Positions 1 through 64,000 of a stretch of 64,000 bases of DNA are shown in pieces. Position 1 is the first letter of the stretch; the number at the start of each line of letters is the position of its first letter. The DNA is taken from positions 1,728,001 to 1,792,000 of the forward strand of contig CAVXXK010000001.1 in the NCBI GenBank assembly GCA_963765675.1, written 5' to 3'. The notes below the pieces were generated by a model. It had not been told where the DNA came from, did no database searches, and was given only the letters and a program-made list of their open reading frames with translations. This DNA comes from an uncultured delta proteobacterium (GTDB lineage Bacteria; Desulfobacterota; Binatia; Binatales; Binataceae). A program made the position numbers and the translations under genes.

Positions 1-655
1 CCGGGTGCGAATCGAGCCATCCCGCGCCGCGGCGAAGAAGCTTCTCGACCTCGTCATCGCCGACCCAGTAATGTTTGTCGTCATCGAGCACTGGAATCAG
101 AACGTAGAGATGAGTTAGCAGATCGCAGAGGCGCCGGTGCGCTCTGAGGGTTACGCTGAAATAGGGGCTCATGCCCCATTCCGGATGCGTTTCATCTAGC
201 GGAGGCTGTTTGACCTCAAGCCGATAACCGAGTGGCTCGAACAGCCGGTGCAACAAGGCTTGTCCGTCGCGGCAAGGCAGAGCAGCCAGATGCGCCTCGA
301 GGGGAAGTTCGCGTTGCGCCAGCTCGGGACGGTCTTTGCTTGTCCCCGCCATCGCTGAGCTAAAGACCCGCGCGAGCGCGACGCTCAGGAACGACGACGC
401 CGCATAAGGGCGGTCGTTTACGTACTCTTCGAGCTTGCGATCTGCACCGGACGGCCCGCTGCGCTTTCGCACGAGCCCAATCGGATCGACTTCGAGCAGC
501 AACGCGGCGGTGCACCGTTCAGAGCCGGTCTCCGGATAAAAGACGTGCGCCTTGGCGAATCCGAGGTCGGTCGATTGCGCGCGAGACGGATTCTTGTGCA
601 ACAAAAAGCCAAGATCACTGGCTGGAGAGAAACTGGCTGTTATCGTCAAAATCAT
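1..655 (-). CDS. hen1: 3'-terminal RNA ribose 2'-O-methyltransferase Hen1, N-terminal part (runs off left edge)
   Basis: Manual translation from ATG at 655: MILTITASFSPASDLGFLLHKNPSR...HVFYPE...RCTAALLLEVDPIGLVR...YVNDRPYAASSFLSVAL...LFEPLGY...LTHLYVLIPVLDDDKHYWVGDDEVEKLLRRGAGWL, matching the bacterial Hen1 N-terminal domain; open to position 1. Confidence 0.92.
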   Translation of the reverse strand, partial: MILTITASFSPASDLGFLLHKNPSRAQSTDLGFAKAHVFYPETGSERCTAALLLEVDPIGLVRKRSGPSGADRKLEEYVNDRPYAASSFLSVALARVFSSAMAGTSKDRPELAQRELPLEAHLAALPCRDGQALLHRLFEPLGYRLEVKQPPLDETHPEWGMSPYFSVTLRAHRRLCDLLTHLYVLIPVLDDDKHYWVGDDEVEKLLRRGAGWLDSHP

Positions 656-853
656 CCTGGTTTCCGATCACATGGGAGCGTAACGACCCCGATGCCAGAT
701 TGCGATAGACGATTCTCCGAGTCCATGCCTGCTGATGAATTCTCGCGGAACAGACGAGTTGGAATCAATTCGACAACCGCTGTCGTGAGGCCAAATCCGC
801 CCTCTGGTGCGTTACGCTGCGCGGTGGTTCATTTTCCAATAGGAGTTTGAGAA

Positions 854-1204
854 ATGAACGATCGATGTTCACTGTGCGGAGCTTGGTGTTCCGCGCGGGC
901 GCGGTTCTGTGGCAATTGCGGAAGTGCTCTGGTTGCATCCACACGGATCAATCCCGGGGTAGCATTTGCCCTCTCGCAGCCGGTGGGCGAGTTCTGCCAG
1001 CTTTCCTGCAGTGCGTTCTTCCGCCATCGATGGAAAGCCTACGGCGTTTTGCGCGGAGGGCTCTACTATTTCAGGGAAGAGGATCAGATATGCCCGCGAT
1101 GCGGCCGTCCGGCGGCGGGCGTAGCGGCGCAGACCGACCTTATGATTCGCGAGCAGCGCAGGTCGAACTTCTGGCTGACGTTACTCTTCCTGTTCCGCAA
1201 TTGA
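854..1204 (+). CDS. small Cys-rich zinc-ribbon hypothetical protein
   Basis: CSLC...FCGNCG double zinc ribbon, later CPRCG, hydrophobic C-terminus; AGGAG SD upstream. Confidence 0.55.
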   Translation: MNDRCSLCGAWCSARARFCGNCGSALVASTRINPGVAFALSQPVGEFCQLSCSAFFRHRWKAYGVLRGGLYYFREEDQICPRCGRPAAGVAAQTDLMIREQRRSNFWLTLLFLFRN

Positions 1205-1367
1205 GCCTGTTTTGCCGGTACGGAACACTCACTTGCGCGGCTTCGAAGCCGATAGCCGTGCTCTCGCGCGTGTTTTGCGGGTCAGATAATCTTAAACGCA
1301 GGCCGCATCAGCAGATATTGCAGGGAGAATAGCTCGGACGCGGGATCCGCGTCCGCATTGACCATCC

Positions 1368-4241
1368 GTGGCAGAGACCGACTACAAATCCACCCTCGCG
1401 CTTCCTAAAACTGACTTTCCGATGAAGGCGAACCTCGCCAAGCGCGAGCCGGAAATTCTGAAGCGCTGGGACGAGATGGATATCTATGCGCTCCTGCTCA
1501 AGACGCGCAAAGATCGGCCCGCCTGGATCCTGCACGACGGTCCTCCATACGCCAACGGCCGGGCGCATCTGGGCACCGCGCTCAATAAGATTTTGAAGGA
1601 CTTCGTCGTGCGCTCGCGCTCGATGTTGGGGAATCGGACGCCATTCGTGCCCGGATGGGACTGTCACGGGATGCCGATCGAGCACAAGGTCTCGCGCGAT
1701 CTGGGCGCGAAGGCGCGCACGATGCCGAAGCTGGAGTTGCGCAAGCGATGCCGCGCTGAGGCCGAGAAGTGGATCGACCTGCAGCGCGGCGACTACCGGC
1801 GCCTCGGATGTATCGGCGACTGGTTCAATCCGTACCTTACGATGGCGCCGGCGTACGACGCCGCCGAGATCGGCGTACTGCGCGACCTGGTCGAGCGCGG
1901 CTACGTCTATCGCGGCCTGCGCCCGGTTCATTGGTGTTTCGATTGCCGCACCGGCTTGGCGGAAGCCGAAGTTGAATACGGCGATCACAAATCGCCCGCG
2001 ATCTACGTCGCGTTTCGCGCTCAATCAAAACGCCGGTGATGCCGGCGCGCTTGCCGCCGACTAACGCGGACCGCGCGGAGCTCTCCGCCGCTCACAAAGC
2101 GGGCAACCTGTTCGCCGTCATCTGGACCACCACGCCTTGGACGCTGCCCGCCAATCTTGGGATCAGCCTCAACGAGACCTTCGATTACGTCGCGCTGAAG
2201 GTCGGCGAGAAATATTACATCGTGGCGGCGAGGCTCGCCGAAGCGGTTACCGAGGCGATCTTGAAAGAGGCCGGGCTCACGGTCGAAAAGAGTATCGTGC
2301 TCGATCGCGGCGCGATCCACGCGCTCGACGGCAAGGATATTTTCCGGCATCCGTTTCTCCCGCGCGACGTGAAGCTGATGTATGCCGAGCACGTTACCGC
2401 CGACGCCGGCACGGGGCTGGTGCATACCGCGCCGGGCCATGGCTACGAGGATTTCGTGGTCGGCGCGAAGTATGGAATCGAGCCGTTCACTCCGGTTGAC
2501 GGCGCGGGCGTGTTCACCGCCGAGGGAGGAGAGTGGGCCGGACGCAACGTGTTCGACGCGAACGACTCGATCGTCGCGCGGCTGCGCGAAACCGGCGCGC
2601 TGCTGGCGGCGCATACAATCTCACACAGCTATCCGCATTGCTGGCGATGCCACAAGCCGCTCATCTTCCGGGCGACCGAGCAGTGGTTCCTGCGGATCGA
2701 TCACGAAGGGTTGCGCGAAAAAGTCGTCGCGGCGATCGACGGCGCGACATGGGTTCCCGGATGGTCGCGCGATCGAATCCGCAACATGACCGAGACCCGT
2801 CCCGACTGGAACCTGTCACGCCAGCGAGCATGGGGCGTGCCGATTCCAGCGCTGCGCTGCTCCGGATGCGCCAACGTGATCCTCGACTCGGGCGTGATGA
2901 AAATCGCCGAGACGATCTTCATGAAAGAAAGCTCCGATGCGTGGTTCGAGCGTCCGGCCGCCGACTTCGTGCCGCCCGGACTCAAATGCCCGAAGTGCTC
3001 GGGCGCGGCGTTCAGCAAAGAAGAGGATGTGCTCGACGTCTGGTTCGATTCCGGATGCTCGCAGGCCGCCGTGCTCGCGATCCGGCCAGAGCTCACGTGG
3101 CCCGCGGACGCGTACCTGGAAGCGGTAGAGCAGGCGCGCGGATGGTTCAGCTCGTCGCTGACCTGCGCGGTCGCGCAGCGCGGCGCCGCTCCGTTTCGCG
3201 CGGTTATCAGCCACGGGCTTACGGTGGACGAGCGCGGGCGCAAGATGTCGAAGTCGCTCGGCAACACCGAGGACGCATACGAGGTCGCGAACCGGCTCGG
3301 CTCCGACGTGATCCGGCTGGTCTACGCGTCGCTCGACTACACCAGCGAAATCGCGCTCGGTCCGACGATCTTCGGCGCCGTCTCGGAGTCGTACCGCAAG
3401 ATTCGCAATACCTGTAAATATCTCCTCGGCAATCTTTCGGACTTCGATCCGGCGCGTGACGCGATCGCGCATCCGGCGATGTTCGAGTTCGACCGCTTTA
3501 TCCTCGCGCGATTGGAGCGGCTCAAGACCGAGGTGCGCCGCGCGTTCGAGAATTTCGATTTTCAGGCCGCGTATTCGGCGATGTCGAATTTTATCGTGGT
3601 CGATCTGAGCTCGCTGTATATCGACGTGGCGCGCGACCGGCTCTATTGCGACGGTAAAACCTCGGTGAGCCGGCGCTCGGCGCAGAGCGCGATGTATCAA
3701 ATCCTCGACGCGCTGGTGCGGATGCTCGCGCCGCTGATTCCGTACACCGCCGAGGAAATTTATTCGTACGTTCCCGGAAAGGCAGCCGAGAGTGTGCACC
3801 TGCTCGAGCTCCAGCCTGCTCATCCCGAATGGACTGACGCGGCGCTCGCGGCGAAATGGGATCGGCTGCTCGCGGTCCGTGACGACGCGCTCAAGCTGCT
3901 CGAAGCGATGCGCAAAGCGGGCACGATCGGCGGCCCACTCGATGCCGTGGTTAAGATTTCTTCCGACGCCGCGACTGACGCGGCTGCATTGAAGGCGTTG
4001 TTTATCGTCTCCGACGTGGCGCCGTTGGAACCCGGCGAAGCTGCCGCGCTCAAGACCGAAGCGGCAGGCACGCGACGAGGTATTTGCGCAGCGATCGGCT
4101 TCTACGCCTCGAGTCTCGCCGACCGTTGCTCTGACTGGACGGCGCGCGCCGGGCGTTAAGTGCCATCGATGCTGGTGCTATTTCGACGACGGCGGCGACC
4201 CCGAGCTGTGCCCGCGATGCCGCGCCGTGGTCAGGGCCTGA
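1368..4241 (+). CDS. ileS: isoleucine--tRNA ligase (type 1), apparent frameshifts near 2010-2060 and 4070-4150
   Basis: [46 protein letters not shown]; C-terminal Zn finger KCHRCW...LCPRC in another frame ending TGA 4241. Confidence 0.93.
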
Positions 4242-4245
4242 TCCG

Positions 4246-4837
4246 GTGAGCGAAACTTCCTCCGATTCACAGACGGCCGCGCGTTCGCGGCTTGGCGTAA
4301 TCGCGATACTGCTCGGTCTCGTGACCTTGCCGATTGTCGTACTCGATCAGGCAAGCAAGCTCTGCGTCGCCCGGAATATGGCGCTGTACGAATCGATTCC
4401 GGTCATCCCGCACTGGTTCGATATCACCTACACGCGCAACCCCGGCGCCGCGTTCAGCATGTTCGTCGCGATGGCGCCGTGGGTTCGCGGCGCGATGCTG
4501 CTCGCGACTCTCGGTCGCGGCTATCATCGTGCTGCTGGTGCTGATCGCGCGCAGCCGCCGAATCGATATCAACTCGGTCGCGTTCGCACTGATCCTGGCG
4601 GGTGCGGCCGGCAACCTGATCGATCGCGCGCTCCGCGGCCAGGTGATTGATTTTATCCGGGTGCACTATTACGACCTCAACTACCCGGTGTTCAATGTCG
4701 CCGACAGCGCGATAACGATCGGCGTTGTGCTGGTGATCCTCGCGACGATCGTAAGCTCACCCGAGCACTCCGCGGAGAGCCGTCCTACCGAACCGGCCGA
4801 GCAGCCCCGTTCTTCTCACAGCACCGCCGGGAATTGA
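4246..4837 (+). CDS. lspA: lipoprotein signal peptidase II, apparent frameshift near 4507
   Basis: LDQASK, NPGAAFS in ORF 4246; [22 protein letters not shown] in ORF 4334; follows ileS. Confidence 0.9.
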
Positions 4838-4946
4838 TCGGACGCGCCGGGTTGCCGCCGATTTGACGATTTGCCGCGCGCGGGTTTAACGTGCGATTGC
4901 GAACCCGCGCCATCGACGACCGGCGCGGGCGCGAGGAGCGCCGCCG

Positions 4947-5897
4947 ATGAAATCGATCAATACCGTCACCGGAACCGCGACCGCCGAGCAGCTCGGCACG
5001 ACGTTGATGCACGAGCATCTGATGATCGGATGGGCCGGATGGGAGCTCGATTGCGCTGCGCCCAAGTTCGAGCGCAAGGCGGCGCTCAAGACCTGCGTCG
5101 AGCGGCTGAAGGAATTGAAAGACCTGGGCGTCTCGACCTTCGTCGATCCGTGCCCGATGGACATCGGACGCGACGTGAACTTCATGGCCGAGGTCGCGTC
5201 GGCCTCTGGCATCAATATCGTCTGCGCCACCGGGCTGTACAAGGAAGACCTCGGCAGCACGCCGTATTTCAAACAGCGCACGGTCGATCAGATCGCGGAA
5301 GTTTACGTGCAGGAGATCACCAAGGGTATCGGCGGGACCGGAATCAAGGCGGGGATCATCAAGTGCGCCACCGGCAAGGGCCAGGTGACCGCATACGAAG
5401 AGAATTGTCTGCGCGCCGCGGGACGGGCGCATCTGCGCACCGGCGCTCCGATCACGACGCATACCGAAGACGGCACGATGGGGCGCGAGCAACTCGAGAT
5501 TTTCGCCTCAGAGGGCGTGGATCTCGCTCACGTGGTTATTGGCCATAGCTGCGGCTCGGCCGACTTGGGCTATCACACGGCGATGCTCGATCGCGGATGT
5601 GTTCTCGGCTTCGACCGCTTCGGCCTGGATTTCCTGCATCCCGACAAGCTCAGGCTCGCCGCGCTGATCGGACTGCTCGGCGTCGGCTATGAGAAGCAGC
5701 TCGTGCTCTCGCACGATACTGTTGCCTGCTGGCTCGGACGCGGGCTGGATCTACCGCCGGAGACTGCCAAACTGGTCGAGAACTGGAAGCCGACCCACGT
5801 GCTCAAGAATATCGTGCCCGCGCTGCGGACCGCCGGGGTCGGAGAGGAAAAGATCCGCGCGATGCTGGTGGAGAACCCGCGCCGATACTTCAGTTGA
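4947..5897 (+). CDS. phosphotriesterase-related amidohydrolase
   Basis: TLMHEHL, GIIKCAT, TTHT, IGHS, LSHD metal ligands; ENPRRYF end. Confidence 0.88.
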   Translation: MKSINTVTGTATAEQLGTTLMHEHLMIGWAGWELDCAAPKFERKAALKTCVERLKELKDLGVSTFVDPCPMDIGRDVNFMAEVASASGINIVCATGLYKEDLGSTPYFKQRTVDQIAEVYVQEITKGIGGTGIKAGIIKCATGKGQVTAYEENCLRAAGRAHLRTGAPITTHTEDGTMGREQLEIFASEGVDLAHVVIGHSCGSADLGYHTAMLDRGCVLGFDRFGLDFLHPDKLRLAALIGLLGVGYEKQLVLSHDTVACWLGRGLDLPPETAKLVENWKPTHVLKNIVPALRTAGVGEEKIRAMLVENPRRYFS

Positions 5898-5934
5898 GCA
5901 CCGGCGCGGGGCTCTTGAGCTTCGATACGCCGCG

Positions 5935-6162
5935 TTACTTGCGCGGCTCGGACATCGCTACCGGCTCGCCCGCGCCGGTTTCGGCCTTCTCGCGCCACTG
6001 GTCGATCGCCTCGACCGTGAAACGCCAGTCGCTGCCCACCCGGAAGGCGGGAAGCTGGTTTTTCTTGAGCATCCGGTAAATGGTTGACGGATGCACGCGC
6101 AGGTAGCTCGAGACCTCTTGCACGGTGAGCACCCTGCTTCTCATTACTTCAACACGATCCAT
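5935..6162 (-). CDS. excisionase-like/MerR-type helix-turn-helix protein
   Basis: LTVQEVSSYLRVHPSTIYRMLKKNQLPAFRVGSDWRF, HTH_17 pattern; GAGGTG SD. Confidence 0.85.
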   Translation of the reverse strand: MDRVEVMRSRVLTVQEVSSYLRVHPSTIYRMLKKNQLPAFRVGSDWRFTVEAIDQWREKAETGAGEPVAMSEPRK

Positions 6163-6555
6163 GACTCACCTCGGCGCCGTTTGATTTGTTCCTTGCTGTC
6201 CAGACGGAAGTAGCCGGTTAACTACAGCGCCTCTCAGGCCTTATGCCGGTCAGCAAGCCCATGACGGGATTAGCCGGGTCCCGGCAGAAACACCAGACCT
6301 GATACCAACATTAATCCACTATCCGGTGCCCGGGTAAAGACCGCATGTCGGCTTGAGAGCTGCAAAATACCGCCGTCCACAGACAAGCGTCGCGCGTCAA
6401 TGGCGCTATACGCGCTCCACCTCGTACGTTTGACGATCACCACCAGTAGGATATTCGTACATTTCGATAGCCGAGGGCAAGCATAAATCTGATCATCTAT
6501 CCACAATCGTGCGCGAGCGGGGATGATCAAATGTGAATAGAAGGGCTGATGATGC

Positions 6556-7635
6556 CTAGGCGAGAACGGCGAGAATCTCTTCGATGCCGAGTTTGCGCGT
6601 GAACGCGTGCCCGAGCCGGTCGAGCAGAACGAACTCGATCCCGCCGTCCGCGCGTTTCTTGTCCAGGCGTATCGCGCTCAGAAATGCCGCGTCGTGCTGC
6701 GTATCCGGCGGCATCGCGGTCGGAAGCCCGGTTCGCGCGATCAGGCGCACCAGGCGCGACGCCTCGTCGGCGCTAAGGCCGCCGTGCTTCTCGGAAAGCG
6801 CTGCCGCGGCGACCATCCCGATTGCGACCGCCTCTCCGTGGAGATAACGGCCATAGCCGGCGCTGGCTTCCAGAGCGTGGCCGAGGGTATGGCCGAAATT
6901 CAGAATCTTGCGCAGCCCGCCCTCGCGTTCGTCCGACGCGACGATCGCGGCTTTGTGCCTGAGCGAGCGGGCGATGACTGCCTCGAGAATCGCGGGCTCG
7001 CGCGCTGCGATCCGATCAAGGTCGCGTTCCAGGTCCGAGACCATCGCGGCGTCCATGATCGCGCCGTACTTGATCACTTCGGCAAATCCCTCGCGGTATT
7101 CACGCTCGGGCAGGGTCGCGAGCGTGGCGACGTCGGCGATGATCGCGAGCGGCTGATGGAACGCGCCGATCAGATTTTTTGCGCGTGGATGGTTGACGCC
7201 GGTTTTTCCGCCGAGCGACGAATCCACCTGGGCGACGACGGTTGTCGGCACCTGCACCACCGCGATTCCGCGCAGGTATGTCGCCGCTGCGAAGCCTGCC
7301 AGATCGCCGACCACGCCGCCGCCGAGTGCGAACACCGCGCCTGCGCGATCGATCTCCGCCGCCGTCATCCGATCGTACAGCATCGCCAGCGTCGCGAGAG
7401 ACTTGCTCGCCTCTCCCGCCGCAATCTCGATTATTTCGGGTGTGAAACCGCTCCGTTTAAGCGAATCGATCGCACGCGCTGCATAGAGCTTCGCGACGTT
7501 CGAGTCGGTCACGAGCGCGGCGCGCCCGGGCTTTAGTCCCGCACGAGTCGTGAACGCGCCCAAATCGTCGAGCAGGCCCACGCCGACGTGGACCTCGTGC
7601 GCGTTCGCGCCCAGCTCTACGCGGAAAGATTGCAT
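6556..7635 (-). CDS. aroB: 3-dehydroquinate synthase
   Basis: GGGVVGDLAGF, PTTVVAQVDSSLGGKTGVN, LNFGHTLGHALE, HGEAVAIG. Confidence 0.95.
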   Translation of the reverse strand: MQSFRVELGANAHEVHVGVGLLDDLGAFTTRAGLKPGRAALVTDSNVAKLYAARAIDSLKRSGFTPEIIEIAAGEASKSLATLAMLYDRMTAAEIDRAGAVFALGGGVVGDLAGFAAATYLRGIAVVQVPTTVVAQVDSSLGGKTGVNHPRAKNLIGAFHQPLAIIADVATLATLPEREYREGFAEVIKYGAIMDAAMVSDLERDLDRIAAREPAILEAVIARSLRHKAAIVASDEREGGLRKILNFGHTLGHALEASAGYGRYLHGEAVAIGMVAAAALSEKHGGLSADEASRLVRLIARTGLPTAMPPDTQHDAAFLSAIRLDKKRADGGIEFVLLDRLGHAFTRKLGIEEILAVLA

Positions 7636-8204
7636 CGCAGTCTTCCATGTTTGACGTAGACGTCGATCACGCGCTCGACGGTGGCTTCGATCGCGAGGTC
7701 CGAGGTGTCGATGGTCGCGTCGGCGCGCGCGTATGCGCCCGCCCGCTCGGCCATCAGTTCGGTGATTCGTTCGAGCAGCGGCTTGCCGCCTTCGAGCAGT
7801 TTGGGCCGCCGCGCCGCGGTCCGCCTGACCCGGCGCGCGATCACTTCGGGCCGTGCGCTCAGGCAGATCACTACTCCGGCGGCGTGCAGCTCAGCGAAGT
7901 TCGCTTCATCGACGATCGCGCCGCCCCCCGTGGCAATGACTGCCGGGCGGCGCCGGCCGCACAGCGCGCAGCAGATCCGATCGCGCGCTAGCGCCGCGAT
8001 AGCCTCGCGCTCGAGCGCGCGCATCCGTGCCTCGCCCTCGTCGGCGAAGATCGCGGCGACCGTCTTGCCCGCGCGCGCGGCGACCGTCGCGTCGGTGTCT
8101 TCGAAGCGCCAGCCGAGCCGGCGCGCGACGATCGGACCGATCACGCTTTTACCAGTCGCCATGAAGCCGGTCAGGATCAGTTTCGGCGCCATCTCGTATG
8201 CCAT
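7617..8204 (-). CDS. aroK: shikimate kinase
   Basis: LTGFMATGKS Walker A, VIATGGG, RP.L; between aroC and aroB. Confidence 0.9.
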   Translation of the reverse strand: MAYEMAPKLILTGFMATGKSVIGPIVARRLGWRFEDTDATVAARAGKTVAAIFADEGEARMRALEREAIAALARDRICCALCGRRRPAVIATGGGAIVDEANFAELHAAGVVICLSARPEVIARRVRRTAARRPKLLEGGKPLLERITELMAERAGAYARADATIDTSDLAIEATVERVIDVYVKHGRLRCNLSA

Positions 8205-8222
8205 CGCTGGGCGTCCGCGCGG

Positions 8223-9390
8223 TCAGTAACTGCGCACCTGCTCGAGGTAGCCATCCCAGTTGCGCGTGATCTCCACCAGCGAGTCGCCGCCGAATTTCTC
8301 CAGGAATGCGGCTGCGAGCTCGAAGGCAACCACCGCTTCGGCGATCACCGCGGCCGCGGGAATCGCGCATACGTCGGAGCGCTCGATCGTGCCGACCGCT
8401 TCGGCCTTGGTCCTCGTATCGACCGACTTGAGCGGTCGCATCAGGGTGGAAAGCGGCTTGAACGCGACCCGCACCGTCAGCGGCTCTCCGGTCGACATGC
8501 CGCCTTCCGTGCCGCCCGAATTGTTCGAGTCGCGCGTGAAGCGGCGCGCGCTCGCGTCGTAGCCGATCTCGTCGTGCAGGCCCGAGCCTCGTATGCGGCC
8601 GACCTGAAAGCCCGCGCCGAATTCGACGCCTTTTGCGGCCTGCAGGCTAAGGAGCGCGTGCGCTAGGCGCCCGTCGAGCTTGCGATCCCATTGCACGTGG
8701 CTGCCCAGCCCGACGGGAAGTCCGGTTGCGACCACCTCGACGACGCCGCCGAGTGTGTCGCCGGTTTTCTTGCACGCGTCGATCTCTTCGATGATCGCGC
8801 GCTCGGCGGCAGGATCGGTGACCCGCACCTGAGATTCTTCCGTGATGCGCCGCAGCTCGGCACAACTGAGATCGCGTCGGCGTCTTCGCCTCGGTCGCGC
8901 CGATACTCACGACGTACCCGAGCACGTCGATTCCGAACGGCCGCAGGAGCTCCATCGCAAGCGCGCCAATCGCAACCCGCGCAGTAGTCTCGCGAGCCGA
9001 GGCGCGCTCGAGCACGTCGCGAATATCGTCAAGGTTGTATTTGAGCACGCCCGCAAGATCGGCGTGGCCCGGCCGCGGCCGCGTGATCACCTTGGCCTCG
9101 CCCGCGTCGGCCGGATCGGCGGACATCCGTTTTTCCCAGTTCTTGAAATCGCGATTCGCGATGATGAACGTCACCGGGCTGCCCATCGTGCGCCCGAAGC
9201 GGATTCCCGAGACCGGACGAACCTCGTCCTTTTCAATCAGCATCCTGCCGCCGCGGCCGTAGCCTTTCTGGCGGCGCGCGAGCTGATGGTTGACGCGCGC
9301 GAGGTCGATTTCGAAGCCGGCGGGGACGCCCTCGACCACCGCGACGAGTTCGGGGCCGTGCGATTCACCGGCGGTGAGAAAACGGAGCAT
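8223..9390 (-). CDS. aroC: chorismate synthase, apparent frameshift near 8875
   Basis: MLRFLTAGESHG, RPGHADL, ERASARET in ORF 8647-9390; GGTEGGMSTG, ERSDVCA in ORF 8223-8828. Confidence 0.93.
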
Positions 9391-9546
9391 CGATTAAATT
9401 CCCCTCCCGGCCGCGTAGCTGCTTCACCGGGGCATCACGATTCAACCATTCCGGACGATGGCTTGGAAGCAGGTGCGCGGCGGTTGCTCGCGCGCGATTC
9501 GGGAGTAGATTGCACTCGGCACCGCGCCTTGAGCGGACCCCCTTTG

Positions 9547-12021
9547 ATGCAGGCGAAAGTGGTAATCGTCGGAGCGGCGCACGGCGTCGATCAACTGACA
9601 TACGATATTCCGCCCGCGCTCGAGGGCCGCGTCGCACCCGGGCATCGCGTGCTGGTGCCGCTGCGCTCGCGCAAGGTCACGGCGGTGGTGCTCGAAGTCG
9701 CAGAGGCGCTGAATGCGGGCGCGCTCAAGCCGATCACGGAGCTGATGGAGCCGCAGCCGCTGTTCGATGCCGCGCATCTGAAGCTGCTTGAGTTCCTGGC
9801 GAGCTACTACATGGCGCCGCTCGGCGACGCATACCGCAGCGTCATTCCTTCGGTCGCGCGCGTCGAGTCGCGCGGCGAGTATCGTCTGGCTCTGACGCCG
9901 GACGTGCTGCGCTCCGCGGCGCTCAGCAAAGTCGAGCGCAAGATTATCGATCTCATTTCGCGCCGTCCCGCGCTTGCGAGCCGGCTCGACAAGCTCGGCC
10001 CGCCCGGCGAGGTTCGCGCCGCGCTCGCGCGCCTGCAGGGCGAAGGGATTGTCGAACGTCACGACGCCACCCGCGGACGGCATCGCGAGCGCGAGGAATT
10101 CTTCGCACGCATATCGCCGGCAGCGCAGACTCCAGCGTTGCGCGGCCCCAAGCAGCGCGAGGTTTACGCGCTCGTCGCTGCTGCCGGCGAAGCGGGACTC
10201 GCGCTCGACGGGCTGGCAGTGCAGATTCGCGGCGCGGGCGCGATCCTGAAATCGCTCGCGCGCCGCAAACTCCTCGAGCTCGCGCCCATCGCGGAAATCG
10301 CCGCCGAGCCCGCGCGCGTCGCCGGCTTCGAGTTGAGCGACGAACAAAAGGTCTCGGTAGACGCGGTCGCGCCTGCCGTTTTCCAGTCCCGTTTCGAGAC
10401 CTTTCTTCTGTGGGGTGTAACAGGCAGCGGCAAGACCGAGGTTTATCTTCATCTCGCCGCACGCGCGCTCGCGGCTGGGCGGCAGGTGCTCGTGATGGTG
10501 CCCGAAATCGCGCTCGCCGACGAAGTTGTGCGCTCGTTTCGCGCACGCTTTGGAGCGCTGGTTGCGGTCGCTCACAGTGCGCAGAATGTGAGCGAACGGT
10601 GGTCAAGCTGGATGAGCGCAATCGGTGGCGCGGCGCGAATCATGATTGGCCCGCGCTCGGTCATCTTCGCGCCGATTCGCGACGCGGGGCTGATTATCGT
10701 CGATGAAGAGCACGACGCCGCGTACAAGAACGAAGAGGGCATTCGTTATCACGCGCGCGATCTCGCGGTCGCGCTTGGCGGCTACAGCCGATGCCCCGTC
10801 GTGCTGGGCTCGGCGACTCCATCGACCGAGTCGTTCGCGAATTCGCGCCGCGGACGCTACCGGCTCCTGCGCCTTGCGCGGCGCGCGAATGATCGCGCGA
10901 TGGCGGATGTCGAGATTGTCGATCTGCGCCGAGCGATGCCCCCGCCGCTCGCGGCTCCTGCCGAGTCCGCGCGTAATGGCGCGGCACCGCCCGTCAAACC
11001 GTCCGCGCCCGCCGACGTGGTTCCGCTTTCGCCCGTGCTGATCGAAGCGATCCGAGCGAACCTCGCGGCGGGCGGACAGGCGATGGTGTTTCTCAATCGG
11101 CGTGGGTTTCACAATTTCCTGCAATGCAGTCTATGCGGCAATGTGATCGCGTGCGCGAATTGCAGCGTCAGCATGACGTTTCACATGCGCGACCGCTCGC
11201 TTCGGTGCCACTACTGCGGCAGCCACAGCCCGGCGCCGGACGTCTGCCCCGAGTGCAAAGGCTACGGACTCTCCGGCCAGGGTTTCGGCACCGAGCAGCT
11301 AACGTCGGCTCTTGAAGCAATCTTCCCCGATGCGCGCGTCGACAGGATGGACAGCGACACCAGCGGAAAGCGCGGGGCGCGCGCGCGAATCCTGGCGGCG
11401 CTGCGCGCGGGTGAGATCGATATCCTGGTCGGCACGCAGATGATCACCAAGGGGTTCGATTTTCCCGGCGTCACCCTCGCTGCCGTAGTGCTGGCCGATA
11501 TGGGACTCAACATGCCCGACTTTCGCTCCGCCGAGCGCACCTTCCAGGTGCTGACCCAAGTCGCCGGCCGCGCAGGCCGCGGCGAGCGCGCGGGCCGGGT
11601 GATTATCCAGACGCGCGCGCCGCACCATTACAGTGTCCGCGCGGCGCAGGGGCAGGATTACGCGCGCTTCGTGCGTCGCGAGCTCGAGCTGCGCAAGGAG
11701 CTGGGCTATCCGCCGTTCGCGCGCCTCGCGATGGTCCGGATCGAGGGCGAGGATTCGCGCCGCGTCGCGCAAGTCGCGGCGGCCGCTGCGCAAGCGCTCA
11801 CGCGCGCCTCGGCGTCGCCGGAGATTGTTCGCGTGCTGGGACCGTCGCCCGCGCCGATCGAGCGGATCAAGCAGCGCTACCGCTGGCAGGTGATGCTAAA
11901 ATCCAAGGAGCTGCGCCCGATGCGCGCGGCGCTCGCGGCGATGCGCGCCGAGATTGGTCCGATGGCCGAAGAGCACCGCGTCTATCTGATCATCGATATC
12001 GATCCGGTGCGGATGCTATAG
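9547..12021 (+). CDS. priA: primosomal protein N' (replication restart helicase)
   Basis: GVTGSGKTEVY, DEEHD, SATPS, CxxC zinc cluster, QVAGRAGR; start taken at MQAKVV. Confidence 0.94.
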   Translation: MQAKVVIVGAAHGVDQLTYDIPPALEGRVAPGHRVLVPLRSRKVTAVVLEVAEALNAGALKPITELMEPQPLFDAAHLKLLEFLASYYMAPLGDAYRSVIPSVARVESRGEYRLALTPDVLRSAALSKVERKIIDLISRRPALASRLDKLGPPGEVRAALARLQGEGIVERHDATRGRHREREEFFARISPAAQTPALRGPKQREVYALVAAAGEAGLALDGLAVQIRGAGAILKSLARRKLLELAPIAEIAAEPARVAGFELSDEQKVSVDAVAPAVFQSRFETFLLWGVTGSGKTEVYLHLAARALAAGRQVLVMVPEIALADEVVRSFRARFGALVAVAHSAQNVSERWSSWMSAIGGAARIMIGPRSVIFAPIRDAGLIIVDEEHDAAYKNEEGIRYHARDLAVALGGYSRCPVVLGSATPSTESFANSRRGRYRLLRLARRANDRAMADVEIVDLRRAMPPPLAAPAESARNGAAPPVKPSAPADVVPLSPVLIEAIRANLAAGGQAMVFLNRRGFHNFLQCSLCGNVIACANCSVSMTFHMRDRSLRCHYCGSHSPAPDVCPECKGYGLSGQGFGTEQLTSALEAIFPDARVDRMDSDTSGKRGARARILAALRAGEIDILVGTQMITKGFDFPGVTLAAVVLADMGLNMPDFRSAERTFQVLTQVAGRAGRGERAGRVIIQTRAPHHYSVRAAQGQDYARFVRRELELRKELGYPPFARLAMVRIEGEDSRRVAQVAAAAAQALTRASASPEIVRVLGPSPAPIERIKQRYRWQVMLKSKELRPMRAALAAMRAEIGPMAEEHRVYLIIDIDPVRML

Positions 12022-12050
12022 GCGCGGAGAAGTCTCGAAAGCAGGAACCG

Positions 12051-12974
12051 GTGATGCAACCAGGTCATGACGCCGTGCCGCGGGCGCGGCACAGTTTCGA
12101 TGTGCGAATGGAAGACGGCGCGATCATCCGCGTGCGCCAGCATGGCGTTCCCGGCGGGCCGCGCATTGTCTTGAGCCACGGCAACGGCCTTGCGATCGAC
12201 GGCTACCTGCCGTTCTGGGGGCCGCTATGCGCGCGTTATGAAGTCGTGTTGTTCGATTTCCGCAATCACGGCCACAACCCGTTGCATCGCGAGGACGCGC
12301 ATCTGTGGACCCATTTCGTGACCGACATGGAGACGGTGTTCACGGCGATTCAGCGTGAGCTCGGCACGAAGCGCACCGCGGGCGTGTTTCATTCGCTCTC
12401 CGGCGTGACCGCCGCGATGCACGCGCGCAAGTACGGCAAACGCTTCGAGGCGCTGGTGCTGTTCGATCCGCCGATGTTTCCGCCTGAGGGTCATCGGCTG
12501 CGCGGCAATCAGGCGGAGGACAAGAACTCGCTCGCCGGCCGCGCGCGGCGGCGCACTGAACGCTACGCCGATCCGTCGATCCTCGCCGCGCAATTTCGCA
12601 AATACAATCCGCGCTGGCGGCCCGAGGCCTACGAGCTGATGGCGCGCGCGACGCTGCGCCACGACACTCGCGCCGGCGACTGGATTCTCGCCTGCCCGCG
12701 CGAGTTTGAAGCCAACGTGTTCTCGATCGTCGCCGATCCGAGCCTGTGGAACGCGATGGGCTCCCTGCCGGTGCCGGTCAAACTGATTTGCGGCGATCCG
12801 GATCTCATAGGCGTGATGCCGCCGGCGCTGATCGGCCGCGAACTCGCGCGCGAGCACGGCCTGCCCTACGAATCGATCCCGGGCACGACGCATTTCCTGC
12901 AAATCGAAAAACCCGAAGAATGCACCCGCGCGATGGAATCATTCCTCGCCAAGTACAATCTCGCCGCACGATAA
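12051..12974 (+). CDS. alpha/beta hydrolase
   Basis: SHGNG, FDFRNHG, FHSLSG nucleophile elbow, THFLQIEKP. Confidence 0.8.
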   Translation: MMQPGHDAVPRARHSFDVRMEDGAIIRVRQHGVPGGPRIVLSHGNGLAIDGYLPFWGPLCARYEVVLFDFRNHGHNPLHREDAHLWTHFVTDMETVFTAIQRELGTKRTAGVFHSLSGVTAAMHARKYGKRFEALVLFDPPMFPPEGHRLRGNQAEDKNSLAGRARRRTERYADPSILAAQFRKYNPRWRPEAYELMARATLRHDTRAGDWILACPREFEANVFSIVADPSLWNAMGSLPVPVKLICGDPDLIGVMPPALIGRELAREHGLPYESIPGTTHFLQIEKPEECTRAMESFLAKYNLAAR

Positions 12975-13029
12975 GGGAGTTGAAAAATCGCTGTGCACCT
13001 CATTGTGAGAGGGCGTCGATGCCCAGGGC

Positions 13030-13300
13030 GAGATTCCTTGCGGAGATTGCCGTACGCCATGACGCCCACGACGCTCTACGCATTGCCGGCTCGCGCTCGG
13101 AATGACACAAAAGTCGAGAGACGTTCATTCCGATCGGAGGCAGCGGAGAGGTGTCATTCCGAGCCGTAAGCGAGGAATCCCGAGGCGGCCATGCTCCGCG
13201 TCAACATCACATGCAGCGGCGCTCGCGATCGGGATTGCCTTCGGCCTTGCTCAGGAAGGCTCTCGCGCGTCGGCGAAAGCCACGCGCGAGGGAATGAGCA
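13030..13300. repeat. GTCATTCC/GGAATGAC-type palindromic intergenic repeat
   Basis: tcgcgctcggaatgaca (13091-13107) and gtgtcattccgagc (13151-13164) recur at 37531-37547 and 37561-37574. Confidence 0.7.
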
Positions 13301-13374
13301 ATCGAGCGATGGGCCCTGCGGCTTTCGAGCGGGCGGGCGCTTTGATAGATTTTTCGATCCTAGACGTAACGTAG

Positions 13375-13917
13375 ATGGCGCTGTTAAAAATCCGGAAATT
13401 TCCCGACGAGTCGCTCAAGACGGTCGCCAAACCGATTGAGAATATCGACGGCAAAATCAATTCACTCATCGACAGCATGGCGCAGACGATGTACTCCGCG
13501 CCCGGCGTCGGCCTGGCCGCGCCGCAGGTGGGAGAGTCCAAACGGATCGTGGTGCTCGACACCAATCACGACGAGCCCGGCAAGAATCTGCTCAAGCTCA
13601 TTAACCCACGCATCGTCGAGTCCGAGGGCAAAGTCGTCTGGGAAGAGGGATGCCTGTCTGTGATCGATTACTCCGCCGACGTTGAGCGCGCCGCGCGGGT
13701 GCTGGTTCGCGCGTGGACTCCCGATCAGGAAGAAATCGAGATCGAAGCCGACGATCTGCTCGCGGTCGCGCTGCAGCACGAGATCGATCATCTCGACGGC
13801 AAGCTGTTCATCGATCGAATCAGCCGGATCAAGCGCGAGCTCTACCGGCGCAAGCTCAAGAAGCTGATCAAGGATGGCAAGGCCGACGAACGTCCCCCCT
13901 CCAAGGTCAGGATCTGA
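13375..13917 (+). CDS. def: peptide deformylase
   Basis: GVGLAAPQVG, EGCLS, QHEIDHLDG. Confidence 0.96.
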   Translation: MALLKIRKFPDESLKTVAKPIENIDGKINSLIDSMAQTMYSAPGVGLAAPQVGESKRIVVLDTNHDEPGKNLLKLINPRIVESEGKVVWEEGCLSVIDYSADVERAARVLVRAWTPDQEEIEIEADDLLAVALQHEIDHLDGKLFIDRISRIKRELYRRKLKKLIKDGKADERPPSKVRI

Positions 13918-14875
13918 AATCGGATCGCCGCTGAAAATAGTTTTCATGGGCACGCCCGCGCTCGCGGCGCATATTCTCGACCGCCTGGCGTCGCGGGCCG
14001 ACCCGCGCTTCAGCGTCGTCGCCGTCGTGACCCGGCCCGACGAGCCGCGCGGCCGCGGAATGGCGCTTGCCCCGAGCGAGGTCGGCACGGTCGCCGCACG
14101 GCATAAGCTCCCGGCGCTGAAGCCGGTAAAAGTTCGCACCCCGGAATTTCTGGTCGAGATCAAATCGTATGATCCCGATCTGCTTGTGGTTGCGGCGTAT
14201 GGAAGAATTCTGCCGCAGCCGATTCTTGACGCGGCGAAACTCGCGCCGATCAATGTCCACGCCTCACTGCTGCCGCGCTTTCGCGGCGCCGCGCCGATCG
14301 AGGGCGCGATTCTTTCAGGCGACGCCGAGACGGGTGTTACGATCATGCGCATCACGGCTGTGATGGATTCCGGACCGATCATTCTACGCCGCGCGATTCC
14401 GATCGCATCCGACGACACGCAGGGTTCTCTTAAGTCGAAGCTCGCCGAACTCGGCGCCAGCGCGTTGCTCGATGCGCTCGATCTCTACGCGCGCGGCGCC
14501 GCGGTTGAGACGCCGCAGGACGAATCGCTCGCGACTTACACCAAGCAAATCCGCAAAGAGGACGCGGTGATCGACTGGAGCGCCGACGCGGCGCGGATCG
14601 AGCGGATGACGCGCGCGTTCGATCCGTGGCCGGTCGCGCGGACGACGCTCGGCGGTGCGCCGATACTCATCTGGCGCGCGCGCGTCGCCGAATCCGGGCA
14701 CGAATCCTCGGCGGCGCCGGGAACGCTCGTCGTCGTCAAGCCCGAGCCGATCGTGCGATGCGGCCGTGGAGCGCTCGCGCTGCGCGAGGTTCAGGCGCCG
14801 GGGCGCAAGCGGATGCCCGCGGCGGATTTTTTCAACGGACGCCAGGTCGCGCCCGGCACGCGGCTCGGCGGATGA
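13874..14875 (+). CDS. fmt: methionyl-tRNA formyltransferase (start uncertain)
   Basis: IVFMGTP, VAAYGRIL, NVHASLLPRFRGAAPI, MDSGPI. Confidence 0.94.
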   Translation: MARPTNVPPPRSGSEIGSPLKIVFMGTPALAAHILDRLASRADPRFSVVAVVTRPDEPRGRGMALAPSEVGTVAARHKLPALKPVKVRTPEFLVEIKSYDPDLLVVAAYGRILPQPILDAAKLAPINVHASLLPRFRGAAPIEGAILSGDAETGVTIMRITAVMDSGPIILRRAIPIASDDTQGSLKSKLAELGASALLDALDLYARGAAVETPQDESLATYTKQIRKEDAVIDWSADAARIERMTRAFDPWPVARTTLGGAPILIWRARVAESGHESSAAPGTLVVVKPEPIVRCGRGALALREVQAPGRKRMPAADFFNGRQVAPGTRLGG

Positions 14876-16269
14876 GCCCTCCTGTCAGGCATCCGCCCGC
14901 GCGCGCGGCCTCGCCGCGTTCCACCGACGAGGGTTTGCATGCGCGGCGAATCGCACTCGATATTCTGCTCGAAGTCGAGTACCGCGGCGGATACGCCGAC
15001 GCACTTCTCGGCGGAAAAATCGCATCGCTCGATCCTGCCGATCGCCGCTTGGTGACGCGCTTGGTCCTTGGCACGCTCGCGTGGCGCGGGCGGCTCGATT
15101 ACGAGCTCGAGCGGATGACGGAGCGCAAGCTCGCGCAAATCCAGCCCGAGGCGCTCGAAATCATGCGGATGGGTCTGCTGCAGCTCCGGTTTCTCGATCG
15201 GATGCCGCAGCATGCCGTCGTTTCCACTACCGTCGAACTTGCCAAGCGCAACGCCGGGACCAAGGTTGCCGCGGGATTTATCAACGCGATAATGCGCCGC
15301 GCGACGCGCGAGCAAATGGCGATGCCCCCGCGCGAGCCCGAACTGCCGCACTACCTCGCGATCGCGTATTCGCATCCGCGATGGCTCGTGGAGCGGTTCA
15401 TCGAATGGTTCGGCGCCGAAGACGCCGAGCGCCTGATGGCCGCCGATAACGAGGCTGCGCCCAACGTGATCCGGCTGAATCTCGTGCGCGGGTCGCGTGC
15501 GGAAATAATCGAGCGGCTCTCTGCCGAAGGTTTCCAGATGGGCAGCGGCGGCCACGCGCTCGAAACGATCGTGCTGGCCAGCGCCGCCCGCTTCGATTCC
15601 GAGGCCTATCGCGCCGGGCTGTTCGTCGCCCAATCGGAGGCCTCGCAACTCGTGGCGCGGATGCTCGCGCCGCGCGCGGGCGCGGTGATTATCGATCTGG
15701 CGGCGGCGCCTGGCGGCAAATCGACGCATCTGGCGGAGCTCGCGGGCAAGGACGCGCGGATAATTGCGCTTGACCGAAATCATGGCGGACTCAAGAACGC
15801 GCGCGAACTCGCCGCGCGCCTCAGGCATCCGAATATCGAATTCGTCCGTGCCGACGCGACGGCCGCGCTTCCGTTTCCCGCGCGCAGTGCAGACTTCATT
15901 CTGCTCGATGCGCCGTGCACCGGACTCGGCACGTTGCGGGAGCATCCGGAGATCAGATGGCGCGTGCAGTCTGGCGATCCCGCGCGGATGGCGATTGTGC
16001 AGTCAGCGATGCTCGCGAACGCCGCGGAGATTCTCCGGCCGGGCGGAGCGCTGGTTTATTCCGTATGCAGCCTCGCGCCCGAAGAGGGCGAGGGCGTAAT
16101 ACGAGAATTTCTTGCCGCGCATCGCGAGTTCGAAATCGATCGAGCGCCCGCGATTCGCGCCGAAGCGCCGGGCCTCTTCGACGACGCCGGTTTCATGCGC
16201 ACGCGGCCTGACCACGGCGGCCTCGACGGCTTCTTCGCCGCGCGCCTCGTCAGAAGGTCGCCGTCCTGA
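14872..16269 (+). CDS. rsmB: 16S rRNA m5C967 methyltransferase RsmB
   Basis: NusB-like N-terminus, AAPGGKS, LLDAPCTG, YSVCS, DGFFAARL; ATGA overlap with fmt. Confidence 0.93.
   Translation: MSPPVRHPPARAASPRSTDEGLHARRIALDILLEVEYRGGYADALLGGKIASLDPADRRLVTRLVLGTLAWRGRLDYELERMTERKLAQIQPEALEIMRMGLLQLRFLDRMPQHAVVSTTVELAKRNAGTKVAAGFINAIMRRATREQMAMPPREPELPHYLAIAYSHPRWLVERFIEWFGAEDAERLMAADNEAAPNVIRLNLVRGSRAEIIERLSAEGFQMGSGGHALETIVLASAARFDSEAYRAGLFVAQSEASQLVARMLAPRAGAVIIDLAAAPGGKSTHLAELAGKDARIIALDRNHGGLKNARELAARLRHPNIEFVRADATAALPFPARSADFILLDAPCTGLGTLREHPEIRWRVQSGDPARMAIVQSAMLANAAEILRPGGALVYSVCSLAPEEGEGVIREFLAAHREFEIDRAPAIRAEAPGLFDDAGFMRTRPDHGGLDGFFAARLVRRSPS
15981..16244 (+). repeat. direct repeat copy 1 (rsmB 3' end)
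   Basis: about 264 bp, about 17 mismatches by manual alignment against 18327-18590. Confidence 0.9.
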
Positions 16270-16275
16270 TCAATC

Positions 16276-17658
16276 CTATTGCCCGGAAGCTCGCAGAGTG
16301 TGCACGGTTCGCAGAGCGAGATTCTGGATCGCGTGACTCTCTCGCTGGCCCAACGCCATCACGCCCAGTCCCAAAACGATGACGGCCACCGATACCGCCG
16401 CCACGCGATAGAAAATCGGCTTGCTGCGAATCTGGCCGTAGACGATCGGAATATCGATAAGCGCGCTCGCCATCGAGGTGAGCACTACCGCCATCCCCGC
16501 GCTGTCGGGCGATATGCTCCCCGTCGCCGCGAGTGCCGCTGCGGTTGCGGTGGTGCTCGCGCTGCTCACCAGTCCCCCGACAATACTGAGCGCGAGGAAT
16601 CCCGTCGTGCCAAGATAGCGCTCGGCGAGAGTGCCCGCGGCGGCGATAGCGAGGAACATCGCGGCGAACTTCAGTACGTGCGGCAGCGAGATCGGCGACG
16701 AGAGGGAAAGCTGAGACACCGGATTGTCGCGCCGTCGCCCATGGAACCAAACCACCACTAGTGCGGCCAGCGTCATGGCGGCGAGCGGAAGCAGCGCGGT
16801 GCCGACCGCCATCGGCGCGAAGATCGCGAGAATCACGAGGTTGCGCAGGAACATCGCAACGCTGGTGACCATGATCACGCCGACCGCCATCAGCGGCGAG
16901 CTCTCCGCTTCTCGGAACAGGCCCGAGAGCTCGGCCGCCGCCGCGGTGCTGTTCACCAATCCGCCAAGGAAGGCCGCGTAGAACGTGCCGCGCGTGCCGT
17001 ATAGCCGCAGCATCAGGTAGTTCGCAAATCCGAGCCCCGCGATCACAACCACGATCAGCCAGGATTGTTTTGGATTGAGCAGCGCGAAAGGATCGACAAA
17101 TCTATCGGGCAGCAGCGGATAGATGACGAAGGTCAGCAAGCCCAAGAGCACCGCGCTGCGAATCTCTTCCGGCTGCAGGCCGCCCGCGAAACGCGACAAG
17201 CCTTCTTTCCACGCCAGCAGCATCGTCATCGCGATCGCCGCCGTGATTGCCGTGAAATAATGTCCTTGCCCGATCAGCGCGCCGAGCATCAGCGTCACCA
17301 GCAGCGCGGCCGAAGTGGTTATTTCCAGCGGAGCGTCGCGATCGATCACGTACGCTGAATCGCGCGCTCTCGCGGCGGGGTTTGCTTCAACCGGTTCGAG
17401 CCGCCAATTCTTTACGAGGTGATGCACATTCAGAAGGATCACGAGCAGAAAGGTTCCGCAAAGAGCCGCGATGAGAAGGTCGGGCGCGACAAGGCAGGTC
17501 AGGGTCCCGAGCAACGCGATAATCGCGAAGGTGCGGACGCCAACCGCCTTCTGCGCCCACTCTCGCTCCAGTCCGACGAGCAGTCCGACGGCGACGGCCA
17601 GCGCGATTTTCGACGCAACGTCCGCGCGGGCGAAGGAACTAACAACAACGGGCGTCAA
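16276..17658 (-). CDS. MgtC/SapB-family membrane protein with DUF4010 C-terminal region
   Basis: GLLVGLERE...GVRTF, ITTSAAL, GGLVNSTA, many TM helices; TTG start at 17658 chosen for GGAGGAGG SD (ORF extends to 17751). Confidence 0.85.
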   Translation of the reverse strand: MTPVVVSSFARADVASKIALAVAVGLLVGLEREWAQKAVGVRTFAIIALLGTLTCLVAPDLLIAALCGTFLLVILLNVHHLVKNWRLEPVEANPAARARDSAYVIDRDAPLEITTSAALLVTLMLGALIGQGHYFTAITAAIAMTMLLAWKEGLSRFAGGLQPEEIRSAVLLGLLTFVIYPLLPDRFVDPFALLNPKQSWLIVVVIAGLGFANYLMLRLYGTRGTFYAAFLGGLVNSTAAAAELSGLFREAESSPLMAVGVIMVTSVAMFLRNLVILAIFAPMAVGTALLPLAAMTLAALVVVWFHGRRRDNPVSQLSLSSPISLPHVLKFAAMFLAIAAAGTLAERYLGTTGFLALSIVGGLVSSASTTATAAALAATGSISPDSAGMAVVLTSMASALIDIPIVYGQIRSKPIFYRVAAVSVAVIVLGLGVMALGQRESHAIQNLALRTVHTLRASGQ

Positions 17659-17777
17659 GTCTTCCGAACCTCCTCCAACAAAAGCATCACGCAGGCAGTG
17701 CGCCTGCAAAAGTGAATACGCCACCGCGCCAGCCGAGAGCGGCGGTCGCATGATGCGATCTTCTCGGCGACGATCGA

Positions 17778-18137
17778 TTAAATTGCTTGCTGACAGAAAG
17801 GAGGTGGCCGCAGGAACATCGCGAGGTAAATCAGAAGCTCGCGGACGCCGTCGTCGGCGCAGAGTAAAACGAAGCCACCGATCAAATGAGGACGAAGGCC
17901 GGCAACGGCCAATAACCCCACGACCGCTGCCAGCGCCATCGCGCCGTCCACCGCCGCAAGAACTCGCGCTGGCTGGCCGCTGTCGGGCCGCAGATCGCCG
18001 TGCAGGATGTGGCTCGCGGGGAAGACGGAGAGGTTATCGTATCTGGCGAGTTGAACGTGGAGGCTGAGCGCGAACGTAAACAGAAGCATCAACACGATGA
18101 AAGGTTCTGATCGAAGCGGTGAACCTCTTACCGACAT
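17778..18137 (-). CDS. small membrane protein / candidate leader peptide ending in RPPP
   Basis: N-terminal hydrophobic segment, second hydrophobic stretch, C-terminal FLRPPPFCQQAI; directly upstream of the MgtC-like gene. Confidence 0.55.
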   Translation of the reverse strand: MSVRGSPLRSEPFIVLMLLFTFALSLHVQLARYDNLSVFPASHILHGDLRPDSGQPARVLAAVDGAMALAAVVGLLAVAGLRPHLIGGFVLLCADDGVRELLIYLAMFLRPPPFCQQAI

Positions 18138-18297
18138 TGAAAGCTTTTCGATGCCGAGCCTCACACAATCGAAGCTACGGTCGCATCTGCAATCAGTCAA
18201 TAGAAAAGACCCCGCGCGAGCGGCGCGGGTCGTCACCGCGGCGTGCGCGATGATAGACTGATCGCGACGACAGAAAGTTCTGCTGCGAAACATTCAG

Positions 18298-18609
18298 ATG
18301 GAAACTGCGGTCCGCACAGGCAAGGACGCGCGGATGGCGGTTGTGCAATCAGCGATGCTCGCGAACGCCGCGGAGATTCTCCGGCCGGGCGGCGCGCTGG
18401 TTTATTCCGTATGCAGCCTCGCGCCCGAAGAGGGCGAGGGCGTGGTGCGAGAGTTTCTCGCCGCGCATCGCGACTTCGAAATCGATCGAGCGCCCGCGAT
18501 TCGCGCCGAAGCGCAGGACCTCTTCGACGACGCCGGTCTTATGCGCACCCGCCCCGACCACGGCGGCCTCGACGGCTTCTTCGCTGCGCGAATAGTTAGA
18601 AAATCCTGA
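18298..18609 (+). pseudogene. rsmB: duplicated 3' fragment of rsmB (direct repeat copy 2)
   Basis: protein nearly identical to the last ~95 aa of RsmB (QSAMLANAAEILRPGGALVYSVCSLAPEEGE...DGFFAAR). Confidence 0.9.
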
Positions 18610-18770
18610 TAAGATCTGACCTTCTGATGACGCGAAGATGCGCTTTTTGGTGCGCAGCGGCAGTTTCTGCGCGCCAGGCCGTTGCGCTGCCGCGCACCTT
18701 GATTGGAAAATGCTCTTTGCGGGCGGCGCGGATTCTCTTAGATTGATTGGTGGGGGTTCAAGCGTTCCGA

Positions 18771-19496
18771 ATGGCGAAGCACCGCCGAATCTCAGTCGCG
18801 TGGATATCGAACGGCCTGCGCGTTTCGGCTGTCGCACGCACGGCCGCTAGCATCCCAGTGCTCGCGGCGCTTGCCATCGTCGGACTTGCAGGGTGTTCGG
18901 CTCAGAATCCGGCTCCCGATTTCGCCCGCTCATCATCTCAGTCTGGTGCCGCGCTCTACCCATTGGGCGCGAATCCGGTTATTGCGCCGCACGTCGAAGT
19001 GGCGTCGTGGTACGGTTCCGGATTCCAAGGGCATCCGACCAGCACTGGCGAGAGCTTCAATGAATATGGCCTCACCGCCGCGTCCAAGACTCTTCCGCTC
19101 GGAAGCACGGTGCGCGTGACCAATCCCGCCAACGGACGCTCGGTCAATGTACGGATTAACGATCGCGGCCCATATGTGCGCGGTCGCTCGCTCGATCTCT
19201 CCAAGCGCGCGGCACAGAGCCTCGGGATCACGGGCACCGGTGTAGCTCCGGTGTTGGTTGCCTCATCCGAGGCGGCGCCCATTCGAATACATTATTCGCC
19301 GCCTCACGGAGTCGCCGCCAGGACCTACCGGCCTGCGCATCACACGGCGGAGCATTCGGCGATGCGCTGGAGCCGGTCGAGCGCACATCGGCAGCCCGTT
19401 TACCGCATCGTGCGCACGTATCATTGGCGGCGGCATTCGCGGACGGTCTGGAATCCGGTTGGCGCGTGGATCGAGAGTTCGCTCTCTACACTCTGA
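18771..19496 (+). CDS. rlpA: septal ring lytic transglycosylase RlpA-family lipoprotein
   Basis: lipobox LAGC; ASWYG, LTAASKTLPLG, VRINDRGPY, LDLSKRAA. Confidence 0.88.
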   Translation: MAKHRRISVAWISNGLRVSAVARTAASIPVLAALAIVGLAGCSAQNPAPDFARSSSQSGAALYPLGANPVIAPHVEVASWYGSGFQGHPTSTGESFNEYGLTAASKTLPLGSTVRVTNPANGRSVNVRINDRGPYVRGRSLDLSKRAAQSLGITGTGVAPVLVASSEAAPIRIHYSPPHGVAARTYRPAHHTAEHSAMRWSRSSAHRQPVYRIVRTYHWRRHSRTVWNPVGAWIESSLSTL

Positions 19497-19614
19497 ATTT
19501 CTGATGCGAATGGCAGTGTTCCCACTGGTTCGCTTTCCGCGCTCTCCGGAATCAGCTAATTGGTCTATGCAGCGCGAATCGCATGCTGATCTCTGACCGA
19601 AAGAGGGCGAATTC

Positions 19615-20415
19615 ATGGATACCGCGGCAAGTACCCGACTCAAAAGACTCGACGAGGCGATCAGCCGCCACGTGCGGCCCGATTCGTTCCCGCTCGGAAT
19701 CCGGATGCTCAAGCCCGGCGAGCCCGTGCCCGAGGGCTTGCGTATCCCGAGCAAGAGCATGGGCGAGCACTGGATCGTATGCCAATCGATCGGAGTCGCG
19801 CGACGCTACGGATGGGGAATCGCGGTGGGAAAGGAGGACGTGATCTGTCCGCTCTCCGCGATCGCATTCGGATTTCGCAAACCCAACGATGAATACCTGC
19901 GTGGCTTCGCCTCGACCGGGATGTACTGCGAGAACGAGGAAGCGGCCACGCGGCTCGAAGCAGGAGTCTGGCACTTCGAGCCGGGCAGCTACGATTACGT
20001 CTGCGTCGCGCCGCTTGCCCGCGCGACCTTCGAGCCGCACGTCGTCGCGGTGTATGCCAACAGCGCGCAGGTGATGCGGCTGGTGAACGCCGCCCTCTAC
20101 ACCCGCGGCGGAAGAATCGAAAGCACGACCGGAGGGCGGCTGGATTGCGCGGAAATAGTAATTCAGACGATGACCACCGCCGCGCCCAAGGTGATTATTC
20201 CGTGCAACGGAGATCGTGTATTCGGGATGGCGCAGGACACAGAGATGGTTTTCGCGTGTCCGTGGGCGTTCGTAGACGAACTCTTAAAGGGACTCGAAGG
20301 TACCTACAAGGGAGGCGTGCGCTATCCGATTCCGGTGGCGATGCGAGGCACGGTCACGATGCCGAAGCATTACCAGGAGCTGCTGACAATGCTCGAGAAG
20401 CGCGATACCAAGTAG
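19615..20415 (+). CDS. DUF169-family protein
   Basis: CQSIGVARRYG, DVICP, QVMRL, GRLDCAE, PCNGDR pattern. Confidence 0.75.
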   Translation: MDTAASTRLKRLDEAISRHVRPDSFPLGIRMLKPGEPVPEGLRIPSKSMGEHWIVCQSIGVARRYGWGIAVGKEDVICPLSAIAFGFRKPNDEYLRGFASTGMYCENEEAATRLEAGVWHFEPGSYDYVCVAPLARATFEPHVVAVYANSAQVMRLVNAALYTRGGRIESTTGGRLDCAEIVIQTMTTAAPKVIIPCNGDRVFGMAQDTEMVFACPWAFVDELLKGLEGTYKGGVRYPIPVAMRGTVTMPKHYQELLTMLEKRDTK

Positions 20416-20476
20416 CATTGGCGCGTCACTGAGTAATTTAAATTTCCGATCCCTACTGAGAATTTACTGAGAAATA

Positions 20477-20511
20477 AAAACGGGCGGCCCGCACAATGGG
20501 TCGCCCGTTTT
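20477..20511. terminator. bidirectional rho-independent terminator
   Basis: aaaacgggcggccc-gcacaat-gggtcgcccgtttt between convergent genes. Confidence 0.8.
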
Positions 20512-20534
20512 GTCGACTACTATAATCCGTGCGC

Positions 20535-21038
20535 TTAGTCCTGGGCGGGCGGCGCGGACTCAGACTGCTGCGAGCTGTTCTGATGCATCAGTGAGTGCAT
20601 CTGCTGGTGCAGCGATTGCATCTGCGTATAAGTCGAGCCGGCCTGCGCGAGCTGCGTCGGCGTCAGGACTCCGCGAATCTGGATCGCGGTCTGAATGAAG
20701 GCCTGGTCGATCTGGCTCTGAATCTGCTCGTTGGCGGTGACCAGCGGCGAGATATCAGAGGCTGAAACCGTCCCGGCCGACAAGTACTTGGCGGCTACCG
20801 CCTCGCGGCCGGCGTGCAGTTGCTGAAACAGGGGTTTCAGCGTCGCGAATTGAGACTTCATGATCGTATGAATCTGTTGGCGCTGCGACGAAGTCAGATT
20901 TGCCGAGTGCAGGACCTGCGGCAACGGGATGCCGACGGCGCTGCCGCCTCCGTGCCCGTGCATATGTGCCATGGCCGGAGCGGCGGTTATCGCGAGCGCA
21001 AAAACTCCCGCAGCGAGTCCAATCCATCGTGCTTTCAT
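20535..21038 (-). CDS. periplasmic Spy/CpxP-like helical protein with His-rich N-terminus
   Basis: signal peptide (APAMA), HMHGHG, LTSSQ and LTPTQ motifs, Gln/Met/His-rich. Confidence 0.8.
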   Translation of the reverse strand: MKARWIGLAAGVFALAITAAPAMAHMHGHGGGSAVGIPLPQVLHSANLTSSQRQQIHTIMKSQFATLKPLFQQLHAGREAVAAKYLSAGTVSASDISPLVTANEQIQSQIDQAFIQTAIQIRGVLTPTQLAQAGSTYTQMQSLHQQMHSLMHQNSSQQSESAPPAQD

Positions 21039-21203
21039 TTCCTTATATCTCCTTAACTTCCGTGAAAGTTGATTCCTCAAATTCAGTTTTTGACAATCCG
21101 AGCGGGGGTTCGGACGCCCAGCCTGCCCGGGGAGGGGGGCAGGTCAATCGCTGCGCGCGGAGCCTGCTGCCGGAGACATCCTCGTCCCCGCTCTTGATAG
21201 GGT

Positions 21204-21230
21204 AGACGCACCTGGTTCCGCCGAGTTGCG
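21204..21230 (-). promoter_or_regulatory. ECF-type promoter CGCAAC-N16-CGTCT for the Spy/CpxP-like gene
   Basis: reverse complement reads cgcaac tcggcggaaccaggtg cgtct; same boxes and spacing at 21311 and 41648. Confidence 0.75.
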
Positions 21231-21310
21231 CGGGCGTCAGGACTGCCCAATGTATTATACTTTCAGCAGTGTTATGGCCGTCCCGATGAGAGTACCCGTC
21301 GTCCGATGAC

Positions 21311-21337
21311 CGCAACTCCGGAATCCGCGCCGCGTCT
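21311..21337 (+). promoter_or_regulatory. ECF-type promoter CGCAAC-N16-CGTCT for the sigma-factor operon
   Basis: cgcaac tccggaatccgcgccg cgtct, 18 bp upstream of the ECF start codon. Confidence 0.75.
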
Positions 21338-21355
21338 GGCACGTATAGGAAGATA

Positions 21356-21985
21356 GTGGGAAATCCATGCCTCAAGCCTGAGCATCCCGTCTCGATCGTG
21401 CTTCGCGCACAGTCCGGGGATGAAACCGCGCTCGAGGAGTTGGTTACGCTCTACCAGGAGAGAATCGGCGGGTTCGTTTACTCGATCCTCGGGGATCCCG
21501 AGGCGATTCCTGATACCTGCCATTCGGTGTTCGTCAAGATGATCGTCGGACTAAAGCGGTTGCGCGAACCCGCGAGCTTCGAGCCGTGGCTGTTCAGAAT
21601 CGCGCGCAACGCCTGCAACGATTTCCTGCGCCGCAAGCGGATGCGCCAGATCTTCGTTCCCTTCGAGCGCAAGCACGAGCAGGTCGCCGCTCCCGCGCAT
21701 CCCGAGCGCGACAGCAGGCTCGACGCGATGCGCCGCGCAATCGGCGCGTTGCCGGCACGTCAGCGCGAATTGATTTCCTTGCTCCAGGATCATGACTGGA
21801 GCTACGAGGATTTGGCGCGGGTCACGAATACTACAGTAGGTTCGGTAAAGTCGCGTCTGTTCCGCGCGCGCGAATTTTTACGCGAGAAAATCACCGCGGA
21901 TGAGCTGCGCGAGATCCAGCGCGAGCCGGCTAACGCCGGCCACCGCACCGCAGCAAATCCGTCTGAGGAATCAAATGACTACTAG
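21356..21985 (+). CDS. ECF-family RNA polymerase sigma factor
   Basis: AQSGDETALEELV, FEPWLFRIARN (sigma2), SYEDLA...GSVKSRLFRAR (sigma4). Confidence 0.92.
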   Translation: MGNPCLKPEHPVSIVLRAQSGDETALEELVTLYQERIGGFVYSILGDPEAIPDTCHSVFVKMIVGLKRLREPASFEPWLFRIARNACNDFLRRKRMRQIFVPFERKHEQVAAPAHPERDSRLDAMRRAIGALPARQRELISLLQDHDWSYEDLARVTNTTVGSVKSRLFRAREFLREKITADELREIQREPANAGHRTAANPSEESNDY

Positions 21986-22235
21986 ATTTGGATACTCACA
22001 ACGCCGCGAAGCGGGACGTCATCTGCCGCCTGGTTTTTCGAGCCGGGTAGTCGCCGACGCACGCGCGCTCGCGCGAGGCTCGGGCGAGCGGCGCCTGATG
22101 GCGATAACCGGTGCGGCCTGTATCGCATTGGTGATCGCGGGACACCTGGCGATTACCGCGGCCACCAGCCGCGCGAACCTTGAGCAATGGTCCAGCACCA
22201 CGAATCAAATCGTCGCGCTGGAAGAAACCCCATGA
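21975..22235 (+). CDS. putative single-pass anti-sigma factor
   Basis: overlaps sigma stop; LPPGFSSRVV cytoplasmic motif followed by one TM helix. Confidence 0.6.
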   Translation: MTTRFGYSQRREAGRHLPPGFSSRVVADARALARGSGERRLMAITGAACIALVIAGHLAITAATSRANLEQWSSTTNQIVALEETP

Positions 22236-22906
22236 GCGATCGCCTCCAGACCATCATCATCACGGTATTGCTATTCGTCAGCGGACTACTGATCGGAGTA
22301 TGGACTCAGCGCAGCCGTCCGTTTCCTCCCCCGCCGATTCCGCTGATGGGCGAGTTCGAGGGCCCGCGCGTGCTGGGCGAATACCCGCATCATCATTCCC
22401 ATCGCTTTGAGCGCGAATTTTTCGGCAAAGGACATATGTCGCCCGAGGAAATGCGCACCAAACTTGCTGAGCTCGAGCCGCGGATCAAGGCGTTCCAGGC
22501 CAACCTCGCCAATATCGAGAGCGACTTCCGCAAGGGCTTCGATGCGATCCTTACTCCTGCGCAGAAGACCAAGCTCGACCAGATCACCGCGGACCGCCAT
22601 CATCGCTTTGATGACGGTCCGATGCCCGGATGCGCCGGCGAACTCGGAAAGCCGCTCATTCCGATCGTGATCTATCGTCCGCTGCTCGACCGGATGACCG
22701 AGATGCTGACGCTCACGTCGGTGCAGCACGATCAGCTCGAGACCCTGCTGGTCGAGCGGCGCACGCGCTTTCTGAAATTCATCGACGACAATCCGCCCCC
22801 GAGCTTCAGCCTGCGCTATATGATTGGCCGCGGCTCCGCGCCGAGCGGCGCCGCAGCCAGCGAAGCCGCATCGCCTGCTCCCCCCGAGCCTCCCGCCACT
22901 GACTGA
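22232..22906 (+). CDS. membrane-anchored periplasmic helical protein (CpxP/CnrX-like)
   Basis: ATGA overlap; N-terminal TM, PPPP linker, HHHSHR, ILTPAQ and LTSVQ motifs. Confidence 0.65.
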   Translation: MSDRLQTIIITVLLFVSGLLIGVWTQRSRPFPPPPIPLMGEFEGPRVLGEYPHHHSHRFEREFFGKGHMSPEEMRTKLAELEPRIKAFQANLANIESDFRKGFDAILTPAQKTKLDQITADRHHRFDDGPMPGCAGELGKPLIPIVIYRPLLDRMTEMLTLTSVQHDQLETLLVERRTRFLKFIDDNPPPSFSLRYMIGRGSAPSGAAASEAASPAPPEPPATD

Positions 22907-22956
22907 TTCGATCGCGGGATCTCGCGGCGCGGCCCGCGCGAGGCTATCTTGTGCGC

Positions 22957-23646
22957 ATGGAGCGACAAGACAAAATCGCGCCGTCGGTACTCTCCGCCGA
23001 CTTCGCGCGCCTGGGCGAAGAGGTCGCGCGCGTCGAGCGCGCCGGCGCGGACCTGATTCATTTCGACGTGATGGACGGGCATTTCGTGCCCAATATCTCG
23101 ATTGGCGTGCCGGTCCTCGAATCGCTGCGCAAGGTGACGCGGTTGCCGCTCGACGCGCATCTGATGATCGAGAATCCCGAAAAGTACGTCGAGGTCTTCG
23201 TCAAGGCAGGCGCAAATTCCGTCTCGGTCCACGCCGAGGTCTGCAACGACATCCCCGCGATGGCGAAGCGGCTGCATGACCTGGGCGCACGCGCGTCGAT
23301 CGGCATCAATCCCGAAACCGACGTTGAGCGCGTACTGCCGTTCGCCGAGCATCTGGATATGATCCTGATCATGAGCGTGCATCCGGGCTTCGGCGGCCAG
23401 AGTTTCATCCCCGGCGCGCTCGACAAGCTGCGCGTCGTCAAGCGAGAGCTCGACCGGCGCGGCCTCGCGATCGATATCGAGATCGACGGCGGAGTTAAGC
23501 TCGACAATATCGCCGACGTGAAGGCGGCCGGCGCCAACGTATTCGTCTCCGGCTCCGGCATCTTCGGCCATCCGGACTACACCGTGATCATCGACGAGAT
23601 GCGCGACCAAATCGCGCACGCCGCCGCATCGCCGTCGCGGAAGTAA
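22957..23646 (+). CDS. rpe: ribulose-phosphate 3-epimerase
   Basis: IAPSVLSADF, HFDVMDGHFVPN, MSVHPGFGGQ, EIDGG. Confidence 0.96.
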   Translation: MERQDKIAPSVLSADFARLGEEVARVERAGADLIHFDVMDGHFVPNISIGVPVLESLRKVTRLPLDAHLMIENPEKYVEVFVKAGANSVSVHAEVCNDIPAMAKRLHDLGARASIGINPETDVERVLPFAEHLDMILIMSVHPGFGGQSFIPGALDKLRVVKRELDRRGLAIDIEIDGGVKLDNIADVKAAGANVFVSGSGIFGHPDYTVIIDEMRDQIAHAAASPSRK

Positions 23647-23777
23647 CCGCCAAACGGTTCGTTTAGTCGCGCGTGGCTGCCGCGCGTGATGAATGACAGA
23701 TTTGTGCGCTCTCGCGCCGAAAAGGTGCCGATGCTATAACAATCCTTCTGCGCGTTCCCGGCGTGGCATTACGGAAT

Positions 23778-23855
23778 CGGGGTGTAGCTCAGCCTGGCCA
23801 GAGCACTGCGTTCGGGACGCAGGAGTCGCTGGTTCAAATCCAGTCACCCCGACCA
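23778..23855 (+). tRNA. tRNA-Pro (anticodon CGG)
   Basis: cggggtg/caccccg acceptor stem, ctgcg-tt-CGG-ga-cgcag anticodon arm, GGTTCAAATCC T-arm, 3' ACCA. Confidence 0.96.
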
Positions 23856-23884
23856 TCCTCTTCCCGCCGCGAACCCAAGTCATC

Positions 23885-24493
23885 ATGCTTACCCTCATCG
23901 TTCTGGTAATCGGCGCATACCTGATCGGATCGATCCCGTTCGGCGTGATCGTCGGCCGGATGCGCGGATTCGACCCGCGCGCGGTCGGCTCGGGAAATAT
24001 CGGGATGACCAACGTCGCGCGCGCGGGCGGCATGAGCGCCGCGATCATCACGTTCGTGGGCGATGTCCTCAAAGGAGCATTGCCTGTGCTCTTCGCGCGT
24101 GTGGCCGGCTTTGGACCCGCCGCCATAGCATGGACCGCGATTGGCGCCTTCGTCGGCTCGATCTGTTCGGTCTTCCTCCGCTTTGGCGGCGGCAAAGGCA
24201 TTTCCGCCGCGCTCGGGATCTGGCTCGTGATCTCGCCGCTGGCCGTGCTGATCGCCGGGAGCGCCTTTGCGATTGTCTTCGCGATCTTCCAGATCGTGTC
24301 GCTAGCGTCGCTGACCGCCGCGATCGTGATGCCGCCGGCCGTCGCTATCCTGCACCTCCCAAGTCCCTTCCTGTTGCTCGCTATCGTCATAACCGCGCTG
24401 ATACTCCTGCGATTTCACGGGAATATCGCGCGGCTGATTCGCGGCGAGGAACCGCAGTTTCGGCCCTGGGCGAAGTCCGATGCCCCGGCGTGA
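23885..24493 (+). CDS. plsY: glycerol-3-phosphate acyltransferase PlsY
   Basis: YLIGSIPFG, GSGNIGMTNVAR, DVLKG, FGGGKGI, HGNIARL. Confidence 0.93.
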   Translation: MLTLIVLVIGAYLIGSIPFGVIVGRMRGFDPRAVGSGNIGMTNVARAGGMSAAIITFVGDVLKGALPVLFARVAGFGPAAIAWTAIGAFVGSICSVFLRFGGGKGISAALGIWLVISPLAVLIAGSAFAIVFAIFQIVSLASLTAAIVMPPAVAILHLPSPFLLLAIVITALILLRFHGNIARLIRGEEPQFRPWAKSDAPA

Positions 24494-24585
24494 GGGCGAT
24501 GCCTGCCGATTCATCGTTAGCCCGCTCGATGGGCACAGCTAAGGGCGAAATCGACATCCGCGAGGTCAATTTGGGCCGTCCGCGA

Positions 24586-24600
24586 TGGCATCGCGATTGC
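24586..24600 (+). promoter_or_regulatory. sigma54 -24/-12 promoter upstream of P-II gene
   Basis: TGGCATcgcgaTTGC, GG-N10-GC spacing. Confidence 0.7.
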
Positions 24601-24712
24601 CTGTCGATAGACGGGACCGGCGCCCGCGGCGGGCACTTGCGCAACCCACCCGGAAGGGGAAAAGGTAAAGCAGCCTTCGCGTGAATGCCTGAGCGCCGTG
24701 CTGCCCCGCTAA

Positions 24713-25084
<372 letters not shown>

Positions 25085-25117
25085 CCGCGCCCGCTCGCAG
25101 CCAATCAAAGAATCCCC

Positions 25118-25150
25118 CACGGCGGTTGGTCGTCCAACCGCCGTGTTTTT
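25118..25150 (+). terminator. rho-independent terminator after glnB
   Basis: cacggcggttgg-tcgt-ccaaccgccgtg followed by TTTTT. Confidence 0.85.
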
Positions 25151-25208
25151 CATCCGCCTCTGATCCCTCGCCCTGAAGAAACTGTCGATAAATGCCGAAT
25201 TCTTGTCC

Positions 25209-25415
25209 GTCATCCTGAACGAAGGCTGCCCCTTTCGGCGATGCTCAGGGCAGGCTCTGTGAAGGATCTCCGCGAAGCGATTAGTGCGAATGACCCAGAG
25301 GGGTTGCACTAATCGCTTCGCGGAGATCCTTCGCCTACGGCTCAGGATGACAACAGCGGCGGGTTTGCGAAAAAATCGACATCCTCCTGAAAGGGAGAGG
25401 TTAGGTGAGGGACCG
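25209..25415. repeat. composite palindromic repeat (GTCATCCTGA...TCAGGATGAC plus GGGAGAGG-type unit)
   Basis: 46-bp core gcactaatcgcttcgcggagatccttcgcctacggctcaggatgac at 25306-25351 recurs at 34993-35038 (1 mismatch) and 53288-53333; cctgaaagggagaggttagg recurs near 31129. Confidence 0.85.
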
Positions 25416-25505
25416 ATCCGCGCGCGGCATCGCCGCGCGCTTTAAATCCTGCCGCTGGAGATCTGCGACGCTTCCTGGGCGAGGTGAAATTCTGGATTCG
25501 TGTAG

Positions 25506-28253
25506 CTATACATCCTTGAAGGCTTTCTTCTTTTGGGTTGATTCGATCGCGGCTTGGGCTGCCGCCAGGCGGGCTACCGGTAGGCGATACGGCGAGCAGG
25601 AGACGTAGTCGAGGCCTAAGCGGTGGCAGGTTTTTACGCTGGCGGGGTCGCCGCCGTGCTCGCCGCAGATTCCGATCTTGAGCTTCCTGTTCGATTTGCG
25701 GCCGCGCTCGATCGCGATTCGCATCAGCTCGCCGACGCCGCTCGCGTCGAGTTCCTGGAACGGATCTTTTTTGTAGATTCCGCGCGTCACGTAGTCGTTC
25801 AGGAACTTCGAGGAGTCGTCGCGCGACAGGCCGTAGGCCATCTGCGTCAGGTCGTTGGTGCCGAAGGAGAAAAATTCCGCCGACTCCGCGATCTCGCCCG
25901 CCATCACACAGGCGCGCGGCACTTCGATCATCGTGCCGATCGTAAAGGCAACCTTCGTGCCGGTCTCCGCGAATACTTCCTTGGCCACCTCGCGAATCTC
26001 ACCCGCAAGGATGTCGAACTCTTTCTTGTCGCCGATTAGCGGAAGCATGATCTCGGGCAACGCCTTGACGCCATTCTTGCGCAGCTCGCACGCCGCTTCG
26101 ATAATCGCGCGCGCCTGCGCCTTGTAGATCTCCGGATAGCTGATGCCCAGGCGCGAGCCGCGATGCCCCAGCATCGGATTGAACTCGAACAGGCTGTCGC
26201 GGACCTGTTTCAGATGCGCGGGCGTGACGCCGATCTTCGCGGCGAGGTCCGCGATCTCGGCGTCCTCCTTGGGCAGGAATTCGTGCAGCGGCGGATCGAG
26301 CAGGCGAATCGTAACCGGCAGCGGCGCCATCTCCTTGAGGATGCCGACAAAGTCCTGGCGCTGCATCGGCAGGATTTTCGCGAGCGCCGTGGCGCGCTGC
26401 TTCGCGTTCTCCGCGAGGATCATCTGGCGCACCGCTTCGATCCGCTCGGGGTCGAAGAACATATGCTCGGTGCGGCACAGGCCGATTCCCTCGGCGCCGA
26501 ATTCGCGCGCGACGCGCGCGTCGTTGGGCGTATCGGCGTTGGCGCGCACGCCGAGCTTGCGCGTCGCGTCGGCCCATCCCATGAATTTTTTGAGATGCGC
26601 CGGCATCTCGGGCTGCACCGTCGGCACGCGGCCGATAATCACCTCGCCCGCCGAGCCGTCCAGCGTCAGGTACTCGCCGCGGCGGACAACGTGGCCCTCG
26701 GCGCTGAGCGTTCCCGCGTTGTAGTCGATCTCGAGCGCGCTGCATCCCGCGACGCAGCACTTGCCCATCCCGCGCGCGACCACGGCGGCGTGACTGGTCA
26801 TCCCGCCGCGCGCGGTGAGAATTCCCTCGGCCACCTGCATCCCGTGGATGTCTTCGGGCGAGGTTTCGACGCGCACGAGAATCACGGGACGGCCCGCGGC
26901 GCTGACGGCGACCGCCTCTTCGGCGGAGAATGCGACTTCGCCGAACACGGCGCCCGGCGAGGCCGGGAGTCCGCGCGCGATGACCTGCTTCTTCGCGCTC
27001 GGGTCTAATCGCGGATGCAGAAATTGATCGAGCGTCTCCGGCTCGACGCGCGTCAGCGCGACCTTGCGATCGATCAGCTTCTCGTCGGCCATATCGACCG
27101 CGATTCGAACGGCAGAAATCGCGGTGCGCTTGCCGTTGCGGGTCTGGAGCATGAACAGGCGTTCGCGCTCGATCGTGAATTCCATGTCCTGGCAATCTTT
27201 GAAATGGCGTTCGAGGCGCCCGCCGATCGCGACCAGCTCTTTGTAGGCTTTCGGAAAAGTCTCTTCGAGCGTCGAATGATCGCGCTTGCGTTCGGCCTCG
27301 CTCATCCCGACCCGCTCGGCCATCTTGCGCCCCGCGACAAGGCTGTTAGGACGCGGAGTGCGGACGCCGGCGACGACGTCTTCGCCCTGCGCGTTGGGCA
27401 GGAACTCGCCGTAGAGGCCTTTCTCGCCGGTTGCGGGATCGCGGGTGAAGGCGACGCCGGTCGCGCAATCGGAGCCGAGATTTCCGAACACCATCGATTG
27501 CACGGTGACGGCGGTGCCCCAATCGCCGGGGATATTGTTGATGCGGCGGTAGGTGATCGCGCGATCGTTGTTCCACGAGCCGAACACGGCGCCAATCGCC
27601 TCCCAGAGCTGCTCGTTCGGATCCTGCGGAAGGTCGCGGCCAACGCGGCGGCGGATCAGATCGCGGAACTCATCGACCAACTCGCGCAGATCATCGACTG
27701 AAAGATCAACGTCCTGCTTGACGCCGCGCGCGGCTTTCTTTTTGTCGATCAATTCCTCGAACGGATCGGCGTCGTTCTTGTTCTCGGGTTTGAGCTTTAA
27801 GACGACGTCGCCGTACATCTGGCAGAAGCGGCGATAGGAATCCCACGCGAAGCGCGGATTTCCGGAAACCGCTTCGAGTCCCTTCACGGTTTCGTCGGTG
27901 AGGCCCAAGTTGAGCACCGTGTCCATCATCCCGGGCATCGAGACTCGCGCGCCCGAGCGCACGGAGACCAACAGTGGATTGGTCGAGTCGCCGAATTTGC
28001 GCCCGAGCGCTTTTTCGACCCGCGCGACGCTTTTCTTGACGCCCTCGGCGAGGCCCTTCGGGTAAGTATTTTTGTGCGCGTAGAAGTAGTTGCAGACCTC
28101 GGTCGAAATCGTGAAGCCGGGAGGGACCGGCAGCTTGAGCGAGGCCATCTCGGCCAGGTTCGCGCCCTTGCCGCCCAGCAGATTACGCATCGCGGCGCGG
28201 CCCTCAGCCGCTCCCGCGCCGAAAAAGAAAATTTCAGGATGCACTCGAGCCAT
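25506..28253 (-). CDS. ppdK: pyruvate, phosphate dikinase
   Basis: LGGKGANLAEM, SVRSGA, GGMTSHAAVVARG, GIGLCRTEHMF, SFGTNDL, CGEHGG. Confidence 0.96.
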   Translation of the reverse strand: MARVHPEIFFFGAGAAEGRAAMRNLLGGKGANLAEMASLKLPVPPGFTISTEVCNYFYAHKNTYPKGLAEGVKKSVARVEKALGRKFGDSTNPLLVSVRSGARVSMPGMMDTVLNLGLTDETVKGLEAVSGNPRFAWDSYRRFCQMYGDVVLKLKPENKNDADPFEELIDKKKAARGVKQDVDLSVDDLRELVDEFRDLIRRRVGRDLPQDPNEQLWEAIGAVFGSWNNDRAITYRRINNIPGDWGTAVTVQSMVFGNLGSDCATGVAFTRDPATGEKGLYGEFLPNAQGEDVVAGVRTPRPNSLVAGRKMAERVGMSEAERKRDHSTLEETFPKAYKELVAIGGRLERHFKDCQDMEFTIERERLFMLQTRNGKRTAISAVRIAVDMADEKLIDRKVALTRVEPETLDQFLHPRLDPSAKKQVIARGLPASPGAVFGEVAFSAEEAVAVSAAGRPVILVRVETSPEDIHGMQVAEGILTARGGMTSHAAVVARGMGKCCVAGCSALEIDYNAGTLSAEGHVVRRGEYLTLDGSAGEVIIGRVPTVQPEMPAHLKKFMGWADATRKLGVRANADTPNDARVAREFGAEGIGLCRTEHMFFDPERIEAVRQMILAENAKQRATALAKILPMQRQDFVGILKEMAPLPVTIRLLDPPLHEFLPKEDAEIADLAAKIGVTPAHLKQVRDSLFEFNPMLGHRGSRLGISYPEIYKAQARAIIEAACELRKNGVKALPEIMLPLIGDKKEFDILAGEIREVAKEVFAETGTKVAFTIGTMIEVPRACVMAGEIAESAEFFSFGTNDLTQMAYGLSRDDSSKFLNDYVTRGIYKKDPFQELDASGVGELMRIAIERGRKSNRKLKIGICGEHGGDPASVKTCHRLGLDYVSCSPYRLPVARLAAAQAAIESTQKKKAFKDV

Positions 28254-28326
28254 TTCAGGTATCGTCTCCAATCCCCGCGTCGGCGGGTCCGATAGTAACT
28301 GCCTTGATGTTACGGCAGTTCGATTT

Positions 28327-29664
28327 CTATTTGGTCCATCCGATCTTGTCGCTCACTACTTCGACCAGCCGCGCGATCGGCACGCGCTCCTGCGTGGTCG
28401 AGTCGCGATCGCGCAGCGTGACGGTGTCATCTTCCATCGTCTGATGGTCGATCGTCACGCCGTAGGGCGTTCCGACTTCGTCCTGCCGGCGATAGCGGCG
28501 GCCGATCGAGCCCGCCTGATCATACGCGGTCGTGAAGTGGCGCTGCAAAATCTCGCGCACCGCATTCGCCTTCTCGGGCTGCCCGCCTTTGCGCAACAGC
28601 GGATAGATCGCAACTTTGATCGGCGCGAGGCGCGGATCGAAGCGCATCACGATGCGCGCCTCGTTCTCGACGATGTCTTCATCATAGGCGTCGAGCATGA
28701 ACGCGAGCATCGCACGGTCCACGCCGAGCGCGGGCTCGATCACCCACGGGCGGTAGCGCGTCTTCGCGTCTTCGTCGAAGTAGGTAAGGTCCTTGCCGCT
28801 GAACTTCGCGTGCTGATCGAGATCGAAGCTGCCGCGCTTGGCGACGCCTTCCAGCTCGCCCCATCCGAACGGATAGAGAAACTCGATATCGGTGGTGCCG
28901 CTCGAATAGTGCGAGAGCTCGTCGCTCGCGTGTTCGCGGCGGCGCAGATGCTCGGCCTTAAGGCCGTACTTCACATGCCAGTTGAAGCGGAAATCTGACC
29001 AGTAGGCATACCACTTCGCTTCCTCTGCGGTATCGGGGCGGATGAAAAACTCCATCTCCATCTGCTCGAACTCGCGGGTGCGGAAGATGAAATTTTCGGT
29101 GGTGATTTCGTTGCGGAACGATTTTCCGATCTGCGCGACGCCGAACGGCAGCTTGACGCGCTGGGTATCGACCATGTTCTGGAAGTTCGCGAAAATTCCC
29201 TGCGCGGTTTCCGGGCGGAGATAAACGACCGAGGCGGTGTCCTCGACCGGGCCGAGGAAAGTTTTGAACATCAGGTTGAAGTTGCGCGCCTCGGTCAGCT
29301 CGCCGCCACAATCGGGACATTTGCCGCCCGCGATCTTGTCGGCGCGAAAGCGATGCTTGCAAACTTTGCAATCGACCAGGGGGTCGGTGAAGTTCTGCAG
29401 ATGCTGCGACGCTTCCCAGGTTTTCGGATGCTGAAAAATCGCGGAGTCGAGCCCGAGCACGTCGCTGCGGTATTGGACCATCTCGCGCCACCACGCTTCC
29501 TTGACATTGCGCTTGAGCTCGACGCCGAGCGGGCCGTAGTCGAAGGTCGAGCCGAGGCCGCCGTAGATATCGCTGGTGGGAAAGACCAATCCGCGCCGCT
29601 TGCACAGGTTGACCAGCTTCTCCATCGTGACCGCGTTTTTCCGCGGCGGATTTTCGTCAGACAA
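28327..29664 (-). CDS. glyQS: glycine--tRNA ligase (alpha2 type)
   Basis: YLRPETAQG, GKSFRNEI, FRTREFEQME, GSIGRRYRRQDEVGTP. Confidence 0.95.
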   Translation of the reverse strand: MSDENPPRKNAVTMEKLVNLCKRRGLVFPTSDIYGGLGSTFDYGPLGVELKRNVKEAWWREMVQYRSDVLGLDSAIFQHPKTWEASQHLQNFTDPLVDCKVCKHRFRADKIAGGKCPDCGGELTEARNFNLMFKTFLGPVEDTASVVYLRPETAQGIFANFQNMVDTQRVKLPFGVAQIGKSFRNEITTENFIFRTREFEQMEMEFFIRPDTAEEAKWYAYWSDFRFNWHVKYGLKAEHLRRREHASDELSHYSSGTTDIEFLYPFGWGELEGVAKRGSFDLDQHAKFSGKDLTYFDEDAKTRYRPWVIEPALGVDRAMLAFMLDAYDEDIVENEARIVMRFDPRLAPIKVAIYPLLRKGGQPEKANAVREILQRHFTTAYDQAGSIGRRYRRQDEVGTPYGVTIDHQTMEDDTVTLRDRDSTTQERVPIARLVEVVSDKIGWTK

Positions 29665-29693
29665 ACTTCTCTCCCAAATTGATCGATTGCCGA

Positions 29694-30248
29694 TCAGCTT
29701 TTTACGGCGTTCGTCGCGAGCGTGATAATCTCCGCGCTCGTGACCTTGCCGCGCGCGACTTCGAGTATCGCCACGGTCCCCGGCACGTTGACGAGGTTGT
29801 GCGGCAGCGTGGCGCTGCCGGGATTCACGACCAGGATCGAGCCGTAGCGCACGATACCCTCGACGTGGCTGTGCCCCTGCACGATCACGTCGACCGGGCC
29901 GCCGAAGTTGCGCTCGATCGCGCGGGCGAAAACCTCGTCTGAGGTTTCGTCGGGTGTCGGCACGGCATGCACGAGACCGATTCGCACGCCCTCGATCTCG
30001 AGCAGATGGGCCTCGCGTACGCGAGAGTCGGGATCGAGCCTGAAGCGATGGCCGTCAAGGCCCTCGTCGCCGTTGCCCATCGCGGCGATCACCGGCGCGA
30101 TTTTGGCCAGCTCGTCGAGCACGCGATTCACATAGACGTCGCCGGCGTGCATCACCAAATCGACGCCGCGAAATACCTCGAAGACCTCGGCGGGCAGATG
30201 CTCGCAGGCTTCGGGGATATGAGTGTCGGAAATCAGACCGATTCGCAT
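29694..30248 (-). CDS. metallophosphoesterase (YfcE-like)
   Basis: ISDTH, HAGD, GNGD, GHSH, NPGS. Confidence 0.88.
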   Translation of the reverse strand: MRIGLISDTHIPEACEHLPAEVFEVFRGVDLVMHAGDVYVNRVLDELAKIAPVIAAMGNGDEGLDGHRFRLDPDSRVREAHLLEIEGVRIGLVHAVPTPDETSDEVFARAIERNFGGPVDVIVQGHSHVEGIVRYGSILVVNPGSATLPHNLVNVPGTVAILEVARGKVTSAEIITLATNAVKS

Positions 30249-30419
30249 TTCGATACGTCCGGAGTGGAGATCCTCCGAAACGCGAAGGGTAAAGGCTATC
30301 ATGGGAGGACGGCGGCGGCAATTTTGCCGAATTCGCGGCGCATCGGGAAGCGTGCTAAAAGCGCTCACGTGCATCGCGGATGCGCCGGAATGGGGATCGG
30401 CGCTGATGCTGGAGGAATC

Positions 30420-30752
30420 ATGAAGGCATGGAAAATTCTCGCGGCGGCTGCCGCAATCGGAATGACGCTCGCGCTCGCGGGATGCGGTCATAAGCTGGTC
30501 GCTCTGCAAGGCGAGAAATCGGTGCCGATGTACCCGGACGAGCAGACATACACCAAGATCTCGTCGCTCAAGCAGCAGGGCGGCGTGCAGGGGATGCTGG
30601 GCAGCGTCGGGCAGGGGTTCGCGGCCAAGCAGATCGACGACCAGACGCCGGTCAAGGTGATCTCGACCGATGACAACGGCGCACAGGTGGAGATCATCGA
30701 CGGTCCAATGAAGGGGCAGTCGGGCTTCGTCGCAAAGCAGAACCTGGAGTGA
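30420..30752 (+). CDS. small hypothetical lipoprotein
   Basis: GGAGG SD, signal peptide with LAGC lipobox. Confidence 0.75.
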   Translation: MKAWKILAAAAAIGMTLALAGCGHKLVALQGEKSVPMYPDEQTYTKISSLKQQGGVQGMLGSVGQGFAAKQIDDQTPVKVISTDDNGAQVEIIDGPMKGQSGFVAKQNLE

Positions 30753-31127
30753 GCGGGTCGGCTCGCATCGGATGGCGATGATTTGAGAATCATAAAGCTG
30801 TTTTAACGGTGGCTTCGTTTGGGCTGTTTTCGTTCGTGCCGAAATAAGAACAGCTTGTAAATACTCGATAATTTGACGGGAAAAGTGGCTTCATTACACT
30901 TTTTCGCGAAATGCGAATCTCGGAAACATGCAGCGCTGGGAGGACTGGAGTCCTCAGGTTTTTTTGACGCGATTGAGGATCGAAGCTCTGGGGGTTCAAT
31001 TCCATGCGGACAGGATTGCACGGAATGGGATTGAGCATAAGGCTGAACAGTTCAGCCATGAACAAATCTGGCAAAAAACCTAACGATCGTTAGGTTGATG
31101 GCGCGTCGCTCGAAGTCTGATTCCTCG

Positions 31128-31295
31128 CCCTGAAAGGGAGAGGTTAGGCGAGGGTCCGAATTCAGCGCGACGCGCAGCGACGCGCGATTACAAAAAGAGA
31201 AGACGCAGAGCAGCACCCTCACCCGCGCGTCACGATGCTTGCGAAAAGAATCGCAACCATCGCGCCGCGCCGCCCTCTCCCGGAGGGAGAGGGTA
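31128..31295. repeat. CCCTCTCCC...GGGAGAGGG-type palindromic repeat cluster
   Basis: ccctctcccggagggagaggg; unit 31215-31295 has a diverged inverted copy at about 35170-35250. Confidence 0.75.
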
Positions 31296-31426
31296 TATTC
31301 GGGATCGTCGGCCGTGCGGATTTCACTAATCGCGCGAAGGAAATCGTCAATCGACTATTTCGTATTTCTGCCAGTGGCGGCCGACGGCCCGTCGGCTGAA
31401 GCGTAGCGTCGCCTTCGTCGCACGCG

Positions 31427-32683
31427 CTACGAGGCTTTGCGGTAGTCGCGGGGGGCGGTGCCGATTACGCCGGCGGCTTCGAGTTCTGATAGTTCCGCGT
31501 CGGTCATCCCTAACAACTCGCGGAAGACTTCGGCGTTGTGCTCGCCAAGGAGAGGCGCGGGAACGTGTTGCGATGCGGGCGTTGCCGACATCCGGGCTAC
31601 GGCGCCGGGATATAGATGCGTTCCCACGACGGCGCGCTCGACCGGAACGAAGTAGGCGCGATCCTGCAGCTGCGCGTCGCCGAGCACTGCCGGCGCCGAG
31701 TTTACCGGCGCCGCATAGACGCTCGCAGCGTGCAGACGGGCGACGGCGTCCTCTGCGCTAACCGTGGCGAGCGCGCGGGTCAGCTCGGCGTCGAGCGCGT
31801 CTTCGTTTGCTTTGCGATTTGATGCGTCGATGAAGCGCGGGTCGGTTGCGAGGCGCTCGAGTCCGAGAGCGCGCGCAAGAACGCGCCACTGATCGTCGGT
31901 CTGTGCGGCAATCGCGATCCATGCGTGCTCTTCGTCGCCGGCGCAGCGGAAGATTCCGTGCGGCGCGAATTGCGGATGCCGGTTTCCGCGAGGCGCGGGG
32001 ACCTTGCCCGTCAACTGATACTCGAGGATCGGACCGGCGAGCAGCGGTATTACGCCCTCGACTTGCGCGAGCTCGATCCATTGTCCGCGTCCGGTTTTTC
32101 CGCGCTCGTGCAGCGCCGCGAGAATTCCGAAAGTGCCGGTCAGGCCGCCGACCGGATCGCCGAGCGCGTTGGAGAGCGTGTAGGGCTGATCGCTGTCGTG
32201 ATAGCGCGCGAGTCCGGTCACACCGGCCATCGCCTCGACCGTGTTGCCGTAGCCACGCGAGAAAGTTTCGGGACCGCCGTATCCGAACGACGGCATCGAG
32301 ATCATTATCAACCGCGGATTTAGCGGCGCCAGAATTTCGTAGGTCAGGCCGAAGCGCTCCATCACGCCGGGGCTGTAGTTCTCGATGAGAATATCGCTGT
32401 GCGCGACCAGACGCTTAACCAGCGCGATTCCGCGCGGATTTAGAAGATCGAGGGTGACGCCGAGCTTGCCGCGATTGGTGGTGTTGAAGGTCGCGGCGCG
32501 CTCGATCGGCTGAAATTCCGGCGGCGCCATCGAGAGCGAGCCGCGCCACCAGTCGAAGTAGTGCGTGTCCTCGACCTTGATCACCTGCGCGCCCATCTCC
32601 GCCAGCATCTGGCCCGCGAGCGGCCCCGCCCATCCCATCGAGAGGTCGAGCACGCGAATTTTCTTGTCGAATATCGTGGTCAT
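31427..32683 (-). CDS. family III CoA-transferase (CaiB/BaiF), catalytic Asp present
   Basis: RVLDLSMGWAGP, NRGKLGVTLDL, ENYSPG, ALGDPVGG, APLLGEH. Confidence 0.9.
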   Translation of the reverse strand: MTTIFDKKIRVLDLSMGWAGPLAGQMLAEMGAQVIKVEDTHYFDWWRGSLSMAPPEFQPIERAATFNTTNRGKLGVTLDLLNPRGIALVKRLVAHSDILIENYSPGVMERFGLTYEILAPLNPRLIMISMPSFGYGGPETFSRGYGNTVEAMAGVTGLARYHDSDQPYTLSNALGDPVGGLTGTFGILAALHERGKTGRGQWIELAQVEGVIPLLAGPILEYQLTGKVPAPRGNRHPQFAPHGIFRCAGDEEHAWIAIAAQTDDQWRVLARALGLERLATDPRFIDASNRKANEDALDAELTRALATVSAEDAVARLHAASVYAAPVNSAPAVLGDAQLQDRAYFVPVERAVVGTHLYPGAVARMSATPASQHVPAPLLGEHNAEVFRELLGMTDAELSELEAAGVIGTAPRDYRKAS

Positions 32684-33864
32684 GCTGATGCCCCCGCGAT
32701 TACGCCCGAACGCTCCAGCGTTGCGAGACCGTCTTTGCCGACACCCGGCAGCGCGCCCAGGACTTCGCGATTATGCTCGCCCAAGCGCGGCGCGGGCCGC
32801 GTCGGTTCGGGGCGATGCGAATGCATCCGCAGCGGAGCGCCGGGGATGCGAATCCGGCCGAGAGCGGGATCGTCGACGGTTTCGAAATATTCGCGCGCTC
32901 TGGTCTGCTCCCATTCGAGCACTTCGGCGACGCTCGGGATCGGCACCAGCGGAATCGCGCGCGCCTGCCCCTCGCGATAGAGCCATCGGCGATCGTGTTC
33001 GAGAAAAAAGCGCGCGACGATATCGAGCAGGGCGTCGTTGCTGACCATTCGCTTGAGCGCGCTGTTGAAACGATCGTCGGTCACCAAATCGGGCCGCTGC
33101 ATCAGATCGCACAGACCCTGGAACTGCTTGTCGGTCACGCACTGGAGGCCGGCGTATCCGTCGCGGCATTTGAGCGTGACGATCAGGAACGGACCGATCG
33201 CGAAGCGGCGTCCGTTGCGCTCGCGCAAAATTCCGTTGTACTGGAACGCGACGGTTTCATAGATCATCGTCGCGACCGTCGCTTCGAGCAGCGAGATATC
33301 GACGTGCTGCCCGCGATGAGCGGTCAGGTTACGCGCGAGTATCGCCTGCATCGCACCGACCGCGCCGTAAAGTCCGCCGACGTATTGCGCGAGCGAGCCG
33401 GGCGGAGTCAGCGGAGCGCGGTCGCGTTCGCCGACGGGAAAGGTCCATCCGCCACGCGCGAACAGCGTCAGGTCGTTGAGCATGCCGCCGCTCTCGGCAC
33501 CGTCCTGTCCGAAATTCGAGATCGAAACGATCGACAATCGCGGAAAAGTTTCGAGCAACTCCGACGGTTCGAGCGCGAGATGCGCGAGGGTTCCGGGCGC
33601 GAAGTTTTCGACCAGCAAATCGGCGCCGGCCAGGAGCTCGCGAACGAGCGCGCGGCCGCGGGGATGCTTCAAATCGAGCGTGACGCCGAGCTTGTTGATG
33701 TTGAGGAATGAAAACAGCGGCGTGCCGCGGCTGCCTTCGCCGCCGGGCGGTTCGACCTTGATCACCTTGGCGCCGAAATCGGCGAGCAGCATCGTCGCGT
33801 ACGGACCCGCGATGAAATGGGTCAGGTCAACAACCGTGATATCGTTCAGCGCCTGATAACGCAT
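32680..33864 (-). CDS. family III CoA-transferase-like subunit
   Basis: VVDLTHFIAGP, GAKVIKVEPP, ENFAPG, APRLGEH; overlaps downstream paralog. Confidence 0.88.
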   Translation of the reverse strand: MRYQALNDITVVDLTHFIAGPYATMLLADFGAKVIKVEPPGGEGSRGTPLFSFLNINKLGVTLDLKHPRGRALVRELLAGADLLVENFAPGTLAHLALEPSELLETFPRLSIVSISNFGQDGAESGGMLNDLTLFARGGWTFPVGERDRAPLTPPGSLAQYVGGLYGAVGAMQAILARNLTAHRGQHVDISLLEATVATMIYETVAFQYNGILRERNGRRFAIGPFLIVTLKCRDGYAGLQCVTDKQFQGLCDLMQRPDLVTDDRFNSALKRMVSNDALLDIVARFFLEHDRRWLYREGQARAIPLVPIPSVAEVLEWEQTRAREYFETVDDPALGRIRIPGAPLRMHSHRPEPTRPAPRLGEHNREVLGALPGVGKDGLATLERSGVIAGASA

Positions 33865-33982
33865 TGCTCTCTTGGGCGCATTCGAGCGCAGAGTTGGCGC
33901 CGCTGTCAAATGCGCAAAAATTGTGGACCGGTGTGCGTGATCGTGCGATACCTCGGAGTACACATTTTTGCTGGAGGCTTCG

Positions 33983-34963
33983 ATGCAAACGCGAAAACTT
34001 GGCGGGCTTGCAGTGTCGGCGATCGGTCTCGGATGCATGGGGATGTCGGCGTTCTATGGGCCGCGCGACGAGAAGGAATCGCTCGCGACGATCGAGAGGT
34101 CGCTGGAGCTCGGATGCAACTTCCTGGACACGGCGGACGTGTACGGCCCTCACACGAATGAAGAGCTGGTCGGCAAAGCGATCAAGGGACGGCGCGACAA
34201 GTTCGTGATCGCGACCAAGTTCGCGATCGTCATCGGTCCGGGACCGAACCAGCGATCGATAAACGGCAAGCCTGATTATGTGAAGAGTGCATGTGACGCG
34301 AGCCTCAAGCGCCTCGGCATCGACACGATCGATCTTTACTATCAGCATCGCGTCGATCCGAACACTCCGATTGAAGACACCGTCGGCGCAATGGCGGATC
34401 TCGTCAAGCAGGGCAAGGTCCGCTATCTGGGACTGTCGGAAGCGGGCGCGAATACGCTGCGGCGCGCGTGCAAGGTGCATCAGATCACGGCGCTGCAGAG
34501 CGAGTACTCGCTATGGACGCGCGACCCCGAGGACGAAATTCTCCCGGCGTGCCGCGAGCTGGGCATCGGGCTGGTCGCCTACAGTCCGCTGGGGCGCGGA
34601 TTTCTGACCGGACAGATCCGCAAGTTCGAGGATCTCGCGGCGGACGATTACCGCCGCTTCTCGCCGCGCTTTCAGGGCGAGAACTTCGCTAAGAATCTCG
34701 AGCTGGTCGCTCGGGTCGAGGCGATCGCGAAAGAGAAGAAACGCACCGCCGGGCAGCTCGCGCTCGCGTGGGTGATGGCGCAAGGCGAGGATATCGTGCC
34801 GATTCCGGGAACCAAGCGGCGCAAGTATCTGGAGGAGAACTTGGGCGCGCTCGAGGTGAAGCTGACGCCCGCGGACCTCAAGCGAATCGAGGAGGTCGCG
34901 CCCAAGGGCGTCGCCGCGGGACTGCGCTATCCCGAGCAGATGATGTCTTCGGTGAATCGGTAG
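33983..34963 (+). CDS. aldo/keto reductase
   Basis: [43 protein letters not shown]. Confidence 0.93.
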
Positions 34964-34992
34964 CGGTCGGCGTCGAGCAGCGCATGGTGTTC

Positions 34993-35250
34993 GCACTAAT
35001 CGCTTCGCGGAGATCCTTCGCCTGCGGCTCAGGATGACGGACAATCTTGAAGCGCAGGGGGACAGGTAGCGCGAAAGACGGGCGGCTCGCGAGCCGCCCC
35101 CTACGAAGAAAAGATTTCTATTCGTAGGGGCGCGTCGCGACGCGCCGGTCTTTTTTTGCGCTCCTGTCCATACCCTCTCCCGCCGGGAGAGGGCGACGCG
35201 GCGCGGCGATTGCTTCTTTTAGCAATCGCCGTGACGCGTGGGTGAGGGCG
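34993..35250. repeat. mosaic of three REP-like repeat families between convergent genes
   Basis: 46-bp TCAGGATGAC unit; GTAG-type REP pair (35080-35104, 35124-35146); ccctctcccgccgggagaggg unit. Confidence 0.8.
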
Positions 35251-35370
35251 GCCTTGCGCTGAGCTTTCTTTATAATCGCGCGGTGCTGCGCCGCGTTGAA
35301 CAAGGTCTCTCACCTTACCGCGTGCCAGTGGCACCTCCCATTCTGGGCGAGGGATCAGACGGCGGACGGG

Positions 35371-35995
35371 CTACACTTTCGGGACTGCCATGCCCTTTTT
35401 CACCGCCGGACGCGCGCCGATCGCGGTGACCCAGCGCTCGACGTGTCTTTGCTTCTCCGGTGACATCAGCCTTCGCGCTTCTGACCAGTCCGTATGCGGC
35501 CGAAATCCACGGATAGGTCGCGATATCCGCGATCGAGTAGTCGCCCGCCAGATACTCGGTGCGCGCGAGCTGATCGTCCATCACCTTGATGAGGCGCGCC
35601 GACTCGGTCATGTAGCGATCGATCGCGTATGGGATTTTTTCGGACGCCGTGTTAACGAAGTGATTAGTCTGCCCGAGCATCGGACCGACATTTGCCATCT
35701 GCCAGAAGAGCCACTCGAGCACCTTGGCGCGGCCCGGGTCGGTCTTCGGGATGAACTTGCCGGTCTTCTCGGCCAGATGCAGCAGAATCGCGCCCGACTC
35801 GAAAATCGAAAGGCCGCTCTCGCGCTCGACGATCGCGGGAATCTTGCTGTTGGGGCAAATCTTTACGAACTCAGGCTTGAACTGGTCGCCCTCGCGGATG
35901 TTCACCGGATGCACGGTGTACGGGAGCGCGCATTCCTCGAGCATCACGGAGACCTTGCGGCCGTTGGGCGTAGTCCAGGTGTAGAGATCGATCAT
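35371..35995 (-). CDS. glutathione S-transferase (YfcG/YghU-like), apparent frameshift near 35446
   Basis: MIDLYTWTTPNG, PNSKIPAI, FESGAIL, YSIADI; C-terminal ERWVTAIGARPAVKKGMAVP in alternate frame. Confidence 0.88.
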
Positions 35996-36135
35996 GGCAG
36001 TGTTCCTTCTCTGAATCAGTTGCGTTTCGCTACTGAACTTACCGGTATGCCTGCCGCGATCCGCAGGCAAGTGCGCCGGGGTTGCGAATCGAACGCGCGG
36101 CGCGCTAAGCCAAATCTCTGGCGAGGTATCAAATC

Positions 36136-37369
36136 ATGCAAAGCGTATCGCAACTCGAAGGCAGCCCCGAAATTCAGGAACTCCGCAAAAAGGTTTCCGA
36201 CTTTATCGGCGAGCTGATCTATCCGAACGAAGCCGCGCTCTTGAAACACGACGAAGAGTCGGGCCGCGTGATGAAATCGATCCAGTCGAAGGCCAAGGAG
36301 CGCGGCCTGTGGGCGCTCGGGCTGCCCAAAGAGATCGGCGGCGGCGGACTCGGCTTCATGCCGTACGTGTTCGTCAACGAGCTGGTCGGGCGCAGCGAAT
36401 TCGCGATGGCCGGCCTCGGCACGCATTCGGCGCAGGACGCGACGATGCTGCACATGTACGGCAGTCCCGAGCAGCAGAAGCGATGGCTGTTTCCGCTGGT
36501 CAACGGCGACATCTATCCGTGCTTCTCGATGACCGAGCCGGAGGTCTCGGGCGCCGACCCGACCGGGATTGCGCACGCGCGCGGTGCAGGACGGCGACGA
36601 ATGGGTAATCAACGGGCACAAGTGGTTTTCGAGCGGCGCAAATCATGCGGCGTACACCACGGTCATGCTGGTGACCGATCCCGACGCGGCGACCTACGAC
36701 AAGTTCAGCATGATTATCGTTCCGATCGATACGCCGGGACTCAAGATCGAGCGCATCATACCGGTGATGGGCGAGACCGCGGGCGGGCATTGCGAGATTC
36801 GCTTCAACGACGCACGGGTGCCGCTGACCAATCTGCTCGGGCCGCGCGGGCAGGCGTTCAAGATCGCTCAGAAGCGGCTCGGGCCCGGACGGATTTTCCA
36901 TTGCATGCGATGGCTCGGGCAGGCGCAGCGCGCGTTCGAGTTGATGGTCGAGCGAGCGCTCAGCCGCCAGACCTTCGGCGGGCCGCTCTCTGACAAGCAG
37001 ACGGTGCAGAACTGGATCGCCGATTCCGCGGCGGAGATCCAGGCCGCGCGATTGTTGACCCTCGATGCGGCGGCGAAGATCGACGCCGGCGACGAGGCGC
37101 GCGTCGAGATCTCGCTGATCAAGTTCTTCGGTGCCAAGGTCCTGCACGACGTGATCGATCGCGCGATCCAGGTGCACGGCGCACTCGGCGTGTCGGAGGA
37201 TACCCCGCTCGCGCGGATGTATCGTCACGCGCGTTTCGCACGGATCTACGACGGACCCGACGAGGTGCATCGGATGGTGGTATCGCGGCGAATCGTGAGC
37301 GAGTTCAAGAAGGGCCGCAAGTGGGACTTCGCCCGCGGCGTAAGGAGCAAAACCTTCCGCGAAGCATAA
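36136..37369 (+). CDS. acyl-CoA dehydrogenase, apparent frameshift near 36570
   Basis: FSMTEPEVSGAD then INGHKWFSSG, RLGPGRIFHCMR, IQVHGALG, IYDGPDEVH. Confidence 0.9.
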
Positions 37370-37469
37370 ACGATCGCTGCGCTCGCACACGGCGGGACGA
37401 ATCTGAAATGCCTTCTCCCACCGCAGAGCTGTGCGTAACCCATTCGACTGGGATGCTTACACGGATGGC

Positions 37470-37765
37470 GAGATTCCTCGCGATGTATGCAGCGCCAAAG
37501 ACAATGCACGACGCAGAGCTGGCGCTAGATTCGCGCTCGGAATGACAACTCTCGCGGGCTGTGTCATTCCGAGCGCGGGCAGGCGACGCCCAGGGCGACC
37601 ATAACGTCCGTCGAGTGGCAGAGATCGCGAGGATCTCGCCTCGGCACTGGCACAGTTTCCGAAGTATCAGGCAAAACTCTCCTTTCAGGGCGAGGAACCG
37701 GACAGAGATCGGCGCGATCGCGCGTACGTCCTTCTGTCGCGCGTGCCGCTGCGCCAGGAATCCCC
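37470..37765. repeat. GTCATTCC/GGAATGAC-type palindromic repeat
   Basis: cgcgctcggaatgaca...tgtcattccgagcgcg inverted pair; shared with 13091-13164. Confidence 0.7.
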
Positions 37766-37827
37766 GCGCGCACGCTCTCGCAAACGTCCGCCAACCGCTG
37801 TCATCGCCTGATGCTTTAATGTTCAGC

Positions 37828-38967
37828 ATGAATAAATTGGAAACTCATCGACCGGCTCGCGCTCGGCTGATAGTCCAAATGTTCGACACGCGGGATCTTG
37901 ACGATCTGGTTCAGAATGTCTTTCGGACCACGATCGCCGCGCGCGGGCTGCGATACGTCAGGCAATCCGATTGGCAATCCGCCATGGCTTTTACCGCCGC
38001 AATGGCGCCGGAATATTTGCGTCCCGATGACGAAGTTCTGATTGATATGCGCGACGACTGCGACTTGTGGCTGACTCTGGAGCGTCGCGGCGTTGTGATT
38101 CAACTCTTCGCCTGTGAGCAATTCGGCAGAGTTACTCTCTTGGCAGCCGGGTGCGATTCGCAATCAATCGAGGCATGCATTCGAGACCATCGCGCGATTT
38201 TCGAGTCGCCGGATTGCGAAGAACCCGACGGGCCGAGTGCGGAGATCGCGTTCTGGTGCCTGTCCGAAAAAGGACCCCAACGCAAAGCGAAGAAACTGAA
38301 GGTACCCGCATGGTGCGGGATCAAAGACAACTATGCGATGCGAACCGCCGCCGCGATCGACCATCTTCTCGCAGGCTTCAAAGCGGGCGTGGGCGGACGC
38401 CTGTTGCTGTGGCATGGAAAACCGGGAACGGGCAAAACCTTCGCAATTCGCGCGCTCGCATGGGAGTGGAGAGAGTTCTGCCGGTTCGAATATATTTTCG
38501 ATCCCGAAAACCTGCTTGGTCCACGCGCGGACTATCTATCGCGAATGATAATCGGCGGTAACGAATCGGAAGATAAAGGCAATACTCAGTGCTGGCGGAT
38601 GCTGGTGCTCGAAGACACGGGCGAGTTACTGAGTATGGATGCCAAAGAGCGCGCTGGCCAAGGCCTCTCGCGGCTACTCAATGCGGTAGACGGCCTGCCG
38701 GGTCAAGACTCGCGCGTGCTGCTGTTGATCACAACGAATGAGGACCTGGGCACACTCCATCCGGCGGTAACCCGTCCCGGCCGCTGCGCCTCGCAAATTG
38801 AGTTTCTGCCGCTTGCGCCCCCGGAAGCAAAAACCTGGCTCAAGAAACGCGCACAGAGGCGTGAGGTCGTCACGCCGAATGGCTCCAGAACGATCGCGGA
38901 ACTCTACGCAATACTCGACGGTCGATACGTACCCGATCGCTCATGCATCGGATTCGTAACTAGCTAG
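37828..38967 (+). CDS. AAA+ ATPase (BCS1/DUF5925-like), start uncertain
   Basis: LLLWHGKPGTGKT Walker A, LVLED Walker B, LSRLLNAVDG, TTN, RPGR. Confidence 0.8.
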   Translation: MNKLETHRPARARLIVQMFDTRDLDDLVQNVFRTTIAARGLRYVRQSDWQSAMAFTAAMAPEYLRPDDEVLIDMRDDCDLWLTLERRGVVIQLFACEQFGRVTLLAAGCDSQSIEACIRDHRAIFESPDCEEPDGPSAEIAFWCLSEKGPQRKAKKLKVPAWCGIKDNYAMRTAAAIDHLLAGFKAGVGGRLLLWHGKPGTGKTFAIRALAWEWREFCRFEYIFDPENLLGPRADYLSRMIIGGNESEDKGNTQCWRMLVLEDTGELLSMDAKERAGQGLSRLLNAVDGLPGQDSRVLLLITTNEDLGTLHPAVTRPGRCASQIEFLPLAPPEAKTWLKKRAQRREVVTPNGSRTIAELYAILDGRYVPDRSCIGFVTS

Positions 38968-39035
38968 AGGATCGAACACGAGCTTGGGCAGAGAGGTAGG
39001 TTTCTACTTATCCTTCCGAAACAGATTTCTCTGAA

Positions 39036-39121
39036 GTGGCACAGGCTTTCAGCCTGTGTTCTGAGAACTTCATGAGCCGGAATCATCCGAGTAAGAAGAC
39101 ACAGGCTAAAGCCTGTGCCAC
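39036..39121. repeat. GTGG-type REP doublet
   Basis: gtggcacaggctttcagcctgtg and inverted cacaggctaaagcctgtgccac. Confidence 0.8.
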
Positions 39122-39160
39122 CTCAGAACAGCAACGGAGACCAGATGGAGGAGCGCGGAA

Positions 39161-40006
39161 TCAGGTTTTGTACTTGCGCTCGAGGGCTTGGTAGTCGGGG
39201 ACACGCATGGTGCGGGTGAAGGATTCGAAGATGTTGTCCTTTGTCGTGGTCGAGGCGATCTTTCCGGTCGCGTGCAGTTCGCGCATCGTGGAGCGCATCA
39301 TCGCGTAGGCTGCGAGCATCGTGCCTATGTGGATGGTTAGCTTGAATGGATATTTTTTCAGCTCATCTATGGGTAGCAAGTCGCCGTTGTACATTAGCGG
39401 CAGATCACCGAGTCGCTTGGCGTAGGTATCCAGGTCTTCGCGGGTTTTGATTCCGTCGGCGAAGATCAGATCGGCTCCCGCGGCGCGATAGGCGCGGGCG
39501 CGCTTTTCCACTTCGCTCCATCCTTCCGGTTCCAGCGCGTCGGTGCGGGCTATAATCACGAGCTCCGGATCACGCCGCGCGTCGCAGGCGGCGCGCACTT
39601 TCGCAGTCATCTCGTTTTGCGGAATTACCTGTTTGCCGGAGAGGAAACCGCAGCGTTTGGGGAATACCTGATCCTCGATATGCAATGCGGCGGCGCCCGC
39701 GTCTTCATATTCGCGGATCGTGCGCGAGACGTTGAGCGGATTTCCGTAGCCGGTATCCGCGTCGCAGATTACCGGCACCTCGACGGCGTTTGAGATCGCG
39801 CGCGCGTTCGCCACCATCTCGGTCATCGTCAGCAGTCCCAAATCGGGAAACCCTCGCGATGCTGCCGTGCCGAATCCGGTCATGTAAACCGCCTCGAAGC
39901 CAGCTTCCTCGGCGAGGCGCGCCTGCAGGCAATCGAACACGAACGGTGCGACGATCATCTCGGGCCGCGAGAGCATCGCACGCAGCCGCGCTCTGGATTG
40001 ATTCAC
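39161..40006 (-). CDS. isocitrate lyase/PEP mutase family protein
   Basis: YMTGFG, DADTGYG, HIEDQ, KRCG, IIARTDA. Confidence 0.9.
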   Translation of the reverse strand: MNQSRARLRAMLSRPEMIVAPFVFDCLQARLAEEAGFEAVYMTGFGTAASRGFPDLGLLTMTEMVANARAISNAVEVPVICDADTGYGNPLNVSRTIREYEDAGAAALHIEDQVFPKRCGFLSGKQVIPQNEMTAKVRAACDARRDPELVIIARTDALEPEGWSEVEKRARAYRAAGADLIFADGIKTREDLDTYAKRLGDLPLMYNGDLLPIDELKKYPFKLTIHIGTMLAAYAMMRSTMRELHATGKIASTTTKDNIFESFTRTMRVPDYQALERKYKT

Positions 40007-40036
40007 GATCGAGTCTCCTTTTGAACGCGGCGCGGA

Positions 40037-40948
40037 TCAGCCGAAATAATCTTCGGGACGAATCGCGGCGATATCGATCTGATGGATGCGGTTTTCGCGC
40101 AAGACCTTGAGATTGACCTGCTCGCCCGGGCGCTGATTGCCAAGCGCCTGGTACATCGCGCGGCGCTCGCTGATGTCGTTTCCATTGACCGTGAGCACCA
40201 CGTCGCCTTGCTGCAGGCCCGCCTTCTCGCCCGGCCCTCCCGGCATCACGTTGGCGATCACCACATGCTCGCGCATCGTGTAGGAGAGCACGCCGAGCCA
40301 CGCGCGCGGGGCGGCCGAGATGCGGCGGCCCTGCTGTATAAGCTCGTCGCGCACGGCGAGAAAGTATTCGCCCGGGACGCCCAGGATCGCGCGCCCGATA
40401 TCGGCGAAGTTCAGATAGGAGATCGCGATCGCCTCGCCGTGGCGATTGACGATCGCGCCCCCGGCAAATCCGATCTGCAGCGACGACGCCGTCACGCAGA
40501 CGCATCGCTCGAGCATGAATTCCCACACCGCGTCGAACGGACCGAGGTAGGTCACGAGCCCGCAATCGGCGCATCGCTTGTCGCCGCCAAGGCTCGCGAC
40601 AGTGAATGCTTCCTCGCCGGGAATGGTTGCCTGCGACGACACGATTTTGAGGCAGGGCAGGGGACGGCCGGCGTCGATCCGCAAGAGCCCAAGCCCGGTG
40701 CTGTAGTCCTTGCCGACGATTTTCGCCTGATGCTGATTGCCGTCGGGCAGCGTGACGACAACGCTGGTCGCGCCGAGCAGCAGGTAGTGGACGGTCGCGA
40801 TCAGCCCGTCGGGGCTGACGATAGTTCCGGTGCCGCGGCGGTCGGTGCCGAGTCCGATCGCGGTCGAGACATGCGTGGCCGGGACCTGCGAATGCACGCC
40901 GACGGTCGCGCGCAGGGCTTTCTCGAGCAATACAACAGGGGCATTCAC
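40037..40948 (-). CDS. S1C (HtrA-like) protease-fold protein with PDZ domain, degenerate catalytic site
   Basis: GTGTIV, ATVHYLL, RAWLGV, PGEKAGLQQGDVV PDZ; no GNSGG motif. Confidence 0.8.
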   Translation of the reverse strand: MNAPVVLLEKALRATVGVHSQVPATHVSTAIGLGTDRRGTGTIVSPDGLIATVHYLLLGATSVVVTLPDGNQHQAKIVGKDYSTGLGLLRIDAGRPLPCLKIVSSQATIPGEEAFTVASLGGDKRCADCGLVTYLGPFDAVWEFMLERCVCVTASSLQIGFAGGAIVNRHGEAIAISYLNFADIGRAILGVPGEYFLAVRDELIQQGRRISAAPRAWLGVLSYTMREHVVIANVMPGGPGEKAGLQQGDVVLTVNGNDISERRAMYQALGNQRPGEQVNLKVLRENRIHQIDIAAIRPEDYFG

Positions 40949-41041
40949 CGCGTCACTTCCCGCAAGTCAGGCTAAGGCTCGCGCGACCCGGTTTCAAGCG
41001 CGCGCGGATCCTCCGCGACAGACTCCATATGATCGCGCGCG

Positions 41042-41074
41042 AAAAAAAGAGGCGGTCCGTTTCCGAACCGCCCC
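41042..41074 (-). terminator. rho-independent terminator
   Basis: minus strand ggggcggttcg-gaaa-cggaccgcctc followed by T7. Confidence 0.8.
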
Positions 41075-41101
41075 GAATTAAATCTGTGATCGGTTTGCAG
41101 C

Positions 41102-41518
41102 TTAACGCTTGCGCGGCGAAACCGGCGCGGCGGGAACCTCGGTCTCATGCGCGCGCATCGTCAGCACCTGCAGCGCCTCGCCGAGATCGAGTTCGCTATA
41201 CTTCTGATTCGAATAGAGAGAGTCGAGCCGCTTGACCGCCTGCTCCGGCGTCATGTCCGCCATCGAGAGCTGGCGCGTGGTCTCGGCGATGATCTTGGGC
41301 GCGCCCTTCCAATGGAACATATTCGCTGCGATGGTCAGGCTATCGAGTTGCGCAACGCTCACCTTCATCGCGTCGGAGTAGCCATTGACGTAGCCGTCCT
41401 TAGCCGAAAGATTAAGCTTGTTCCAGAACGCGCCATCGTGTCCGACGCTGGTAGCCGCAAATGCGACTGCCCAACTCGCCAGAAACCCCAGCAACACGCC
41501 CGCGCCAAACTTTTTCAT
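41102..41518 (-). CDS. secreted hypothetical protein
   Basis: signal peptide MKKFGAGVLLGFLASWAVAFA; FWNKL...KDGYVNGYSDA helical domain. Confidence 0.75.
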   Translation of the reverse strand: MKKFGAGVLLGFLASWAVAFAATSVGHDGAFWNKLNLSAKDGYVNGYSDAMKVSVAQLDSLTIAANMFHWKGAPKIIAETTRQLSMADMTPEQAVKRLDSLYSNQKYSELDLGEALQVLTMRAHETEVPAAPVSPRKR

Positions 41519-41564
41519 TAGACGATGCCCTTCCCGCTCGCCGATGCGGGTTCTTCTAGCAGAA

Positions 41565-41674
41565 AGACGTCGTAACTGCAAAAAACGTTACACATAATAC
41601 GGCGGTAACAGAGAGATTTATAAACAGCCTTCGATTCCACTGATGCCAGACGCCCCAACTTCCCCGCGGTTGCG
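41565..41674 (-). promoter_or_regulatory. two tandem ECF-type promoters
   Basis: CGCAAC-N16-CGTCT at 41674-41648 and TGTAAC-N17-CGTCT at 41592-41565. Confidence 0.65.
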
Positions 41675-41827
41675 CCGCTTATGAGGCACCGCCTCTCCAC
41701 CACCACAGCCGCACACTAGCCGTTTCGCGACTCGCGGTAAATACGGGGGTTCCGGGTTATTTTCGGGACTGGCGGGATTGAACCTGTCTCTTCAGCGGGA
41801 CATCATCGATCGTCTCCCAGCAGCATC

Positions 41828-42938
41828 ATGGATACCTCCCAGAAGCAGATAGCCACCGAAGTATTGAGGTTTATCCACAGACCTGAACCTGGGTTATTCG
41901 ACGCTTTGGCTTTGAGTGTCTTTCGCTATCAGTATAATTCTATCGCATCGTATAAAGACTATTGTCACCAGCTCAACGTCGATCCGGATGTAGTTCGATC
42001 CCCTGATCAAATTCCGCTGGTCAGTACAATCGCCTTCAAGTATGCGGAACTTGCCCCGACCGGCGCCGGCGAGATTCTCGGCGCGAGAGAGTTTCTGACC
42101 AGTGGCACGACGATTGGCGCGGACCGGCGTGGCCGCCACGTCGTCGCTCGGCCCGAGGTTTATCAGCGCATCGGCGATTGCGCATCTTCGCGCGATGCTG
42201 TTTCCCGACGACACGCCGATGCGGATGCTCGCGATGCATCCGACGGCCGAGCGGATGCCCGAGTCGTCGCTGTCGGCAATGATCACCTGGTGTATCGAGG
42301 AGTTCGGTGTCGGCGAATCGCGATGCGTCGCTGATCGCGGGCGCGTCGATACGGCTGCGGCGCTCGCGTTCCTGCGCGAGGTGTCGGCGGCGCGCGAGCC
42401 GGTATGTATCCTCGGGACGACGGCCGCCTTTGCCGCATTATTCGAACTGATGGCCAAGACGCGCGAGCGGCTCAAGCTGCCCGCCGGTTCGCGGATGATG
42501 GACACGGGCGGTCCCAAGGGGCAACGCGTGCCGCTGTCGCCAGCCGAGGTCGCGTCGCGCGCCGGCGAACTGGTGGGCGTCGAGGGTGACCTCGTCATCA
42601 ATGAATACGGGATGACGGAGCTGTGCTCGCAGCTCTATGACGCGACGCCGTTCAACTCGCGACGCGGCGGCGCGCCCGGAGCGCGGGTCAAGCTCGCGCC
42701 GCCGTGGATGCGCCCGATGGCGATCGATCCGGCTTCGATGCGCCGGTTGCCGGCGGGGACGCCCGGGATTCTCGCGTTTATCGATCTGGCGAACGTCTGC
42801 TCGGTCTCAGGGATCCTGACTGAGGATTTGGGAATCGTAGAAGGTAGATCCGTGCGGGTGCTCGGACGGGCGCTCGGCGCAGGAGCGCGGGGATGCGCGC
42901 TATCGATCGAATCGTTCCAGGCGGCGGCGCGCCGGTGA
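41828..42938 (+). CDS. LuxE-like acyl-protein synthetase, apparent frameshift near 42165
   Basis: FRYQY...Y, IPLV...AFK, FLTSGTT, MDTGGPKG, NEYGMTELCSQLYD, DLAN, TEDLG, LGRA...RGC. Confidence 0.85.
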
Positions 42939-44144
42939 GTGAGCAGGTCACCGAAGCAGCGATCTCGGGCGCGATTTCGCGGATGCGCGCACGCGTCGGA
43001 GAACCTCATGATCCGCGACACGCCGCGAGCGTTCTCGCCTCGGTGCTCGAGCGATGGCGCGAGCGCGACTTTGCTCCGCGCCGCGCGGCGGTCGCGCAAA
43101 TCAGCGCGGGCCTGGGTTTTTCGGCGGCGCTGCTCGATGCGTCGTTCGACGCGCTGCTGGCGCCGTTCACGCTCGACGCACTTAGATCGTTCGCGGCGGA
43201 TGCCGCGGAGCGGCGCGAGATAATCGGCTTCATCATGGCGGGCAACGCGCCCGGCGCGGGGCTGCACGAAGTCGCGATTGCGCTTATCTGCGGCAGCGGG
43301 CGTGATTATCAAGACCGCGACGCAGGAGCCGCACTTTTTCGCCGAGCTCGCGCGCTCGATTCGCGATAGCGACGCGCGGCTCGGCAGCATGATCGAGGTG
43401 TTCAACTGGAGCAGGGCGGATCGCGCTCTGACCGCGGCGCTCGTCGGCGGCGCGAGCAGGGTTGTCGCGTACGGCGACGACGCTACTCTGTCGGCGATAG
43501 GCGGTGAGCGTCTCGTCGGCTTTGGAAGCAGGCTCTCGGGCGCGATCGTCACGCGCGCTATTCGCGACGGCGCGCAGATTCACGCCACCGCTGCGGCGCT
43601 CGCGCGCGACGTTACTCTGTTCGAGCAGCTCGGATGCCTTTCGCCGCATCATGTTTTCGTCGAAGACGACTCGGATGCTCGCGCGCGCGAGTTCGCGCAC
43701 GCGCTGGCCGACGCGATCGCGGCGCTTGGGCTTTCCGCTCCTGCGCCCGAGTCGATGGCGCTCGAAGACGCGGCCGCGCTGCGCCGCGCGCGCGAGACCG
43801 CGCGATGGCGCAGCATCGCGGGCGATGAGGTCGAGCTGATCGAAGGGCCGGGAGTAGCGTGGGCGGTGATATTTGATCGCGATGCGTCGTTTTCGCCGTC
43901 GCCGGGTTTCCGCACCGTTTATGTAAGCCCGTTTCGCGAGCGCGAAGACCTGCGCGTGCGTGTAGCGCCGGCGGCCGGCCGCCTCGAAGCGTTCTCGCTC
44001 GCGGGAGATGACGATGCGCTGATCGGCGATCTCCGCGCGTTCGGCGTGTCGTACATCGCGGCGCCCGGCGCGATACAATCTCCTCCGCTCACGTGGCGCC
44101 ATGGCGGCGGCGTCTTTCTCGATTCGATGATCGGCAAGCGGTAA
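42935..44144 (+). CDS. LuxC-like acyl-CoA/acyl-protein reductase, apparent frameshift near 43295
   Basis: IMAGNAP, IIKTA, VAYGDDAT, GFGSRLS, LARDVTLFEQLGCLSPH; GTGA overlap with luxE-like gene. Confidence 0.82.
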
Positions 44145-45346
44145 TGTCCGACGATCTGAAAACTATGTTCAAGCGCCACGTCGCGCAAACTTCGGATGCG
44201 CCGATCGGTCTCGAAATCGTCCGCGCTGAAGGATGCTGGCTCTACACCGCCGATGGGCGGCGCTACCTTGATCTGATCGCGGGAATCGGCGTCGCTGCGC
44301 TCGGGCATGGCAACCCGCAGGTCGCCGCCGCGATCGAGCAACAGGCGCGGCGTCATCTGCATGTGATGGTTTACGGCGAGTACGTGATCGAAGCGCAGGT
44401 CCGCCTCGCGGCGCGACTTGCCGAGCTGCTGCCGGCGCCACTCTCGCGCGTCTATTTCACCAACAGCGGGGCCGAGGCGATCGAGGGTGCGCTCAAGACC
44501 GCGCGCAAGTTCACGCGCCGCAGCGGATTTCTTGCGTTCGAGGGCGCATATCACGGCGACACGATGGGCGCGCTGGCGCTCGCCGGAAATCCCGCGTTCC
44601 GAGAGCCGTTCGAGCCGCTGCCCGGGCCGGTGACGCATCTGCCGTTCGACGATGTCGGCGGTCTTGACGCGATTGATTCCTCAGTCGCAGCCGTGATCGT
44701 CGAGCCGGTGCAGGCTGAAGGCGGCGTACGGATTCCCGATGCGAAATTTCTCCGCGCGCTGCGCGAACGATGCGACCGCGCCGGCGCGCTGCTCGTCTTC
44801 GACGAAGTGCTGACCGGCTTCGGGCGCACGGGACGGATGTTCGCGCTCGAGCACTCGGGCGTCGTGCCGGATCTGATCGTGATGGCGAAGGCGCTGGGCG
44901 GCGGGCTGCCGCTGGGAGCGTTCGCGGGACGCGACGAGCTGCTGGCGGTGCTCGCGCACGATCCCGCGCTCGGGCATATCACGACCTTCGGCGGCCATCC
45001 GTTGTCCTGCGCTGCCGGGCTTGCCGCGCTGGAGGTGATCGTGGAGGAGCGGCTGCCTGAGCGCGCCGCCGAGACGGGCGCATACCTGCACGCGCAGCTC
45101 CAGGCGCTCGCGGCGCCCGAGATTGCGGCGGTGCGGGGAATAGGGCTGCTCGTGGGAATCGAGTTTCACGACGCCAATTTCGCGCATCGCTTTGTCGCTG
45201 CGGCGCTTGCGCGCGGCGTGGTGATCAACTGGACGCTAAACGCCGAGGCGGTGGTCCGGATCGCTCCGCCGCTGGTGATAAGCCGACAAGAAGTTGACTT
45301 TGGCGTCCGATTGTTACGACTTGCGCTAACCGATGCCCGCATCTGA
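44144..45346 (+). CDS. class III PLP-dependent aminotransferase
   Basis: YLDLIAGIGV, NSGAEA, YHG, EPVQAEGG, FDEVLTGFGRTG, MAKALGGG, TTFGGHP; TAATG overlap. Confidence 0.92.
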   Translation: MSDDLKTMFKRHVAQTSDAPIGLEIVRAEGCWLYTADGRRYLDLIAGIGVAALGHGNPQVAAAIEQQARRHLHVMVYGEYVIEAQVRLAARLAELLPAPLSRVYFTNSGAEAIEGALKTARKFTRRSGFLAFEGAYHGDTMGALALAGNPAFREPFEPLPGPVTHLPFDDVGGLDAIDSSVAAVIVEPVQAEGGVRIPDAKFLRALRERCDRAGALLVFDEVLTGFGRTGRMFALEHSGVVPDLIVMAKALGGGLPLGAFAGRDELLAVLAHDPALGHITTFGGHPLSCAAGLAALEVIVEERLPERAAETGAYLHAQLQALAAPEIAAVRGIGLLVGIEFHDANFAHRFVAAALARGVVINWTLNAEAVVRIAPPLVISRQEVDFGVRLLRLALTDARI

Positions 45347-45443
45347 TCCACGAACGCCCGATCTTTGGACTTTTGCCACGATGCCCCCTCAACTATGATC
45401 AAAGTTCATCGCGCCACTTGCGCGGCGAAGTTTTGTTCATCGA

Positions 45444-46769
45444 GTGACCATTCATCCTGACAACTCCGCTGGCTCCGCTCCAAGCGCGAACTCGCCCGAT
45501 CCTCGCGCCCGTACGCTCGTCTGGACCAACGACGACGACGAGGCTCTGGGGGTCCTCAAGATTGGCGGAGCGCTGGGACTCTTCTTCTTGCTGGTTTACG
45601 CGATCGTCGATTCGGTCGGCGGGCGCAGCGGATTGGCGGTCGAGGCCGAGCATTGGGCCCTGCTGGCGGGAACCTGCCTGTTCTTTGGCATGACCTGGGC
45701 CCGGGCGTTCCGGCGGCACTGGAAATTGTGGACGCTCGTGTACTGCGCTTTCATGATGACGATGTTCGTCGCGATCAGCGCGCGCACCGGCGATCCCGAG
45801 TCACGGTTCATCGCGATGCTGCTGTGTCCGCTCGCGACCGCGTCGTTCGTCAGTTGGGGATCGCGTTGGCAGTTCGCGATGGGCGTGACGGTAATCTTGA
45901 TTGCCGCTGTCGCGGAGCACTTCGTTCCGGTGGCCACGCGGCTCAACGCCTACCGATGGATGGGGCTTGGCGCGGCGCTCGCGTTCGGACAGGCGACGGC
46001 GGTGTTTCTCGAGCGCTATCGGGTGCGGATTCGCAGACAATTCGCGGCGCTGGAAGAGGCGGCGCGGTTTCGCGAAACCCAGATCTCGACCATGGCGCAT
46101 GACATCAGCAGCCCGATCGCCGCGCTCACCGGCTACGCGCAACTGCTCGAAGAAGACGCCTCCGACCCGGTTGAGCGCCGCCAGATTCTTGCGCGGATCG
46201 GATCGACGGCCTGGAACATGAACCTGGTGGTCAGCAACGTGCTCGATTTGTATCGGATCGAAGAGGATGGCCGCTTTCATCCGATCCTGACCCGCGTCGA
46301 TCTGAGCCGCATTATCATCGCGGCATCCGAGGACTGCGCGGCGGAAGCCGCGCGGCGCGGGCTCGAGGTCACGACCGTGCTCTCGGTGCTGCAGCCGGCC
46401 ACGCTCGACGGACATCATCTGGACCGGATCGTGCGCAACTTGATGGCGTTCGCGATCGGGCGCGCGAACCGCGGAGTGGTGTCACTGCGCGCGGCGGTGC
46501 ATGATCGCAAGCTCAGGATGGAAGTCAACGCGCAGTGCCCGAGCGTCGCTCCTGCCGACCTGGCCGCCCTGCTGGCGGGACCTGATCGCAGCGGTCACGG
46601 AGCGGGCTCGGCCTCGCTCGGGCTGTTTGTCGCGCGCGTGATGGCGGAGTCGGCGGGCGGGAGCGTCGAAGCGAGTTTCGAGCGCGCGACCGGGCTTACG
46701 CTGCGCGCGGCGATCCCAATTGCGGACGTCGGAGGCGCATCGGGGGCTGCGGATCCAAGCGCGCCGTGA
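45444..46769 (+). CDS. membrane sensor histidine kinase with degenerate ATPase domain
   Basis: about 5-6 TM helices, MAHDISSPIAALTGYAQLL H-box, weak N/G boxes. Confidence 0.75.
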   Translation: MTIHPDNSAGSAPSANSPDPRARTLVWTNDDDEALGVLKIGGALGLFFLLVYAIVDSVGGRSGLAVEAEHWALLAGTCLFFGMTWARAFRRHWKLWTLVYCAFMMTMFVAISARTGDPESRFIAMLLCPLATASFVSWGSRWQFAMGVTVILIAAVAEHFVPVATRLNAYRWMGLGAALAFGQATAVFLERYRVRIRRQFAALEEAARFRETQISTMAHDISSPIAALTGYAQLLEEDASDPVERRQILARIGSTAWNMNLVVSNVLDLYRIEEDGRFHPILTRVDLSRIIIAASEDCAAEAARRGLEVTTVLSVLQPATLDGHHLDRIVRNLMAFAIGRANRGVVSLRAAVHDRKLRMEVNAQCPSVAPADLAALLAGPDRSGHGAGSASLGLFVARVMAESAGGSVEASFERATGLTLRAAIPIADVGGASGAADPSAP

Positions 46770-47786
46770 AGCATCCTGCGCCACCTTCTCCCGTCGCGAA
46801 TCGTCTCGCGTCGCGTCGCGACCGCCGCTCCAGGCGAGTTCGATCTGATCGCGCGGATCTGCGCGCGATTACCGCTTTCGCGCCGCACCATCCTCGGCCC
46901 CGGGGATGACGCGGCGATTCTCGAGCCTGGCGCCGGCCGGCAACTGGTCACGATCGATTCCGTCGTCGAGGGCGTGCACTTCGACTTGCGCTGGGGCACT
47001 CCCGAGCAATTGGGCGCGCGTGCGCTGGTCGTGAACTTAAGCGATATCGCCGCGATGGGCGGGGCGCCATTTGCGTGTGTCGTCAACCTGGCGATTCGGC
47101 CGGGTCTCACGCCTAAATTTTTCGAACGGATGTACGCCGGGCTCGCGCGCGCGGCCCGTGCGGCGCGCGTCGACGTGGTCGGTGGAAATGTTACTCGCGC
47201 TGAACAGCTTGCGATCACGATCGCGCTGTTTGGCGACGCGCCCGCAAAACCGTTGCGCCGCGACGCAGCCCGCGTCGGTGATGGAATTTTCGTCACCGGA
47301 ACCTTGGGCGACGCCGCAGTGGGTTGGCGTGTCCTCGCGGGCAAGCTCCGCGCGCGCGGCACCGCGCGAACTCATCTGATTAATTCCTTTCTTGCGCCAA
47401 CCGCGCGGCTCGCAGCCGGCGCAAGGCTCGCGCGAATTCGCCCGGCTCCTGCCGCGATCGATATCAGCGACGGCCTGTGGCAGGACCTTGGGCATATCCT
47501 GCAGCGCGGCCGCGTTGGCGCGGAAATCGATCCGCGCGCGATTCCGGTGTCGGACGCCTATCGCGCCGTAATGCGCGGCGATCTTTCGCTCGCGCTCGGC
47601 GGCGGCGAGGACTACGAGCTGCTGTTCTGCGCGCATCAGAAATACAGCGCGCGCAGGCTCGCCACGATGCTCGGCGTGCCGGTCGCGCGGATCGGCACGA
47701 TCGTCAAAGGGCGCGGCGCGCGTTTTGCCGGCGGCGGAGCGCCCGCGCTCGCGGGATGGGATCAGTTGCGGGCGGGCGCGCCGTGA
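46766..47786 (+). CDS. thiL: thiamine-phosphate kinase (5' end uncertain, probable frameshift near start)
   Basis: GEFDLI, GPGDDAA, VEGVHF, NLSDIAAMG, VGGN, IDISDGL, GGEDYELLF. Confidence 0.92.
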
Positions 47787-48997
47787 TCGTCATCCTGCCT
47801 ATCGTGGTTGCGATTCTGATTGTCGTCAGCGCCGCGCTGGCCGCGTCGGAGACGGCGATCTTCACGCTCGCGCGGATGGACCATACGCGCGAGCAACTGT
47901 CTCGCGCGGTCGGCGCCGCACTCGATCGCCTGATGGTCCGTCCGCTCGAGTCTCTGATCGTCGTGATCGGGATCAACGAGGCGTCGAACGTCTTCGCCGA
48001 GTGCCTTGCGACCACATTTTTTCTGCTCTGGCTCGGCGCCGATATCGGGCCGTACGTCGCCGCGCCGGTGATGCTGGTGCTCGTGCTGATCTTCTGCGAC
48101 ATCACGCCCAAGACTTTCGCGCTCGCCTATCCGGCTGGAGTCGCGCGCCTGACCGCGCGTCCGCTCGCGATCCTGACCGCGATCGTGCATCCGATCGCGC
48201 GCCACTTCACGCCGCTCGATGAAGCGCCTCATCCGGGCCCCGTCTCCGAGGCGGAGTTCAAGGCGCTCTTGCGGCTGGGGGAGCATCAGGGCGAGGTCGA
48301 ACCCGCCGAGCGTGCGCTGATTCATCGCGTATTCGATTTCGGCTTGCGCCGCGCCGCTGAAGTGATGACGCCGGCCGAGAAAATCTTCACGCTCGATATC
48401 GCGACAGCGCCCGCGCAGTTGATGGCGGAAATCGCGCACGGCCATTTCTCGCGCGTGCCGGTATATCGCGGAACACCCGGCAATATCGTCGGGATCCTGC
48501 ACGCCAAGGACCTTGCGGCGCGCCGCCTCGAAAGTACATCGCCGCGCGTCGATCGCCTGCTGCGTCCGGCGTACTTCATTCCGCCGGCGAAAGCGCTCGG
48601 CGATTTGTTCGACGAGATGCGGCGCGGACGATTTCAGATGGCGCTGGTGGTCAACGAGTACGGCCATCTGCTGGGGCTGGTGACGCTGGAAGACCTGCTC
48701 GAAGAACTGTTCGGCGAGCTGCGCGATGAATTCGACTCCGAAGTTCCCGAGCTGGAAAAAATCAACGATCATGAATGGCTCGTGTCGGGCGCGATCGAGG
48801 TCAAGAAGCTCAACCTCGCTCTCGGCGCCAATCCTCCCATCGAAGCGCGCGGCGGCGGTCCTACGCTCAGCGCCGTGCTGTTGCGCAAGCTGGGCCGCGT
48901 CCCGCCTGCCGGGGAGATTTTGCAACTGGGCGCATTCGCGGCCCGCGTCGAGCGAGTGCGCGGCGCGACCGTCGAGCAGGTGAGGCTCACGCGATGA
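47783..48997 (+). CDS. CNNM/HlyC-CorC family transporter (DUF21-CBS-CorC)
   Basis: ASETAI, DITPK, VMTP, FSRVPVY, VNEYG...VTLEDLLEELFGEL. Confidence 0.88.
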   Translation: MIVILPIVVAILIVVSAALAASETAIFTLARMDHTREQLSRAVGAALDRLMVRPLESLIVVIGINEASNVFAECLATTFFLLWLGADIGPYVAAPVMLVLVLIFCDITPKTFALAYPAGVARLTARPLAILTAIVHPIARHFTPLDEAPHPGPVSEAEFKALLRLGEHQGEVEPAERALIHRVFDFGLRRAAEVMTPAEKIFTLDIATAPAQLMAEIAHGHFSRVPVYRGTPGNIVGILHAKDLAARRLESTSPRVDRLLRPAYFIPPAKALGDLFDEMRRGRFQMALVVNEYGHLLGLVTLEDLLEELFGELRDEFDSEVPELEKINDHEWLVSGAIEVKKLNLALGANPPIEARGGGPTLSAVLLRKLGRVPPAGEILQLGAFAARVERVRGATVEQVRLTR

Positions 48998-50292
48998 CGG
49001 CATGGGAGCTTATCGCGGCGATTGCGGCATGCGTCGCGGTGCAGGCGTTTTTCGCCGCGAGCGAAATCGCGGTGGTCTCGGCCGACGAGGTAAAGGTGCG
49101 CGCCGAAAGCGAACGCGGCTCTGCGCGCTCGCACGCGCTCGGCGCGCTGCTGGCAAATCGCGATCGGCTGCTCGCGCTGACGCTCACCAGCAACAACGTC
49201 GCGACCGTTCTTGCCGCCGTGATGCTGACCGCATTCCTGCATCGCCTTTACCCAGGCTACTCGTATTGGGCGCCGTTCATGCTCGCGCCGGTCACGCTGA
49301 TTTTTGGCGAATCGATTCCGAAGCTTGTAGCGCTCGGGAATCCGCTTTGGGTCGCGCGCGTCGCCGCGCCTCCGCTGCGGATCCTCGCGACGATTCTCGC
49401 GCCGATCCTGGTCGCCGAAACCTTGCTCAGCCGCGCCATGCGCCGCGTGGTTGGCGTCGCGCCAGGAGCCGATAGCGTGTTCTTAAGCCGCGAGGACCTC
49501 GCGCGGCTGGTGCATCGCCGCGCGCCCGATTCCGCCGCGCAGGATTTAGCCGATCAGCACGACGCGATTCTGCCTTCCGAGCGTCACATGATCAGCCGGA
49601 TCTTCCGCTTCTCGCGCGCCGACGCGCGCAAGGCGATGGTGCCGCTCGTGCGCGTTGACGCGATTCCGCACGACGTCACGCTCTCCGGTGCGATCGAGAC
49701 CGTCCGCCGAGTCGGCTACAGCCGCCTGCCGGTGTTCCGCGAGCGGATTACCGATATCGTCGGCGTCGTGCACGTGTTTGATCTATTGCAGGCACCCGAT
49801 CTCACTCGCCCAGTCAGCGAGGTGATGCGGCCGGTGAGTTATTTTCCGGAATCGATGCCGCTGGATGAAGTCCTGGTCGCGCTGCAGCGCACCGGAGAGA
49901 ATCTGGCCGTGATCGTGGATGAATACGGCGGCGCCGCGGGAATTATCACGGTCGAAGATTTGCTCGAAGAAGTCGTCGGCGAGATCGACGACGAGCACGA
50001 CAAGACCGAAGAGATCGCGCGCGTGGTAAATCGCGTCACGCTGAGCGTGTCGGCGCGCGCGCCGATCGCGGAATTGAATGAGCGCTTCGCGCTGCGCCTG
50101 CCCGAGGGTGATGAGTATGCTACGATCGGCGGTCTGGTGCTGGAACGTTTGGGTCATATTCCGCAGCCGGGCGAGCAACTCAAAATCCCCGGGATGACGA
50201 TTACTGTTATCCGCAGCGACGTTCGCGCGGTGCGCGAGCTGCGCCTGGCGCTGGAACGCCCGCTGCGCGCGGACGCGGCAAGGCGCCGATGA
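48994..50292 (+). CDS. CNNM/HlyC-CorC family transporter (second paralog)
   Basis: FFAASEIA, GESIPK, YSRLPV, VDEYGG...TVEDLLEEVVGEIDDEHD. Confidence 0.9.
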   Translation: MTAWELIAAIAACVAVQAFFAASEIAVVSADEVKVRAESERGSARSHALGALLANRDRLLALTLTSNNVATVLAAVMLTAFLHRLYPGYSYWAPFMLAPVTLIFGESIPKLVALGNPLWVARVAAPPLRILATILAPILVAETLLSRAMRRVVGVAPGADSVFLSREDLARLVHRRAPDSAAQDLADQHDAILPSERHMISRIFRFSRADARKAMVPLVRVDAIPHDVTLSGAIETVRRVGYSRLPVFRERITDIVGVVHVFDLLQAPDLTRPVSEVMRPVSYFPESMPLDEVLVALQRTGENLAVIVDEYGGAAGIITVEDLLEEVVGEIDDEHDKTEEIARVVNRVTLSVSARAPIAELNERFALRLPEGDEYATIGGLVLERLGHIPQPGEQLKIPGMTITVIRSDVRAVRELRLALERPLRADAARRR

Positions 50293-51059
50293 CCGAAGGC
50301 GCGATCCGCAAAATCCTCGAAAGCGTCGCGGCTGGAACTGTGACCGCGGCGGCCGCGATGCGCGAGCTGCGCGAGCTGCCGTTTCAGGACTTGGGCTTCG
50401 CCAAGCTCGACGGGCATCGCACGCTGCGCCGGGGAGTGCCCGAGGTGGTTTTTGGCGAGGGCAAAACCGCGGCGCAGATCATCGCGATCGGAAAGAGCGT
50501 GGTCGCGTCGGGCAGCAATCTGATCGTCACGCGGCTCGCGCCTGATAAAGCGCGCGCCGTGAAGAAGACGCTTCGCGCGATGACATATCATCCAGAGGCC
50601 GCTCTCGGCGCGATCGTAAAAGAGCGCCCGCGTCCGCGGGGACATGGCGAGATCATGATTATCAGCGCCGGCACCTCGGACATTCCCGTGGCCGAAGAGG
50701 CCGCGATCTGCGCCGAGCTGTTCGGCAACCGCGTCGCGCGCCTGTACGACGTCGGTGTTGCGGGGATTCATCGACTGACCGCGAATCTCGAAGCGGTCCG
50801 CCGCGCGAGCGTACTGATCGTCGTCGCGGGGATGGAGGGCGCGCTGCCCTCGGTGGTCGCGGGGCTCCTCGACAAGCCTGTCGTCGCGGTGCCGACGAGT
50901 GTTGGCTACGGGACCGCGTTCGGCGGAATCGCGGCCCTTCTCGGGATGCTCAATAGCTGCGCAAGCGGCGTGACGGTCGTCAATATCGACAATGGATTCG
51001 GCGCCGCTATCGCCGCGACGCTGATGAATCGCGTCGGAATCGAGCGCGACGCGGAGTAG
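50289..51059 (+). CDS. larB: nickel pincer cofactor biosynthesis protein LarB
   Basis: RRGVPEVVFGEGKT, AGTSDIPVAEEA, DVGVAGIHR, AGMEGALPSVV, VPTSVGYG, VVNIDNGFGAA. Confidence 0.92.
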   Translation: MTEGAIRKILESVAAGTVTAAAAMRELRELPFQDLGFAKLDGHRTLRRGVPEVVFGEGKTAAQIIAIGKSVVASGSNLIVTRLAPDKARAVKKTLRAMTYHPEAALGAIVKERPRPRGHGEIMIISAGTSDIPVAEEAAICAELFGNRVARLYDVGVAGIHRLTANLEAVRRASVLIVVAGMEGALPSVVAGLLDKPVVAVPTSVGYGTAFGGIAALLGMLNSCASGVTVVNIDNGFGAAIAATLMNRVGIERDAE

Positions 51060-52384
51060 TGATGGCGCGGCGCAGCTCAATTACCCAGGGCCGCGCGCGA
51101 CGCGCGATCAAGATGGGCGAGCTCGCGTCCCAGGTTGGTTCGAGCTACCTGTGGAATTCGATCCGGAGGCCGTTTCTCTCGCGCAGCGATCAGGATCGCG
51201 AGCTGCTCGAAACCCATATCCGCAACGCGCAGCGAATCGTCGAAAGCTCGACGCATCTGCGCGGCGCGTTCATGAAGCTTATCCAGATGCTCTCGATGCG
51301 GCAGGATCTTCTGCCGGGCGAGGCGCTCGACGTGCTGAAGGCGACGCAATCGAGCGTGCCGCCGATGAACTACTCGACCATTTCGGATCAGATTCGCCGC
51401 GAGATCGGAAAACGTCCCGAGCAGCTCTTTGCAAAGTTCGATCAGACCGCGTTCGCCGCCGCCTCGCTCGGCCAGGTGCATCGCGCGACCACGCGCGCCG
51501 GAATCGAGGTTGCGGTCAAGGTGCAGTATCCGGGCGTCGAGAAAACGGTCGAGCAGGATCTGGGAAATCTCAAGATGCTGCTGATGACGCTGCAGGCGAT
51601 CGGGCGCGACGTGATGCGCCAGAAGATCGATTGCAACGCGGTGTACAAAGAACTCGAAGAGCGTCTGCGCGAGGAGCTCGACTACGTGCGCGAGGCGCGC
51701 AACATGACCGAGTTCGGGCGATTGCTCGCCGACGACCCCGAGATAATGATCCCGTCGGTGGTTAAGGAGCTGAGCTCGCGCCGCGTGCTGACGATGACCT
51801 ACCTCGACGGCTATCCGCTCGCCGACGCGATGGGGCCGGAAGTCGATCTCGAACTGCGTCAGTGGGTCGCGCGCAAGGCGCAGGCGATGGTCTGGCGGCA
51901 AATCCTCGAGTTCGGAGTGCTGCACACCGATTTTCATCCGGGCAACTACGTGGTGAGCTATCATCCGCGGCTCGGGATTCTCGATTTCGGATCGATCCGG
52001 CGCTTCGCTCCGGCAGTGCGTAAGGCGTACTTGAAAGTCGCGCGCGGAATTGTCGATCTGGACGACCGCGCGATCGGAATCGGGATGCGCGAGCTCGGAT
52101 GGATCGAGCGCGGACAGGACCCGGCGCCGATGGTCGAAATAATCCACGTGCTGTTCGAGCCGATGATGGTCGAGCGCGAATTCGACCCGGCCGAGTACGA
52201 CTCGGTCGCCAAGGCGACGCGCGTCGGCGAGATCGCGTTCGAGCATCGCCTGTACAACTCGCCCGCGCATAGCGTGTTCCTGCTCCGTGCGCTGATCGGG
52301 CTCGAGGGAATTATGCGCAGGCTTGCGGTCAAGGCGAACTATCGCGAAATTTTCCGCGAGTGTGTCGAAAGCGCCGAGCGATGA
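51059..52384 (+). CDS. AarF/ABC1/UbiB kinase family protein
   Basis: AAASLGQVH, VAVKVQYPG, EELDY, HTDFHPGN, LDFG. Confidence 0.9.
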   Translation: MMARRSSITQGRARRAIKMGELASQVGSSYLWNSIRRPFLSRSDQDRELLETHIRNAQRIVESSTHLRGAFMKLIQMLSMRQDLLPGEALDVLKATQSSVPPMNYSTISDQIRREIGKRPEQLFAKFDQTAFAAASLGQVHRATTRAGIEVAVKVQYPGVEKTVEQDLGNLKMLLMTLQAIGRDVMRQKIDCNAVYKELEERLREELDYVREARNMTEFGRLLADDPEIMIPSVVKELSSRRVLTMTYLDGYPLADAMGPEVDLELRQWVARKAQAMVWRQILEFGVLHTDFHPGNYVVSYHPRLGILDFGSIRRFAPAVRKAYLKVARGIVDLDDRAIGIGMRELGWIERGQDPAPMVEIIHVLFEPMMVEREFDPAEYDSVAKATRVGEIAFEHRLYNSPAHSVFLLRALIGLEGIMRRLAVKANYREIFRECVESAER

Positions 52385-53250
52385 AGCGTTCCGACTCTCT
52401 GCCGCGCGACCGCGCGATTCTCGACGCGCTCGAGCGCCATCGCGATCATCATTTTCGCCGCATCCCCACACGCCGTATCAGCGGTGAAAAGAGCGCGCTG
52501 CGATTTATCGAGGATGTCGGCTTCTGCGCCGCGTTCGTCGCGGGACGCGGCGTTCCCTGCTTGCGCGAGGCGATCGTCGGCCAGCGCGAGCCCAAGGTGC
52601 CCGAGCATATCCAGCACGATTACGGAATCGGGATGACCTGGCGGATCAAGGACTCGCTGCCGAAAAAACGTCTCGTGTACTACGGCAAGGTGATCGCGGG
52701 ACGGCCCGGGTTTATCGCGCGCGACCTGCTCGGCGCGTTCCTGCGCCTGAGAATCGCGCCGGGCGGCTATGTGAAGCTGTATCAGCGCGGGATGCTCTCG
52801 CAGTGCGCGAAGCTGGTGATGGACGCACTCACGCGCAAGGGCGCGGCGGAGACTCGCGTGCTGAAGCTCTCGTCGGGTTACGCGCAGCCGAAAGCACGCG
52901 CGGCGTTTGACCGCGCGATGAAAGAGCTGCAGGAAAAATTCCTCGCGCTCAAAGTTGACGAGCTCGACGATCCATTCAGCTACGTGTGGGACACGCTGGA
53001 GCACAGGTGGCCCGACGCGCTGCGCGAGGCGCGCAAGCTCTCGCCGCGCGAGGCCGCCTACCGGATCGTGCGGTGTCATCTGGAGGTGGCCGCCTTCGCG
53101 AGCGAACGCAGCATCGCGCGAATCCTCGGCATCGCGCCGGAGCTGGTGGACGCTGCCCTGCGCAGGCTCGTGCGCGAAAAAGCAGTCGTGCGCGCGATCC
53201 GAATCAAGGACTATCCCGGCGAGCTGACGATCCTCCGCGAGTTCGTGTGA
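52381..53250 (+). CDS. AlkZ/YcaQ-related winged-helix protein
   Basis: FIEDVGF, W..KDSL, YYGKV..GRPGF, LQEKFL pattern; family assignment from memory. Confidence 0.55.
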   Translation: MKRSDSLPRDRAILDALERHRDHHFRRIPTRRISGEKSALRFIEDVGFCAAFVAGRGVPCLREAIVGQREPKVPEHIQHDYGIGMTWRIKDSLPKKRLVYYGKVIAGRPGFIARDLLGAFLRLRIAPGGYVKLYQRGMLSQCAKLVMDALTRKGAAETRVLKLSSGYAQPKARAAFDRAMKELQEKFLALKVDELDDPFSYVWDTLEHRWPDALREARKLSPREAAYRIVRCHLEVAAFASERSIARILGIAPELVDAALRRLVREKAVVRAIRIKDYPGELTILREFV

Positions 53251-53255
53251 TCGGC

Positions 53256-53712
53256 AAGCGATTAGTGTAGGAAGGCCTGAGCTGGTTGCACTAATCGCTT
53301 CGCGGAGATCCTTCGCCTACGGCTCAGGATGACATCGACGGATGGGCGGTTCTGAGTGTGTCATTCCCGCGCGTGGCAGCCGCGCGAGGAGTCCGGTACT
53401 CGGCCCTTGGTCTCCGCGCTACTCGCGGATGAGTGCATGGCCGCCTCGGGATTTCTCCCTTCGGTCGAAATGACGATTTGGGGGGTTTAGCTGAGATACG
53501 ACACTTATCCACCGAGACCCATATATTGATCAGCCGCCGAGTCTCACATATTCATCCGCCGTGTCTCCGTCCGTCATTTCGACCGAAGGGAGAAATCCCG
53601 AGGCGTTCATGCGACGGTCCACGCCTCATGCAGCGGCCTTTCGAAATGGGATTTCCTTCGATTCCGCTCAGGACAGGCTCGCGCGCGCGGCAGCCACGCG
53701 CGGGAATGACAC
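53256..53712. repeat. nested inverted-repeat mosaic
   Basis: 46-bp unit 53288-53333; gtgtcattcccgcgcgtggc (about 53358) pairs with gccacgcgcgggaatgacac (about 53712); cgcctcgggatttctcccttcggtcgaaatgacg pairs with cgtcatttcgaccgaagggagaaatcccgaggcg. Confidence 0.85.
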
Positions 53713-53802
53713 ATTGCCATGCGCACTTGTGATGATCCTGAGAATCGTTTTATAGACACAGCTCCGGCGCGCGCGCTGCGCGAACCGAATCTGGAGGTTA
53801 CC

Positions 53803-54735
53803 ATGCCGCTCGATCCAGCCGTCAAAGCGATGCTCGAAAATATGAAGGCCGCGGGTTTTCCCGAACTCGATTCGCTGCCTCCCGTGCAGCTTCGCAAAGT
53901 CACCGCGGAAATGTTCGCCGCGCAGCGTCTCAAGCCCGAGGCGATCGCCCGTGTCGAGGATCGCAAGATTCCCGGTCCCGCCGGGTCGATTCCGGTGCGC
54001 GTTTACACGCCCTCGGGCAACGGCCCGTTTCCGGTGCTGGTGTTTTATCATGGCGGAGGATTCGTGATCGGCGATCTCGACAGCCACGACGGCGTATGCC
54101 GCGCGCTCGCGAATCAGGCGGGATGCGTAGTCGTCGCGATCGATTATCGATTAGCGCCGGAGCACAAGTATCCCGCCGCGGTCGAGGACTGCTTCGCCGC
54201 GACCCGCTACGTCTCAGAGCATCCGGCGGAGTTCAATATCGATCCGAAGCGGCTCGCGGTCGGAGGCGACAGCGCGGGCGGAAATCTCTCGGCGGTAATC
54301 TCGATTCTTGCGCGCGACCGCAAGGCGCCGGCGATCGCGTTTCAGTTGCTGGTCTATCCGGCGACCGACATGGCGTGCGACACCTACTCGCACAAGACCT
54401 TCACCGATTATTTTTTGACCGACCGTTCGATTCGCTATTTCCTTGGCCACTACCTGCGCGACGGCGCGGACAAGAAAGATCCGCAGGCGTCACCCGCGCT
54501 CGCGGCGAATCACAAGGGCCTGCCGCCCGCGCTCATCATCACGGCCGAGTTCGATCCGTTGCGCGATGAGGGCGAGGCGTATTGCGCCAAGCTGAGCGCC
54601 GCCGGCGTTCCCGCGAAGTTCACGCGCTACGACGGGATGATCCACGGCTTCTTCACGATGGGTGAGATGCTGCCGCAGGGAAAGAAAGCGGTTGCCGAGG
54701 CCTCGGCGGCGCTGCGCGCAGCCTTCGCGCGCTAG
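53803..54735 (+). CDS. HSL-family esterase/lipase
   Basis: HGGGF, YRLAPE, GDSAGG, DPLRDEG, HGF. Confidence 0.92.
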   Translation: MPLDPAVKAMLENMKAAGFPELDSLPPVQLRKVTAEMFAAQRLKPEAIARVEDRKIPGPAGSIPVRVYTPSGNGPFPVLVFYHGGGFVIGDLDSHDGVCRALANQAGCVVVAIDYRLAPEHKYPAAVEDCFAATRYVSEHPAEFNIDPKRLAVGGDSAGGNLSAVISILARDRKAPAIAFQLLVYPATDMACDTYSHKTFTDYFLTDRSIRYFLGHYLRDGADKKDPQASPALAANHKGLPPALIITAEFDPLRDEGEAYCAKLSAAGVPAKFTRYDGMIHGFFTMGEMLPQGKKAVAEASAALRAAFAR

Positions 54736-54745
54736 CGGGCGGGAA

Positions 54746-55483
54746 TCACCACTGCTCGTAGTGGACGGCGCGACGCTCGTAGCCCGCGCCGCGAAACAGA
54801 TCGCGCAGGGCGATCACGCCCTTGCCGACGCCGCAGATATAAAACTGCCGCGTCCGGTTCGTATCGCCGCCGACCCATCGACGATTTCCTTCGTCAAGCA
54901 GGCGGGGATAGAGCTCGGTCTCGGGCGCGATGATCGTCTCGAAATGAAAACCCGGATCGCGCGCCGCGAGCTGCTCGAATTCCGCACGGTAGAGGAGCTG
55001 CTCGGGCGAGGGCGCGGCGTATAGCAGTGTCATCGCCAGATGCGCTCCCGCGCCGGCGCGATGAATCATCGGACGAATCGGCGCGATTCCAGTCGCGATC
55101 GCGATAAAGATGGTCTCCGCCGCCGGGGCTCGTTCAAGCGCGAACGCGCCGAACGGGCCCGAAAATCCGATCGCTTCGCCAACCGCGCGCGCGAACAGCC
55201 ACTGCGCGCCGCGGCCGTTCGCGACCCGATTGAAGCAGATCTCATACGGCGCGCCGTCCTCCGGCTGGGAAGCGATCGAGTACGCCCGCGTGCGGGTCTC
55301 GTCGCCGAGCGGAATCGCAATCGAAATGAACTGGCCGGGCAGGAAGTGGATTTCACTTTTGTCGGCCGTCGCGAGGAACAAGGATCGCGTGTCGGGCGCG
55401 TGATCGAAAATCCGCTCGATCGTCGCGCTCCGCAGCGGCCTGCCGCCCGGTCCGGTCGTCGCGGGCGGAGACTCAGTGCTCAT
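54746..55483 (-). CDS. FAD/NAD(P)-dependent ferredoxin reductase-like oxidoreductase
   Basis: PGQF, RAYSIAS, GPFG, ATGIAPI, FYICG, HYEQW. Confidence 0.85.
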   Translation of the reverse strand: MSTESPPATTGPGGRPLRSATIERIFDHAPDTRSLFLATADKSEIHFLPGQFISIAIPLGDETRTRAYSIASQPEDGAPYEICFNRVANGRGAQWLFARAVGEAIGFSGPFGAFALERAPAAETIFIAIATGIAPIRPMIHRAGAGAHLAMTLLYAAPSPEQLLYRAEFEQLAARDPGFHFETIIAPETELYPRLLDEGNRRWVGGDTNRTRQFYICGVGKGVIALRDLFRGAGYERRAVHYEQW

Positions 55484-55850
55484 CGGCGGATTCGCTCGCA
55501 AGGTTGATCGTGAACTTGGGTATCACGACCGTGATCTCGGCCGCAGGATCCTCGACCACTGCCTGGCATCCCAGGCGCGAGGTCGGCGTCAGCCCGGGCG
55601 CTTTGTCGAGCATGTCTTCCTCCTGCTCCTCGGCCTCGCTAAGCCGGTCGCCGCCCTGCTTGATAATCACGTGGCAGGTAGTGCATGCGCAGTTGCCGCC
55701 ACATGCATGTTCGAGATGAATCTTATGGCCGAGCAGGATATCGAGAATCGATCCGGGTTTGCCGTCGTGATGAAACGGCGCCTTGGCCGGGTCGAACTCG
55801 ATGATCCGTTCCGGATCTCCATTTTCAAAAATTACTCTAAGCTTCGCCAT
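55473..55850 (-). CDS. fdx: 2Fe-2S ferredoxin (ISC/adrenodoxin type)
   Basis: HACGGNCACTTCHV...SRLGCQ. Confidence 0.9.
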   Translation of the reverse strand: MAKLRVIFENGDPERIIEFDPAKAPFHHDGKPGSILDILLGHKIHLEHACGGNCACTTCHVIIKQGGDRLSEAEEQEEDMLDKAPGLTPTSRLGCQAVVEDPAAEITVVIPKFTINLASESADEH

Positions 55851-55933
55851 TTCCGTTAAGTTCAAGACTATTGGTCGCGGCGCATCCATGAAACCGGGCA
55901 GTCATTAGACTGACGATAGGCGAATCAGGCGGC

Positions 55934-55962
55934 TTGCGTATTCGCCGTCTTTTCGCCATGAT
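55934..55962 (+). promoter_or_regulatory. lexA promoter with candidate operator TTCGCC-N5-TTCGCC
   Basis: ttgcgt (-35) and catgat (-10) 17 bp apart, flanking an 11-bp-period direct repeat. Confidence 0.55.
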
Positions 55963-56001
55963 TAGCCAAACGAGGTCGATGACTTCGGAGGGGACACGCG
56001 A

Positions 56002-56616
56002 ATGACCACGCTTACCAAGCGCCAGAAGCAGATGGTCGATTACCTGGAAAGCTACATCAGCCAGAACGGCTACGCGCCCACGCTGGCCGAGGTCGGGGAA
56101 TATTTCGGACTGTCGTCGCTCGCGACCGTGCACAAGCATCTGCGCAATCTCGAACAGAAAGGATTCATCCGCCGCCAGCACAATCACAGCCGTGCGCTCG
56201 AGATGTCCCCGGTCGACGGCAAGGGCAGCGCGGGTGCGCATCGAATCGTCTTGGCAGGGCAGGTCGCCGCAGGCACACCGATCGAGGCGATTGAAACCTC
56301 GGAGACGATCAGTGTACCGGAAGAATTTATACGGCGTGAAGAAACTTTCTGTCTGCGCGTCAAGGGCGATTCGATGATCGAAGACGGGATTCGCGACGGC
56401 GATTATATAATCGTCGAGTCGCGTGACAGCGCCGACAACGGCGAGACTGTCGTCGCGCTGGTGGGAAACGAAGCCACGGTCAAGAAGCTATACCGTGAGT
56501 CTGACGGCCGCGTGCGCCTACAGCCCGCGAACGCCGCGATGCAACCGATAATGGTCGATCCGGCGGAGCTTGCGATTCGCGGGGTGGTCGTCGGACTGAT
56601 GCGCCATTACCGCTGA
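56002..56616 (+). CDS. lexA: SOS repressor LexA
   Basis: LTKRQ, GYAPT, VAAG cleavage site, VKGDSM Ser, ATVKK Lys. Confidence 0.95.
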   Translation: MTTLTKRQKQMVDYLESYISQNGYAPTLAEVGEYFGLSSLATVHKHLRNLEQKGFIRRQHNHSRALEMSPVDGKGSAGAHRIVLAGQVAAGTPIEAIETSETISVPEEFIRREETFCLRVKGDSMIEDGIRDGDYIIVESRDSADNGETVVALVGNEATVKKLYRESDGRVRLQPANAAMQPIMVDPAELAIRGVVVGLMRHYR

Positions 56617-56650
56617 ACCTGGGCGCGGGTGGGTTCGTTCGCGGGCGCGG

Positions 56651-57457
56651 CTAAGCGTTTGCTGCCAGCCGGGAGCGAATTGGAATCCGCACAATAAAAG
56701 TCGAACCTTGACCATGGCCGGTTTCGACCTCGAGCGTCGCATCCAGAGCTTCCAGATTTCGCTTAACCACCGACAAGCCGAGCCCCATTCCGCGGTAGCG
56801 TCGGCGGCTGCTGCTCGAGAGCTGGGCGCATCGCGCGAACGCGGCCTCGATCCGCGAACGATCGATTCCTGGTCCGCTATCGCGGACCCGCAACTCGATT
56901 TCGTGCGGATATTCCGGATCAGGATTAGCGCGGAACGAGATACTGACCGATCCCCGGCCGGTGAACTTGATCGCGTTTGCGGCCAGGTTCAGCACGATCG
57001 CTCGCAGCGGACGATGCCGGATGCGAATTCCTGCCGCCGCGCCGGGCAGATCAACCTCGAGGGCGAGATGCTTCTGATGGTTCGCGGCCTCTAGCGCAGG
57101 CATTATTTCCGCGATCAGATCGCCCAGCTCGATTTCATCGTCGAATTGGGCTTCGGCACCCGCTCCGGCGACCGCGAAATCCAGAACGTTTTCGACCGTT
57201 TGCGCCAGCTCGTAGGCGCTGATGTTGAGACGCTCGATAATCTTGCGCGGGCCCGCGCCGATCTCTCCGGTCAGGTCGTCGCGCAGGATATCCAAATAGC
57301 CGAGCAGGATTTGGATTGGAGTGCGCAACTCGTGCGCGAGATTCGCGAGCGATTCGAGCTGAACTCCGTGGTTCCAGCGACGAGAAACTGTCGCTGCACG
57401 GCGGCCGGATTTGCCAGCGTCGGCATCGAGCGGCCCAACTGGTGAAGAATAGGCCAA
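56651..57457 (-). CDS. cytoplasmic histidine kinase without obvious input domain
   Basis: AHELRTP, NLAANAIKFT, DSGPGI, GMGLGL, GQGSTF. Confidence 0.85.
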   Translation of the reverse strand: MAYSSPVGPLDADAGKSGRRAATVSRRWNHGVQLESLANLAHELRTPIQILLGYLDILRDDLTGEIGAGPRKIIERLNISAYELAQTVENVLDFAVAGAGAEAQFDDEIELGDLIAEIMPALEAANHQKHLALEVDLPGAAAGIRIRHRPLRAIVLNLAANAIKFTGRGSVSISFRANPDPEYPHEIELRVRDSGPGIDRSRIEAAFARCAQLSSSSRRRYRGMGLGLSVVKRNLEALDATLEVETGHGQGSTFIVRIPIRSRLAANA

Positions 57458-57727
57458 GTTGTTCTTTTACGGCCTTCGCTCGCCTATCCATCAGCCATTT
57501 CAAAATCGGCGAGCTAAATCATTCAGTCGTTTTTGACCGTATGAGAACGCAGTCGGGTGCCCAATCAGAAAAACCCCTAGTGAGATAGGAAAAAGTACCT
57601 AGTAGTGATGCAAAAATAACTTAGACGGATCATTCGATCCTGCGATTTGCCACTGCCGCGGCAAAATTTTGCCGACGCCAGTCGCGAACACTATGAGGCG
57701 TTCAATCCGACGCGCGCGCGGGCTCGA

Positions 57728-57952
57728 TCAGGCGGGCTTGATTGGGTTGTTGTCGGCGGGAGTCGGTGCGGGGGCGGGTTCGGCGGTCTTCTGGACCGGT
57801 TTGGGAGCTTCCTCGTCGTTCATGGCTTTCTTGAAGTCGCGGATCGCCTTTCCCAGAGCTCCGCCTACGTCGCCGAGCTTGCTCGGGCCGAATATCACCA
57901 GCACGATCACCAGGATCACGAGCAGATGCCAGGGAGCTAAGAGATCACCCAT
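57728..57952 (-). CDS. tatA: twin-arginine translocase TatA/E
   Basis: single TM, FGPSKL, LGKAIRDFKKAM. Confidence 0.92.
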   Translation of the reverse strand: MGDLLAPWHLLVILVIVLVIFGPSKLGDVGGALGKAIRDFKKAMNDEEAPKPVQKTAEPAPAPTPADNNPIKPA

Positions 57953-58033
57953 ATTATTCTCCGGCGGCCGGCAGCGGCCATCCTGCAAAAATTCTATATC
58001 CAGTCTGCCCGCATTGCTATCGGGGCGGTCGCG

Positions 58034-59463
<1,430 letters not shown>

Positions 59464-59467
<4 letters not shown>

Positions 59468-61158
59468 TGCCCGGCCGCCGCGCTCTGCGTCTGGGTTGCG
59501 ATCTCATGCCCCGGCAGCAAGATGGAGATCTTGGTGCCCTTGCCGACTTCGCTATCGACCCGGATAGTTCCCTTGTTGGAGAGAATCAGCCGCTGGCATA
59601 GCGACAATCCGAGCCCCGCGCCCGCGCCCGCGGGTTTGGTGGTGAAGAACGGATCGAACACGCGCTCGATATTTTCGCGCGGAATGCCGATGCCGTTGTC
59701 CTCCACGCGCATCATGATCCGGCGATGCTCGCCGGAAGAGCGGTTTTCGGTAAGGACTCGAATCGCGCCGCCCTGGCTGTGAGTCGCGTCGGCGGCGTTG
59801 TAAAGCAGGTTCAGCAGCACCTGCTGGATCTCGTTGTCGTCGGCAAAGACGGGCATTAACTCAGTAGCCAGGACCGGCTCGACAGTGATCCCGTTGAAGC
59901 GCTTGTCGTAGGTGATGATCCGGAGCGTATCCGTGATCATCTGGTTGATGTTGATCACCTTGTGCTGAGCGGTCGAGGGGCGGGCGAAATTCACCAGGTC
60001 TTTCAGCGTGCCCGAGATACGCGTGATCTGCGAAAGAATCGTGTGCAGGGTAGTGCGGCGCTGCAGGTCGGTCTCCGCGCTCAAGAGCGACTGCACCAGC
60101 GAGGAGATCGACGCGAGCGGATTATTGACCTCGTGCGCGACTCCGGCGGCGAAAGTGCCCGCCGCGGCCAGCCGCTCGGTGCGCAGCAGCGACTCGAGCA
60201 TCTCGCGCCGCTGGGTCACGTCGTGGAGGATCATCTGGATGAACTGCTTATTGCCGTACGAGATCAGTGCCGAGTTCACGTCAACGAAATACGGGCCAAT
60301 CGGCAGATCCAGAGTTTGATCGGAGCCGTTGTTCACCACGTTCTCGAGCGATTTGATCGTGGTCTCGCGCAGTTCGGGAGGCACGAACTCGATCAGCGAC
60401 TTTCCGATCGATTCGTGTTCCTTTTCGTCGCGGAACATGCTGATGGCCGCTGCGTTCATTCGCAGCACCTTCCAGGTGCCGGGCTCGATTTCGTACATCG
60501 GGTCGGGCGCGTGATCGATCGAGTTGCGGTATTTTTCCTCGGACGCACGCAGCAGACGCTCGCGCGATTCGATATAGAACTGCGAGACCATCAGGCGCCG
60601 CTCATCGACCGCCGCGACCACCGCGTTGCGCACCCGCTCCTGCTTCGCCCAATGCATCGACGCCGCGACGTGGTTCAGGATGATCTGTTTGAGGGCGATA
60701 TGGATCGTGTTGAACTGTGAAGGTTTCGACCGCGCCAGCATCCCGTCCTGGCAGTGCCGCCGCAGGTAGATGTAGGTCGTCAGATCGTCGGGTTCGCGCA
60801 GATGGTTGTTGAACCGAATCAGAGAGTTCGACAATGCCTCGTGATGCGCTTGCTGATGATGCTCGTCGAGAGGAGGGGCACCCATGATACTTTGAATCGC
60901 CTGGCTCCATTGCTCCACGATTCCGTCGAAGTGCTCGTCGATCAAATTCGCCGCGGAGGCGCGCGCCTCGAGCGCTTCGGGAGTCCGGCTATAGACATCC
61001 GCACCGAACAGCCGTGCAAGCGTTTGTTCAATCACCAGGAGTTGCTGGCGAACCACTTCGACGTCTTCGTAGGTTGCGATGAGCCCGGCGTCGGTAGGTT
61101 CGCGCTGGACTTTCGACTTCGACACACGACAGCATCCGCAAAGCTTTTGTGCCTTCAT
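59464..61158 (-). CDS. PAS histidine kinase with N-terminal helical (globin/RsbR-N-like) domain; start uncertain
   Basis: PAS, AHEVNNPL, NLLYNAADA, DNGIGI, FFTTK, GLGL; no TM helix. Confidence 0.88.
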
Positions 61159-61473
61159 ATACTCGAATCCTTGCGGCTAAGATTCAGGAGCTGGCCGCAA
61201 ATGGGTGGGGTAAGAGCAGGTAAACTGACCGGTCTTTCGCGTGCATATATAACCGCTGCTGTTCCGAGATATAACATTCGCATTTTACCCAATCCAGCGA
61301 TGCGTCGTGGTCGTAGAGGCGATTCTTTGCAGCTTGCGAAGCAACCCTCCTGACCGCAGGGGCGCGATCGCCACGATTAAAAGATAAGTACGAAAACGTT
61401 GAGCGCCATCCCAATTAGGGGAGCTTACCGCCTGTGGAAGGGGGAAAATCCTCGAATTCAGTGGATTATTTGG

Positions 61474-61489
61474 TGGCACGGCTTTGGCT
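61474..61489 (+). promoter_or_regulatory. sigma54 -24/-12 promoter
   Basis: TGGCACGgcttTGGCT, GG-N10-GC spacing, 33 bp upstream of ATG 61523. Confidence 0.65.
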
Positions 61490-61522
61490 CTGTTTTTCGT
61501 GCGCCAAGGGACCCAGAGCCAG

Positions 61523-64000
61523 ATGCTGACCGATAGCGCTGTATCTACGATCGTCGCCGCGGAAGCCAAATTTTTTTCTCGTTCTGGTCAAAAATTCTTT
61601 TTCAAAGCGATGCGCCTGTCCGACGTCGGTGCGAGCTTGGACTTTACTCAAAAGCTCGCACTACGCCGGCGCCTCGAGGAACTGAAGCTCGCGCATACCA
61701 CCGGCCTGGTCGTGACCGAAGCACAGTCGCAGCCTGTTCTGGATATCGCGGCGCAGGCGGGAATCCCCGCGATGCTCGAGCTCAAGCTTGCGCAGGCCGA
61801 CCTGTTCGACGCGCGTAGATGGAGCGCGGCGCTTTCGCGGGTTGCGCATACCGCCGCGATTTATCGCGGGCATCGCGCGCTCTGCGCCTACATTGTCGAT
61901 TGTCCGATCTCGCAGGACGAATTGCGCGCCGCCGGCTTGATGAAAGTTCGCGGCCGGATGCGTGAGTTGCTCCGAGCGATCAAACGCCGCGACGGGAACG
62001 TGATGGTCGCGCTGAAGCATCGCCCCGCGACCCGCGCGCTCACCCTGCTAGAAGAGGATTTTTTGTACGCCGAGCTGCCCGTGCTCGAACCGGGCGAACT
62101 GCGCGATTTTATCACCAGCCTGCACAATATCGCCGAAGCGCGTCCGGTCGTCGTCGAGTTTCGGGAAGCGTCGGCGGACCAGGACGAAGCGGTTGCGACG
62201 GCGTTCGGAACCGGCGCGGCAGGAGTTGTGGCGCCGCCGATCCCGGCGTCGAGATCTCGTGACTGGCTCGGAATCAGGATGCTGCGCGCGGCCGACCTGA
62301 TGCCGTTCGTGTCGCTCAACGGTTCCTGTCCGCCAGACTCGGCGCGCACTCCGATGGTCTCGGTCGTGATTTGCGCGTACAACGCCGAGCGCACGATGCG
62401 CCAGTGCCTGGAATCGCTTACCCGGCTCGCCTACCCGAATTACGAAGTGGTGATCGTCGATGACGGCTCGAGCGATCAGACCGCTCAAATCTCGAAAGAT
62501 TTTCCGCAGTTCCGATTGATCCGCCAGGCCAACAAGGGACTTGGAATCGCACGCAACGTTGGCGCGCACGCAGCGCGCGGCGAGATTATCGCTTATACCG
62601 ATTCCGATTGCGTGGCCGATCCGCACTGGCTCACCTTGATGGTGCGCGCGATGCAGGAAGGTGGCTTCGACGGATGCGGCGGCCCCAACTACGCCCCGCA
62701 CGAAGACGGCCGCGTCGAGGCCTGTGTCGCCGCGTCGCCCGGCGCGCCCTGCCATGTGCTGGTAGGAGACAACACGGCGGAGCATCTGGCGGGATGCAAC
62801 ATGATCTTCACCCGCACTGCGCTCGATCAGGTCGGTGGGTTCGATCCGCGGTTCACCTCGGCCGGCGACGACGTTGACGTCTGCTGGCGGATGCTCGATC
62901 GCGGACTGCGGCTCGGCTACAGCGCCGCGGCGTTCGTGTGGCATTTCCGGCGCAACACTGTTTCCGCGTATTACGGCCAACAGCGCGGCTACGGGCGCGC
63001 GGAGGCGATGCTGTACCAATCTTATCCCGAACGCTTCAACGCGCTCGGCCAGATAAAGTGGACGGGCACGATTCCCGGCTTTATCCGCACGCTGCCCGGC
63101 GGCGACGAACCGCGAGTTTTCTGGGGTGCCCGCAAGACCGGCCATCAGACGATCTTCGATCCGGCGCTGAAGATTCTCGCCTTCATGCCGCAGACTTTCG
63201 AATGGACGATTCTCTGGACCATCGCGTTGGCCGCATCGATCCTGCTCGGTATTACTGCGTGGCCCGCGTTCGCGATGCTCGCGCTCGGTCCCGTGTGGGC
63301 GCTTTACTACGCGTGGCACGCACCCTTGGAGAAAGCGCATCGGAGCTTCACCTCGCGGATGCTGATCGCGATGCTCGCGTACACTGGTCCGATGTGCCGC
63401 ACGCTGACACGCTATCGCATGAGGCTCAAGATGCTCGGCCGCAAAACCTCCGAAATTGCGCCGCGCCAATTGCCGCAAGTGAATCTCTCGCGCCGCGAAC
63501 TCAGGCTCGCTTACTGGAACGAGCAGTACGTCACCCGCGACGTGTTGCTCGATCGCATGATGAAGCTGTTCGCGCGCGACGGGCATCCTGCACTGGTCGA
63601 TCGCGGATGGAATGACTACGATCTCGAACTGCGCCCGGACCCGTGGACTCGCGTCGAACTCAAGACCGCCGACGAAGAACACGAAGGCATGAAGCTCAAG
63701 AATCACATCGTCGCGCGGGCCAGGCTGAGCCGCAAAAGTCGTATCGGTCTTGCCGCGGGCCTTATCGGAGCAGGTGCGGCCGCGTTCGCGGTCCTGCCCG
63801 GTTTCTCACTTGCGATCCTGGCGTTGACGTTGGCGACAGGCGCGTGCGCCGCACTCGCGCTCGTCAGGGCGGGGCGCTACGCGTATCGGGCGATTGAGGA
63901 AGCGGCCGCCGAGATCAATCTCATTCCGCTGGGCACGCCGACGCGCGCCGCTCGCCTTGCGGAGCGGGCCGCGTCGCAATCGCCGCCGGCCGCACAGCGC
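61523..64000 (+). CDS. GT2 glycosyltransferase fused to a degenerate GH2-like TIM barrel, C-terminal membrane region (runs off right edge)
   Basis: manual translation MLTDSAVSTIVAAEAKFF...; VSVVICAYNA, VVIVDDGS, YTDSD, GCNM, GDDVDVCWR, QQRGYG; absent from ORF track because no stop in window. Confidence 0.88.
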   Translation, partial: MLTDSAVSTIVAAEAKFFSRSGQKFFFKAMRLSDVGASLDFTQKLALRRRLEELKLAHTTGLVVTEAQSQPVLDIAAQAGIPAMLELKLAQADLFDARRWSAALSRVAHTAAIYRGHRALCAYIVDCPISQDELRAAGLMKVRGRMRELLRAIKRRDGNVMVALKHRPATRALTLLEEDFLYAELPVLEPGELRDFITSLHNIAEARPVVVEFREASADQDEAVATAFGTGAAGVVAPPIPASRSRDWLGIRMLRAADLMPFVSLNGSCPPDSARTPMVSVVICAYNAERTMRQCLESLTRLAYPNYEVVIVDDGSSDQTAQISKDFPQFRLIRQANKGLGIARNVGAHAARGEIIAYTDSDCVADPHWLTLMVRAMQEGGFDGCGGPNYAPHEDGRVEACVAASPGAPCHVLVGDNTAEHLAGCNMIFTRTALDQVGGFDPRFTSAGDDVDVCWRMLDRGLRLGYSAAAFVWHFRRNTVSAYYGQQRGYGRAEAMLYQSYPERFNALGQIKWTGTIPGFIRTLPGGDEPRVFWGARKTGHQTIFDPALKILAFMPQTFEWTILWTIALAASILLGITAWPAFAMLALGPVWALYYAWHAPLEKAHRSFTSRMLIAMLAYTGPMCRTLTRYRMRLKMLGRKTSEIAPRQLPQVNLSRRELRLAYWNEQYVTRDVLLDRMMKLFARDGHPALVDRGWNDYDLELRPDPWTRVELKTADEEHEGMKLKNHIVARARLSRKSRIGLAAGLIGAGAAAFAVLPGFSLAILALTLATGACAALALVRAGRYAYRAIEEAAAEINLIPLGTPTRAARLAERAASQSPPAAQR

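Follow-up and report, generated by a model that had tools for sequence, protein, structure and literature searches.

A luxE–luxC–aminotransferase operon in Binatia as a candidate route from carboxylic acids to primary amines

Layout and neighbourhood of the locus

The window analysed here is a 64,000-nucleotide stretch of the genome of an uncultured member of the Binatia, and at positions 41828–45346 it carries, according to its sequence and Pfam matches, genes for a LuxE-like acyl-protein synthetase, a LuxC-like thioester reductase and a class III aminotransferase (Table 1). These genes are tightly packed, with the GTG start of luxC overlapping the TGA stop of luxE (GTGA) and the ATG start of the aminotransferase gene overlapping the TAA stop of luxC (TAATG). 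A first-pass annotation of the same DNA had described both overlaps, and we found them in place on re-reading the sequence, together with the motifs it listed: LTSGTT, NEYGMTE and a C-terminal RGC in luxE, EQLGCLSP in luxC, and QTS and HVMVYGEY in the aminotransferase. It had also remarked on the absence of luxA, luxB and luxD, and this holds for the 20 flanking ORFs that we scanned (35390–52384), none of which matches luciferase or LuxD families; the linked luxA, luxB and luxD of a bacterial lux operon are thus missing across this range.

Table 1 Coordinates of the genes, open reading frames and extra bases at the locus
Feature	Positions	Strand	Remarks
luxE-like acyl-protein synthetase gene	41828..42938	+	ATG 41828, TGA 42936-42938; 369 aa if read through
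luxC-like acyl-thioester reductase gene	42935..44144	+	GTG 42935, TAA 44142-44144; 402 aa if read through
Class III (PLP) aminotransferase gene	44144..45346	+	ATG 44144; intact, 400 aa
luxE ORF pieces	41828..42334 and 42102..42938	+	split by a single extra A
luxC ORF pieces	42935..43369 and 43278..44144	+	split by a single extra A
Extra A in luxE (C-A-GCG)	42165..42167	+	shifts frame; absent from G009 and G005
Extra A in luxC (C-A-GCG)	43295..43296	+	shifts frame; absent from G009 and G005

Neighbouring genes in the window and in other Binatia loci encode a histidine kinase, ThiL, CNNM/CorC, a release factor and NAD kinase, with a Zn-ADH near one locus (L017). As a source of pathway context, these flanking genes offered housekeeping functions only, and no neighbour points to a substrate. 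A conserved divergent neighbour of 159 aa returned only Binatota hypothetical proteins in a Protein Atlas search. In Gemmatimonadota, luxE-luxC pairs have genes for an amidohydrolase and an ABC-2 exporter as neighbours. Upstream of luxE, an Rfam search for a riboswitch or RNA leader (41400–42000) gave no matches at E up to 1, and a promoter and terminator scan did not rise above shuffled sequences.

The split luxE and luxC frames

In the deposited assembly luxE and luxC each fall into two ORFs, so that the concern over frameshifts raised in the first-pass annotation was justified. We compared the affected positions with related genomes and with short-read contigs. Neither of the close relatives, G009 and G005, has the extra bases, and in G009 a single intact ORF of 369 aa encodes LuxE. 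A 230-nt contig from sequencing run X1 (1 mismatch) is one base shorter at 42167, as is a 151-nt contig from run X3 (2 mismatches) at 43296; each observation comes from a single low-depth contig (depth 3.3–3.7), and the metagenome behind it could represent another strain. Run X3 has no gap at 42167, where its depth is 3.11; given a bin mean of 0.42, this suggests that the X3 contig only starts near this position. The best of the sequencing runs screened contained at most 0.29 of the sampled words, and the uncovered parts of the stretch are uninformative.

Over 12.8 kb, the assembly carries four private 1-nt insertions, three of them in coding sequence and one of those in thiL; a gene for an acyl-CoA dehydrogenase, also within the window, is likewise split. 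Because thiL and the acyl-CoA dehydrogenase gene are broken in the same way, an assembly error is likely, and on these comparisons the luxE and luxC frameshifts are most likely consensus errors rather than gene decay. It is also conceivable that both frameshifts are genuine and that the operon is decaying in this strain, with luxE and luxC as pseudogenes; the splitting of both genes in the deposited assembly, each by an A inserted in the same C_GCG context, would fit such a history. We nonetheless consider decay unlikely, given that luxE and luxC show no further lesions, that the aminotransferase gene is intact, that two other genes of the window are broken likewise, and that the extra bases are missing from near-identical contigs. 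Most LuxC frames of genus relatives, moreover, far exceed the 306 aa found here (e.g., 510, 521, 560, 516, 519 and 509 aa). The first-pass annotation had allowed that real frameshifts would undercut its proposal of a functional acid-to-amine operon; with the extra bases missing from G009, G005 and the near-identical contigs, they look technical instead.

Family assignment of the LuxE-like and LuxC-like proteins

The only solved relatives of the Binatia LuxE and LuxC proteins are the luminous LuxC-LuxE pair of Photobacterium phosphoreum (7XC6). Pfam family PF04443 (LuxE) matches the two luxE fragments at 20.1 and 31.8 bits against a cut-off of 24.9. Chain 7XC6_E is matched by the intact G009 orthologue at 3e-12 and by a profile of 13 LuxE orthologues (A1) at E 2.6e-34. 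Across these orthologues DTGG.KG, R347 and R354-G355-C356 are invariant (13/13). The Lys of GG.K and the Cys of RGC align with K238 and C364 of the P. phosphoreum protein (PpLuxE; GGGWK and KGC of 7XC6_E), and the invariant Arg, nine residues N-terminal of the RGC Cys, has R355 as its counterpart. In the structural report, K238 and R355 form the catalytic pair of PpLuxE and C364, in the C-terminal tail, accepts the acyl group (Tian et al. 2022, PMC9157457). We accordingly assign the LuxE-like protein, as a predicted member, to the acyl-protein synthetase family PF04443.

The LuxC-like protein matches PF05893 (LuxC) at 120 bits. A LuxC profile (A2) finds 7XC6_A at E 2.6e-39 and places the Cys of GCLS opposite C296, which the same report gives as the catalytic Cys of PpLuxC (PMC9157457). 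All 22 LuxC orthologues compared share this Cys, Asn104 and Gln381, and we predict the protein to be a PF05893 member with an equivalent of the catalytic Cys. At about 400 aa, Binatia LuxC ends ~35 residues short of the PpLuxC C-terminus, and the missing stretch is the one that holds the cleft-exit residues 465–483 (PMC9157457). Scores against the NCBIfam luminous equivalogs are far under their cut-offs, at 28.5 to 51 bits for LuxE against NF052244 (long-chain-fatty-acid--protein ligase; cut-off 550) and 28.7 to 43.4 bits for LuxC against NF052251 (long-chain-fatty-acyl-CoA reductase; cut-off 750), and because of this a specificity for fatty acids is not transferable.

The aminotransferase is distinct from ArgD

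PF00202 matches the aminotransferase at 355.8 bits (positions 6–402 of 403), and the PLP-binding Lys of AKALGGG is invariant in the aminotransferases compared. All 24 of the triad aminotransferases compared share the signature QTS / HxMVYGE / (Y/F)HGDT / EPVQAE, and in a phylogenetic tree they form a separate clade (SH-aLRT 97). Their closest solved relative is 1VEF (E 6.5e-87), followed by putrescine aminotransferase 4UOX (2.5e-79). Within the HGDT motif, present in 24/24, an Asp replaces both the Arg of the ArgD/1VEF HGRT and the Lys of 4UOX, while the C-terminal Arg (VVRxAPPL) is kept. In ArgD-type enzymes the Arg at the HGRT position binds the distal carboxylate of the substrate.

The first-pass annotation had considered that this gene might simply be argD, an identity that its sequence does not bear out. 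The protein scores under the ArgD cut-offs (371 vs. 410.05 bits for TIGR00707 and 382.9 vs. 457 bits for NF002874) and under the LysJ cut-off as well, and a canonical argD, at 482.7 bits above the cut-off, adjoins argB elsewhere in the genome. With ArgD and LysJ it shares the class III fold, the PLP Lys and the C-terminal Arg, as well as a pathway logic in which a semialdehyde made from an activated, reduced carboxylate is aminated; it differs in its scores, in the Asp at the HGRT Arg and in its separate clade. Judged by these sequence features, it is a dedicated class III paralogue. We also considered LuxE and LuxC as stand-ins for ArgB and ArgC in ornithine synthesis, and rejected this because canonical argB, argC and argD are all present elsewhere in the genome.

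Linkage, fusions and distribution of the three genes

In 27 of 32 Binatia loci, luxE, luxC and the aminotransferase gene directly follow one another in this order. The loci had been collected via LuxC or LuxE and not via the aminotransferase, so that the neighbourhood profiling suggested by the first-pass annotation finds the aminotransferase co-occurring with luxE and luxC independently of how the loci were found. A 4-nt overlap of the luxC stop with the aminotransferase start was seen in 16/24 loci. Exceptions to the linkage include a locus with no luxE nearby (L016), one with no aminotransferase within about 8 kb (L017), one with luxE 8 kb off (L018) and one with the aminotransferase 2.6 kb downstream (L022).

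Fusion proteins join the genes pairwise. We found 53 clusters of LuxC-aminotransferase fusions, every one of which retains GC[LM][ST], HGDT and HxMVYGE, and 64 clusters of LuxE-LuxC fusions, with all motifs retained in 60. One family carries the LuxC-aminotransferase fusion in all six of its loci (L123–L128), where open frames of ~1200 aa gave the appearance of a triple LuxE-LuxC-aminotransferase fusion; in 6/6 cases, these proved to be the LuxC-aminotransferase frame remaining open across luxE, with luxE itself in another frame. Together, the conserved order, the translational coupling at the stop/start overlaps and the two kinds of fusion strongly support the functional coupling that had been proposed for the three genes.

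This type of LuxC is widespread in the class, occurring in 168 of 201 Binatia genomes and, when only those of high quality are counted, in 136 of 164. It is found in 76 of 88 genera, and three families lack it (0/13, 0/11 and 0/2 genomes).

A proposed acid-to-amine route and its relation to known systems

We propose that the three genes probably work as a module complete in itself, which takes a free carboxylic acid to a primary amine and requires neither CoA nor a carrier protein. On the strength of family membership and conserved residues, the LuxE-like enzyme would adenylate the acid with ATP and then move the acyl group onto the Cys of its own C-terminal RGC. The flexible LuxE tail would then deliver this acyl group to the GCLS motif, with its catalytic Cys, of the LuxC-like reductase, which would turn the thioester into an aldehyde with NAD(P)H, and the dedicated class III aminotransferase would aminate this aldehyde. 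Retention of the C-terminal Arg (VVRxAPPL) makes an alpha-amino acid such as glutamate the probable amino donor, and the aldehyde probably has no distal carboxylate, because the Asp is invariant where the ArgD-type Arg sits. This aldehyde could be aliphatic, with a fatty acid giving an alkylamine, or could bear an amino or cationic group, in which case the product would be a diamine.

The same enzymes might instead run in reverse to catabolise amines, the aminotransferase deaminating its substrate and the LuxC-like enzyme oxidising the resulting aldehyde, given that class III aminotransferases are reversible and that LuxC falls within the aldehyde dehydrogenase (ALDH) superfamily (PMC12041015). 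We regard this as highly improbable: oxidation would leave no role for LuxE, which adenylates at the expense of ATP, has a conserved acyl-carrying Cys and occurs fused to LuxC in 64 clusters, and of the ALDH catalytic residues LuxC keeps the Cys alone according to the same review (PMC12041015).

Returning to the proposed acid-to-amine direction, the luminous LuxC-LuxE pair resembles the Binatia proteins in the LuxE Lys, Arg and C-terminal Cys, in the LuxC Cys, and in the adjacency of luxE and luxC. It differs in that the Binatia genes run E-C rather than C...E, have no luxA, luxB or luxD among the neighbouring ORFs scanned and are coupled to an aminotransferase, with both E-C and C-aminotransferase fusions occurring; the Binatia proteins also score far under the equivalog cut-offs, and their LuxC does without the last ~35 residues.

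The first-pass annotation stated that it knew of no characterised pathway with this composition, which is too strong, in that a LuxC-like reductase and an omega-transaminase, TabE and TabA, make dodecylamine according to a study of tambjamine BE-18591 biosynthesis in Streptomyces (bioRxiv 10.1101/2025.08.11.669332). The claim of novelty therefore needs softening. TabE and TabA take a thioester to an aldehyde and then to a primary amine, a resemblance to the Binatia module that we set by family name and reaction only, not by sequence. In that study, stand-alone TabE needs no ATP and works on acyl-ACP or acyl-CoA thioesters, LuxE plays no part, and the genes belong to a specialised natural-product cluster of Streptomyces, as opposed to the lineage-wide module of Binatia. 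By analogy, we view the operon as a variant of an already known reduction-transamination logic, with TabE/TabA as its closest characterised analogue.

Fused reductase-transaminase enzymes are also known from the tambjamine and prodigiosin pathways, as TamH and PigE, respectively, and, like the Binatia LuxC-aminotransferase fusions, they unite thioester reduction and transamination in one protein. The PigE model NF053554 matches our aminotransferase at 315 bits. On the LuxC-aminotransferase fusion P0121 it covers the aminotransferase part only (residues 437–757 to model positions 405–730 of 837), and a search with it for homology between LuxC and the N-terminal part of PigE found none. Because the model matches the aminotransferase part alone, the reductase parts of PigE and Binatia LuxC appear not to be homologous. 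In TamH, the reductase is an SDR-type domain at the opposite end of the protein.

The chemistry proposed for LuxE and LuxC is the same as that of the A-PCP-R carboxylic acid reductases (e.g., fungal Lys2), which take a free acid to an aldehyde through ATP-dependent adenylation, a thioester intermediate and reduction with NADPH. Pfam searches with the three proteins returned no PP-binding family, and the acyl carrier here would differ from that of the A-PCP-R enzymes in being the Cys on LuxE's own tail.

Candidate substrates

One possible, if tentative, substrate is a long- or medium-chain fatty acid, reduced to a fatty aldehyde and aminated to an alkylamine, as in the tambjamine tail, for use in a membrane lipid or surface molecule. 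The characterised LuxE and LuxC use myristic acid (PMC9157457), the TabE/TabA product is dodecylamine (bioRxiv 10.1101/2025.08.11.669332), and an aminotransferase without the carboxylate-binding Arg would fit an apolar tail. The luminous enzymes are only remotely similar, however, and Binatia LuxC lacks the stretch that holds the PpLuxC cleft-exit residues. An apolar pocket, moreover, has no need of an invariant charged Asp, and lipid, acyltransferase and ACP genes were not found among the linked genes scanned.

An acid bearing an amino or other cationic group, such as an omega-amino acid, would instead be converted via an amino-aldehyde to a diamine, amounting to a new polyamine-type route. 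The invariant Asp, occupying the position of the ArgD/1VEF Arg and the putrescine aminotransferase Lys, speaks for such a substrate, as does the rank of putrescine aminotransferase as second-best solved relative. BioA, whose substrate bears a neighbouring amine, has an Asp at the same position. The nine genomes of the window's genus also show a gap in polyamine genes, with spermidine synthase (PF01564), agmatinase (PF00491) and PF01276 each found in 0/9 and a single PF02784 decarboxylase apiece; this gap is suggestive of the triad as a polyamine route. Against this, genome G000 has two pyruvoyl arginine decarboxylases, and G022 has the triad alongside agmatinase and spermidine-synthase-like genes, because of which there is no clean complementarity between triad and polyamine genes across the class. 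The role of the Asp is itself a prediction from sequence, and overall we judge an amino-bearing substrate unlikely.

In its most specific form, which strikes us as quite doubtful, the triad would represent an overlooked pathway to a diamine or a polyamine precursor, in which LuxE and LuxC reduce an amino-bearing acid and the Asp-type aminotransferase traps the unstable amino-aldehyde at once. Such immediate trapping would explain the LuxE-LuxC and LuxC-aminotransferase fusions, and the route would supply polyamines in a lineage where agmatinase, PF01276-type ornithine/lysine decarboxylases and spermidine synthase were not found across the nine genus genomes searched.

Implications of the acid-to-amine module

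If the acid-to-amine proposal is correct, most members of the Binatia—an uncultured class common in soils and sediments—would make a primary amine by a compact route needing neither CoA nor a phosphopantetheinyl carrier. The LuxE-LuxC fusions would then be single-chain, carrier-free carboxylic acid reductases, and the LuxC-aminotransferase fusions single-chain thioester-to-amine enzymes, both of them attractive for biocatalytic acid-to-amine conversion. At present such conversion employs CAR enzymes that need a PPTase, together with a separate transaminase.

Our comparison also defines an aminotransferase subfamily, marked by HxMVYGE and by an Asp, Ser or Asn at the position of the ArgD Arg. 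It is common to the Bacteroidota too, where cultured, genetically tractable species could reveal the substrate. In Flavobacterium, which has a sister aminotransferase (HxMVYGE, YHGST type) and a lone LuxE-like gene, the one LuxC-family match is weak (42.6 bits), and the genes beside the sister aminotransferase are uninformative, encoding an LptA-like protein, a TPR protein and AroE.

Organization of the luxE-luxC-aminotransferase triad

The luxE-like, luxC-like and class III aminotransferase (AT) genes are co-directional and joined by short overlaps, the luxE stop and luxC start sharing GTGA and the luxC stop and AT start sharing TAATG, just as the first-pass annotation of this DNA had described. 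The motifs it had named (TSGTT, EYGMTE, C-terminal RGC, EQLGCLSP, QTS and HVMVYGEY) were likewise all found. Upstream lie genes for an acyl-CoA dehydrogenase, an AAA ATPase, a PEP-mutase/isocitrate-lyase family protein, an HtrA-like protease and a divergent 159-aa hypothetical protein, while downstream are genes for a histidine kinase, thiL, two CNNM/CorC genes, an AIR-carboxylase-like gene and an ABC1 kinase. Pfam detected no luciferase or LuxD family among these neighbouring genes, in line with the description of the operon as luciferase-free.

Coordinates of features discussed in the text (window positions unless a contig or locus is named)
Feature	Position	Strand	Details
Triad	41828-45346	+	
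LuxE-like gene	ATG 41828 to TGA 42936-42938	+	PF04443, 20.1 and 31.8 bits on two fragments (cut-off 24.9)
LuxC-like gene	GTG 42935 to TAA 44142-44144	+	PF05893, 120 bits
Class III AT gene	ATG 44144 to 45346	+	PF00202, 355.8 bits
Acyl-CoA dehydrogenase gene	36136-37369	+	split across two frames
N-terminal domain ORF	36136..36993	+	
Middle and C-terminal domains ORF	36569..37369	+	
159-aa protein gene	41102-41581	-	
thiL	46766-47786	+	
CNNM/CBS/CorC-type tandem pair	47477-50292	+	putative Mg/Co efflux
Pyruvoyl-dependent arginine decarboxylase genes	C14:125853-126380 and C1:587776-588306		window's own genome (G000)
Three-small-ORF block	L021 4979-7057; L024 5914-7131; also L123-L128		non-Binataceae Binatia
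Sister AT of Flavobacterium G035	L129 8084-9280		

A hydrophobic segment lies at the N-terminus of the 159-aa protein, which shares 98.7% identity with its copy in the close relative G009. Its gene neighbours luxE in 9 of the 31 clustered Binatia loci, these being the family Binataceae. No Pfam or NCBIfam model matched it, and apart from a weak lead to Rap1a the matches of a Protein Atlas search were all hypothetical proteins of Binatota. Binatia outside Binataceae instead carry a conserved block of three small ORFs just upstream of luxE, namely one of ~190 aa with ENRWWVD, one of ~100 aa that combines a TM segment with a coiled coil, and an acidic one of ~90 aa that points either the same way as luxE or away from it. 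Pfam matched none of the three. The tandem CNNM/CBS/CorC-type pair follows thiL.

Linkage and natural fusions across Binatia

The LuxC-like protein is widespread in the class. A query with its C-terminal part matched 28 of 31 related genomes and a LuxC profile matched 168 of 201 genomes drawn across Binatia (136/164 high-quality genomes; 76/88 genera), both tallies taking in the unpublished genomes G010 and G109; three Binatia families were without a profile match (0/13, 0/11 and 0/2 genomes). We examined 32 Binatia loci, of which 16 came from around LuxC matches, 10 (L030-L037, L051 and L059) from scanning 185,579 species genomes with LuxE, and 6 more from around LuxC matches, with the AT never serving as a query. 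Contiguous luxE-luxC-AT genes in the same order were present in 27 of these. The exceptions were loci with no luxE nearby (L016), no AT within ~8 kb (L017), luxE 8 kb away (L018), the AT 2.6 kb downstream (L022), or a contig ending after luxE (L035). The luxC stop and AT start shared a 4-nt overlap in 16/24 loci.

Two kinds of natural fusion occur. In a collection of 5.8 billion proteins, 53 clusters contained a LuxC-AT fusion (~800-915 aa; PF05893 + PF00202), all retaining the LuxC Cys motif, HGDT and HxMVYGE, and this fusion was also seen at the DNA level in seven genomes of one Binatia family (L024; L123-L128). LuxE-LuxC fusions (~770-860 aa; PF04443 + PF05893) formed 64 clusters, 60 of which kept EYGMTE, R...RGC and the LuxC Cys motif together. 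No triple LuxE-LuxC-AT fusion was seen, including at L123-L128. As overlapping "Rosetta stone" fusions, the two kinds tie the three predicted activities together and give the strongest argument that the aldehyde released by LuxC would be the substrate of the AT. A 986-aa database protein (P0250) combines PF04443 and PF00202, with RGC at residue 384 and FHGDT at residue 768. A LuxC Cys motif could not be recognised in it, and the entry may reflect either a frame error in gene calling or an unusual fusion.

Outside Binatia, 19 loci, mostly from Gemmatimonadota, carried luxE-luxC without an AT (L038-L058, L066). In 12-16 of these 19, luxE-luxC is preceded by an Amidohydro_3 gene and followed by a DrrA-like ABC-2 exporter pair; such luxE-luxC pairs may represent a different use of the same acid-reducing enzymes. 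A further 49 loci, mostly from Bacteroidota, held only a lone LuxE-like gene (~30% identity).

Frameshifts in the window assembly

In the window assembly, luxE and luxC are each broken into two overlapping ORFs. Alignment with G009 and G005, the two closest relatives among the near-complete genomes compared (G009 protein identity 86-95%), traced this to a single extra A per gene, near 42165 in luxE and near 43295 in luxC, both in a C-A-GCG context. Neither extra base occurs in G009 or G005, whose orthologues are single intact ORFs (luxE 369 aa, luxC 400-407 aa). A 12.8-kb three-way alignment revealed four private 1-nt insertions in the window, at 42165, 43295, 45426 (intergenic) and 46793. The last of these shifts the first ~9 codons of thiL out of the reading frame of the remaining gene, and among them is the start codon that in G009 overlaps the stop of the kinase gene. 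Among short-read metagenome contigs, a 230-nt contig from run X1 (1 mismatch to the window) left out one base at 42167 and a 151-nt contig from run X3 (2 mismatches) left out one base at 43296. For each site this is one contig at depth 3.3-3.7, and the runs, which contain at most 0.29 of sampled words, may represent a sister strain. Run X3 has a depth of 3.11 at 42167 without the gap; judging from the bin mean of 0.42, its contig apparently just starts close to that position. With both insertions missing from the two relatives and from near-perfectly matching short-read contigs, we consider the frameshifts likely to be consensus errors of the assembly; that they are real lesions in the window's strain, an objection raised in the first-pass annotation, is improbable. 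The split acyl-CoA dehydrogenase gene looks like another single-base assembly error.

Conserved residues of the LuxE-like and LuxC-like proteins

The sole solved relatives of the two proteins are the chains of the Photobacterium phosphoreum LuxC-LuxE complex (7XC6), to which profiles of the Binatia orthologues aligned at 2.6e-34 for LuxE (positions 21-354 to chain 38-369) and 2.6e-39 for LuxC (positions 26-411 to chain 50-441). The residues named for LuxE of this complex are K238 in the GGGWK loop, R355, and C364, which accepts the acyl group and lies in a flexible motif at the C-terminus; for LuxC the residue named is C296 (Tian et al. 2022, PMC9157457). In our profile alignments these correspond to motifs kept by the Binatia orthologues, with DTGG.KG, RGC and an Arg nine positions ahead of its Cys in 13/13 LuxE proteins and GCL(S/T) in 22/22 LuxC proteins.

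Equivalence to the luminous enzymes was ruled out by NCBIfam scores of 28-51 bits against equivalog cut-offs of 550 and 750. Binatia LuxC also ends ~35 residues short of the P. phosphoreum LuxC terminus and so is without the stretch of substrate-cleft "exit" residues, 465-483 in the latter (PMC9157457). With scores this far below cut-off and the exit stretch missing, luminous substrate specificity is therefore not transferable to the Binatia pair.

Identity of the aminotransferase

The possibility that the AT is simply ArgD fails on several counts. G000 (16 contigs, 4.5 Mb), which the source names of its closest proteins place in Candidatus Binataceae, encodes a canonical argD (482.7 bits, cut-off 410) directly beside argB (255.5 bits) elsewhere, along with argC (395.1 bits), and the triad AT stays below the ArgD cut-offs (371 bits on TIGR00707, cut-off 410; 382.9 bits on NF002874, cut-off 457) and well under those of the LysJ, putrescine AT, PigE and BioA models. 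Its closest solved relatives are a Thermus acetylornithine/acetyl-lysine AT (1VEF, 6.5e-87) and the E. coli putrescine AT (4UOX, 2.5e-79).

Without exception, the 24 triad ATs that we compared carry QTS, HxMVYGE, (Y/F)HGDT and EPVQAE(G/A)G. The Asp of HGDT is replaced by Arg in G000 ArgD and 1VEF and by Lys in 4UOX. In ArgD, GabT and OAT-type enzymes the Arg at this position binds the distal carboxylate of the substrate, whereas BioA, whose substrate bears a neighbouring amine, has Asp. The triad ATs also keep a C-terminal Arg (VVRxAPPL), the residue with which class III enzymes engage the alpha-carboxylate of their partner amino acid.

Searching 1.84 billion representatives showed that the motif pair of the triad ATs belongs to a wider AT subfamily, the HGDT-Asp position being Asp in 11, Ser in 25, Asn in 2, Arg in 70 and Lys in 28 of the best 150 matches, among which the named Ser/Asn members were Bacteroidota (Flavobacterium, Flavobacteriales, Bacteroidales and Cytophagales). 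We computed a quick maximum-likelihood tree from 87 rows, comprising 8 class III proteins of G000 (the AT of the window among them), 12 of the 24 triad ATs, and representatives from P0255-P0344 of 370-440 aa, omitting other lengths and later matches. In this tree the triad ATs formed one clade (SH-aLRT 97) that grouped with the Bacteroidota-type proteins (SH-aLRT 98), separate from an Arg-type clade with the canonical ArgD of G000 (SH-aLRT 96). No Asp-type AT was among the best matches in four complete Gemmatimonadota genomes. Members of the Bacteroidota sister clade carry HxMVYGE with Ser/Asn in place of Asp, and Bacteroidota genomes encode a lone LuxE-like protein (~30% identity; loci L060-L109) elsewhere; in Flavobacterium G035 the AT and LuxE-like genes are unlinked, and a LuxC-family search of G035 gave only a weak match.

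Proposed route, substrate and known systems

Linkage, fusions and conserved residues together support the core of the three-enzyme reductive amination proposed in the first-pass annotation, and we infer its chemistry from family membership and conserved residues. The triad probably converts a free acid to a primary amine: LuxE would activate the acid with ATP and attach it through a thioester bond to the Cys of its own tail, the acyl group would pass to the LuxC Cys for NAD(P)H reduction to an aldehyde, and the AT would aminate this aldehyde. It would be a LuxE-dependent, carrier-free module from acid to amine, nearly class-wide in Binatia, whose AT belongs to a clade of its own and whose genes also occur as natural fusions.

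Within this generic route, a fatty or other aliphatic acid is a possible substrate that we name tentatively. An acid with an amino or cationic group, yielding a diamine, seems rather unlikely: it would suit the invariant Asp of the triad ATs and the gene content of the window's genus, where spermidine synthase, agmatinase and PF01276 decarboxylases were each found in 0/9 genomes (the first two being found neither in G000 nor in the 8 relatives searched) and more than one PF02784 decarboxylase in none of the nine, but G000 has two pyruvoyl arginine decarboxylases and G022 carries the triad together with canonical polyamine genes. Other acids account for the rest of our expectation.

The earlier statement that no characterised pathway has this composition holds insofar as no paper on a LuxE-LuxC-AT module was found in the literature searched; the supplementary network tables of the TabE/TabA preprint might include relatives of the Binatia LuxC. 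It needs qualifying in view of the nearest characterised system, described in that preprint, in which TabE (a LuxC-like acyl-ACP reductase) and TabA (an omega-transaminase) make dodecylamine for tambjamine BE-18591 (bioRxiv 10.1101/2025.08.11.669332). We regard the Binatia triad as a fresh version of already known biochemical logic. In TamH/PigE, a class III AT is fused to a reductase non-homologous with Binatia LuxC, and the PigE model aligns with only the AT part of the Binatia LuxC-AT fusion. The flagellin glycosylation islands of Aeromonas likewise contain luciferase-free luxE and luxC genes along with an ACP (PMC7874193).
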